Shown here piece by piece: positions 1-64,000 of a DNA stretch of 64,000 bases. Numbering within the stretch: position 1 is the stretch's first letter; each line of letters opens with the position of its first letter. The position numbers were made by a program, and so were the translations under genes. The notes under the pieces are model-generated. The model saw only the letters and a list, made by a program, of their open reading frames with translations. It was not told where the DNA came from and did no database searches. Source of the DNA: Camelus ferus (lineage: Eukaryota); NCBI RefSeq assembly GCF_009834535.1, contig NC_045696.1, forward strand, positions 49,788,001 through 49,852,000, written 5' to 3'.

Positions 1-1675
1 GTATTTTTTAAAAAAACAAGGTGCATACTCCTTTTTTTTAAAGGACATTTTTTATTATGTCCTAAGAGTGTGGGGATTGTTAGAAAGTTTGAGACTTTGA
101 TTGTCCCCTCCTGGCGTTTGGCATGTTTGACCTAGCTTCACATCCTCATGCTTCAGATCCCATTCAACCAAAATACTGCAACTTGCCTCGGATATTCTTC
201 AAAATAATAATTATTTCCATAATATCCACAGTGTAAAAAGTTGCTGTGTCAACACAAAATATTTTCCTTACACATTATTGAAGCCATAATAGACAGCATT
301 CCTCTGCTACGAGTCAAAATTTGCAAAACATTTTACCAGTGTCTCATTTCTTCCTTCCAACAATCCCGTGATGTATAAAATATCTCCATATTGATGTTTA
401 GGGAACTGAGTGAGGCTCAGCGTTGGTAAGTAGCTTGTCCAGGGTCAGACCACAAGCAGGGCATGTGGTCCAGAGAACAATAAGTTTTTAACTGTTTTAA
501 CATTTTAAAGTAAATAATTTATTATTCCAAACGCTGCCCTCCTTTTAGTGCATTCAGTGCATACTCACGTGTGGGTATTCAAAAAAAAAAATCTGTTTTA
601 AGACTCCTTTCAACTATCATCAAATCCATATATGAATTTGGCCCCAGGGGTCAGTCATTAGCCCCCCAAAGTAGGCGCCCCCTGGTTTACTATGCCCGGC
701 CCTTACCTTTCCTGCAGGAACCCTCACTATCTGTTACCTTCTGTTAAAAGACTGTATCTCCTCACAACTTTTAGGTTCATAAATATCACGTATAAATAGA
801 TAATTGTAAAGTTAAAATGCAGATATTCTTCATGATTGGCATGTTTGAAGATTGATAGTAAATTTGATAACTCAGATTTGAACTCATTGTGACATATTTC
901 AAAAGCCTGAGTTTGGTATAAAAATGGTCAAACCGAAAGAATCTGTAGTTAAGAAGTAACTTTTCTATCAAAGACATTTTTGGGGGAGGCCAAGAAAACT
1001 TTGGAGAAGTTTCAAGTTGGCCAAAATTTTGCCTTAGGAATCTGAAGAAAAAAAAAATAATAAAATCATCAACAGGAGGATTTTTAAATGCGAGGGATTA
1101 CAATAGGGGCTTCTTGGCCAGGATCTTTTTTAAATCGAGAAGGATGCCTTACATGGAAACATTATGTGGATTGGAGTGTGTTTATGTGATTGAGATAATG
1201 ATTCCAACTTTAAAGCAACTTCCCTGTTTACTCTTTGTCTCCGTCTTCTTTCTTCTCCCTTTTCGTGTTCTCCTCAAACTGGGATCTGTGCCATCACACA
1301 GCACTGTCCAGACAGACAAGGGGAGAAACTGCTTACTTGCTTTGTCCACTGGCTGTTCCGCCATCCACATGGCAACCATCATAATAATTTGTAAGTTGTC
1401 CTGAGGCCCCAAGGCAGCAGGCACTACTGTGAAAGGGACAGGTGGATTTTTAAAAAAAATTTTTCTAGGTTCAGTAGTAGACTCCTCCAGTATCTATGTA
1501 TCTTACCAAATGCTAGCCCAAGTCTCTTAGTGAACACGAGTACAAGCTGAATAATTTTTTTTAATTCTGTGTTAAAATTCCAAAGCTTCCTTGTAAATGC
1601 ATACTTCCTAATTTCCTCAGTGACCTGTTTCAGTTAGTCAAGTTGTGCTATTCTGCTTTACATTTGCATTTAAAG

Positions 1676-1816
1676 CACTTTAGAAGTCTGGAAGAAAGGA
1701 AAAAACAGCATCAAGAAGGCCTCTATCTGAGTGACACTTTGCCTCGAAAGAAAAGCACCCCTTCCATATCCCCACATTTCAGCAGTGCTACTATGGGGAG
1801 GAGCACCGCCCCGAAG
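1676..1816 (+). CDS. PHLDB2: PHLDB2 (LL5-beta) internal coding exon, HFRSLEERKK...GRSTAPK
   Basis: taaag|CAC acceptor, AAG|gtagga donor, 141 nt, phase 0/0. Peptide matches recalled PHLDB2 sequence. Upstream exons lie outside the window. Confidence 0.93.
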
Positions 1817-2149
1817 GTAGGACATGGGGAGAACCACGGGCTTCACCTTCACTGAGTCCATTTGTCCTCTTGTTGACTGATGTGCAAAGGCCCTTAAAGA
1901 AAATGCTCTATAATGAACCAGTAAGTTTGCTTGTTAGGCAGACATCGTAATTAAATTGCATTTCCTACCCATTCAGAGGACATTTGAAATTATACACTCT
2001 GGTACCAAAGCACCTACCCAGTCCAGTGGTGAGTAGCATTCACTTCTGTGACACACTCCCATAGCTGCATCCCAGATCTGGAAATTGGAGGATAGAAGCC
2101 CTGGATTCCAGGAATAATAGCAACAAATACTTACGGAGTTATTTCTTTG

Positions 2150-2380
2150 AGCCTGACACTGGGCCAAGCCTTTTATGTGGATTGTTTCATTTTAAAACCC
2201 AACAGCACTATGCAGTGAAAGTACTAATTATTATCATCCCCATTGTGCACGTGGGTAAACCCAGGTGGAGAGAAGCCACGTGGCTGGCCCCCGTGCCCTC
2301 AGCTGGTGGCACTGACGCAAGAATGTGAACCCTTGAGGTGTGATGCCTGAGTCACCTTCACTTCTGTTCTGCTGACTTGC
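2150..2380. mobile_element. MIR SINE
   Basis: attatcatccccatt...gtaaacccagg MIR-core-like sequence. Confidence 0.5.
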
Positions 2381-2984
2381 CCAGGGGTCATTGCAGGAAG
2401 AGGGGAAGGGAAACTGAGAAGGAGGTCCTGAGTGGGACATACTCTGGGATCCTTCCCTTGCCCTTAATCAGAGTAACTTTGTTTTCATCTATTTTATAAA
2501 CTGGCATTCCAGGTATATTTTACACTAAGGATTTTGCTATTTTAAAAGACTGCTGAAACCACAGGGATAATTAATAAGTTTCTCCAGTTGTCAGCCCATT
2601 TGATAACTAGGAGTGGATGGAAATTGGTGCCCTTGTAATGAGTGTAGATCTTCTCTGTCCTTGTGCATGATGTGCATGCATTCTTGACCCCGCATCTGCC
2701 CTCTGCTCCTCATGCATGAAGGACTTTGAGTTGTTCTCTAAGGTGGTTTTGGACAGTGTTTTCCCCATCTGTCTTCAGTCTGGGAATTGCTGCCACTGGA
2801 GGAATGGCTGTGATGTTGAGACTGCTGTGGAGCTCCTGGGGAGGGACATCAACACACGGGATGCAGAGCCTTACCTTCCCTGCCCTCTGTACCAAGATAG
2901 GAGCTGTGGAAACAGCGATGTGACCATGTCCGGAAGGACCACTGGGCCTGCAGTTTGCCTGAATTATTTCCCTGGTTTTCACAG

Positions 2985-3084
2985 GGCCACCTGCCCCTGG
3001 GACAAAGCAACAGCTGTGGCAGCGTGCTCCCCCACTCCCTGGCAACCATGACCAAAGACTCAGAATCTCGGAGGATGCTCAGAG
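2985..3084 (+). CDS. PHLDB2: PHLDB2 coding exon, GHLPLGQSNSCGSVLPHSLATMTKDSESRRMLR
   Basis: ttttcacag|GGC and AGAG|gtatgt; 100 nt, phase 0/1, in frame with neighbours. Confidence 0.93.
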
Positions 3085-6000
3085 GTATGTATGTACCTTT
3101 TAAACCGAGTGTCATGTCCTTTGTCAAGCACTAGAGTTCCTTAGGGAGAGTGAGTCGGAGCAGAGTTGGGGGTCATTAGAGAGGGAATCAACCACTGTCC
3201 TCAACTTTATTCTTCATGTATCCCCTTTAGGGAGGGGTGTGTGTATATATATACTCCTTATTGTCCTAAGATGATTTTTCCCACATACACACATGGCTGG
3301 TACATTTTAAACATACCCATTGTACTTTATAAATTCAATGGAATTCTCAGATAAGAAAGGCCCGTAGAGAGTTACTAACCTTTGTATTTGATTGGGAGAA
3401 ACTAAAAAGAGACCACTGACGTCCTGAGAGATTCCCAGGGCACTTAACTGAGTCACTGCCCTGGTTTGTGGCTGAGCCACTCTGTTTCACCCCTGCTAAA
3501 GGCTCACTGAGCTGACACAGAGCACCAGTGGCCCAGGACAAACTTCCCAGAGGGCTTTTAATGTGGACTGAGCTTTCATTCTATGTGGATGTTTTGGACT
3601 CTCAGCATAGTCTATTTCTTTGTAATAGTACATTGCATTTTTCAAGTAGTCTTTGTGGGACTAGAAGAAAATGCTATAATGCAATTCCAGAGGTGAGGTT
3701 CTCATTGAGAAGATTCGATTTATTGTGTTAACATAGTAAAGTTTAGGTCAATTTATATTGGCCCTGACTTTTGAACAAGCGCAGTGCTAGATAGCAAGAG
3801 TGCACATAAATGACATGATCTTTGCCCTTGACATACTTATAGTCTCATGAGGAAGAGAGACACAAAACATACGATTTCAGTAAACTGTGTAAATGCAATG
3901 ATGGAGGTTTGCCCAGGATGTGAATGGGGATGCCAGCAGTGGCCTCTCAGCGCATTCGTTAGTGGGATTCATACCCTTCCCTCTAAGCAGGCTGGGTTTC
4001 AGCTCAGACTGCTCGGCCTCTTTACTAATGTCACCAGGGAGTAATCACTGATACCATGAGAAATAATGTGTAATTATTAGTGTACGTATAATTAATGGTG
4101 TGTATATGTGTGTGGATAAGTGGAATATATATGTCACTTGAGTGAGGCTTTCATCATCACCAGAAGGGATTTAAGAGCTAACAGAGGCCATGGTATTCAT
4201 ACATGTGGTTTATAACGTGTGAGAGGTTCACAGTGTTAACATTTGAATAAAATACACTTGAGTGAACTTCTCCTTTATTTTTTCATAATTTCTTAATAAG
4301 CTAAAAATATCTCTTACAGTTTATAAATAATAAACAAATGATTATTTTTTGGCTCTCACTTATAACTGTTCACTTGTGGGTCAAGTCTGTTTTCTGTTAA
4401 GGCATTCTTCTGTGATATTTATAAACTTCTTTTTAAGTAAATTTTTTCCCTCTGGCTGAAGACAACAAAGTTTGGGTTAGCCACTATGCCATATTTATGT
4501 TGAAAGCATTTCCTTAGAGAGTAAGAAAAACTAGACTTTTATACCAAATGGATAGATTTGTAAAAATCGAGTTGTTAACAGTATCATATAAAAAGATTCT
4601 TGTGAGATGTAGTGAAACAGAAGGGATGTTTGATCTCTATTTTTCTAATTTGTTTTTCCCTTAAATAATAGAAATCCTCATGTTAGGTTCATGAAGAAAA
4701 AACTGAGCCAATTCCTTAGGTCACATTAGGGACGGACATACCCTCTGGGAAATCTGTTGTCTTTGACTTAGCTTTCGTGCTCTGTTCTTCACTGGTAGGT
4801 CTTTTATCCATCTGAGAGGTCTGCAGCCTCAGTCTTTCCCTGCTGCAGCTCTAAGTGGTGTTCCTCTTAAAGAGTTCCATGTGGTGCTGATGAGACAGCT
4901 CCCCAGTAAACAGAGAACCATCATGTATGTGTTGATCCAAGAGGATGTGATGTAAATATCTTGTGAGGCCAGCCTGCCACCCTTGACTCCCCCACCCAGA
5001 GGAGGAGCAGTTGGGAACTGCAGTTTTTTGAGTTAAAACAGACCATCAAATTGGTGGGATTTTCTACCAGGCCCATACAGCTGGCCCACAAGGACCAAGA
5101 AAGATGAATGATAATTTCATTTGGAATTGTTTCACTAGCACGTGTTGGCTTCATTCAACTAGCAAACGCCAAGTAAAATTTCATTTTTGAAACAAACTGG
5201 ACCTTGCACATTTTCATTAACTCGAGTGAAATAAATCTTAACCATTTTTATGACTTGCACAATTAACTTAAATGAACTATTCTTTTGCTGCTTATTCGTA
5301 ATGGACACATCAAGGACAATGGTGTAAGTATCAGCCTTCCTTCTGTCAGCACTGTTTTAGTAGAACTGACAACGTGATCCTGCCGACAAAGATCTCTGAG
5401 AGCAGGTTTCAAGCAGAGAGCCCAGGAACTCAGCTCTTAAAGTTGTAATGGTTATTGGCTTTTGTACAACTTGTGAACTATTCCTCTGTAAGCTTTAGAA
5501 TGAATGAAATCTTTGTCCTTTTGTCTTCTGTTCAATGCAGGAAAGTCCAAGAAAGGTATGACAACCTCCCTGTGTGGTGTTTTTGTTTCCAGCAAATAGT
5601 GAAAGGTCATTGTCAAGTCACCTTTAAGAAGTGATCAGATTTAAAACTGTACAATGGTGTATTTTTCAGTCTAATGATTATTCCTTTTACACAATAGAGG
5701 AAAATTGTTGCACATTTGCTAGAAACACAATGCTGGGTGCAGCTGCCGTTCATTCATGGGCAGCTGCACGACCCTCTTTGTTTTGTTTTTTTGTTGCAAG
5801 GTCAGACCATGCAGGAAACACGAGTGCTTCAGAAGCATTGTTTTGTAAGACTCAGGATCTAGATGAAGAAAGAGCGGGCCTTGTGATGTATGTCGGCTAA
5901 GTGTCAAACAGGATATTTCTCCTTTATAAAGGCCAGGTGTAAATAAGGAGGCTACATGGGAGGATGGAAGGATTTTGGAGGCTCCAACTTGTTCATTCCA

Positions 6001-9000
6001 TTTAAGCCAGTTTTATAGGAAAGATTCAGCAGAGAGTGAAGAGCAGTCTAGATGTCTGGCTGGAATAAATAAGACGCTTCTTATGTGGCCGGGTGATAGA
6101 GACGGAGGATGTTACAGGACTGACTTGTAAAGTTTGATGGGTTGTGCTTCAAATAATTGAATGGCATGTTGCAAACCTTAGCTCTTAAAAACTATCTGTT
6201 AATGTCCTCTCAGCAAAAAGAACTGTTTCATAGATAGAATCTTGTCTTTAGTCTCCCTGTTTTCTAGTTGACCCATGTGTGCGAAAGGTTTTCTCATTTT
6301 TGACTGTGTGCATGTTTCATAAGCTTACTTTTGTTTTTTTAACTTCTTGAGTTCTTCTCTATAAACTCAGATTTAATCTAAAACTGTGAACATCTTACCT
6401 CATCAAGCTGGTATTGTGACTAACCCCGTCAACGACTGCATGCTGAAGTGTCTGTTTTCCTGTCCCTTTGCCATCCTTTTTGATCTTGTATCTTTTTCCC
6501 TTTCACTGTCATCCTCCTCATTCCTGACTTGTCCTGCGCCTTCGTCTTCCGGCTGTGGACTGTGGGTAGGAAGAATGAGTTTCTCAGCAGGTGAGAAATG
6601 GTCGGAAATACCCATTAATTTTATCCTCTCAAACCAGATTATAATTTGGTCATCTAATTTTCTGTATTAAGGCCCAGATAACCATTTGAAGGTCTATAAC
6701 ACACATTTGGAAAATACTGGCGAGATTATGTATCCCACAATGGTTAACTCACAAAGGACTTTTCAGATCCAATTAGCTAGAATTCATAAAGATGAGCATT
6801 TTGAAAAATAATGATAAATGGGCTTTGCACAGCCAATCTGTTGGCTCTTCCAGGGCAGTGAAGAGAGTTGAATTGGCTTGGGTTCCATGTTTGTGCTGTG
6901 CTTAGCGACCAGCCTCGGGTATTATCAGGTCTCACTTTATAAAGCCTATAAAATACCGCATTCAGACAGACATTTCTGCCTGGATAGGAAGGATTTAGAG
7001 CATTTACAAGGCCTTTTTTCCTTTTTAGTTGCTGTCCCACTGCTGAATGTTATTCTTGCTACATAATTTTGAAACAAAAACAAAAACCAAGCAGTCTCAA
7101 GGATTTGGGAAAGTCTCAGGTTTTTTTCCAACCCCCTTGCTTTGCCCCACCCCAAACAGTAGATGCATTCCACGTCCTTATTTAGCCACTAACATGGTTA
7201 GAATTTACAGATGAACAAGTGAATACATTCAGTGAGTCTTTATTTTGTGACATCTGAATACCAAGCAAATGGGGGTGAACAGGATACACATGTCCCCCTC
7301 CCTGATAACTTATCTTGAGTGGAGGCTTAATCAGCTCACAATGGTACTGATGCTACCTTACTGCACCAGCAGCTCTTCCTGGGCCCCTACCTGGGAACCC
7401 TCCCCCAGAATCCTGATCTCCTGCAGGGTTTTTCTGTTGAAAATATCTGTCTCTTTAAAGGGCCGGGACAGAGCCTGGATCCTAAAGCCAGCTCTTATGA
7501 GTCACACTGGTGCAATTCTGGGGTCCCAAGGAGGAGGTCCATGCCCTCGTTTGTAATTGCAGGAGTAACTTGGTTTTTTGGGGGGATTGTTCAGGAGGGA
7601 GGAGGCTCAGCCAGGTGACAGCTGAGTTCATCGTGATCAGTTGAGTGTTGCCGGTGGGGGGAAGGGAGCAGCTCATAAGATGGACGTTCAACACACTTGG
7701 GTCCACAGGAAACAAAAGTCCTGCTTTGGGAAAGCTGCTTGTTAGCAGCAGCACTTCCCATTCAGGCTGCCATGAAAACGCAAGGTGTTCATCCTACCAC
7801 CGGAATGATGGAAGGTTCCCTCGGACTGAGAGCAGCGAAATACAGCGAAACACAGAGGAGGTGACCTAGGGGATTTAGGGTCACAGTCCTTAGCACGGTA
7901 CACATTGTAACACGGCTGTCCCTTGTGCCTGCATCCAAAACATTGGCACCATTTTAGTTTACTGTCTACTTCTCATGAAGGTGGTAAGTTCATTTTCTTA
8001 TTTTGTGATACTTTTGGGAAAAAAAAAATTCCTAGAAGATATGAGGAGCAGGGCATACAGTTGTTTTAAGAAGAAATATATTCACTCTCTTTTCTGCTTT
8101 TCCCGAAAGTGTTCGTTGCGTTGTAGGAACTGACTTTTCCTCATTGTGAAAAACTGAAGGGAAGGGAGGTTTGGCACATGTCATCGCACAGGAGATAATT
8201 CTTGCATGTTTTTAATTATAGGGCTGTCCTTTAGGGATTTGTTTTTCATACTAAAACCAGGACATGTCTCTCATGTCATTAGTGCCAGTGTGAGGTTTTC
8301 TTTGCCAACAAGCCTTTTTGGAAAACATAAGGAAAGATATGTGTATGACCTTTTCAAATAATTTCTGGTGTGTTTTTCTTGTCCCCCCTTTTTCCATGAT
8401 GAATAATTGGAAACAATTTAAAAGGAGCAGTTAGTAATTCCAAAAGTTCAAGTATCAAAGGTAAATATTTGAATATTGAATTATTTTGCCATTCTTAAGG
8501 GGATAAAAGGCACATGCTCCACGCTTATGAATGCACTGGCTTCGTGTGATGCTTTATGCATTAATCATTGCAATTAATGACATGCTCTCTAAAGTCTCAT
8601 GGTGTGCTTTCACGTTTTGCATGTTTCCTGAGCAGAGTGATATGTAGTTTTTGCGTATGGGTGTTTGTTTATCATTTATAATTACATTTTATATTTAAAG
8701 AAACTTATTTTCCCAGAATTGCCTTAATGTGTACTAACATTTTCACGTAGATAATCTAAAACTACTCCAAAATACGAACGGCATGCAAATTCCTCATGGA
8801 ACTAAAATCATCTTACAGTTTTAGTTTTGGTTTATAGTGCTTTGTTAAAGCATCATGGATTTGGCTTCTGTTTTTAAATGGAAATATTAGTCAACAGCTG
8901 AGGAAGTTGTTTGGAATCACTTGTCTTCTTTTGCCCTTTGGCCTTCTTTTTGACCATTTCATTACTAATTAAAAGCCTCATTGAGAGGTAGATTGAGCAC

Positions 9001-10058
9001 AAGAAAACGGAAAATTCAGATGGTCCAATTGTAAACTCTTAATAATAAGTCTAGTAGGAAATTTGATCAGATTTGATTTGATTGCAAACTATGGTACCGG
9101 CTAAAGAAAACATCTTTTTAATGAATCAAGGGATTTATTTATCAGTATGATCCCTAATTCCTGAGTACATGGTAAATAGAGAATCAAAAGGAAGAATAAT
9201 TCAATGTGTGATGCCCAAAATCAGCTACCAGAGAGCAAGCCATAGCAATAACACAAATGACCGACATGCCAGCTGACCAGGTACAGGGTAAGGGAAACCC
9301 CTCTTACTTATGGTACTTTTGCTTCTATTAATGTGATCCCTACATTTTCATATGGTTGATACCACCAACTAGCCAAAGGCTGACGGTTAAGGTGGAAAAA
9401 AAAGAAAGCCATATATGTGGTAATTAGGAGGACCACAGCCATTGGAAGGGTTATGGACTCTGCATGTCTTACATAAGGTAGTTGGCAGACAAGGCAAATT
9501 GGGGGGGGGGGGGGAGAATGAGAAAAATGTGCAGTTTGCATCTTAACCAGACTACAAGTGTTCGTGATGATAGGAGTGACATGCAGGTTTCTCAAATCCT
9601 ATACCTAGATGGTCCAGCTTCTGTTTTGTGACCAGATTGAGTAGCTCTTAAGTTGGAACACCACTGAAGAAATGACTGCCCTAAGACCCTGGTGTTGCTT
9701 GTCATGAGGAGTCATCTTGATTCACTTAAACTCAGCTATTTCTAGAGGATTCGGGGCCTTTAATCGTGTTCTGGGTGTGTGTGTGTGCTGATATATTATC
9801 CTCGGTTGTACTGAGAAGTGGAAATGACACAGCAGTGTCAAGTGACCCGCTGACAAAGACCATCATTCACAAGGCCGGTTCTGGGAAACGCTTGCTTGCA
9901 CTGAGCGTGATGCTGTCTCTTTGATCTTTTTGGCTTCAAAACAAATTAGACCAAGGCCCCAGTTTCATAGGCAGATGTTTTGGGTTGCTGGTTTATGTCT
10001 TAGAAGATCTAAGACTGAAAAATGAGACATAGTAACATATTTATGGCTCTTTCCTTAG

Positions 10059-10266
10059 GATATAATCACCAACAGATGAGTGAGGGACAAAGGCAGAAGT
10101 CTTCTGAATTTTACAACCGCACAGCATCCGAATCAAATGTCTACTTGAACAGTTTCCACTACCCAGATCACAGCTACAAGGACCAGGCCTTCGACACGCT
10201 GAGCCTAGACAGCTCTGACAGCATGGAGACCAGCATCTCTGCCTGCTCACCTGACAATATCTCTAG
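10059..10266 (+). CDS. PHLDB2: PHLDB2 coding exon, GYNHQQMSEG...DTLSLDSSDSMETSISACSPDNIS
   Basis: ttccttag|GA and TAG|gtaaga; 208 nt, phase 1/2; FDTLSL motif typical of the PHLDB family. Confidence 0.95.
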
Positions 10267-11052
10267 GTAAGATGTACTCCTGGGAAAGGTTTCTGGTTTG
10301 GAAAAGCACCTACTGGTTTCAAAAAGTAAAGCCATCAATTTGGGACAATGCATATGTACAAGCCCAAATTTCAGAGCATAAAGAGTCTACGATATAGAAG
10401 AAGGTTGACTGTCATGGTGGCCTTTGAAAGTAGTTTTTTCTCTGTATCCCATGTGATTAATCCATTTTCTCCTCTGCTCTGTTTCTCTACATTTGACTTC
10501 ACTTGCATACTGTGCTGCAAAATCGATTTACCTCTGTTGGTTGACTCCAATCTTCTTTTGGACTGCTTTTGATTCAGTAAAGAAGTCATTTCCAGTGATA
10601 CAGGAAGAATTTGAAGGCTGTCTTGCTCTTATGTTTGGTTGAAAAGAAGGCTTTAGCTGCTTTGCATATTAAAATTTTTGTAAGGATTTAAACATTCATA
10701 TTTGTGTTCATACTTTGAGGAAAGCAAAGGTGGTCATGTGTGATGATGGCCAAAGGTGCATCAGAAATACAGAGCTAGTGAGAGTATTCTTCCTCTTCCA
10801 AAGCTTGCGATGGTGCCCAGCTACCTTTAAAGTCAGACCCCAGAGCCTGGCATTCTAGGACAGACCCAGCTCACTAGTCATTCTCTCCTCCTGATACACC
10901 TCACAGAGCTTCTTATTCATTTAGAGGGCAATGAATTCTCAGACTTCCGTGCCTTAGACATTATTGGTTCTAGCCCTGGGATCACACCCTTTGTTCATTC
11001 TTTTATTTATATGCTCATTCATTCCACACATTCTTGTAGAGTACCCTACCAT

Positions 11053-11251
11053 TAATGGCGAGCTGAAGTTGGCTCAGACTGGCTGGCAAGCACCGAATGT
11101 GCCCGCCTCCTCCTGACCCAGGGATCGGTGATGTCATGTCGGTAGCTGGAAGCTGGTCGTGCAGGCAGTATTCACTCCACATAAGTCGACATTTGCTACC
11201 TGTCAGGGGTTTTGTTCTCCTCCGGAGAGCTGGTTGACCAGCGCACCGCTG
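11053..11251. mobile_element. MER63-like hAT element
   Basis: aatggcgagctg...ccagcgcaccgctg termini; internal gtgatgtcatgtcggtagctggaa. Confidence 0.6.
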
Positions 11252-12529
11252 TCAAGAGTCAGCTCATCCTTTCTTGTGTTTATCCACTCAGCCTCTCCTC
11301 ACTGAGCACTGGGAAAAATATCTTCTCATCTCCCATCCCCTCCCATTTTAGCCTGGAGAAATTCTCTGCATCCTTCAGGCTCAAACTCAAGTAGGAAACT
11401 CGTGAAAACGTCTCCCTTTCGGGCGTTGTTGTTCTTCCGTGTTTCCATGGCATTTGATGCGTTTTCCTATTATATCACAGATCGCATTGCAGTCTACAAT
11501 TTTTTTTCAATAATTAATCAGTGCAGTCCTCAATGCCAAGGAGGATATCTAATTAATTATCTTTTGTTTTCTGCACTCAGCAGAGATCTTGGCATATAGT
11601 AGGCACTCAGTAAGTGCTGGCTGAATAAATACCTCAGGGTGTAGTAAAATGGACATATTTTCAATTTTGATTTTTCTTCTTTGATTTATTTCACTTGGCT
11701 GAGAGCGAGCCATTATGATTTCAACACAAGAAATGTCCAGTATTCAATAAGTGGTCATTGAGCACATGTCTCTCTCTCTCAAGTGACAATGTCTAGTTGG
11801 ATAGTGGCCATCGAACGAACTTCCCTGCATTGTAGTGAAGCCACAGGCTGGGGCAGGAGCACTCATGCCCTTTGGGCTCCTCCTGACAACTGATTGTGCT
11901 AACTGAAGCAATCACAGAACTCTCTCGGTCCTGGTTTGCTAATCTGCTAAAGGGAGGGATGGTTTCTTAAATGCAAGGGGATGATGGATTTTAAAACATG
12001 GTGGTAGAAAATTACCATCCTGTATATAGAATTCCTTTACAAAAGTTTGAATGATTTGTCCCCCACCCCCCAAAAAAAGGAGTAACAGAGACAGAGGGAA
12101 AGTAGTATCAGCGAAGTCGACTCAGCTTCGGGTTAGTGTTTCATAAATAAAGAGTGTGAGAGACCCACATGTAACCAGATATTATAGCTAGGAAATCTGG
12201 GGAGTCGGGGAGAAGAAAAAAAAGATAGATGCTGTATTTTGTGGTGAATAGAATACGGTGTGTTGTAATTCTGACATCATAATGGGTGAAATAATGGTAT
12301 TACTGGGTATATCCTCTCAGAGAAGGAAAGGAGTTCCTGGGGAAAAACACTCAAGCGACCATGAGAATTATATATATTGCTTCTTGTCGCATGAAATGAC
12401 CTAAATTTAAGGAGGGAATTATGTAAAAATAAAGAATAATTTTTTTTTGCTGCCATTATTATTTAATGTTAGAAGGGTTAGTATTTCACTCTATTCAATG
12501 TGAGAAGATGGAATATCTCACTTTTTACA

Positions 12530-12870
12530 CAATCTCGTGTGACCGTTTTAGGCAAGGCACTCGAGCGTGTGGCGCTGTTGGGCGTCACACCGCCTGCGGC
12601 ACTGCGAGCGCTCCGGCCGCGCGCTGCTTCCGCGAGGGGCCTGAGAGCCGCCCGCGTGCCGGCGGCGGAGGCCTTGAGGGGTTACTCACAAATGGCAGTA
12701 AACCGACCGAATGGACCTGCTACTTTTGAATAACAGGATGCAGACGAAAGTCAGCAGCCCAGCAACTATTATAAAATGATGACGGGAGGAATAAAGTTGA
12801 CGTTAGGGGAGCACAGCGCGCAGCCGTTCCGTTCCCAGGGTAGTGATCTCAGAGGGACTTCCGGGTTCTT
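12530..12870. promoter_or_regulatory. Small intronic CpG island / promoter-like element within PHLDB2
   Basis: About 22 CpGs in about 135 bp (12536-12670) inside an AT-rich intron; ETS motif ACTTCCGG near 12857; CRE-like TGACGTTA near 12798. Confidence 0.6.
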
Positions 12871-15800
12871 AGGCACTCTGCACTTTGGAAAGTTGTTATT
12901 TTGAAAGCATCCGACTACTCTACCCTCTTCCCAAATGATTTTGAACATTTTATAATAGTATCCCTGTGGTGAACTCTTGATAGTTTGACCTTTTTTTCCT
13001 ATTTTTGAGCCATCTTTAATAAGTAAATACATTCTATATGTTTTCCTATCATCGTGGTTTTCTCTCTCCATTATCTGCTCCCGCCTCTTCAACCCCTCCA
13101 GAAATTAAAAGTAAATATGTGTCCCTCTAAATGATCGTTCCCCAGACCCACCTGTCATATTTCATGGTGGTGAGAGCAGCAGTGCAGCAGTGAATACAGG
13201 AAATTACCTAGAAAGGGACCACTTCAATTAGATTTACCAAACGTTAGAAGTTTAGATCTAGAGACTAATTAAGCACAGTGGCCAGCAAAATCTTAACTTA
13301 TATTTATCAACTTACCCACTTAACTTTTTCTTTAAATGTTTTCCAAAAATAGAAAATGAGAATGACCCCAGTGAATGTGCCTTGTTAAGAGGACAGCATT
13401 ACTGCAGAGTGGTCTTTCCTGGCAGGTATCTACATGTGGTCATTTTCTTTCTTTCCCCCAGTTTATTTATTTTTTATTGAAGTATAATTGACTTACAATG
13501 TAGTATTAATTTCCAGCCATATCATTTTGCATAGTTCTTCACACGCGTGACCCAGTGCTGCTAGCAGTCATAGATAATCAATCACCGTGGTCAGAAATTA
13601 CTAATAGTATTACTTGAAACATGCCATCAGATTCTCTGAATGTCCAAAAATTGAAGCCAAAGTGGAAGATGCCTGTAAAAGGTCTAGTTTAAATAAAAGG
13701 GAGAAAGAAGAAAAACAAGCATTTCTCTTCTGTGCCACCATTTACCTAAAAAACATTCATGCTGCCCTAAGATAAGCTTGTACCCATTTTTATGATGGGA
13801 ATTAATGTGACAAACATCAGGGAAGTGGATAGTAAGAAGCTAATGTTTCGAATGTGTGTTAGGACAGCACATTCTTAATGGGAACTTTTTGAAGATAAGT
13901 AGAAAGAAATAAAACTAAAAAATTTCCTCTTTCTAGGATTTTTTAAAATTATGTATTAAAATATCCTGAAATAATACGTGTTTTAAAGAGGTAATTCCAT
14001 GCTGAAATTCTAGCAACACAAACTTAGTCTTGTGGTTTATTAGGTCACAAAGAGCTACTGGTAGAATTACAGAATTACTCAGAGTTGTGGGTACCTTCAC
14101 TTTTTGTTGAGACATCATTTTTGTGTCTACCAGAAAGTTACTTGAGTCACACAGTGTTTTTGCTTTTTCAGCATCATTACTTACACTGTACGCAATCATA
14201 AAGCTAAGAAATAGGGTCTTGGGTCTTAGAAAACAGCAACTGAAAGTCAATTCTGCTTAAAGTCTCCATTCTGCTAACATGACTGAATTAGCTCATAGAG
14301 TATTGTGTTCTGAATCCCACCTGCAACAATACGATATCATTAGCACTGCTGTTGAGCCCTGACCTTGTGGTCGTGCTCCGAGAAGATACTGAGGAAGTTG
14401 GTCTCTCTTGATAACTGTTACCTACCAGCAGCTTGTGTGTGGAATGGGGACAGGACTGGGTATGGGGTTGAGGGCATTCGGGGCTGAGCTTGGTTTTAAG
14501 AGATACTTCAACCAGGATTTCAGGTACTTCTAATCTTTTCCTTTTAGGCAAAGATTTGTATTCTTTCTAGGGAGTCAAAACCCAGTATTTGCGTTTTATT
14601 CTAGGGCATTCTTTCAGAAGAGATACAGAAAGCCAGAGGATTTCAGAGGAGGGCAGCTAACTGTTAAAGGGACCAGATAGTCTACTGACTAGAGAGAGAT
14701 TAGATGTTTTATAAGGAGTAATAATTTGCTTAGCCTGAAAAAGTACTTGAGAAGATGAGTTGAAAATTGATGGTCTGGGACACTGGCTCTTCATTTAGTG
14801 GCAAACTGGTGCACTGAAGGCAGTCTGGGAGAAGTTTTATGACTGTATGGAGAATTTTGTTTTGCTGCATGCTTTACGTTTTGCTTATTTATTTATTTGT
14901 TGTATGACTGTTCTTTTTTGCTTTTTTCCTTCCTTTTCCTGTTTTTGCCTTTGCCTCTAAAGTGAGTATTCTAAAAGGCAATTCAGATTTTGCTGAAAGA
15001 TATTACCCAGCACTGAAAACTAAATCCGCTATTTAGATTCCTTTTCCCTTGAGTGAAGTTTTGTTTTTCTTTATGGCTATGGTTTTTACCAAAGTTGGTC
15101 ACATCAAAAAGTAATCGTCAGTTGATAAAATAGAATATTGGCTGAGTAGAGAAGGTAGGCAAAACTAATTATCTTTAGACCATTAATGGCCAAGTGATTC
15201 AGTATCAGCGCTCACATATGAGATCAGAAATGTGTGCCTGTCTTTTGAAGAAGGTCAGAAGTTGGAGCAATGGAAGGAAGCATTACCCCTCTTGTTATCT
15301 GGATGGGCTGGAGAAAGTAACTATGATGTCTTGTGCTACAGGTAATGAATGCATCACACAGTGTATCTTCAGCGACTTCCAGCTCTTGCTTTGCACGGGA
15401 GGTGCGAGCCAGATGGCATTTCCTTTGTTCACGGCCATGGTATTGACAAGCCTAGACTTCTCCCTAAGTTCCTGTGGCAGTCCCATTTACTTTTCGCTGC
15501 AGGTGCAACTCTGACTCCCCAAAAAGCATCAGATAGTGGCAACGTAGCATCATAGAGCAGCGAAAGTTTTGCTGAGTAAAAGTGGTTTACGTGTCAAGGA
15601 AATATTAAAATCAACAGTAGCAAAAGTGTAGCTGTAGAGAACAAATAGGTAAGTAGGTGTCCATAGGTAAAAACTAAGTTTTTTAACAAAATAACCAAAG
15701 TAGCTTTTAAAGTATAGAAGGTATAGTTTTTTAAGTGACTTCAGGTGCTTAAAAGGTATGAAGTTATGAAGAAATGTAGACATGTACTTTCTATCAACTG

Positions 15801-16827
15801 TTTTCAGAAAATTCAGACCATTTGGGAAAAAAATTAAGACATTTATGGAAGCATTGCCAAATAAGCAGATTGAGTATAATTGGCAGAGAATTAACTGGAA
15901 ATATTATCAAATAAATAGAAAACACCCTGAAAAATTCTCAAAACATGAACAGAAATATTTAAAGATGGATAAATATTTGAAAACTTGCCCCAGATATGCC
16001 CCAATAACACATATATGAAAAAACATGTACTGAAATATTTATTTCTAACCAAGTTATTTCCAAGCAGTTCATCTGGATTGGCTTCCTATGGCCTCAACAT
16101 CATACTTAGGCCAGTGAGTGGAAGCTGTTGGAAGACAGATTTTTGATTCCGCATGAGTATCAGTATTCTGACGATGCTGTCCATACAATGGAGGAACAGG
16201 CACAGTGAGTTTCTTGTAACTAACAACATTCAGGCACAAGCTAGATGAATAATGGGGGTGTCATAGAAAGAACCAAGGGACAGATGGGGGTTAGCGTATC
16301 AGTGAGTGTTTTGTTTTTTTAATTGTTTTTTAAGACCTGAGACTTAGTGAAACTCTAATTATTTATTTCTAAATTAATAGGAGTCATAAGCCATATATGT
16401 ATATATGAAATGTCACAGACGACACTACAGAACATAAACGTGTCCTGTGCTGTTGAATGACCTGCATGTTGTCTTAGGCTTTCTCAGTTGAGCTGATGAA
16501 ATTTGTCCCCTTTCCATCCATGAGGTCAGATAGTCTCAATAAAGGGAAATGCAAATTGCTGCACAGAAATTAAAGTTTTTTCCCCTTAATCCTTGCTGGT
16601 TGAAGAGAACAGAACTTATCCTTTTGTACGTCCCCCAACAGCTCATGGAAGTATGAGAAATAAATTGCCTTGTCCATGTCTTTCTCAGAAGAAAACACCT
16701 GTCTAAAAATTGGCCCAAGATAACCCTGCAGAGTGCAGCCTAGTTGTTAAGCCTCTATTGAGTCAATGTTACTAAGGCTGTCCCTCTCCTTGACGGATGC
16801 TTTTTGTGATGAGGCTGGCAGTACTGA

Positions 16828-17490
16828 TTTTTTTTTAACTTAAATTTTTTAAACAGTTTTAGGTTCACAGCAAAATTGAAAGGAAGGTACAGAGATTTCC
16901 CATATACCCCCTGTGCCCACACATGCATAGCCTCTCCATTATCAACATCCCCCACCAGAGTGGTACATTTGTTACAATTAATGAACCTACACTGGCACAT
17001 CACTATCACCTAAAGTCCATAGTTTATGTAGAGTTCACTCTTGGTGTTGTACCGTCTACGGATTTGGACAAATGTATAATGTGGTGTATCCATCATTATA
17101 GTATCATACAGAGTATTTCCATTGCCCTAAGAATCCTCTGTGCTCTGTCTGCTCGTACATCTCTCCCTTCCCACCCCTCACTTCAAACTATGGGCAACCA
17201 CTTATCTTTTTACTGTCTCCGTAGTTTTTTCTTTTCCAGAATGTCATATAATTGGAGTCATAAAATATTTAGCCTTTTCAGATTGACTTATTTCACTTAA
17301 TAATATACATTTAAGGTTCTTCCCTGTCTTTTCATGGCTTTATAGCTCATTTCTTTTTAGTGCTGAATAACATTCCATAGTCTGGATGTACTAGTTTATT
17401 TATCCATTTACCTACAAAAGGATATCTTGGTTGCTTCCAGGTTTGGCATTTATGAATAAAGCTGCTGTAAACATCTGCATGCACAATACT
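16828..17490 (-). mobile_element. L1MC-type LINE-1 3' fragment
   Basis: T-rich start, aggttcacagcaaaattga...aaagtccatagttt...ggacaaatgtataatg motifs; ORF2 C-terminal remnant (WKQPRYP) on the minus strand. Confidence 0.8.
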
Positions 17491-18958
17491 GATTTTAAGA
17501 TAAACCATATGTCCTGTGTTACTGTGGTCATTTATCTCTTTAAAAGAACTCTTAGCCCTGTGTCTGAAATATCCTAGGGTTGAGATGATCAACAATATGA
17601 TTTGGGGAGACTGACTATACAACAATTATCTTATTCATTTTATGTGAATTATTTTTTATATGAATGGGTATAGCAAACGTGTACCCTCCTGTGTGTGCCA
17701 GGCTCTGTGCTATGGAGGATACAGGGACAAAAGCCTCTCTGTACCCAAGAGAGTCTAGAAAAGAAGGCATATATTTAAGTGACTAGGCAAGTGTACATGT
17801 GTAAGAAACAACATTGGTTCTCTGTGGCTGCAACATCAGAATAAATAATTTTGACCCAGGCTATGGTCCTTTTTTTCCAAAATAGTCAAATAAAATGTAA
17901 ACAAGTGAAATATAAAATATTTTGTTTAGTGCTCAGCATTTCCAAGTTCTCCTCTTTCTCTTTTAGTTGCCCTAACTGTTCTTGCAGCTCTCACTCCCCT
18001 TGGTTTTTTCCTTCACTTGTCTGTGTGACATCTTTCTCAAGGTGCATTTCTCTTAAAGCCTTTGGATCCCTGAATGCAGTTTCTTCACTGGCATGGTGAG
18101 TGGGCTTAACTGGCAAAACTGGCCACCACCCTCCTCATGCACCTGTAGGAGAAGTCATTTTTTAATTGGCCATTTTAAATCACCATTAAATAGACATTTA
18201 TATTTATATTTAATGACATGAAAGTACTCAAATTATGTTTTTAATGTAAAAAGGGCAGATTAGAGGGTTATAGTCTGATCCCGTTTTCTGAAGTAAATTT
18301 CATAGGTGTAAACAGACATACAGAAAAACTGCTGAGAAGTTAGCTCTGAAAGATAAGATTACTGGTACTTTGATTTTTGTGTGTTATGTTTTTATGCATT
18401 ACTAAAAATGAGCATATTTTAGTTTTGCGATAAAACATACATTGCCATTTTGAAAAAAAAAAAACATTCAGGAAATAAAATGTCCACATGCATAAAGATT
18501 CAGTGAAAAAGCAACTGGTGACTCCTGTTCCCAAACCAAATAAAGTGACTTCCAAATTTAGGGACCATCGACATAGAACTTTGGTGGTGATTTAGTTGGG
18601 TCTGGGCATCTCTGAATAATTAAACTAATGGGAAAGCCTCCCTTGGGCCAAAAACTTTCAGGCTTTGGAGGAAACATTTTGAGAACACACTTTATAAAGT
18701 TTGGCTTTTGTTTATTCATGAGTAAAGCACTTTACTTGGTGTTATTTCCCTCGCCTGTATTTTTGTTGCCTAAGCTGATTTAAGTTAGATTCACCTACAG
18801 TTTTCAGAGCTGAATTGACTCGCCTCCTCAGACCAGTGATTCTTGTAAGTAACATCCTTCAAATTGTGTTGGATTTTGTCATACACCTTTCTGGACCTGT
18901 GTGTGTGAAGAGACAACAGTCAGAAGCTATATCCTTAAAAGGCTTTTGTTTTCTTCAG

Positions 18959-19049
18959 TGCCAGCACTTCGAATATTGCCCGGATAGAAGAAATGGAGAG
19001 ACTTCTGAAGCAGGCTCATGCGGAGAAGACCAGGCTGCTTGAATCCAGG
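18959..19049 (+). CDS. PHLDB2: PHLDB2 coding exon, SASTSNIARIEEMERLLKQAHAEKTRLLESR (coiled coil)
   Basis: ttcttcag|T and AGG|gtaggc; 91 nt, phase 2/0. Confidence 0.95.
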
Positions 19050-19632
19050 GTAGGCCTGATGTCTGTGTGCCAGGGGCCGGTGATGTGGTGGTTCAGGATG
19101 CCCTGCACTTGACATTGGGGAACTGCCCTCAGGCCTCGATAAGCAGTGTGATCTTGGAGGAGTCACTCAACCTTTCTTGGCCTCATTTTCTCATCTGTAA
19201 AGTAAGGGGGTTGGAGGGATGATGTCTGAGGCTCTTTACCGCACTACCATTTCTCATAGTGTGAAAGACATGTAGTGTGGACAGAAACTGAAATGAGTGT
19301 TTTGTGTGGTATCTTCCCTCCAGTGGCCACTTTTTTGCCTGCCAAGGGGTAGGAGGAATGTTGTGTCTCTCTGCATCCTCCCTGCCTTGTCAGCTTGCAG
19401 TAACTACACTATTGCAATATTAAAATCCCATGTCATTGTGACTGTATTTCAGGCCAGCAACTGAACTTCCTTAGGAATCCCCCCAAATGCCTGTGCATCC
19501 TGCCTGAAAGGGCACCTCCTTTCCTCTTCTAACTTCCCTGTGTGCTTCCTCTGCAGCCTTCAGCCAGGAAGCCACAGAGCAACAACAGGAATTGGAAGGA
19601 CCCATGGCCTTCAGTTAGAACATGGCCATCGT

Positions 19633-19727
19633 GGGGGCGGGTGTAGCTCAGTGGTAGCATGCCTGCTTAGTGTGCATGAGGTCCTGGATTCCATCCCTAG
19701 TACCTCCATTGGAAAAAGAAAAAAAAG
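19633..19727 (+). mobile_element. tRNA-derived SINE (camelid Vic-1-like)
   Basis: Pol III A box (tagctcagtggt), degenerate B box (gattccatcc), A-rich tail, degenerate TSD ending gccatc. Confidence 0.8.
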
Positions 19728-20093
19728 ACAGCCATCAAAAGAAAGGCTAAATGTCATGACTAGTGTTGGGTCACAATTAGCGAGGCTTTTTAAAATTAAA
19801 AATGGGAGAGTTGTGGTCATTAGTATGAAATGACTGAATATAGTCACAAGCTGGGTTTTCACTTAATATTCAATTGTTAGTTAAGTGTAGTGTCTGCATT
19901 TCTACATTGGATGACTTTGGGAGCTATGGGAGAGGTGATTACGGGTGTTTTAATCTTGGTTCTATAATGTAAGAGCTTAGGCTCTAAAGCCAGGAATTGT
20001 CTAGTGAGAATTATTTTTCTGTATATATTAGTTGGAATCATTCAGGTATGTAACCAGTATGTCTGAAAATTCGTTCTGCAAAATGATATTTAG

Positions 20094-20240
20094 GAACGCG
20101 AAATGGAAGCCAAGAAGCGAGCTCTGGAAGAAGAAAAACGACGCCGAGAACTCCTGGAAAAACGATTGCAGGAAGAAACTAGCCAGAGGCAGAAGTTAAT
20201 TGAAAAGGAAGTAAAAATTAGGGAGAAACAAAGGGCACAG
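20094..20240 (+). CDS. PHLDB2: PHLDB2 coding exon, EREMEAKKRALEEEKRRRE...KQRAQ (coiled coil)
   Basis: atttag|GAA and CAG|gtaggt; 147 nt, phase 0/0. Confidence 0.95.
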
Positions 20241-22095
20241 GTAGGTCAATCTGGATGGATTGGAGTAGGTTGCCCCCTGGTGGTCGTTCTGTAGAAGACG
20301 GTCATGCTGTGTTTTGAGGATGCCTCTGGCTGTGCTGACTATTAGCCCTTGACTTGGAATGGGTGAGAGAAAGATGTGCATTAGTGGGCAAAAAAATGTA
20401 TGTTTATTTCAAAACTCCTTGGGAACTACTAACAAAATGACATTTTTCTTTAGTTATGTGGAACCTTTTGATGGGAGGGGCATTTTTGCTTCTACCCATT
20501 TTGGGGTGTATGTTTAAAAGGAGAATGTGTTTTGACCAGCTTTGAAAATGCAGCTAGATTCATTACTGAAAGCAAACACAACACCCAGACCAAGTTGGGT
20601 GTTGTATTTGTTTTAGCTGAGAGAGAAAAGATTCTATTAAGCCATCTTTCAGGAACAAGCACTCCAGAATGGGATCCTTTTACCAGCCTGGTTTCTTGGA
20701 GGTCGCATTCATGCTTTGGGTTTTTTTTTCCTTCTAATCTCTGTGTTGTCACATGTGTCCCCTTTGCTGCACCAGTCCGCAGACATGTGCACAGGATTCC
20801 TGGACTCAAGCAAAAGTCAGGAAGACCAGCCACTTTGTTTAACTTCCCATCTCAATCATAGTCCAGTTTGAATCTCTGTTCTTATCACTAGAACTGCTAA
20901 CATAATGTATGTTCTCTGAGAAACTGAGATAAAGCTTTGCTAAGAACCATGTAATTTCAAATTCAAATTCAAATCATATTACCAAGGTTTACTAGACTCA
21001 AAGGTAAAAGGTACCAATGCCCCTTTTCCTTACGGTTGCTGGCAGTTTGATCGGTACAGCAGAGAGAGACTGTCCTTAAGACTTTGTGTGCTTTGAGGTA
21101 TCAGTAAATCCATGACATCTGTCTAGAGTCAAAGTGCCATAGAATCAAAGGCAAAATAAAGGAAAAATACAAAGTAAAACTTACTCGTTTTATCTCATTA
21201 TGCCAAACCTCTGTCAGATTTTGATTTGCAGTAAAGGTCATCTGTGCCCATTTGGTATCTGAGGCCAAACCAAAAGGCACAAGTTCTATTTTAATTCTAA
21301 TTCTAAGTTTTGTTTCCAAGATATGATTACGATATTTTTCCCCAGGGCAAAGGGGTGAGATAATGTAACAGAATAAAATAAAAAGGCCATTTTAGAAATA
21401 TTACCCGTGGCGATAGGTACTCCCTAGGTTAGGTGAACCCCTGCTCCAGCCAGAGTAAAACAAAAGACATCTTTGTACCCCTCTTCCGTGTCTGGTCCTG
21501 GACAGCTCATTGGGTACAGCTTTGATTCCACTTCTTCCCTTATTTCAGCTTTGCTTTTCAAAACATACGTCTCTGCTTTCAGTTTCTATCAGTGTATGCA
21601 GGCTGCCACGTACATACATACTTGGGGATCTGATGGGGGTTGTACTTACTAAATAATGTTCAGTGAATTGTGTCATGTGTGAGGTTATTTAAGGAGAACT
21701 ACTGTTAACTTGTGGCAGGGAGAGCTCCTGGAAACTGTACCCTCATCTGGAAGCAGCAGCCCAGATAACTTCATGCTTCATTTCCCAGTGCTTTTAAGTG
21801 ATAAGTGCCTCTCTTAAAGCTAAAATAAATGGCATGTTTCCTTTTCTCATCTGGCCATTTTAAGGAATAGAATCTGTTGGCCTGAGTTTATCCACATTTT
21901 CTTCCCCTATCCTGTAGCATTCTTAAAATGCTGTCCACTTTTCAGATTCCAAATGACAATGTTAATCTTAAGTTATGATTATCACGTGGGCATTTTAACA
22001 CCTTGGATTTTAAGTCCATTTTCACTTCTAAACATCTGTGACCTGAAACAAAACAAGTGACGAGCTGTGGATGAGATGGGCTTGTGCTTTTCCAG

Positions 22096-22315
22096 GCTCG
22101 ACCTTTGACCCGCTATCTGCCCATTCGGAAGGAAGACTTTGATTTGCGGAGCCACGTGGAGACTGCTGGCCACAATATTGATACCTGCTATCACGTGTCA
22201 ATCACAGAGAAGACCTGCAGAGGATTCCTCATCAAAATGGGTGGAAAAATTAAAACTTGGAAGAAACGTTGGTTTGTGTTTGATCGGAACAAGCGCACCT
22301 TCTCTTACTATGCAG
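22096..22315 (+). CDS. PHLDB2: PHLDB2 coding exon, start of PH domain (CRGFLIKMGGKIKTWKKRWFVF)
   Basis: tttccag|GCT and CAG|gtgggt; 220 nt, phase 0/1; basic phosphoinositide-binding PH signature. Confidence 0.97.
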
Positions 22316-23400
22316 GTGGGTGATAAAAAGTCTGAGTGATATATCCAAAGGAGGAACTGAATCACTCTCTGCTTAGGGACGACAGCAGTCAAATTCAGCA
22401 TCAATAAGTAGAGTGGTAAATAATAAGACTAATGGCAGTATTAGCTTGGTAGATGTGTATAATTTTATATCCAGATTATATGGCCCACATGATATGATTT
22501 TCCTCCCTAGAAATGACAAAACCTACTTTATTTAAACAGTGTGAGTTTGTTTATTCTAGTTCTGAAATAAGCTCAATTCCAAATAAATATTAAATTGAAT
22601 TTAATTTTTTTAGCCCAAAATATTGTCTTTTAAACCACAAGACCAGGGAGGAAAAAAGGTTTCTATCTATTTTCTTACAGTCAATGCCCTGTTTAAGTCA
22701 CACACAATTAGCAGCTTGGCTGACAGTCATTTAGCTGTAGTTTATAAACTAGAGTGGTCATTTAAGCCCAGAGAGTAAAGCCCATCAGTGAACTAGTGGG
22801 TAAGTAAGTGTGTATTAAGTGACTGGAATATTTTTAGATTCTTTAAATGAGGGAGTATGAGAACCATACCCTGATGAATCTTCTATAAATGCAGGAATAT
22901 TTGTGTAACTAGTGTACTTATTAAGAAGCCCCTTATTAACTCTGAGCTCACATCTGAAATATGTCTGTGATCAGCACAAGTATAGCTCTGCTCCCTTTCC
23001 AACTGCTGCGTAAGCAGTATCGTGCCAGGCTTCAGAGAGCCCCTGCCTTGGGGTGACGGTGCCAGCATTGATGAGCATTGTATAGAATTGTCATAAAGTG
23101 TATTAGCACAATAAATTAAAAAGGATAGTCCAGTCATTTAATCGTAGTGTGAGGTCAGGGCATGTTTAGGAAGAGAAGAGTGAGAAACCAAGAAGCACGT
23201 GGAAGAAAGGAAACACTGGCGATGAGCCCCAGAATGGGGGTGAGGAGAGGGTAGGGGGTGCATGCCGTTCAGTTAGGGGCTCCTTGGGCAGGGTTCCAGT
23301 TGCTGCAAGGGCGAGTGGCCTGAGTTAAGTGGTCTAATAACCCTCACAGGTTGCCTCTCGGGCTTTCTGGCCTTGGGTTTTATAAGAATCCAGAGACAGT

Positions 23401-23444
23401 TTGTAGTAGCCTGTAATGAAAAAGAATATGTGTATGTACATATA

Positions 23445-23482
<38 letters not shown>

Positions 23483-23586
23483 ACTGAATCACTATGCTAC
23501 ACACCAGAAACTAATACAACGTTGTAAATCAACTATACGTCAATTAAAAATAAAGTACAAATGCATATACACTTTGATATTAAAAA
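23401..23586 (+). mobile_element. 5'-truncated L1 3' end containing a (TG)n microsatellite
   Basis: aactgaatcact...acaccagaaactaatacaac...gtaaatcaactata L1 3'UTR end; perfect 17-bp TSD AAGAATCCAGAGACAGT at 23384-23400 and 23587-23603. Confidence 0.85.
23448..23479. repeat. (TG)n microsatellite
   Basis: About 16 uninterrupted TG units. Confidence 0.95.
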
Positions 23587-26023
23587 AAGAATCCAGAGAC
23601 AGTCTCTTCAGTTAGTACAACAGAAAAGATGCCTATGTAATAAGGAACACCAATTTAGTGTCTGCAAAATGTGTAAATAAAACTGCTGTGTGCTAGTCTC
23701 CACAGACAACCTCACCCAGAATTTTCCAAAAATAAAATTTTAGAATAACTCAGACAAAACAGCCTCACTCTTGTCTGCTCCTCTTCTCTGGGAACCTCAT
23801 TTCATACTTTCATCTGTCAGCCAGCGAAAGGTTCAGTGCTCCTTCTGACCCAAGTAAATATGTTTTTCCAGATTTAAACTTCGTGGTGACTGGTTTTCAA
23901 TATTTTTTTAATATAAAAATCTTTTTGATATATGAATGATTACTCAGAACCCTAATACACAAAACAGACAAAAATTATATTTAACTCAGCTTGTTAATAT
24001 TAACATGTTATATAACAGACACTGCTCACGTGGCTCTGTTTACAGCCATCCTCAGCTTTGTCTGCTCCCGCCCTTCCCACCCCTGCTCTTTCCCAGACAC
24101 CACCAAGCACAGGGCGAGACCAGCCCACAGGAGGGTTGTACAGACGGTGGTTCAGGCTGGACTTGACCCCACAGGCACCACGCCCCTTCAGCCTGTCAGC
24201 AAGGTGAATGGCCCTGGTAGGCGTGAAGGGCAGCAGACGTGAGTGTTGAGAGCTACAGTCATCGGTCTCCATGTGGATCGTGCCCCGGCCTCTGTGCTTG
24301 GCCTCCCGAATATTAACTGGGTAACTTTAGAAGAGCTGTAAACTAAGGCACAGAAAGTGTGTCGGTAAATTGGTAGGATAATACTACTGAGACGGAATGG
24401 TTAGCATTATCTCATCAATTTGCAATAGTATTATTGACTCTGAGTTCACAGTGTGCTGGGAGGCCTGTGTTTTTCAGATTCTTTCTCATATATGAAGTGC
24501 CCTACAGACAAAAGTTTTATTGCTCAATTTTCTGCCTGCTTTGAAACACTGACAAGGTTTACTTTTACCTCCAGATTTTATTTCACACTTGTTTTCAGAA
24601 AATAAAGTATTATCGTTTTCCCATGAACTATTGGAAGATCTTTTACAGCAAATGTTTGAGAGATACACAGACTTTCTCTTTCACAGAAACTGGTGGAAAC
24701 CCACAGAGCATGGTATTAATTAAAACAGTGTTTCCCCAGGAAGAGCAAAGACAAACACAAAAATATGGTCCATGTTCAAATAAGTTAAGGAAATGCTGAG
24801 TTAAATGCAATTAAACAGATTTATTTTCTACTGAATCCTCAAGGCTGTTATTTTTCAATCTAGCTTTTTATTATTGTTATTGGGGGAAAAGGACATTCAC
24901 TGTAGTAAAAACTTCAACATAAACTAAGTCTGTATAATGAAAGGAGTCTCTTTCCAATCACAGAAGTTCTGACCTTCTCTAATACTGATAGACCTGAAAT
25001 ATCCTTTCAGATTTTCTCTGCTCTTTTTCATATATTTTTCAGTATGAATAGGTATTCTTTCTTCTTCAGTACAGTTGGGACCAAATTATTCACTCTGTTT
25101 CTACTTTTCGTCACGTAACAGTATTTCAAGACTTTCTCTAATGAGTACATGTAGATTTACCTCAGTCTTTTCAGTGGTTGTGTGGAGTCCGTTGTAAGGC
25201 TGGTCTGTAATTGAATCAGTTCCCTATTAAAGCTGCAGCAGACCTTTTGCAGCCTTATGCCATCACAAACACAAATCCACGTGCACGTGCCTCAGTAGCT
25301 CTTACACAATACAGTTTTGGAAGCAGAATTACTGAGTAAGATTTGGGCATTTTTCATTGTGTATGTTTTACCAAATTGCCATCCAGAAGAGGCTTTCTTA
25401 TTTGCATTTCCATCAACAGGATATGGCAGAGTCGCTTCCTCTGCATCCTCAACCATGATTTGGAGATTCTTTGATACACTTGCATGCGTTATGATCCCTG
25501 CAGAGTTTAAATGATAAAATATTTCAAGAAGTTATTATTCTTATTAGTCATCACAGAGTGATGCTGTTTGTTTGGTGGGTGGTTTGGTCGTTTGTTTTTG
25601 CTTTGTTTTACAGTTTCTTTGCCTTTATGGCAAGTCCGAAATCTTTGGAAACAGTTTGGAAAACACTGCACTGAAAGGACATTAAATTATTGATGTGAAG
25701 CTCTGTTGGGAACAAGATAAAAAATCAGGCATGCTAGACAAGAGATTTGATAGGAAATAAATATAAGCAGAACATAATTTTAAAGTCAAAAAATGCACTC
25801 ATTACAAATTTCACTACAGCAGGTCTACATATTAATACTTGCATTACAACCACTGTCTTGGAGAATGTGGGGAAATCGTTTGTATTGATGTCAGTAGTGT
25901 TTACACTTTGTGTGCTAACCTGACACTCAGTAGTTCTGGGTAAATTCTGACTGCTAATTTGGTGAAGAGCCTTGGGCAAAGTCACTCAGTCATTTTCATT
26001 TGGGCCTGATAATTCTAACCTTG

Positions 26024-26025
26024 TT

Positions 26026-26057
<32 letters not shown>

Positions 26058-26078
26058 TTTTTTTTTTTTTTTTTTTTG
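26024..26078. repeat. (TTTC)n followed by a poly-T run
   Basis: Direct reading. Confidence 0.9.
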
Positions 26079-26221
26079 CAATATAGGATGGGGCTAATGC
26101 ATAACCTCTATTATCTGAATTAATCTTAGATATTTTAAATACTAGATAAATATTTTAATGATGATAATTGTAATGAAATTATTTTTTCTGACCATTAGTG
26201 GTGATACAGTATTTGTTTTAA

Positions 26222-26341
<120 letters not shown>

Positions 26342-26936
26342 TAGATTTCTGCAATGTGAATGCATAACTAAGTTAGGGAGAAGATGTTTTTTGAATTCTA
26401 AGCAATTTAGATTTGTCTTTCTGACATAACAGATATGGTCAGAATAGTGTTGAAAAAGTAAACATACAAGTAATTAGTGCAGCTAATCTTTTTGTTAAAA
26501 AAAAAGTCACGACAAAATGAGGAAGTATTCTGGATATATTGATTTAGAAGACCCTGCCAAGTAACTCTTTACTAGGGTCCTAAGAAGGAGCTACTACCTA
26601 GCTATGAGAAGGATCATGAGGAAATGTCTTAGTAAAGCAAAGATGAACAATTTATTGAGCTATTTATGGAGCGCCCACAAGCAGCTAGGTACCCTGCTAG
26701 AGCTTTATAAAATAGCTGCTAAGAAAATTGGTGAGCTCTTTGTGAGAGTTCTTGTGCAGAAAGGCCAGAAAGATAGCCAATCTTGAGAAAGGTTGTATTA
26801 GAGCAAAAGTAATAGCTATGTAGATTTCTATAAATTGGAACTTTTAATGAGGAAGAAGCCCTCACGTATCTCTGTGTTGTATTTAATGGTATCATTTCAA
26901 GATGTTTTACATTATTTTCCTTTTTTTAATTTTTAG

Positions 26937-27077
<141 letters not shown>

Positions 27078-28810
27078 TGAACTGGCCCAACAGTCCACTT
27101 CAGGGCAGACTGCAATAATCTCTTACAAGAATGAAGCCATACTCAGTCCCAGGTGGAATGACCCAACAGACCCATCCCTTTAACTGTGTATACTCAGAAC
27201 TGCTTTCATATTCACAGGAAGTTTTCATTTATAAATGAGAAAGAAGGGGCTTTTAATTCAAAGCTTGACCATAAATAATTCAAAGCTTGATCATAAAAAG
27301 CAAAAGAATTGAAGCACCTACGAGAAAGAAAACTATTTTGGTAAATAGCATCACTTGTAGGAACATTTCTTACAAACTATTTTTTATCAGTTGTTGATTT
27401 TGGTGAAATAAACTAAACTGTTTACAAAATGTCTGTATGTACTTGGAAATATGAAATTGTCTTAGCACCCAAATCATTGGCATTGACATTATTGGTAATC
27501 TAATCAACTGGCTTTTTTTTTTAAGAAGCATTTTGCTGAAGGTTATTTTATAAATATAAGCAAAGGGCTTGATGGGGAATATGTTGTAAGAGGAGTTTTG
27601 TCCTAATTTCTAAGTACTACACCAAAACCAAAGACTTGGCATGACTTCTGTCTAACAGTAGTAGTTTCAAGTGATGAACTGCATTTCGTGTTACTCTACA
27701 TTTTTTAATAGTACTTTGACGCCAACAAGTGCCCAAGAAGTTGACTTTGAAGAGTTGCCAACAGCATAAGTTGCTGTACATACGTAGCAAACCACTTTTT
27801 GTAAAAGAAGAAAGAATAAAAAGCCATGTGTTTTAGGAAAAGAAGTGGTCTTAGACATTCTGTCACATTGGGCAATTTAAAATAAAGAGAATATTTTGGA
27901 GCTTGTTTTGCTGAGACGTTCTCCATTCCCAGTGCTGAGAATAAAGGCAACCAGTAGCCTATTTCCTTTAGATTGTCTGATTTCTCTGTTGTGGAGTACA
28001 CATTGTCAATTGCAGCCTCAGATGACATAACCATGAAATCAGAGCTCTGTTTTCACCAAAGAACAGACCAATTAAAATACTTATTTGCGGAAGTATTGTA
28101 GTTCCATTAAAAGGCAAATGAAGTTCAACTTAATGTTCTCTGTAATGTACTATTTTATTATGTTTTTCCTTATGATTAGCCTTTTTTTAGAGTTAAATTA
28201 ATTTTTGTTGAATGAAATGACTTCAGGCAAGTCTCTTTTGTAATGGTTCTTAAATGCCATTTATCCTGGTTTGTCATGCTGTGTGTTTGTAAGTATGAAT
28301 GTACTCTCTCCTAAAACTTAGCTAATAAATAGAAGTAGAGAATAATGATGTTACTTGCTAGTACAAGTGAAACGAGTAAATTAGAAGTGTCTGTAAAATC
28401 GTCAGGCCTGACGGAGTAGAGTTTTTTTTTCAATTTGCAGTGGTTTGTATACATGTTGCCAATAATAAGATTTTGCAACTGGATGACACATGATTTTACT
28501 TGAACAGTGAAAGACAAAATCACAGAAGACATCTTTATCATCTGTTTTTTTTTTTTCAGAGATCCCCCGAACCCTGTAATGATCTAAGAGAGTGAAATAC
28601 ATTTGCTAAAATTTTATTGGTTAATGTAAACATACAACTTTTCTGAACTGTACTTTACTTTCTTCATAGGATTGTAAAGATACTCTAATCAACTTTATAT
28701 CTTGCATGATGTAGTAAACCTTTTAAATATGTGTGTTAAAATATGTTGAGTTTGGATTAAAATGTTGACCAGATTTCCCATTTGCAAATAAACGCATCTC
28801 TCATCAGGAA
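27078..28810 (+). other. PHLDB2: PHLDB2 3'UTR (end approximate)
   Basis: AT-rich, apparently repeat-free stretch after the stop, ending near ATTAAA 28756 and AATAAA 28787. Confidence 0.6.
28787..28792 (+). terminator. Probable PHLDB2 polyadenylation signal AATAAA
   Basis: Hexamer about 1.7 kb after the stop; other AATAAA copies lie upstream, so the choice is inferred. Confidence 0.5.
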
Positions 28811-30189
28811 GTTACCTATTGGTAACATGACAGGGGATGGCGTAATCAGCAAAAGTCAATTACAGAATTTACATAAAGGTTGTTGTGTGCCAACGTTATG
28901 ACTTTTACTTTATAAACAGAAGTAATCAGAAGCATCTCTGGTCACGTTCCTGTTGATAACAAAAGGAAGTAACCCCTGAAAAATCTGACATCTTATTGTC
29001 CCTTTGCACAGATGCAATTATTACTGGGGACTGAAGGACTGTGTCTACATGTCCTTCCATCTGACGGGGGAAAAAATCACGCTGGTGTGAAGTTAAAGCT
29101 CTAGGGCTTTACTTGGTGGGGATATCATTTGTCTTTCTGAACTAAGGCAGCAGATTTCAGAAAAACTGCCTTCAACAACATGTCTTTCAAACCTGTTAAT
29201 GAAGGCAATATTGACAGTAGGAAATAAATTTGTCTACTTCAAGCCCATGACTGTCAGTAAAAGCATCTTCACTTGACACTAGCCACAGTTTTTCCTGATT
29301 TCTTACACTGATGAAGGTGGATAGAGAAAATAATCCATGAGTTTCCCTGCTTTTTTGTGCCATGTTTTTCCCACTCTGAGGACAAGTCAGCTTTTTGTTT
29401 GTTTTGTTGCCTATAAAATGTAAGAATACCTGCAAAAATAAAGGGAGAGAATAGGAACAGGAATGACTGAGAATACTTGAAATTATCCAAAACCATAGGA
29501 AGAAGTGTTTATTATTAAGATATAAAGGATGGTTTAGTGATGTGTATTGGGCATCACCTTCGTGATTTAGTCCCTTTGGAGTCTTCAACAGGCTTTTAAT
29601 GGTGAGCTGGCAAAATAGCTCAGTAAGTTTTGGAGAAAGCTGCTAAAATCAAGCAGCTGTCCTTGCTCTGTTTCTGGCATTACACCTCTTAAGAGATCCA
29701 TGGAGTTTTTATTTATCCAACTTTCTCTGTGTTTTAATAGGACAGGTTCTCAAGACTCCAGAGTGGCTGGATTCACTGTACCCAGCCTTTGCCTTTAACT
29801 CTAGCACCAGTCATTGCTCCAAAACTTATGACCAAGATAGTAAAGTGGCTTTCACTCCAAGTATTAAACCAGCCACAGTAACTTTTAAATAGAAAGAAAG
29901 AAAAAAAACTAGGTAAGGCCTTCTTTGTTGATGCTTGAGGCCCCCAGAAATTGCCTTGAAGGATTTAAGAGCTAGAATCTAGAAATCCTTGTACTGAATT
30001 TATTCAACCATCTTTTTAATTGGCCATTCCTTTTTTTTTTCTGTTTGCCTCTTAAAAATGGTGCTATAGTAGATAACACGCATCCTTATGAACTAGTATT
30101 TTTTTCTGCAGGACAGGCACTAATTGGAGCCACTGGGTCAAACAGTATTGAAAATGCTGCATATTTTATATTGTCATAGGTGTGGTCAG

Positions 30190-30700
30190 ATCACTTGTCC
30201 AAGGAGTTTAGCAGTTTACCCTCCCACCAACCATACATGAGTGACAGTTTCCAAGCATCCTTGCCAATAGTTGCTCTTTTTAACCTCTGCCAATCTGATG
30301 GGTAGGAAAAAGGCATTTTTTAATTCATTTTTCAATTAGTGAGGTTGATCACTATGTTTACATATATGAACTGCCTATTCACAGCTGCTGGCCAATTTTA
30401 TTGGAATTACATTTTTTTTATTTCTAACTGAAGAGAAGTATTAATGTTCTGATATCTATGCGGTAAAAGCAATTTTTATAGACTCATTTGACTCAAGGTG
30501 CCTTTTTTTGCCAAAAATTAAATTCGTATACATTTTTATTCGTTATGATTTTGGGATTTCAAATCTTGCTTAAGAAAAGTCACTTCTATCCCTGAACTAT
30601 AAATTTTTCTCCTAAAGTGTATTTAATCCTTTCAGTTTTATTCTTTCGTTGAGATCGTTTTATCTACTGGCATTTATTTTTGCATACAGTATGAAGCAGG
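30190..30700 (-). mobile_element. Old L1M fragment
   Basis: tttaccctcccaccaac...catccttgccaa...tgccaatctgatggg antisense ORF2-type motifs. Confidence 0.5.
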
Positions 30701-30959
30701 AGTCAGAGTTCAATAGTTCAGCAGTCCGGCATACAAATAGCTAGAACAAAAACAAACTGAAATGGGGCGAAAGAGCGGCGAATGTTCGATTCAACTCCAA
30801 GTATTTACACAAGCAGGTTTCAGGTCAAATCTTGGAACCATTTCCGGTACCAGTCAAAACTGTCAGGGATGAGAACGACTTGTAACGCAGCGAGACTAGC
30901 ATTTTATGTTTCCACTCCTTAGTGTCCTTGGAATGATGGGATGGTTTCCTGGAACAGTG

Positions 30960-31700
30960 GATAGGATTGCTCTCCGCGCTTCCAATCCTGGAGTGTTTAC
31001 CCACCGAGAAAGCAGCCTACCGAGACGTTCAAAACGTTCCAAACTGTCATAGTCAAAACCTCCACAGCCGAACAGCCCAATAGCGAAAGGCTGGGAGGAG
31101 CGAGGACGCTCTGCGCATGTGCGCCCTCCGGGTGGTGAAAATCGTACAGGCGCTGTTTACCAAGTTCCGCCTTCCAGCCGGCGGCGCATGCGCAGCCTCG
31201 GTTCCTGAGCGCTGTGCGCGTTTCCGTAGGTCGGCGCGGGGCGAAAGGACCGCTGGGAAGATGGCGGGGCTGGGCAAGGCTGTTGTGGCGGCTTGGGAAC
31301 CTTATCGCAGGTGGGGCTGGGCGGCCGTCTCCTTCGGTGTCCACCGTGGTCTCGGCGCGTTGCTTGCACGGAAGCCCGAGCGGGCGCCACGGTGGCTCCC
31401 AGGTCAGTGTCCGAATGTCTGGTGTAGGACGTGTTCTTTCGAGCATCCCTAGTTCTGTCAGTTCCTGTCCCATTCGCTTTTGGCGCCACATTCGGAAATG
31501 CTGTTCTCAGGTTCTCGGTACCCCAGTTCTAGGCGCTTTCGACAGTTCTGTGAAGGCTGTGAGGAGAGCTCTGCCGGGCCCTGGGGTATCCTGGACAAGC
31601 GGGGCGGTTGATGGAGTTACTCTGCAGTCGAAGGATCCTGCTCTCTCCCGGCCTCCCCTGCGTGAAGTGCCAACAGAAGGAAAATTAGATGCGTATTTAA
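30960..31700 (+). promoter_or_regulatory. ABHD10 CpG-island promoter with NRF1 and YY1 motifs
   Basis: CpG-dense. TGCGCATGTGCGC 31112-31124, GCGCATGCGCA 31184-31194 (NRF1 consensus), AAGATGGCGG 31258-31267 (YY1, overlapping the ATG). Confidence 0.85.
31261..31402 (+). CDS. ABHD10: ABHD10 exon 1 (Arg-rich mitochondrial targeting peptide)
   Basis: aagATGG Kozak context; MAGLGKAVVAAWEPYRRWGWAA...RAPRWLP; CAG|gtcagt; 142 nt. Confidence 0.92.
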
Positions 31701-33100
31701 TGCGTTGGACTGTTAGTTGCTTTTTTTTTTTTTTCTTTCTGCAGGTTTTAAGGGGCGTATAGATCTTGACTACTGCCCCCGCTTGAGGGATTTTACAGTA
31801 TGAACATTTTCTTTGTAAAGGTGTAGACGCTGTCATCAATCCTAATTTCTAGGGTTTTGGGGTTTTTTTTCCCGATTATCCCAGCCCAGTAAAAAGCATA
31901 ATCATTACACTACAAAGGAAATTAGAATTTGGACCAAAAATTAGAGCACCTGAATATTTCTTTTATCTTGTGTTTGATTCTTCTGCGTCTAACCCCACCT
32001 CTACTCCCAACCCCCGCATAAACAGTCCGTCTTTCTGAAATGTGTCTTTTTATTTTTTGGTTTTGTTGTGTTCACACCCTTGCCACACAGCTGTCATATG
32101 CATGGTACTTGGAATGGGAATTGTCATAGCAAATACCCTTTGTTTTGAGTTAAAAATTTTAAACATAATCCGTTTAACTTACATTTAATTGTACACAACC
32201 AAAAGGCTATTATGTATCTGTTCCTCTAGCAAAGTGTACTATGTCAGTTCATTAATAAGAGTATGATACTCTTTCATCTATTTAGTAATCATTTATTGAG
32301 CACTTAAGCCCCAGGCTTTAAGCTAATCCTTACAGTACAAAGATCATTTATGAATATAGTGCTGAGAACCTGACCACTTATAATTCACCAAGATTAAATA
32401 AATTATAATTGGTTCATGGAGAAATTCTTGGGAAGTAATGTGGAGAAGAGGATAGGTAGGAGTTTTTGAGTGCTGAGTTAAGGAAATGGAAAATGAACAT
32501 GTTTGCTGCTACAGCCTGCCAACCAACATAACTGGCTTCTACTAGCATTGTTTTTCACTAAAAGGTTTAAATTTGGCATATTTCACTATACATTGAAACT
32601 CTCAAACAGGCTTACATGTAGAAGGGAGGTAGCTTTAAGGCCTTCAATTCAGTTTTTTTTTTTTTTAAATCAACTTCTTAAATCCAAAACAAGGAAAACT
32701 TCATCGGCTCACATGGAGGAGACTGAGAAGTTCTCATTTGCCACAATAAAGTGGAGAAAAGTTTCATGTAATACAAAGAAGAGGTTTCATTGGTCCAAAA
32801 AAAGACTTTAAGGGAATACACAAATCTAATTTCTTTGGAGGGAGGAGGGTGGGATTATAAATGACTTTGTTTTTTTAAATATCTTTCTACTTTTTTTAAG
32901 AGCAAGTATTGATTTTATGGTAGGGAAAGAGCTTTTAAAACAATGAAATGAAATATCCTTGTTAAGGTTTACCATTTGTGCCTTTGTACTTAAGTTGCAC
33001 TAAGATTTGTGTGCACCATTCACAAAAACCAAAGCAATAAGTAGAACAGTTTTTCCAAAAATGAGACAATCATATATTTATACAAGGTTACTTGTGAAGA

Positions 33101-33241
33101 GGGGCGGGTATAGCTCAGTGATAGAGTCCGTACTTAGCATTGCATGAGGTTCTGGGTTCCCCAGTACCTCCGTTAAATAAACAAAAACAAACAAACCTAA
33201 CTGCCCCCCCAAAACAAACAAAAACCCTTAGAATAAAGAGA
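33101..33241 (+). mobile_element. tRNA-derived SINE (camelid Vic-1-like)
   Basis: ggggcgggtatagctcagtg head and A-rich tail; 19-bp TSD acaaggttacttgtgaaga (33082-33100) / acaagtttacttgtaaaga (33242-33260). Confidence 0.85.
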
Positions 33242-33849
33242 ACAAGTTTACTTGTAAAGAAATTGCTCACTGAACCCACTTCAGTGGATACAGAAGCATG
33301 ATTAGCTACGACCATGGCCCATGATTTTATGGGTGGAGAGGGAGCAATAAAAGGGGCACAGCACATCCCTTGAAGCACTTTCCCAAGGGCAGACCCAACT
33401 TGTTTCTCCCCCTCCCCACCAAAAAGTAGAGGATGTGAAACTCCTCAAACATTAAAAAAAGTTAAAAGAAGACAAAAATCTCAAGAGAGGGCTAAAACTA
33501 GTGCAGGTAAATCTGAATGTTGATCGATAATATTTAAGACACAATGTAATAGCAACAGGAAGACATTTTTGCCCTAATCTCTCTTTTGTTGCCTTGAAAT
33601 TTCCTCCTCATTGTGTATTTTAGAAGCATCAAGACTGGACCTTGCTCTAAAAAGGTACTGATTTTGACATGATTTTTAAATGTATCATGTACAGACTTAA
33701 GATTTTAATACCTCAAGTCTGTATTTATTTTTTCTATTAGATGGAAATAGTATCTGACATCAGTTTGATGAGTTAAAGTTTGAAAATATGTATGGTTTTC
33801 CAAAAACTGTATTTGCAAACTATAGTTATGTTTTGTGTACTTTGTTTAG

Positions 33850-34033
33850 CTTGCAGACAAAAGTCATCAGTCTCTTTCCTTAGTCGACCAGACCTTCCAA
33901 ACCTGGCTTATAAGAGGCTAAAAGGCAAAAGTCCAGGAATTATCTTCATCCCTGGCTATATTTCTAATATGAATGGTACAAAAGCATTGGCGATTGAGGA
34001 ATTTTGCAAATCTCTAGGTCACGCCTATATAAG
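33850..34033 (+). CDS. ABHD10: ABHD10 exon 2, ACRQKSS...GIIFIPGYISNMNGTKA...HAYIR
   Basis: gtttag|CT and AAG|gtagga; 184 nt, phase 1/2. Confidence 0.96.
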
Positions 34034-37000
34034 GTAGGAACAACACATTTTGGAGAAAATATTACTACTATTTAGCATGGCAGTAGAAAATTCTGCTCTA
34101 AGCAATTGAAACAAATGGCAGCATTTTTATAGATTAATTTATTTTAATGGTCTGTAAACTTTCATCTTTTGTAAAATGCAGTCTTTGAAAGATGATTTTT
34201 AAAAGTCTTTGTGCCACACTGACAATGCTGGCAGAAAAGGAAACTAGTGGTAATTAAGCTCCTTAAAAACAGTATTCCAGCATGACAACAAACCAGTGTA
34301 CAGGTTGGCTTTCTTTCAATAATTATATTGTAGGTTTTCCTTTGAGGATTTAAGGACTTTTATTTGACCATTGTTTACTTCCTTACTTTTAAAATATGTA
34401 GTTTAGAATAATGTATGTGCTTTAAAAGCATTGTGAAATTAGTATTGTACAATTCATGTTTCCACTGAGTTTCCTCTTTCCTCTCACTTCTGTAGTCTGA
34501 GTATGTATAAGCATAAATAAGGATATGTATTGCTTAATTACAACTTGATTTCGTATTCCCTAATCTTTATTATTGATGATGATTTTAGTAAAATAACCTG
34601 TTTATGTTGTTATCATTTATTTAGTGCCTAATTTGCCAGAAGAGATAGTATGGTTTAGTAAAAAAGAGCACTGGCCTGGAATTCAAGAAACATGGGCTCT
34701 AGAATTAATTCTAGCAAAAAGTGTGACAAGATAAGTCAGTTAATAAATGTCGGACCTGTTTTCTTCATAAAAAAGGAGGAGGGCTAAAGATAATTTCTGA
34801 ATTCTTTTCTAGCACTAACAGCCTAAAAATCTATTCAGCTAGTTTTTAGAAGGGTTTCAGTAACATTCATTCAATAGGTCTAGAAAATACAGCTTTTAGA
34901 AATAAAATAATAAGTAATTAGAAATAAAAATTAAAACTTTTAGACTTAAAAATAAGACTTTTATCTATTTAATGTGTTAACAGAAATTATGTCAATTATA
35001 TGGATTTAGTCTTACTCCTTTTATCAAATTAACTGAATTATTTCATTTTCATGCTCAGAACTCATAAAAATTTGTTGTGACCCAAGTGTTACTCTGAAGA
35101 CTGGAGTATCTTTTGCAAGTAGACTTTTTAGCACTATACTGGTGCTGTGAAATATGCAAAGAATTATAAAACACGGTCATTGCCCTTAAGGATCTTTTAA
35201 TCAGGGTTGAGGAACACAAGATAAAATACATATGGGAAATCAGGCAGAAGTGTTCATCAGAATATGATTGTGTCAAGAGCAGGATACTTTATAAGGTGAG
35301 AGAAAACTGGGGATTGAAATGGATAGACTGAACTTTATAAAGGAACACTGAAAACTAGGATTTGGGTCAGAAGGAAGAGCTCTTCAGGAAGGGGGACTAC
35401 CCTGAGCAAAACAGGGTAGTATCAGAAAAATGGCCATCATTCTTATTGTGTGTCCCCAAAAGAATTTGAGTCAAGAAATCACCATTTTATCAGTTCTTGA
35501 ACTTAAATTGAAGCTGTAAGAGCAATAACCAGTTTCTGTCTCCCTACAAAACATGTAGGGGAGGTTTTCTGCATTTTGGATGCCTATGAAATATATTTTC
35601 TTTTAAAAGGTATTTTAAGTAGTCATGATGAAATCAAAAGGTATACAGACATATTAAGTGATACTACATTAAAATGTAGCTTAAGCGTAACTTTATTAAC
35701 CTTTTTCAAGTATAGCCCTTCATTATAATTTTTTAGTTTGTTCAAGTGCCTTTTTATTTGCTTTTATCAAACTTTAATGCAGTATAACCACTATTAACTA
35801 TTGATTGCATTTTAGCTTGTTTTTAAGAGATTTTATCTTTTATTTATACTCCCAGTTTCTCAGTTTACTTTTGTTGTGATTTGAGGCATGAAATTTAGAT
35901 CCTGGAGGAGGAAATATACAAGAAATAGTACGTATGACTATATGAAATGGTTTCTTAACGTCCTGTCACCATGCCTACAATAAGATTGAGTCAGAGCTCA
36001 GGAATATGACACATGGTTTTAGGACTGGTATTGTCTCATGATTATTTCTAACAGAATTTTAAATTCTAGATTTCTTAATAGGTCGCAGAGTATTGAGGCT
36101 GCTAGGACAGAATTGTGTTATTGTGTTTAAAGGTTTTAAACTGATAAATATTTTTGAGTTATCTTTGTCTGTTGGTTAGGGTTCAGCAAGAATGAACTGT
36201 ATTTTTTACTGGTAACCTATTAGTGTCACTGAATGCTTATATTTTCCTTTTTGAGGGCTCTGTCCGTATGTTTTGCATCTTTACCATGTATTTGGAAGGC
36301 AGCTGTAGACAGTGCAGCAACTAGTGATGTCCGATTGCCCACTGCGGGGGTTAAAGGAGAATCAGAGTCTTTCTCCCCTCTTATCTCTGTATCTCCTGGA
36401 TTGAGGATAAATAATAACTGTAATTTAGACTTTGGCAGTTGCTTTATTACACTATTTCCCAAGGATCCAAAACCTTTTCACTTCATACCTAAAGAAAATT
36501 TTAGTTTCTTTCTCTATTGCTTATAAATTCCTTATCTCTGAGAAAATATGTATACACTATATATCACATGTATTTTTACATATCCACTAAAAAACACTAA
36601 AATTTATTAGTTTTCACTAGGCTTTAAATATCAGAAAAAAAGGAAAGCTTTAGATTTGAATAAAATAATTCTTTTTACTTTTACGTTCTACTTCTATTCA
36701 TTTAGTATGTATTAGAATACTCAGTGCGTAGGATTTGGCCAGTATGATGTCTAGCCACTATGAAGAGCGCAGAGACAAAAATTAAATAATGGTATTTCCC
36801 CTCCAGGACCTTTACAATCTCATGGAAACAATGGGGCACATATACACACATTAACTGTCTTACAGAGCAGGCATAATAAAATGATTGTGACTAATAAAAG
36901 TGAATTCTACAGAAGTTTCATTAGGTAGAGAGTTTTTTCCAACTTATCTGGGAAGCCTTTCCAACAAAAGCTCATTTGGACTAAGCTCAGAGAGAAGATG

Positions 37001-37919
37001 ATGGGAGAAGGTATTCCAGGTGAAGGATGAAGCATGAAACAGAGACAGAAAACAGTCTATTGTAGGAACAGCAAATTGATGAGTTCGGCTAAAACACTGT
37101 TTTATAAAAGGAAATGATAAAAGGTCGAGATCTGAAATGATCAAAATATAAAGTTCTAAAAAAAAGTCTAAAGCTCTGAATTTTTGTATGTCATAAGGAG
37201 CCATTGAGGTTAATGCCATATCAATATAATGTTTCAGAAGAAGCCTGACAGGTATGAAGTAGGTCCATTTGGAGAGAGAACAGAGTCATAGAGACACAGT
37301 AAGGAGGCCACTGTGATAGGCTGGGTTTAAGGTGACAAAGACCTGCACCAAGATGCTGGTCCTCCCAAATTGAAGAGAAAGGGATGAATGTGAGAAGAAA
37401 TGAGAGAGTGAGTGAGGATGCTGCAGGACAGGTAGTGTTCTGTACCCTGGAAAAACAAAGTTGATTAGGACAGTCTGCCCTTAAAGAACTGATACTCCAG
37501 TCAGAGAGAGACAAATATTTAAAACTTGATTACAACACGCAATATGAAAAGTGTTAATTTAGTACATACAAAAGAAAGTGACTAGTACTAAACAGCCTAT
37601 ATGTCAACGAAAATTCCTCAAAGTCGGTAACATGACTCAAAGGATGACTAGGAGTTTGAATAGGAAGAGAGGCTTTTTTAGGCGGTGGAAGAGCATGCCA
37701 AGGCTCAGTTAGGAACGGGCTTACCCAGGAATTGGGACTGGGGTTTAGGGCAATCTGCAGGCGTGGTGTGATGCTTCATGGTTTATTGAATTGAGATCAT
37801 GAAAGAGAGGTAAAGTTCACAGAGCAGACAGACTTTGAGCCCAGTGAACTAGGAAGTTGGAGGAGAAGAAAACCAAGTGGACGGGCTAGTGATGATAACT
37901 TGATTCTGGACTTCTCTTT

Positions 37920-38665
37920 TCCTTCCATTAACTCAGTAAATATATACCAAGTACTGTAATGTGCAGGGGACTGATCTAGGCACAGGGAAAGCAGTGGTGA
38001 GCAAAATCTGTGCCCATGTGGGTCTTCCATTCTAGTGTGGGAGACAAACCACGAACGAATAATCAAACATCATATATAATGTCAAGTAGCAGTATTTGCT
38101 AGGAAGAGAATAGAGCAGGGTAAGGAAATAGAAGATGACAAAAGAAGCACAACTTAGATTGAATGGCCAGAGGAGGCTTCTGGAGATGGAGCCAAAGTCC
38201 TGAATGAAGCGAGAGAGCAATGGGTGGATATCTGGAGGTAGTATATTCCATGTGGACGGAGAAGCTGTTGTAAAACTTCTGAGGCAAGAACATGGGTGAT
38301 GTATTCCATTAACTTCAAGAAGGAAAGTGAGGATACAGTAGGGAAGGAGAGAACAGTAAGAAATGAGATCAGAGAGGTAGTTAGGGGCTAGAGGATGGTA
38401 AGGACTTGGGATTTTACTTAAAGATTTATACAAAGCCTTCAGAGGATTTGCACAGACATGATTTTTGTTTTAAAAGGATCACTGACAGCTATGTGGGTAG
38501 TAGACTATGAGGGTAAAAAATGGAAACAGATTTATTAGGAGACTGTTGCATTAGTCAAGAGAGAGAGAATAGTGACTTGGACCAGGCTGGCAGCAGTGCA
38601 GGAGGTGAGAAAGTGAGTGGATGTGGGAAATAATTTGAAGGTTATGCTAATAGGATTTGCTGAAA
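37920..38665 (-). mobile_element. L2 LINE fragment
   Basis: cattaactcagtaaatat...aaatgagatcagagaggta...ttttaaaaggatcact purine-rich L2 pattern; more L2-like sequence at about 36700-37440, 11330-11635 and 47300-47780. Confidence 0.65.
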
Positions 38666-38788
38666 TACATACTGACTTCACCACTGTAATATTTTTTAGG
38701 CATAATGATTAAAGTACTATCTTCCATAAAAATGAGAGAAGCAAATACATAGATATCTAAATATAGATAATATTTTCCCTTTTTCAAG

Positions 38789-38900
38789 GTTTGATTACTC
38801 AGGAATTGGAAATTCAGATGGTAACTTAGAAGAATGCACAGTGGGAAAATGGAGAAAAGATGTTCTGTCTGTAATTGATGAGTTAGCTGTAGGACCACAG
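38789..38900 (+). CDS. ABHD10: ABHD10 exon 3, [38 protein letters not shown]
   Basis: ttttcaag|G and CAG|gtaact; 112 nt; alpha/beta hydrolase FDYxGxGxS motif. Confidence 0.96.
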
Positions 38901-39295
38901 GTAACTTCTTAATTACGATACTTGTTGACTATAACTAATGATATTTGAGCTGTTTCTTTAGATATGAATATTTAATATTTTAAATGTTTAACAATCACTT
39001 TTTATATTTCAATATCAAATCAGTAAATCAGGTCTACCACTTTCACTTTCTCAAAAAATGTAAGTAGCATTTTACTTTTCATTTTACAAATTTTATTTGT
39101 CTAGTTTGCTTTCTATTATAGACCTAATACATTAACAAAAAGTAATCACGATTTTAATTTTACTTTGTGCCAAATATTAAAAGGCTGGGAGCCAGTGGAT
39201 ATAAGGGGAAAAACTATATACATTCTATGAAATGACTGACACCCCTACAGAAGAGAAGAATTCCTCTTTAGAACTGTGTGTATTTTTATTTTTAG

Positions 39296-39433
39296 ATCCT
39301 GGTTGGATCCAGCCTCGGTGGATGGCTCATGCTTCATGCTGCAATCGCTCGGCCGCAGAAGGTTGTTGCTCTTATTGGCATAGCTGCAGCTGTTGATAGC
39401 CTAGTGACACAGTTTAATCAGCTTCCTATTGAG
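39296..39433 (+). CDS. ABHD10: ABHD10 exon 4 with nucleophile elbow GSSLG (Ser152)
   Basis: tttttag|ATC and GAG|gtgagt; 138 nt. Confidence 0.97.
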
Positions 39434-40279
39434 GTGAGTCCCAGGCAACCTCGGTGTATCCCTCCTGTCCCTCTTCTGCTCCCTCTTTCTTTAAATTTTG
39501 TTTGTGTGGCACCCGTCCTTTGACTTGTGTTGACCCATCTTTTGTGTTAGCTGCCTTTTAATGTATGGTCTCTTCACTGCCTTTAAGTATTTAATCTCTT
39601 GTTTAAGGTTTCTTTTTCTTCACAGTCCCTTCAAATCATTCTGCCAAATATTGGAGCCACATTAATGAAATTACACTTTAAATTCCTTGTTTTAACAGCA
39701 TTTCTTTATTAATCACATTTATTTCTTTGGCTCATTTTTTGTACCTCTTATTTTGTGGCTCATTGGAAATAGTACCTTTTCTTTTGACCATGTTAGACTA
39801 GCTAATCAATTATGAAACTTTTTTTTTTAACCCTGAAAGCCTGAGATCCTCTCTCAGCAGAGTTCTGCATGCATACACTATCCAGTCACATATAGGAGAT
39901 GAGATTTGTCATTTCTGGCTTAGACACTAAGTTGGCATTCTTTTTCTACCCTTAATTCTCACCTTTCAAAAAAAGTGCTTTTCATCATAAGCATGTTCTT
40001 AAGCAAATCATGATAGAAATGAGGTTTCTGAAATAACTGGAAAGGTGATTAGTTTATTATACTTTATTATTGGACATATGTTTAAGCACTAAAGTTGTCT
40101 GCAAGGATAAAGAAATAGTAAATAACAACTGTTTATTTCCGTGTCTGTTATTTTTTCATTTTGCAGTCAATTAAGTCCTCCTTGGGTATCTCTTTCCTAG
40201 GGATCTGAATTTCACCTGTGGGACTAAGATCCTAGCAGGCCTGAGGGACAGAAAGTAAAGAAAGAAAAACAGTCCAGAG

Positions 40280-40450
40280 CAGTGGTTCAAAAAGTGTAGT
40301 CCCCAGGCCAGTAGTGACAGCATCACCTGAGAACCTCTAGAAATCCATGTTCCTGAGCTTCGTTGAGACCTGGTGAGTCACAAACCAGGAGCATGACCCA
40401 GCAAGTGATCTGTTTTAAAAAGGCCCCCAAGTGAAGTTTGAGAACCACTG
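40280..40450. mobile_element. MER5A-like hAT-Charlie MITE
   Basis: Inverted termini cagtggttc...gaaccactg; 8-bp TSD gtccagag/ctctagag. Confidence 0.8.
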
Positions 40451-43434
40451 CTCTAGAGAGTGGAGGAGCAGGAGAAGGAGGAAAAGAAATAAAAAGAAGA
40501 AAGCATATGTGGTGTTGAATAGTAGCATGTCACTGACTTTTGCCTCAAGTTCTGCATTGAATCCAGGGCCATATACTATCTGTTCTAAGTTTATTATTAG
40601 TTCGCATTGTTCTTTCTAGCTCCTTAAGAAATGGCATTGTCTGCATAGTCAGGTTCTTCATATGATTTCATATCAGGGATAAAATTACAAATCTGGTCTT
40701 TCTTGCACTTATCTCTTATTTCTGAATTTCTTTTCACTTTCTTGATTGTTTCTCACTCATGCATAGTTATTCAGTCTCCTCATGATGCTAACATTGCATC
40801 TTTCTGCATCTAAACTTGTACCCCTTACTCTGTTCTTTAACTCAGTAATACAGTGCTCCTCATGGTAGTAAATTATTTCAAGAACATGGCAGATTGGAAA
40901 AGAACTGGGTAAACAATTTTTGGGGGGTCATTGATAAATGACAAGATCTGTGTAAATTTATTTTTATGTCTGTGTATCCATATCACTCAGAGGGAAGTTA
41001 TGATAGATACCCCTAAGTGACTGAGAAGATCTGTAGCCTGTAAATCAGGATATATCTTTGCTAATCCTAAATCAGACCAACAAAAGGTTCTTAACAGGAA
41101 CATGTTGAGCCCTTGTTAACTTGAAAGCACATGGAAGGAAAGAGCAGGGACTCTAGGATCACTCTCTCCTTCACACAGACAGCTAAAGCTTAACAAAGGC
41201 AAGGGAACAGAAGTGGAGATTTTTACCATCTTCTTTAGCCCTGAGAATGTTAAGACCCAGCACTACTCATTGTATAGGAGCTTGACTTACCTCTTAACTG
41301 ACTCTGATCATTGTCTCCTTCTTTGGACACTAGAGGGCGTCAGACAGGAGGCACAGCTGTTGGAATCCAAGCTTTACAGCCATATTGCCTTGGTAGTTTC
41401 TCCTTGGTGTACAACTTATGTATATTGTACATTTTCTTTGATCAATACTGTTTTTGCTATTTCTGAACTTTCTGTTTTTACGGCTTTAGGACATATAAGA
41501 TTTTGTAAAGTTAAGTTTGTTCTTCAAATGGACAGTATTCATTTGATGCAATAGCAGGTAACAGCTGGTTGGGGACAAGGACGCTTGAAATGCAACTATT
41601 ATTGTGTCTTAGTAATTAACATAGTTCTCATTTCATCTAATAACTAATGAAACTAAGTCCTATTACTGAAATTACAAATTCAAGAACAATCTTGAGTAGT
41701 TTGAGGATAACTGAATATCATTTTTGCTTTAAATATTTGGTTCACATGTTGCTTTAATGCAGAGAACCCCATGATATTAATGTAGGTTCATACATTTTAT
41801 AGTTTTTTAGGTTTTGAATTATTTTAAATCATTTGGAGATGGATATTTAGATGTATAGCTTTCAGATATACATCTTTTTCACTGAATCAGATCTTTCTGT
41901 AATTTTATAAAATATTTTAAAATGCCTAAATACATATAGATTATATCATATATTATTTTCCTATGTAAGTTCTTTTTTTCCTTTTATGTATTTCTAATAA
42001 ATCAACAGTTTTAAACATGGAAAAATCATATTTTTATTAAAAATTTAAAATACAAAATTTTAAAAATACATTGTTTGTAGCTTTTCTTTCCTTATATTTT
42101 TCTTTCTTTTTGATAGCTGTCCACCTGTTTTTCTAGACAGAAATGCCTCTCATATTATATGGTTGAAAGAGGCTTAAAGCTGTTTACATTTTGAGTTGTT
42201 GTTTCAAGTTGTGATCATCTTTCCAAAGAATTTATTATATACAGATAAACCTTTATGTTCAAAGAATTTTGTGGAAGTATTCAGCAGTGTGGGAATGGTC
42301 AAATTAATTATCTTAGATGGATTATGGTGGACAATTATGCAGTCTTTAAAAACTTTTAATAGCATTCTTTAAAATCCAGAAATACATATGTATTAAATAA
42401 ATAAAGCAGCATTGAAAACTACATATAAATTGTAACAGCTAAGAATTTTGCATATTTTATATATATAAAAACCAAACCAAACACATACAGAAAAATAATG
42501 GAAAGAAATAAACCAGAATATTAGTGGTTATTATATACATGAGATAGGATTATGATTTATTTTTATACTTTTTAGATTTTTCATGTTTTCTATAATGAGT
42601 ATATGTTACTTAAACTAGAAAGATTATTTAAGACAAATTATAAAGAGTAGAAATTCTTCAAGAATAAAAGGATCCCCAGTGTTTCATTTTAAGAGCAGAA
42701 ATGATATTATTGCTCCGTTTTCAGAAAGTATTTAGAAGACTTTTTTGTCATTCAAAACAACAAATTTTTTCTCATTCCAAAAGACTCTGAAAGGCAAAAA
42801 CTACCCTTTTTTTTTTTTTTTACATTTAGCCTAAAATTGGGTGTGTATAATTGCCCCAGAATAACCACTGTCTTATTTTTCATTTTTAGTTTCGTGCTTG
42901 ATTCTTCTCCCCCTCCCCCCACCACATCCTCTATTTTAGTAACTTCTCCTGTAGGCTAATTTTAGTTTTATGGTTTTGAAATCTGAACAATTTTTATTTC
43001 TAAGGTTTGATTTTATGTTAGATGAATGCTACCTGAACTTACTCCAGGGAATTATTGTACTTTGCTCCCTTCATTTTCCTTTTCAGTTGGGGTGAAGCAT
43101 CACCTGATTGAAGATGTTACATGATAAAGTTAGTTAAATCTAAGTTTGAATCCTAGCCACAATAGTTATTGCCTTTTAACTTGGAACATTTAACTACTCT
43201 GTTTAATATCCTCTTTTGTAAAAATGAATAACAGAATTATTATCAGGATCTTATGAGATACTGCATGTAGAATACTTACCACAGTTCCTTGCACAGAGTA
43301 TTTAATTTTTGATAAGGATCATTGTTACATGTTAGCTCTTTTCTTCTTCTTGAAGAACTGCTTTCCTTAGCTTAAGACTATTGCATGTGTTAATGTTGCA
43401 TAAATACTTTTATCTTCCTCATTTTCCCCAATAG

Positions 43435-43779
43435 ACAAAAAAGGAAATAGAGATGAAAGGCGTGTGGTCCATGCCATCAAAATACAGTGAGGAGGGAGTT
43501 TATCGCGTTCAGTACAGTGTCGTTAAAGAAGCTGAGCACCACTGCTTGTTGCACAGTCCTATTCCCGTGAGCTGCCCCGTCAGGCTGCTCCACGGCATGA
43601 AGGATGACATCATTCCGTGGCAAACGTCCGTGCAGGTTGCTGACCGGATAGTCAGCACAGATGTGGACGTCATCCTCCGAAAACACAGCAATCACCGAAT
43701 GAAGGAAAAAGCGGACCTTCAACTTCTGGTTTACACTATTGATGACTTAATTGATAAGCTTTCAACTGTAGTTAACTAG
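43435..43779 (+). CDS. ABHD10: ABHD10 exon 5 (Asp249, His279), ends ...DKLSTVVN*
   Basis: ccaatag|ACA; 345 nt including TAG; summed CDS 921 nt = 306 aa. Confidence 0.97.
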   Translation, partial: TKKEIEMKGVWSMPSKYSEEGVYRVQYSVVKEAEHHCLLHSPIPVSCPVRLLHGMKDDIIPWQTSVQVADRIVSTDVDVILRKHSNHRMKEKADLQLLVYTIDDLIDKLSTVVN

Positions 43780-44105
43780 GATCACATTTTTAGTTGCTTG
43801 GAAACTAAAGGACCCAGAAGATTGGCAGAAGGATGATAGATGAAGGACCCTGATGGGTAGAAGGTTTTTCCTCTTATCCCTACTTTGTAAATATCATGTG
43901 GATATTTATGGAATGATGTATTTGCACACGTAATACAAATTGTGAAGAAAGTACAGCTGCTACTTAGAAAATTTTCTCCTTCCTTCAATCTTTGATTTTT
44001 TTTTGTCATTAAAGTATGTCCTATTTTTGTATTCAAGAGATGTTTACCTTGTAATGCTTATGTTTACTGTGCCAGCTCTTGTGTTCTCTTCTAGTTAGAA
44101 TTCCT

Positions 44106-44111
44106 AATAAA
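44106..44111 (+). terminator. Probable ABHD10 polyadenylation signal AATAAA
   Basis: Hexamer about 330 nt after the stop, followed by a U/GU-rich element (tttttttgtttatgtttgg). Confidence 0.65.
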
Positions 44112-44933
44112 GCTTGATTTTTTTTGTTTATGTTTGGTATCATTGTATACAGAGATATGTAAAATTACTTCTGATTTTAAAATGCAGCTCACAAAATATA
44201 GGAAAAAATTTATTGAAATAAATCTGAAATGATGAGAGAAATGTCTGAAGCATAATAAATTTTTAAAAAACTATTATTTTATATAGTCTGCATGTTATAT
44301 TTGAGCTTAAAATCAAGGTTATTCTATTTTAAGGGCTCAAAACTTTATAGTAATATAAAAGATATTTCATTTCTAAATTTTGGCTTATATGTTATGCAGT
44401 TAAATGAGGGAGCTTAATCTTAAGTGATGATATAATATTCCCATATTTGGATTTCACATTCCAAAAGAGGAAATTAATCTTTATATATTATTACCTACTT
44501 GCAGGACATTCCTTTTTTATTAATATGTGCTTTAAGTGCAAAGAGCCAAGTGACTGCCATCTAAATCAGAGGGCTTTCTAAAATGTAGAGATAGTAAGAA
44601 AATATGAAATGGAAATACAAAGGCTTTTTTTAATACCTAAAATAAGCTTGTGTAGTAATCAGTCTTGATATTATTGAGTTTGTGTCTCTAGGCTTTTAAG
44701 TTTGACTGGACTTTATTCAGCCTGCTTAGGTTACATCTGTCAGAGTAAAACTTTCAGTTGACAACACATCAAACACATTACATATGCATATATATATATA
44801 TATTTATATATAATGGGCATGTGTTAAAGATTTCTTTAACTCATTAATAAGGGAGCAAGCAGATGGTAAACCTGGATCCAAGGACAATTCAAGAAGCATT
44901 CATAGGTATTGAAGAATGTTGGGATAAAATTCC

Positions 44934-45491
44934 TGTGCAGAAAAGAGTTAACATAGCAGAACTGACCACTTACCCTCAGAGAGACCTACTTACCAGGTTT
45001 CCCCTTGGCTGGCATCTGGGAACTCGGATTTTAGGAGTGCTCCACAATCCCAGAACTGGTCAAAGTGGTTCACGGCGCCTACACTGTCTGTACAAACAAT
45101 ATGGTTTGTGCTGGACAAATGTTTCCTTCTGTGAGTCTGGAGATTTGGCAGGTGCCAGGCGGAGACTACCTAAGTGACCAGCTCCCAGTAAACACCCTGG
45201 GCACCAAGTCTCCTAACAAGCTTCCTTGGTGGGCATTCCTCACATGCTGGCACAACTAACGCCTTGCTGAGGGAAATAAGCTCCACCTGTGTGACTACTG
45301 GGAGAAGATTCTTAGAAGCTTGCGCCTCGTTTCCCTGGACTTTGCTTCATGTGTGTTTTTCCTTTTCTGAGTTTGCTCTGTATCATTTCACTGTAAGAAA
45401 TCATAGCTGTGGGTAGAACTATATGCTGAGTTCTGAGAGTCCTCCAAACAAATTGTCACACCTGGGGCTGGCCTTGGGGACACCTGACACA
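44934..45491 (+). mobile_element. Solo ERVL-class LTR (MER68-like)
   Basis: TG...CA ends, about 560 bp; starts tgtgcagaaaagagttaacatagcag like the recalled MER68 consensus; degenerate 5-bp TSD attcc/catcc. Confidence 0.78.
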
Positions 45492-45769
45492 CATCCAAAG
45501 CAGATTAATATCCTACAGGGCAATAAAATACAACCTAGGAGTTATCTTCTATATTGAACAAAAATCACTTACAAACCAAAAATACACAAACCGTCTTCGA
45601 GCGGGTTGTGGAAGGATGGCAGGGTGGTTCAAGGGCGGACGCCATCCAGACACTGACAGGCACGATTAGAAAGATGAAGCAGAAAGGGCCCCTGTCCGTG
45701 AGAGTTTTCTAGGGGTAAACATAATTATAATAAGGTGTGATAAGTATGATTAGCGACTTACAGTACATC

Positions 45770-45970
45770 TGTAGAGGCAGTACATACAGTGGTTAAAGAC
45801 AAAGACCCTAGTGTTTGGGTTTCAGTCCTGGCTCACCATTTACTAGCCCTGTGACAGCCATTTACTTAACCTCCCTGAGGCTTCTTCATCTGTAAAAGGC
45901 CATAATATAAACCTATATCATAAAGTGTAAGGATTAAGCACAACACATTTAGCACAATGACACATGGGAG
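45770..45970. mobile_element. MIR SINE
   Basis: tcctggctcaccatttactagc...ttacttaacctccctgag...catctgtaaa. Confidence 0.65.
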
Positions 45971-46803
45971 TCACTACCTTTTCACTTGTATTTTTTAATA
46001 TGCACAAGCACAGTCCACTGAGAAACTGAAAGACACAGTTCATGGAGGTTTAGGAAGGAAAGTGGACGCAGGCAAGTGTGCAGCAGGGCTTCTAAAGCTG
46101 AACTGGATTGGACCTTCTTAACTTCAAGACCCCAAATTGGAATATTAACTGTATGATATCCTTTCAAATGCCCAACAGCTAGGAAAAGGGAGGGGGAGGA
46201 TCTTTCATTGTCTAAAGATAAGAAAAGCTGTCTTAAATTTTAATTTTGCTTTGCAGAGGTTAACATCACAAATTCCAAATGAGTTTGAAGCAGTGAGATT
46301 TAGTGTATTCTAGGACATTGTTAATTACTTTACTGTTCCTTTCTACTTTCTCCCAAAGCTCTTTTTTGTCCTAAAACCACTCCATGCCATAGATTCAGTG
46401 ACATGGAAAATGCTTGAAAAGCCAGCAGCCCAGAGTGCCTCTGGAACTCCAGCATTGACTTAAAAACGACATGAACCCTCTAAACAGTCTCAGCACATGC
46501 TGCGGAAGGTGATGAAGCCAATGCCCACGAAGGGGAAGACTAGTGAGGCCACAAAATACATTTGCTTTGGCAGCATCTGTTGAGCTTGGAGGCATTTCCA
46601 GACTCAAATCTACACAGTATGCTCTTCTCTGAGCAGCCAATAGAAAGTTCTGTGAGTAGGAGCGGAGGAAAAGAGCTTCAGGCAAGGCTGAGTTTTATAA
46701 AGCACAGAGATAGAGAGCAAGGAGAACATTGCTTGCAAGATAGCCGTTCTGGAGGGAGTGCCCAAAGGGGATGTGTCGAATTTTCATTACATTTGAAACT
46801 GTC

Positions 46804-46828
46804 AAAAAAAAAAAAAAAAAAAAAAAAA
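46804..46828. repeat. Poly-A run (about 25 nt)
   Basis: Direct reading. Confidence 0.9.
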
Positions 46829-47794
46829 CACCCAAAACTAATTTCCTAAAGAAAGAAGGGCAGGATTTAGACATAGCTTTTTAAAATCCCCTTTAATTAC
46901 AGATCTAAGGTAACTTTTTAGTTTAGAAGCATCATCATGTAGTAGGTATGATTTGATTTGATGAAAAGATGTTATGTGTTGGTGCATTTAGAGAATATAC
47001 CTAGAAAAATGCAGGAAATTGTTTTTAACCAAATGTGTCTTTTGAGGAAATTATCCTTCCCAGATGGACTCTTTTCTTGGGCTTTCAGATTTTTACTGAC
47101 AGATAAACTTTTACTAGAAAAGAAGCTCAAATCTTAGCTTTTCAGTAAAGCCTTTCCTGACTCATCCTCATCTCTCTGTCCAAGAATTTTGTCGCTAGGT
47201 CCTCTGTGCTCTCCCATGAACAGCACTCTGCTCACGCCTTTTTGATAGAACTTACTGCTTTGAAATTGTGTTTAGATGCCAACCTCCCTCTCTCAAAGGA
47301 CCATTGAGATCAGGAGCTTTGTAGTGACATTGTTTATCCCCAGGCATCCCTGACATGCTCCCTCTTCTCCTTACCCACCTTGTAATGTTCATATTCCCTC
47401 CGCTCCAGCCTCGCCACGACTCTCACGCTGCTTCCTCACCTTGAGCAACTTCACCCACGCTCCTGGTTTTAATTGCTACCTGCATGCAGATGATTCAAGT
47501 ATGTTCCTGTACTCCAGACTTTTCTCTTAAGCTCCAGATGCATAAAACCAACTGCCTAATGACTGAGATTGACAGTGGCAGCCCTCCCAAATGCAATAAG
47601 CCCTATTATCTTTCTGCCTTGATCTCCCCTCCACCTATCAGTCCCCTTACAATAAATGTATAACCCCTGTTATACAAGTCCAGGCTGTGAGTCATTCTAA
47701 CCACTTAACCATCTCCTTTTCCTTCGCCCAAATCAGATCTGATTGTTCTCTTTCCCTGTGAAAACACTCAAACTCTTTTGCACAATACATTAAG

Positions 47795-48190
47795 TCTGGT
47801 GGCAAGGCTAGTAAATATTTAACAACTATCTTCCCAGGGGGAAAAAAAGCCCAGATTTATAACGTTTGCCAAAATCTATGGCATAAATATTCCCATCATA
47901 GCTGATTTCAAGCTGCCACAGTGACATCACTGAACACAAGGAAGCTGGAAATAAACAACCAGTAGCCCATTATATAGTATATACACAATATAGAGACAAT
48001 AAACATAAATATGTTTAAAAACATGGGAGATAGTCAAATACAGCAAAATAAATTAGGCAGTGACTTTTTTGTGATATAATTTATTCAAATATAAATTTAC
48101 ATCATTTAATTGCTTATGGTGGCTGAGTTTAACAACTGGCTTTCAAAATTCCTGAAAATTTAACCATGGACACTTGCAAGCACACTATTT
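47795..48190. mobile_element. MER63-like hAT element
   Basis: gtaaatatttaacaac...gatttcaagct...gtgacatcactga...aaaattcctgaaaatttaac. Confidence 0.6.
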
Positions 48191-48289
48191 GAAGATCTGT
48201 AGCCTGCCTGACATTCCAGCTATAGTTTTCCTTCTGTGTGGCTCTTCCTTTTAACCCTTCCTTCGTTGACACTAGAATATTTTTACCTT

Positions 48290-48362
48290 TTTTTAAAAAA
48301 TTGAAGTATAGTTGATTTACAAAGTTGTATTAGTCTCTGGTGTACAGCATAGTGATTCATTT
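48290..48362 (-). mobile_element. Short L1 3' end fragment
   Basis: ttgaagtatagttgatttacaa...ggtgtacagcatagtgattca; a similar remnant lies at about 13462-13516. Confidence 0.65.
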
Positions 48363-49899
48363 ATTGTTTACAAGTTTAATTTGCTACTAGACCATGCTGT
48401 CATGTCTCATTCATTCTATTTTTTAATCTCAGATACATAGACCCTTTAAAAAATTGTTGAAATAATTAACTATAATATTAAAAGGCATTCAGGAAATGGA
48501 AAATTGAGCCAATTTCCACTGTCAGTCCCCAGGGGATCAAGCGGTTTTTTTCTCTAAAGACTTCCTGTGGATTTTTGGACACTTCTAACCTATGCCTTGC
48601 ATGGACACCCCTCTTTGCCACTGTATCCTCTCCAGAGCCGTGATTTTGATCATTCACTTACAGCACCCCACATATTTTGTTACAATGGGAAAAAAACCTC
48701 TGGGTACAAAAATCTGTAAAACAGTCTGGAAAAAAAAAGGGGGGGGGAGGCAAAGGTACATCTTTTAGAATTGTTTTTGGCTTGAGATAACAAACTGACA
48801 TCTCCCCCAGAGCAATTCCAAGCCAAGGAGGAAGTAACATGCTTTCTGTCTGGGTCTCTGTTTCCTTAGTCCCAGGTTAGAAGTGACCTTCTTGCGGCCA
48901 CCCAAGATGCAGCTGAGTGACTTCTGAAATTCTGCTGACAATTTCCCTGCTCTAAACTCCTCCCTTCAGCTCCAAACCTCCAGAGCCAGCTCTGCTCTCT
49001 TCAGAGCTTCCTCACGATTCCAGGCAGCATCCAGGCCCACCCTTCGCCAGCCCTTCGCCAGCCCTTCTCATGCTTTTTCCTAAACCTTCTGCTCTCCTCA
49101 AATCTCTGATTCTCTCATGAGCATTTGTTTTTTACAGCATTCTCTCTCTTGTGCCTTCAGCTACTGACCGCTAAGTCTTTTCTCAGGCAAACCACCCACA
49201 TATCTACTGAGTAATTAAATTTTCTCAAGTCCAGGTCCCAGCCGGCAGGAGATTTTTCTCAATACATGTATTATTTGGGGTCATTTCCTGCATAGCTTCT
49301 CATCAATTTCCCACAGGGAGAAAAATCACTATCCCATGTCCTAGAATTGTTTGTGCTAATGTTCCTGAATCAATTGATCATTCTTTTCTCAAGGAAAAAA
49401 ATCATTTTATTTCTCTCCAGTATAATACTTGGCAGAGTTAAGTGCTCAAAAAAAAAAAAGAGAAAATGTTGAATGGACCAAAGAACAAAATGTGTGGTGT
49501 TTTTCTCATGAAAATTACCCAGAGACTTAGACAACACCAACAAGACTCAATCTCTACCCCCAAGCATGTTACAGTCTGGGAAGACAAACTGCCAAGCCCT
49601 CCAGCAGTTATAAAAATTTCAGGCCAACTTAGGTCTCATGATTTCTCCTGCGGTCTTGTTTGTTCGCACCAAACACTCAGTTCCCACGGACAGTGTGTCA
49701 GTTGTGCCTTCCTGGTCCTTAACTAAGATAAACAGATGCAATCGTTATGCTCTAACCAAACCTTTCGCTTCAAGAGTTCTTAGTGCATTGAGCTCCATGT
49801 AATTTATAAAATGTGCTCTCAGTGTCTTTTCGGTTAAAAAATTGTGTTAAAACGCTACATTCCTTTACTAAGTCAAACTGAGGCACAACAGTTTCCCAC

Positions 49900-50300
49900 C
49901 AGGATGGAAGTTTCTGGATCAAATCTGGTTGGCAGCTGAACAAGTTCATGGTTGCAGCTCTCAGCTCGGCCCCTCCCGCCCTGCCAGACAACTGTTCCCT
50001 CAAGGCAGGGGGAAAGTGGTTTGGCAAGTCCTGACAGATGGACAGCTGACACAATGGACCCTCCCCCAAACCCCATCCCCTGTGCAGCTGTGCTCTGGCC
50101 TGGTGTCCAATCGGCCGTCCCCCAGAGAAGGGGAAGGAATTGTGTGCCTGAGAAAGCAGCTCTCAGAGGGAGGGAGGCGGGCGGCCTTGACTGACATACC
50201 AGAGGGCTGGCTTTTTGGACGGCTCTTAGCAACGGCCCTGGTTTGACCCTCCTCAGCCATGAGAAAATCGAATCAGTGTACCATTCTTCCAGGCGCGATG
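49900..50300 (+). promoter_or_regulatory. TAGLN3 proximal promoter
   Basis: CCAAT 50107-50111, GC box near 50170-50183, E-boxes at 49933, 50035, 50043, 50085; GC/CpG content rises upstream of the first coding exon. Confidence 0.55.
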
Positions 50301-50451
50301 CAGCATCAGCAGCTCAACGTCCAGGGGGCCTTCCTCTCTGCGTGTTAATTACCAGCTCTTTCTCATCTCAGGGTTCCTGCCTTTGCAAAGTGCTCCGGAG
50401 AGGAGGCAAGAAAGAACACCACCCCGCCCCCTCGCTGCCTGGGGCTTGATC
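50290..50451 (+). other. TAGLN3: Probable TAGLN3 non-coding first exon (5' end approximate)
   Basis: Donor ATC|gtgagt at 50452; downstream acceptors tttgtag|50571 and cttgcag|50742. Confidence 0.5.
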
Positions 50452-50608
50452 GTGAGTCCTGGTATATCTGATAGGCGGGACTGAGAGGGGGGTTCCAGCC
50501 CCCCTGGTCCGGCAGGGGCTTTATTCTAAGAGTCACTGGCGCGTGGCTGCGCTTTTCTTTCCCGTTTGTAGGTGAAACCCCAGTGGCTTCATTGGCTCCT
50601 CGATTTAA

Positions 50609-50986
<378 letters not shown>

Positions 50987-52018
50987 TGAACGTGAGGCTG
51001 CGGGAGCAGCTGCGGCTGCCAAGCTCTGTCTCACGGGGAGAGGACGGGGATGCCTTTATTTCTTCGCGATTGGAAGATCTGTGCTCCCTGCACAATTCCC
51101 TCGCCAGATTAGAGGATTCTCCACCCATCCCAGATATCGCAGCTTCCTTCTGAGTTGTTGGCCAGTTCAAAGCCCTTTTGCTCTTTCCAATGAGAATAGA
51201 GATAAGCATTTCTCTAAGATCTCTCCAGTCTTCTTGGTGTATCAGCTCCTCTGGGGCCATCCCTTCCCCCAGGGGAATAGGTTGGTTACATAGTAAAACA
51301 AAGGAAGGGGTGGAGGGGGAGGACTAACCACCTTCCATCCTTCCTGGAGCCATACTCCTTGGGAATGCTCAATGCCTGTCTGTTGAATGGATTTGTTCTC
51401 ATGAAACTGAAGGGAATCCTTATTTGATAACTGCTTTTCTATGGAGATCCTCCTGTGTGTTTGGGGGGTTGGGTACCACAGGCTCTGCTGATTCCAACAA
51501 GCCTGTCTTTCCTCACAGGCTGTGCTTACTGTTACATAATGCTAGCCCACGCGTCTGTTGGATTGTGCCCAGCACTTGGGTTATAGGTTTCTGGGAGGAG
51601 GGTACCCCGTTCAGTTCTTTTACACATCACTAGCCCTTACCGGATGAGTTATTGAAGCCTGATTCTGACCTGCCTTTTGATAGAAGAAATAATGTTAGAC
51701 TCTATCCTTCAGCCTCTCCTGGGAACCCCTAACTCATCCCTCCATTGAAAGTCTGAAATCATGGCCTCATCACTGCACATCATTCCCTCTCTGTAAACAT
51801 TCTTTCCCTCACCCAGAAAAAGGAAGGGAGGAGCGAGGGGAGAAGAGGATTCCTAGGCTACTGAACGCACTGCAGTCAGGAGCAGCCCTGAGAGTGGGGT
51901 CGCCTGGGTCTTTAGGGCTGGGTATGGTAGCCTGGCCCCCCAGCCCAGAGCCCATGCCTTCCTGGGGTGCAAGATTTGCCCATGCCCTAACCTGTGGGCT
52001 GTGCCCCGCGGGGGCTAA

Positions 52019-52525
<507 letters not shown>

Positions 52526-53469
52526 TAAACAGAAGCCTCCGTGGAGAGGAAGCTAATATGGTTACGTGGATGCCTCTCATTTCTCTTACCCCTCCCATCA
52601 TGTACTCTGAGCCCACAAATGAAAGCTGCCGGAGGAGAAGGGGGCAGCGAGTTTGCTTCTGACTCACCCGCAGCCGGGCTTATAGACAAAGCTGCCTACT
52701 GCAATTTTGTCATTCAATCCAAGAAATAAATAACTCCCCACCCTTTTATTAAATGGTTACCTGGCAGCTTGGTGACTATAACTTCCAGATGTGTAATTTC
52801 TCAGAGAGGGTGACAAATGACTTTTTCCTTTCATATTTGTGAATTGACATAAGAAATCTAACAAGGCATAAAAAAGAAATCAAGTTTCTGGACGTATTTA
52901 ATGGTCCAGCGTTATTGGGGGAAATGATGTGAATGGAGATATCGCCAGAGAATTTGGGACCTATGGTCACAGACCTTAGTGTCCCCCTGAGCCCAGATGT
53001 GCACACCCACCGGTGTGACTGTTCTACCCACATCAGGCCCACCCAGAGGCATGGACCCATCTGTGCTCTCATCCTTATTGTCACTGGCTGTCCTTAGTCA
53101 CTGGCCCAACCAATAGGATACCCAAGGCAGTGACCCAAATGGCTCTGCTGACAGTGAGAATGGGCTGACTTCCCTGTGATCAAGAGACAATGGTATCATC
53201 CAACTAAACAACCTTAATTCCTTTATTCTCACCCCCTCTGTGTCATACAGAGAGCTGGCAGTTCCTGTTTCCTTCACAAATGAGTAGTTAAAATCGTAAG
53301 ACGCCAATCAGTTTATCAATAATGTTTTGCCATTATTTAGAAACTCATATATTCAGACCTTCAGGCCAGGCCATTGGCCTTCATGAACACTTGCCTCCAA
53401 ATCCCCATGGAATGTCACAGTTGTGACTTGGTCCTTGCTTTTTAGGTCAAAACTATGATGATTTTTCCT

Positions 53470-53735
53470 TGCTAATAAAAATAGCTACTGCTTATCGATA
53501 TTTTCCTATACACTAGGCACGGTACTGGGGCTTTTCTGCATAATGCCAATCAATTCTCCTAACAAGTCCAGGAGGTGTTATAAATTCCCCATCACAAAGG
53601 TGATGAGACTGAAGCTTGCCCATGGTTACTTGTATGATTACTTGTATAGATCATATGACCAACTAGTAAGTAGCAGAACCAGGACTCAAACCCAGGCTCT
53701 ATGATGCCAAAGAAGGGAACTTTAACCAAACTGCC
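53470..53735. mobile_element. MIR SINE
   Basis: gatgagactgaagct...ctagtaagtagcagaaccaggactcaaacccagg. Confidence 0.65.
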
Positions 53736-55749
53736 GTGCCGGGGCCAGGACACTGTTTCCTTCACCTGCACCATGAGTGTGTGGCTGAGTCATAGCAGAG
53801 ACTAATGAGATGAAGAGGAAGGGAAGGATGATTCAGGGCTCTGTGGGACACAAGGTTAGAGGCCCCATACCAGGAGGTGTGTGTGAATGGGAGGGGACCC
53901 AGGGAGGCCCCCCACATGCAGGAAGTGTGTAGGTAGAGGAAGAAACTGGGACCTCTGTGGGAGGTGGGGATCCAGAGGGTACTTTTCTGTTCTGAGGATG
54001 CGTTGTTTGCCTTTCCCCTTTTCCCAAAGACCACACAGGTGAACTTTATACCCAGGAGGTGCTAGCAGTGAAGGAGAAGCGGGTGGGGTGCAGTAGTTCC
54101 TAATAAGCAGAGTAAGTGGACGTCTACACCACCTGCCCCAGTCCTGTGCATTAGGGCACCTCTTAGGAAAGAGGGAGGTTGAGAGACATGAGTGTGACTG
54201 CAGTAGTCTGAGATCGGGTAGTGGACACGTGGAGTCCAGGGCAGGGTATTGCTCCTGGGAAAAGGGAACAGGGCAGACATGGAGGGCTCTCATTCTCAGG
54301 GCAAAGAAGGGTGGGGCTTTAAAGGAAAGGAGGAAGGAGACCTCTCCCAGGGCGCTGTGGCTGAGCGGCTGTAGACAGGTCACGCAGCAGGTAGGGATAG
54401 CTGGCAACAGGGGAAGCAGATGCTTGGGAGAGTCCAAACGTCCTCTAGAGGCCCCAGGTTCTGGTGCTCCGCCCCGCCCCCACCCCTATGGAGGGGAACC
54501 GGGACTTAGGTTTGGGAGATTCACTCTATGATTTGAAGGGGATACTTGGTATCCTCCAAAAGCGCTGTCTGAAGCTCAGGCCAGAGGTGGTTTCCAGTGG
54601 GGCAAGAGGAAGGAAAGTGGGTTGCTTTGAGCAGAGAAAGGGGGAGGGGTGGCGGCCTTGAGCGAGCCCAGCAGCGAGACGCGTTCGACAACAGCAGGGA
54701 CCAGTGCCCGAGGCTGGGTCCTTCTGCCAGAGCTGGTTGTCGCCTGGGAATATGGGGATGAATAAGCTGAAATCAAAGGGACGCTGTGTGCAGGGCTGGC
54801 GTGTGTTGCGGTGCCTGTGTGCACGGGAGGTGTCCGAGGGTTTGTGCGCACAGCTCTTGGACTCGCCATCTCGTTCTCCCTCCTCTTCTGCACCCTGGCT
54901 GTGGTTTTAGTGCTGTGCTCACGTATTAGATTATTCACATTCACTCCTGATTCCACACATCGCAGTCATGGTGGCCGTGGCTTGGAGGGGCCAGTCCTTC
55001 TCTCTTGAATCTTTCTCTTCCTCCTCTGCAGGCTTTTTATACTCCGCAGCTCTGGGTCTTCGGTCTCCCCTGCTCGCCATCTTTCTAAGTAGGGCTGTGC
55101 TTATCCACGGCTGCCCAGGGACTCCACGCTGCTCTTGAGTCACGGCCGAATAAAGCCGCAGGAGCCCGGGCTTGCCAAATGTCTTCTTACTGTTTAGATA
55201 GACAAGCTCCAGATGTACCCTCTATCCTGAAACCTTTTTTTAGACACAAGGTGAAATGCTTAGAATGGACTCGGGGTCAACCAGAATAAAAGGTTCAAGG
55301 CTTCAAGGAGGAACCCAGGACTGAATGTTCCAGAAAACAACCCAACCACAGGGATACAAACGAGGTTACTGACGTTCCCCTCTTAGGAAGCTGGGTGACC
55401 AGCTCCTTTCAGAGATGAGGGAGACGTAAGGGCGGCTTAGAGCAGGGAAGGGGACAGGGGAGGTCTTTCTTGTGGACGAGAGAAGGTGGATGCCTGGTGG
55501 GTTACTTTGGGATTTGCCCCCGGGGTCCTAGAAAAGGGTGGGCGGGGCCGTCTCAGCTCAAGAGAGCGCAGTGGAGGTTAGGTTTCAGCATCTCTTCTGT
55601 GTAGGGAAAGGAGGGAGGAGGGAAAGCGAGGAGCCAGGAAAGGAGGGATGTGTGCGTGTGTGTGTGCATGTGTGTGTGTAAAACAGAACATGAGAGTGAG
55701 TGTGTTGGTCAGAAGGACTGCAGAGAGAGCTCACTCTGGAGGGTAGAAG

Positions 55750-55950
55750 TGTGCAGGCTCCTAAGTCAGAAATTAGACTGCCGGGTTCAAACCTCTGCTC
55801 CATCACTTACCAATGAACTTTCCTAAGCTTCGATTTTCTTTGCTGTAAAATGGGGATGATAGTATTGATTTCATAGGGTTGATATGGGGAGCGAATGAGA
55901 TCATGCATTGAAAGTGCTCACCATAGTGCTGGCAAGAGTCGAGCACCACG
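55750..55950. mobile_element. MIR SINE
   Basis: gggttcaaacct...ctgtaaaatggggatgatagta...aaagtgctca; further MIR copies at about 19130-19240, 34640-34820, 43110-43300, 56270-56480 and 59450-59640. Confidence 0.65.
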
Positions 55951-56984
55951 TGTGGTGGCAATGTAAAAATGACTATTGTCGTTGGCTTTTTTTTAAGACT
56001 GATGGAAAATGAGAGCAGCAGGAGCAAGGGGTAAGGTCACATAGTCTGTCTTGGAACAAACGGACTTCATTAACAGCTTCACACAGCGGCTGGTAGGGTT
56101 GCCCCTCTGTCACCTGCAGCGTGTCACCTCATTGGCCATTCTCCAAAATGAGAGACTGCCTTTATGAGTCTTCTTACTGAGTTTTTCCCACCTCGTGGTC
56201 ATTACCCTCTATGCCTTTCCCCAGGATATATTATTGCTTTCCCCATCTCACACCTGGATGACTTTGATACTGCGGAAAGAGCATGAGTTTTGGAATTAGG
56301 TGGGTGGGTTGAAACACTTTAGCTACAAACTAGCTCTGTGACCTTGGTTAAGCTGCTTAGCTTCTCAGAGCCTCAGTTCCCTTCTCTGCAAACAGGTCTA
56401 GCACCTCCCTTGCAGGATTCTTGCAAGAAGTAAATGTATAAAATGCCTAACACAATGCTTGGCTAAGAGATAACCCGATAAATGTGGACTTTTCTTCCTC
56501 TGTTGTCAGTCCAACAGCAAGTAGCCCTTTTGGTTCCTGTGCATAAATAGGTAATGAGCACTAGACACCTAGAATTCTAGAATGTCAGAGCAGGCAAGAC
56601 TCAAAGATCAGTCAGATCTGATTGCTCTTCTCCATCATCCAGTGGCAAGGATGCAGACACGTGGTTTCGTCCTGCCTCACTGTTCCCCTCCTTGATGACT
56701 GGGTGTTGAGGAGCCTGGTTTACATCAGGGGCAGAGTGCCTGGAAGGTCCAAATGTCTTCTCTGGGAGGTGTCACTGTGTGTGTCATTCCTCAGCAGCAA
56801 GAACAGAAGAGACATTTCACCTGATTTGAGAGCTATCTGGGGATATGGTACGGTACCTGTAGTGACTCGAGACATCACAGAAATAAACACCTGTTGCTGG
56901 AAGCTCCTTTTCTATCAGAGCAGCCTTTACTGCATTTACTCCAAGTGCTGCTCACACTTAACGTTTGGCGGGTTCTTCCTTCAG

Positions 56985-57167
56985 CACTGGTTCTCTGGCT
57001 CCAGTGAGCACCAGAATCATCTGGTAGGCTTGTTACAACTCCGATTGCTGGACCCTAGCTCCAGAGTTTCAGAAGTATTAAATATGGGTTGGGGCCTAGG
57101 AATTTACATTTCTTACCAATTCTGGGGTGTTCCTGCTGGCCCGGGAACCCTGCTTCGAGAGCCACTG
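56985..57167. mobile_element. MER5-like hAT MITE
   Basis: cactggttctc...gagagccactg termini; internal cagaatcatctgg and ccagagtttc. Confidence 0.7.
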
Positions 57168-57629
57168 CCCTACAGAGTTTCTCCAGGGAGGCAAGCAACA
57201 AAAATTAATAAAGTCCACAGAGCAAGCCCAACCTGCCCTCTGACATTTCTCCCTTATCTGTAGCAATAGTTTTTCTATCTTCAGTGGAGAATTGGGAGCC
57301 ATGCCTAAGTTATTACTCAGGGAAATAAGAAATGGTGTCTTCATCCACTGACCACTTTCTCTATATAAGTCCCAGAAAGATTAAAAAAAAAACAAAAAAC
57401 CCAATATTCCAAAGATGAGTCAAGACTAACAAAACAGAAGTAGCTCTGAAGCAGAGTTTTGAGTGTAAGACTGATCTTTAGTATTAGAATGTCCAACCTG
57501 GATTTACATACCCAGATGCCTTCTCTGGCCTTTTTCCTTTCTCTTTACACTTCTTTTTATTTTTCCTTCCCAAAGAGATGCATAAGATAGCATTAAAGTA
57601 ATAAAAAAAATTAAGAGAATAAAATTAAA

Positions 57630-57885
57630 AAAAAATTTTATTGACATGTAGCTGGTTTACAATATTTGTTTCAGGTGTACAGCCAAGTAAGTCAGTAATA
57701 CATATACATATATATTCTTTTTCAGATTCTTTGCCATTATAGGTTATTACAAGGTACTGAATGTAGTTCACTCTGCTGTACAGTAGGTCCTTGTTGTTTA
57801 TCTATTTTATATATAGTAATATGTATCGGTTAATCACCGACCTCTAATTTGTCCATCCCACCCTTTCCCCTTCAGTAACCATAGT
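57630..57885 (-). mobile_element. L1 3' end fragment
   Basis: ttttattgacatgtagctggtttacaat...caggtgtacagc...ataggttattacaag; reverse-complement similarity to the 23401 element. Confidence 0.75.
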
Positions 57886-58699
57886 CTGAAGAGATCAAAA
57901 TGTTTGTTCAAGTATCTTTAGGGTAATAAGACTCAAATTTGTGAGCATAAGAAACCCTGGATTAGGATGGGAGTTGGGGGTGGTCCTTACAATGCAGAGC
58001 CCTTGGTCCCTCTTCCCAGAGATGAATTTTGGTAGCTGGGGTGTAAGATCACACCTGGGAAGACACTGCCTTGTGATAATGCAGGAAACAGAGGACACAG
58101 TACCTTCTAGTAAAGGTTTTGGTTCCTCTTGAGACTCTGAAGAGGTTTGTCAGGTGAGACAGGAAAAGCTACTCTGCCACCATCTCTTTTTACAACTTCA
58201 AGACTAATATTAGCCTCCCCTATGCTAGGGGCTAGAGGAGTCCAGGAGCCTGATTAAAATCCTGAGCCGTTAGTGTAAATGTGGCCCCTCTCTTTCTTAT
58301 CTCACTTCCTTTCTATGGCCAGCGGTCTTATTCATAGATCACCACCCAGACTCAGTTTCATTTCTGCTCTCCCAGCATCTAGAAAATTCCCAGCACCTAG
58401 TTGGTAGTTCTTTTAGAACTGTTCTTTTTTTTTCCCTTGGCAGAATGGCCTTAAGCAGTGGTTTTCAGGCTGCCTTGCCAAAGTATCTAGGGGTTGCTTT
58501 CAAGAAGCAAAGGGATGCCAAGCTTCCAGGGCTCGGAGCGGGCTCCCAGCCTGGATCACAGCCGTTTCAGTGGCTGCGGTTATGATCTGACTTTGTGGAA
58601 GATATCTCTGAAGGGAGGAGTTATTGCTTAACAACTTTCATCTAGTACTTACCACATTCCAGACCTTGGGATAGTTTTAAAAATTAAAAACCAAGCTGC

Positions 58700-59012
58700 T
58701 GGGGCAGTGCTTGCCTATCCGTCTGGCTGTATCCGCATCATCACAGATCATCCCAGAATCTGAATTTTCAAGATCCTTGGGTAATTCTGATGACTAGTCT
58801 AGTTGGGAGTCACCAGAAGAAACTCGTATTTCTTAGACTTCCCTGATGGCATATCACCCAGGGAGATTATTAAAAATATAAACTCCAACCCCCCCCCCCA
58901 CCCCCCAGGCTTACTGAACTCGTCTCTCCTGGGACTGACCTCAAATTTTGTATTTTTAGAGACCTCCCCATCCCATCTCACAAATAGTTGAAGAAGTTTG
59001 GGAAACCATGCT
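58700..59012. mobile_element. MER5-family fragments
   Basis: catcatcacag...gtaattctgatg...agtttgggaaaccatg motifs. Confidence 0.5.
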
Positions 59013-59694
59013 CTGAAGCAGGCTGTGTTCTAGGCAGATGGTACATTTCGTTAGGCCAGAATACTGGGATTCTTTCCAAGGGAGGTCTACTTGATAACTA
59101 ACTAGAAATGAACTGATTACAGGAGGCAGATTTCTGTTCACAGTGTTACGCAGAATCTTAACAATAATTATTTTAACTTGATCTGTACACTGATGGGGGA
59201 CTCTGGACCCCAGCTGCTTTTTCTTGCTTTAATTTTATTCGCGTTGAGACCTTGAGAAATTATGCTAAACCATCATCATTACCATCATTTGGGGTTGGTG
59301 CCCTAGATCTTGTGGGACCCAAGAACTATGCCCCAGTTCCATCCCTCCACCTGGCATTGAAGCAGCCACTGCCACCCCTCAGGTCATCCCTGATCACCGA
59401 GGAACGTGCCTCCCAAACAGCCTCCACTGGGGACCCACGGGAGATGGCAGTGCGCCCCCTGCAGACTGCCGTGGGCTTTGCGTTCAGACCAACCTGAGCT
59501 GGAGCTGAGCCCTGATTTACTTGCTGGGTGGCTCTGGCACATTAATTAGCCTCCCTGAGTTAGTTTTCCCATCCACACATTGGGAGGAATAATGACAAGT
59601 CCATGGGGTTGATGTCACATATAGCAAAGTGTCTAGCCTACCATTTATATCAAATCTCTTGTCCTGAGGGCTTTCTTTTTAAAAAGTGTTGCCA

Positions 59695-59835
59695 GGGGGA
59701 GGGTATAGCCCAGTGGTAGAGCACATGCTTAGCATGCACAAGGTCCTGGGTTCAATTCCCAGTACCTCCATTAAAAAATAAAATGAACAAATAAACAAAC
59801 CTAATTACCTCCCCCTACACACAAAAAATAAAATA
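59695..59835 (+). mobile_element. tRNA-derived SINE (camelid Vic-1-like)
   Basis: A box plus B box (ggttcaattcc); TSD aaaaagtgttgcca / aaaaagcgtttcca; inserted at a TTTT/AAAA L1-endonuclease site. Confidence 0.88.
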
Positions 59836-61857
59836 AAAAAGCGTTTCCAATTTGTTCCTTCCCCAACTTCTTCTGCCCCAATCGTATAATTGCTTCCTTT
59901 TGCACTCTCCAGGGATGAGGGTGGGTGGGAGTTACAGTCCGAGGTTCCCAGATATCTTACCCTTGCCCCTAACTTAGTTCCCTCCGTCCTTTCTGGGGTC
60001 ATGTAGTGTACACCTTAGCAAGCTACTGGTGACAGGGGCTGGGTCTGTGGTTTAACAGGGCTTGTTTCCTCACCCATGGCTCCAGCGTGGTGTCTGTGGC
60101 TGGCTGCCAGTTGTCAGGCTCTACAGTCCCCAGATCCTGGACATGCCAGACTTGCTCTTTTCAGTCACCAGAACCAGACTTCTGGTCTGCTATACATGCA
60201 GAGTGGAGATGACTGGTGTACCCTGACCTTCCCAAGCCTCTGTGTGCTCCATCGTCTCTCTAGGTGCTCTTTAAGGACTCACTGCTTGAGAGCAAAACCT
60301 TTCCTTATGTCCTCCCTCAGTGATCCTTCAGAATATCATCACGATGGTTCTATCAAAAAAAAAAAAAAAGGATGCTGTTATAGAGTGACAGTTACAGAAA
60401 CGCTTTTCCTCTGCGGAAGAGAAGGATCATTCTCATAACCTCCTCTGCGCTTCCCCTCCCTTACTTCCCAGTATTCCTTGTGCCCTCCCCCTTCCATCTG
60501 CTGCCCAGATCCTCCACTCTCCACCACCCCAGCTGTTCCTTGAGTCTGGGGGGTGCTCCCTAGAGACCCTTTCATCCCTGTATCCATCCATCAACCCCGC
60601 AGAGCCTCAGGATCCAGGAGATCGTCCCTCAGTTCACGTGGGAGGTGGGGGGTGGAGGAGAGGGACCAGGAGAGAGGAATCTGCTGTCTCTCTCTCCTCT
60701 TTGAACAAACGGGCATCCTGGACTGGACTTCCTCTGTGGGCCTTAATTGTTTATTTTGTCAGAGTTATGCTCCATTCTCCCTTTCTGTCTGCCTTTCCCC
60801 AGTAATTCTGTATTCCCTGCAGCAGCCTGGCCCAAGAGACCACAGATGGTTTACTCGGTCTGAAGAGCGTCATTTAATGTTTGCCCTTAACTTTCATAGC
60901 CCCCTCCCCCACCCTGGTCCTTCAGCTTTTGTACTGCACCCTCGTGCTGTGCGTGGACCTTCAAGCTGGTTCTGACCTGCAGGGCTAACCACATGGTAGC
61001 ATCTTTCCCTTTCCCTGTGCAGGACTCATCAGTCAGCAGGAAGGGGTGGAGCGAGGAGAAAGGATGGGAGGAGCATGCTGCCTTGTAGCCCAGGGGACTT
61101 CTCTGTGGGTTAAGGGTCCTTGGGCTCCTCAGATGACGGTGCGCCCCCTCCCACTGTGTGCCGGGCACACCACACACTCTCCCCTCCAACATACACACAT
61201 GCCATTTATTTATTGTCTCCATTCAACTCCTTTCAAGCAGCAGAGAATGAAAGGCCTCTCACCGTGTCCTGTTGGAGTGCTTTCTGTGCTGATTTGCTTT
61301 TCTTCATCTGCCAGGCCTCCAGCCCAAAGGGCCAAGTGAATACTCAATCTGATGCACATGGATGATTTCAGACCCTTTTAACCCAGATAAAGGGAAAGAA
61401 AGAAGCCACCTGGGGTTTGGTGCAGTTCATCCATCCAGTATATTTCTTCCCGGTTTCCTTTTCTCTTCCCAGTCCTGAGGAGAACCCTCTTGTGCGGACC
61501 CCCACGCCAACCCACCCACAGGACCTCACCTTACGGCCGCCTGTGGGACCCCCTGAGGCAAGGCCTCTGAGTAGGGCAGGGACCTCTATCTGAGCTGCTA
61601 AGTGCTTGGAATGTGTTATTCACGCAGCAACTGCGAGTGGATTAGAAACGGGATCTTTGGTATGTGCCATCTAGACAATCATTAGCCAGATTCCTTTCTG
61701 AGAAGTTTGGCTATGTGGTCTTCAGGTCACTTTGAGGGGCACCCTCAAACATCCCTATTCCTTGAATGTGCTCGCCTACAGCCTCCTGTCGGAACTTCCT
61801 TCCCAGAGGGCCAGTTGCATCCTGGATTCCTTGGCCCTGACACATACTAGACTTTAA

Positions 61858-61980
<123 letters not shown>

Positions 61981-62843
61981 TAAAAACTCCCTCCCAGCCC
62001 CCCAGGAACAGAGGGTAATGTTAGCGAGAAGGAGCATCAGAAGCCTTGTCACGGCCCAGAGGTGCTTGGACACAAAGGCCCTAGGAGCAAGCACTCCCAG
62101 CCCCACAGCCGAGTCCCCCGGAGCAAGGAAAGACCCACGGTGCAGAAAGAGAGCTTAAACTCAACCCAGTAGCTCAGTGGGAGGTGAACACGTCGTAGCA
62201 GGTAATTAACTCTTCATGCCCCTAACCCCCTCTGCTTCTTGACAACTATAAAAAGGTACTAGCTTGTGGCGTTTTAAAGGAACCTGGTCTGAAACTCCTG
62301 TGTATTGGCCAGTTGAAGCCCTGCTTTTAGCTCCCACTTTGTTAGTGACCTACTGAGGCCTACATGGCCCCATATTATTCACCATCTGACTCTTCACCGA
62401 AGTTTGCAGCCCTCTGGCCTAGAGTGAGGCATTTCCCCTGCTTTGCTCCCACACCCCTCAGCTCTAAAGGGGAACAGTGACCCTTGGTCCCATACAGGGA
62501 GGGATGGAACAGGATTAATGACTTTGCAAGAAGAGCTGACTTCAATTTTCACAAGGGCTTGAGGTAACTGTGAAGGGGGGACAGGAAAGCTGTCTGAGAG
62601 TAAAGTCCCCAGAGAGGCATCACTGGTTTCTTTGCTGTCGAAATTCTGGAAAATCATCTGAGCTTCTAAGGAGGAGAGAGGTAGGGCCTGTTCATGGTGG
62701 GACCGTCGCCCAGGGCGAGAGCATTGTTCATAGAAGGACTGTCGTTCAGTATAAGGCCTGCCCTTCTTCCTGGTGACCCTTGATCCCCCATAGAGCCTGC
62801 CTAACTGCTCATCTAGGGAAAGGTTTGGAAATGGTCAGAATGA

Positions 62844-63014
<171 letters not shown>

Positions 63015-63322
63015 GGCGCTGCGCCCGCCCCACGGAGAGAGGACGGACGTTCCACGCCGCAGTCTCCGTGATCAAGAAATAGCTAGTCACCTTCCGGCCT
63101 TCTCCTCGTCCCAAAGCCTCCTGTCCCTGGTTGTTGCAAGTGCTGCGTTTCTGCCGCAAATCCACGTTGCCTACTGCCGCCACCTTCTGTTCGTTCAGAA
63201 CTATGCAAAGACTCCGCTCCCTCCTCCCGAGCCCCCTCTCCCTGAAAGCCCGCCTTTGTCTGACTATTTATTTATTTATTTATTTGCCAGAAATTTCGCT
63301 CCTCAACTTATAGAAGGCACCT

Positions 63323-63328
63323 AATAAA
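63323..63328 (+). terminator. TAGLN3 polyadenylation signal AATAAA
   Basis: First AATAAA seen after the stop (about 310 nt), with U/GU-rich sequence downstream. Confidence 0.75.
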
Positions 63329-64000
63329 TGAATGAGTCTTGCGTCTTAAAGTGTAAAGTTTCTTCTTTGTCTTAGGGACTTTGCGGGCAGGGCTGGTCTT
63401 CATTTCATTCAGGAGGCCAGCAAGATGGAATTAAGCTTAAATGGTAGCTGTAAAAATATAGGTTAACCTTGAGGAAGGCTTGCGAGGTTGTGTGGTTTAC
63501 CTTGGCAACTGAAGTAGAAAGCGTAGGAATAGTTTTGCCCTCTCTGACAGCCGAAAGCCAAGAGTTCAAGTATGAGGTCTTTGACCCCCACATATTTTTG
63601 ATTACCTACCTTGTACCTGTTATGCTAGACTCTCTGGGGGTACAGGAATGAGCAAGATGAAGCCTCAGTTTTTTAGGAGCTCTCAAAGAGATGACCAGGA
63701 AGTGTCTGATGGAGGGGTGGTTTTGTCAACTGTGCGAGTGATTACTGGTTGAAGGAAAGAGCAGTTTTCACTTCTCTGTCAAAAATCTTCCCACACCAGA
63801 GGCCAGATCCTGGGTCTGATGCAGACATTTACACAGTTTCTTCATCAGCCAGGAGTGATAGAATGTAGATTGCTCTCTTACAGTCATTTGTAAGGTCTAA
63901 CCCCCTAAAACACTTGGACATTGCCTAAGATTGAGATCTAGTTAAGATGGGATAGGGTTTAAAGATTTTCTCATCTGTAGAAAACTTGAGAAAGCAAATA

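Follow-up and report, generated by a model that had tools for sequence, protein, structure and literature searches.

The PHLDB2 gene of Camelus ferus probably contains a tandem array of three optional small exons, of 15, 21 and 36 nt, downstream of a 141-nt cassette exon. The three small exons are already annotated as alternative exons of PHLDB2, and hence are known. They lie in the window (the whole 64,000-nt stretch of DNA that was analyzed), which holds the 3′ half of PHLDB2 and, after it, ABHD10; the nearest annotated proteins are Camelus isoforms. An initial annotation had proposed eight sites in the region 1216-20871, five of them frame-preserving and three truncating. Two of these sites are among the small exons, and the other six most likely resemble splice signals by chance.

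The abstract of PMC8918791 describes LL5-beta (PHLDB2) as a helper in tethering microtubule ends and the secretion machinery to the cell cortex; the paper does not mention splicing of LL5-beta. In a literature search on PHLDB2 and microexons, no paper text was found to deal with these exons. PHLDB2 and microexons occurred together in one paper text, where PHLDB2 appears solely in a passage on fusion transcripts.

All features given here are on the forward (+) strand, and intron phases were derived afresh from the sequence rather than taken over. The 141-nt exon (1676..1816; phase 0-0), recognized by direct reading and its open reading frame (ORF), encodes 47 aa (HFRSLEERKK...STAPK). It is a cassette exon, included in 51 and skipped in 49 of 100 full-length annotated isoforms among the matches listed. 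The intron after it (1817-2984) has phase 0. A 100-nt exon (2985..3084; GHLPLGQSNSCGSVLPHSLATMTKDSESRRMLR), supported by its ORF and by tblastn of the Camelus isoform P0055, is followed by a phase-1 intron (3085-10058). The 208-nt exon beyond that intron (10059..10266; GYNHQQMSEGQRQKSSEFYNR...SPDNIS) is a 100% tblastn match to P0055 and precedes a phase-2 intron (10267-18958). A short coiled coil begins in the 91-nt exon at 18959..19049 (SASTSNIARIEEMERLLKQAHAEKTRLLESR), and a 147-nt coiled-coil exon occurs at 20094..20240; both were located by tblastn. The PH domain corresponds to residues 1103-1199.

The three small exons all lie within the phase-1 intron, which is 7 kb long. The 15-nt microexon (5541..5555) encodes (G)KSKK and has the donor AAG|GTATGA. 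The 21-nt microexon (6570..6590) encodes (G)RMSFSA, with an AG-free zone of 119 nt and the donor CAG|GTGAGA. The 36-nt exon (8425..8460) encodes (G)AVSNSKSSSIK; its proximal 3′ splice site (uuuaaaag) is weak, its AG-free zone measures 86 nt, and its donor is AAG|GTAAAT. All three are flanked by AG and GT, are divisible by 3 in length and contain no stop codon in the phase of the intron. In addition, each has GA as its first two bases and G as its last, as was read directly along with the dinucleotides, phases and junction bases. Given the phase-1 intron, the split codon G|GA thus encodes glycine at every junction. Since this glycine is rebuilt each time, any subset of the exons can be included while the frame and the neighboring residues stay unchanged. 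The modules GKSKK, GRMSFSA and GAVSNSKSSSIK contribute 5, 7 and 12 residues. The resulting 24 residues are positions 890-913 in a 1210-aa Camelus isoform, within a linker that is 21% serine, roughly 75 residues ahead of the short coiled coil and 190 ahead of the PH domain.

Annotated isoforms carry the inserts in various combinations. Our counts are based on 120 proteins listed of 2770 that match, 113 of which are usable for the intron 3085-10058, and rarer inserts may exist. Among these listed matches, 12 of the 113 usable proteins have a GKSKK, GKSRK or GRSRK insert, always together with the 21-nt exon. The insert of the 21-nt exon (GRMSFSA, GRMN[SF]SA or GRINSLA) occurs in 33/113, and that of the 36-nt exon in 29/113. 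Six combinations are found in the same set: no insert (69), the 21-nt exon only (10), the 36-nt exon only (11), 15+21 (5), 21+36 (11) and all three (7). When two larger cassette exons are added, there are 17 combinations over the 100 full-length isoforms among the matches listed. The initial annotation had proposed combinatorial editing of the linker, and this core of the proposal is upheld: a cluster of small optional exons does edit the linker ahead of the C-terminal coiled coil and PH domain. It had overlooked the exon at 8425-8460.

Camelids, ruminants, rodents, a lemur, carnivores, moles and a bat are represented among these proteins. Canis and Ursus entries in UniProt, which derive from Ensembl, likewise have the 21-nt insert. 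Translation of the window gives exactly the insert GKSKKGRMSFSAGAVSNSKSSSIK that isoform X11 of Camelus dromedarius (P0086) carries. The inserts of C. ferus isoform X8 (P0070), at this same junction, are likewise identical to the translated window, and GRMSFSA from 6570-6590 is identical in both isoforms. Ovis aries X12 (P0082) and Marmota marmota X18 (P0021) have the same three inserts at this junction as well. Annotated mammalian PHLDB2 isoforms show no difference from the window in the three real exons, and none contains the other initially proposed candidates.

Annotation models and sequence identity suggest that the three exons are used in this animal. RefSeq XP models are predictions that can be transferred across species by homology, and it is therefore conceivable, but very improbable, that the exons are intact yet unused here, with isoform models merely propagated. 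All six proteins from transcript assemblies (source 'lgn'; P0003, P0004, P0008, P0013, P0040 and P0089) lack inserts, as would be expected from unused exons. However, all three exons retain AG/GT and the frame, their peptides are identical to those of the Camelus models, and the inserts are alternative in independent pipelines (RefSeq and Ensembl/UniProt) and in very distant species. Among 24 sequencing runs listed, 18 contain the stretch, and 5 of these are recorded as RNA. As the stretch of 10 kb is mostly intronic, the finding that the RNA runs contain 62-82% of its words is uninformative on splicing.

Related inserts occur far beyond mammals. In the elephant shark Callorhinchus milii (A0A4W3GVH0, A0A4W3GVH5 and A0A4W3GVG5), GKSKK is optional at the same K|G junction as in camel. 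The cat shark Scyliorhinus torazame (XP_072370538) has GKSRK and also a 12-residue module related to the 36-nt exon (G-A-x-S-N-S-K..., GASSNSKGIRRK), and axolotl has GAVRHSRGSRKK. No counterpart of the 21-nt exon outside mammals was found among the 150 representatives listed. By sequence comparison, part of the set of small alternative PHLDB2 exons has persisted since sharks. The paralogue PHLDB1 (LL5-alpha) resembles PHLDB2 in having small alternative inserts at the homologous K|G junction: DPSSAETPK is present in a sturgeon PHLDB1 protein (P0129) and missing from P0144, and a conger protein (P0130) has an insert of 17 residues. However, the sequences of the PHLDB1 inserts are unrelated to the PHLDB2 modules.

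SRRM3/4-dependent microexons typically have a UGC a short distance before the 3′ splice site. Only the 15-nt exon has such a TGC beside its 3′ splice site (caaUGCag, positions -5 to -3). This UGC directly before the AG matches the SRRM3/4 pattern, and the exon may be controlled in this way. The nearest TGC to the 21-nt exon is about 35 nt upstream, and the 36-nt exon has no TGC in the 100 nt before it. The weak proximal 3′ splice sites and long AG-free zones of the 21- and 36-nt exons would be consistent with regulated splicing from distant branch points. Microexons are 3-27 nt long and strongly conserved, according to the abstracts of PMC7935315 and PMC12626424. The 15- and 21-nt exons are within this limit (≤27 nt); the 36-nt exon is above it, and by length is a short cassette exon and not a microexon.

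The PHLDB2 exons are only partly like the SRRM3/4 program: they are tiny, frame-preserving, deeply conserved and located in a disordered region, but one exceeds 27 nt and two lack a close UGC. PHLDB2 was absent from the searched supplements of the neural and retinal microexon studies PMC7821500, PMC12626424 and PMC9303857 (for the last, part of the files), which counts against a neural SRRM4 program. A supplement table of PMC7935315 gives a low expression of PHLDB2 for mature neurons (1.48, versus 24.53 in progenitors), and the PHLDB2 events in supplement 6 of that study are of 75, 129 and 133 nt only. A microexon in the linker of DAAM1, as described in the abstract of PMC12056172, is likewise conserved and lengthens the linker of a cytoskeleton-associated protein. 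However, DAAM1 has a single neuronal exon with a demonstrated function, whereas the three tandem exons of PHLDB2 are known from sequence and annotation.

Direct reading of the sequence located all eight sites proposed in the initial annotation, with the splice dinucleotides and frames described there. Its five in-frame candidates (2722-2742, 5541-5555, 6570-6590, 14963-14977 and 18042-18095) have AG directly upstream and GT downstream, the donor of 14963-14977 being the non-canonical GC that had been reported; their lengths are multiples of 3 and they are stop-free in the host phase. As exons, 5541-5555 and 6570-6590 correspond to annotated inserts, but the remaining three do not. The candidate at 2722..2742 encodes DFELFSK and has a weak donor (AAG|GTGGTT, score 2.0). 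Among the matches listed, 0/53 proteins that span its junction have an insert there, and its 7-aa peptide, which is below database-search length, is absent from the 279 proteins we collected. Inserts were also found in 0/116 listed proteins spanning the junction of 14963..14977 (SEYSK) and in 0/116 for 18042..18095 (RCISLKAFGSLNAVSSLA; donor ATG|GTGAGT). SEYSK, at 5 aa also below database-search length, has one match in the 279 proteins, in a Callorhinchus protein at a position unrelated to this junction. A 41-aa ORF runs through 18042, and no protein among 5.8 billion shares three 5-residue words with it. Overall, the candidate peptides occur at their own junctions in 0/279 collected proteins. 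A repeat origin of these three candidates was considered and rejected, since none of them has a second copy in the 2.09-Gb assembly.

The three remaining sites had been proposed to remove the C-terminus, and the proteins we collected do not bear this out. The predicted peptide for the putative truncating 3′ splice site at 1302 is in 0/279 proteins, the sole comparison made for it. The 12-aa tail peptide of a second such site, at 10578, is below database-search length and is also found in 0/279. The proposed alternative terminal exon at 20776..20871 encodes 31 aa and then a stop, with no PH domain; a protein search of 5.8 billion with its ORF was empty, and the peptide is in 0/279 collected proteins. 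A normal C-terminus is present in 112 of the 120 listed proteins. None of the other eight reflects an alternative exon: P0006, P0026 and P0030 are models with a read-through or frameshifted last exon, P0005 reads through past the exon ending at 19049, and P0001, P0002, P0009 and P0010 are unspliced genomic ORFs.

The pyrimidine tracts are only weakly in excess. AG-free lengths are 72, 40, 119, 108 and 52 nt for the in-frame candidates at 2722, 5541, 6570, 14963 and 18042, and 84, 142 and 72 nt for the truncating sites at 1302, 10578 and 20776. Thus, the reported range of about 70-140 nt applies to six of the eight sites, but not to 5541 and 18042. Counting tracts that are AG-free for ≥70 nt and ≥62% pyrimidine, there are 10 on the sense strand of 1216-20871, or 5.1 per 10 kb. 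The density is 2.5 on the antisense strand of this region, 2.5 on the sense strand of ABHD10 and downstream, and 3.0-3.1 on either strand of the window. The excess in 1216-20871 is weak and non-significant (Poisson P(X≥10 | 5.9) = 0.077).

Chance candidates are also to be expected. The window has 114 tract-ended AG sites (AG-free ≥50 nt, both strands), and depending on phase 6, 9 or 7 of them lead into a complete candidate, defined as an exon of ≤60 nt that is in frame and stop-free and has a usable donor. These rates imply about one by chance in 1216-20871. Three were observed (6570, 14963 and 18042), of which 6570 alone is real. As decoys, we ranked 811 in-phase, stop-free AG..GT segments of the three introns by crude summed splice scores. 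The exon 5541-5555 ranks 1st, 18042-18095 4th (the best decoy by sequence, above two real exons), 2722-2742 22nd and the real exon 8425-8460 only 82nd. The sequence by itself does not dismiss 18042-18095.

Rarity, tissue restriction or lineage specificity could have hidden at least one genuine exon among the six unsupported sites from annotation, but we consider this rather unlikely. The likeliest such exons would be 18042-18095, 2722-2742 or a poison exon from 1302 or 10578. The high rank and GTGAGT donor of 18042-18095 fit this idea, as do three UGCAUG hexamers in the 55 nt directly upstream of 2722 (2664..2718) and the single-copy status of 2722, 14963 and 18042, which leaves no obvious repeat debris. 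Moreover, a weak site can be genuine, as the low rank of the real 36-nt exon demonstrates. On the other hand, there are no inserts at these junctions in listed annotated proteins, no matches to the ORFs through 18042 and 20776, and about one chance candidate of this kind is expected in the region. The 14963 site depends on a GC donor, and the 18-residue peptide of 18042, being hydrophobic and cysteine-containing, differs from the serine-rich linker. That the array is larger than annotated, with at least one further tissue-restricted exon (18042-18095 or 2722-2742 being the best), is doubtful. If it were true, the LL5-beta linker would be tuned by at least four optional modules, atop an array from the jawed-vertebrate ancestor.

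The full initial proposal, in which SRRM3/4, RBFOX and QKI control all eight sites as one combinatorial module for both editing and removing the C-terminus of LL5-beta, is hardly credible. Two of the eight sites are real, and UGCAUG is mildly enriched on the + strand of 1216-20871, where 12 of the window's 24 sites fall (binomial p = 0.037). Within about 300 nt, the 21-nt exon has UGCAUG at -261 and -133, and the 36-nt exon has it at -222 and +158. However, UGCAUG is at chance across the window (40 observed, 37.7 expected) and ACUAAY is below expectation (58 observed versus 71, no enrichment). One ACTAAC precedes the 21-nt exon at a distance of 151 nt. The six unsupported sites, the non-significant tract excess and the normal C-termini of the listed proteins also argue against such a module.

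We therefore favor the tandem array of three small exons with the upstream cassette exon. As a method, searching for a tract, an AG and an open frame yielded two real exons along with six sites that lack support, and it overlooked the real exon whose signal is weakest. The array would alter the length, positive charge and number of serines of a flexible linker. Modules of 5, 7 and 12 residues joined by glycines could thereby adjust the positioning or regulation of the PH domain and the coiled coil.

The plus strand of the window carries the 3′ half of PHLDB2, and Camelus isoforms of this protein are the top full-length matches to the window. We read its exons directly from the sequence and confirmed them by tblastn of annotated proteins. 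They lie at 1676-1816, 2985-3084, 10059-10266, 18959-19049, 20094-20240 and 22096-22315, followed by an exon that starts near 26241 and the last coding exon at 26937-27074. The exon ends place the intron after 1816 in phase 0, the one after 3084 in phase 1 and the one after 10266 in phase 2. On the same strand, about 4 kb past the PHLDB2 stop codon, exon 1 of ABHD10 (MAGLGKAVVAAWEPYRRWGW...) occupies a GC-rich stretch at about 31230-31460, starting near 31.26 kb.

The initial annotation proposed an array of microexons and cassette exons at 1216-20871. What is real in it is a trio of optional small exons joined through glycine codons, together with a 141-nt cassette exon. Exon 10059-10266 was searched against a collection of 5.8 billion proteins, yielding 2770 proteins, of which the best 120 were analysed. 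Every named protein among these best 120 of 2770 is PHLDB2, and many are numbered isoforms. Each protein was cut between the fixed anchors SESRRMLR and GYNHQQ; 114 of the best 120 were readable and one duplicated artefact was dropped. Among the resulting 113 proteins, 69 have no insert, 10 have a 7-residue insert alone (GRMSFSA and variants) and 11 have a 12-residue insert alone (GAVSNSKSSSIK and variants). Combinations also occur: a GKSKK-type insert with the 7-residue insert (5 of 113), the 7- and 12-residue inserts together (11 of 113) and all three (7 of 113).

The annotated insert peptides are encoded exactly by window positions 5541-5555 (15 nt), 6570-6590 (21 nt) and 8425-8460 (36 nt), all within the phase-1 intron 3085-10058. 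The 36-nt exon, which encodes GAVSNSKSSSIK, was absent from the initial list. When joined, the three exons give an insert identical to that of Camelus dromedarius isoform X11 (P0086 among the proteins collected). Of 100 full-length annotated isoforms among the matches listed, 51 include the 141-nt exon at 1676-1816 and 49 lack it; this exon, previously used as a fixed landmark, is thus itself a cassette exon. Five optional exons, including another upstream cassette exon, occur in at least 17 combinations among these 100 isoforms. Since the trio and the cassette exon are in public annotation for Camelus ferus and many other species, they are not new.

Read from the sequence, each of the three small exons has GA as its first two bases and G as its last, so that a GGA glycine codon is rebuilt at every junction and any subset remains in frame. 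The modules correspond to residues 890-913 of P0086, within a stretch of 21% serine. In the same isoform, residue 988 is the first of the IEEMERLL coiled-coil exon, and the PH domain spans 1103-1199 according to Pfam. By their presence or absence, the optional modules would alter a flexible linker in length, basic charge and serine content.

The splice signals of the trio are not uniform. A good pyrimidine tract precedes the 15-nt exon, with UGC immediately before the AG. UGC in this position is the hallmark of SRRM3/4-dependent microexons. The 21-nt and 36-nt exons have poor proximal 3′ splice sites, with distal pyrimidine runs in AG-free zones of 119 and 86 nt upstream, respectively. The 36-nt exon has a purine-rich proximal site, with its pyrimidine tract some 30 nt farther upstream.

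The initial proposal rested on five in-frame candidates (2722-2742, 5541-5555, 6570-6590, 14963-14977 and 18042-18095) and three truncating sites (1302, 10578 and 20776). All five in-frame candidates are where they were reported, with AG before and GT after (GC for 14963-14977), lengths divisible by three and open frames in the phase of the host intron. The AG-free zones upstream of the five measure 72, 40, 119, 108 and 52 nt, and those at the truncating sites 84, 142 and 72 nt; the claimed range of about 70-140 nt therefore holds for six of the eight sites, but not for the two with 40 and 52 nt. Tracts with an AG-free span of 70 nt or more and a pyrimidine content of 62% or higher number 10 in the region (5.1 per 10 kb), versus 2.5 per 10 kb on its antisense strand, 2.5 in ABHD10 and downstream, and approximately 3.0 in the whole window. 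The claimed enrichment is weak and not significant (Poisson p = 0.077). Overall, the observations were confirmed in part and their interpretation is partly supported: 5541-5555 and 6570-6590 match annotated inserts, but the other six sites do not have such support.

These six are best read as chance look-alikes. Among the matches listed, neither the 53 proteins that cross the 1816/2985 junction, where 2722-2742 would lie, nor the 116 that cross the 10266/18959 junction, where 14963-14977 and 18042-18095 would lie, carry an insert. None of the predicted peptides was found at its own junction among 279 proteins compared. Protein searches with the open reading frames through 18042-18095 and through the proposed truncating tail from 20776 gave no match. 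That at least one of the six is a rare real exon is unlikely, though the chance is appreciable. As a null set, we took the in-phase AG..GT stretches of 3-60 nt without a stop codon in the three host introns (811 in all) and ranked them by a crude splice score based on splice-site frequencies. The real 15-, 21- and 36-nt exons ranked 1, 15 and 82, and candidates 18042-18095 and 2722-2742 ranked 4 and 22, so sequence alone neither proves nor excludes 18042-18095. Candidates 2722-2742, 14963-14977 and 18042-18095 are each single copy in the assembly.

UGCAUG is close to expectation in the window (40 observed versus 37.7 expected), and ACUAAY is below it (58 versus 71). On the plus strand, 12 of the 24 UGCAUG sites in the window fall inside 1216-20871 (p = 0.037). 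Three of these lie within 55 nt at 2664-2718, just upstream of 2722, and could be a cluster of RBFOX sites. The cluster lies between the optional 141-nt exon, which ends about 850 nt before it, and exon 2985-3084, which begins about 270 nt after it. A full-text literature search found no discussion of PHLDB2 microexons. PHLDB2 is absent from the portions covered of the microexon-study supplements PMC7821500, PMC12626424 and PMC9303857. In the portion covered of the PMC7935315 supplement, the only PHLDB2 VastDB events are of 75, 129 and 133 nt.

Two further features lie in or next to exon 10059-10266. Annotated proteins differ by a single serine (QRQKSEFYNR versus QRQKSSEFYNR) at 10104-10109, where the exon contains a TCT TCT repeat; the cause is probably an indel between species, not splicing. 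Two transcript-assembly proteins (P0003 and P0004, the latter beginning MRHTNIFMALFLGYNHQQ...) start in the intron at about 10022-10058, immediately 5′ of the exon, and are correctly spliced downstream. Such starts would be explained either by an internal start that yields a short isoform with coiled coil and PH domain, or by the 7-kb microexon intron being spliced out slowly.

Camelus isoform X8 was run in a full HMMER scan against 1.84 billion representatives and matched PHLDB2 and PHLDB1 of many vertebrates, named here from exact look-ups. The only difference between the elephant-shark entries P0277 and P0278 on the one hand and P0195 on the other is GKSKK at the same insert junction. In the cat shark, one protein carries GKSRK and then GASSNSKGIRRK, and an axolotl protein has GAVRHSRGSRKK. 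Judged from these inserts, the 15-nt exon is older than the split between cartilaginous and bony vertebrates, as the 36-nt exon probably is. The 21-nt exon occurs only in mammals among the matches listed. PHLDB1 of sturgeon and conger (P0129, P0130 and P0144) also has small alternative inserts where the homologous K|G junction lies; they are 9 and 17 residues long and unrelated in sequence to the PHLDB2 modules. PHLDB1 and PHLDB2 therefore seem to share this intron position as a hot spot for small optional exons.
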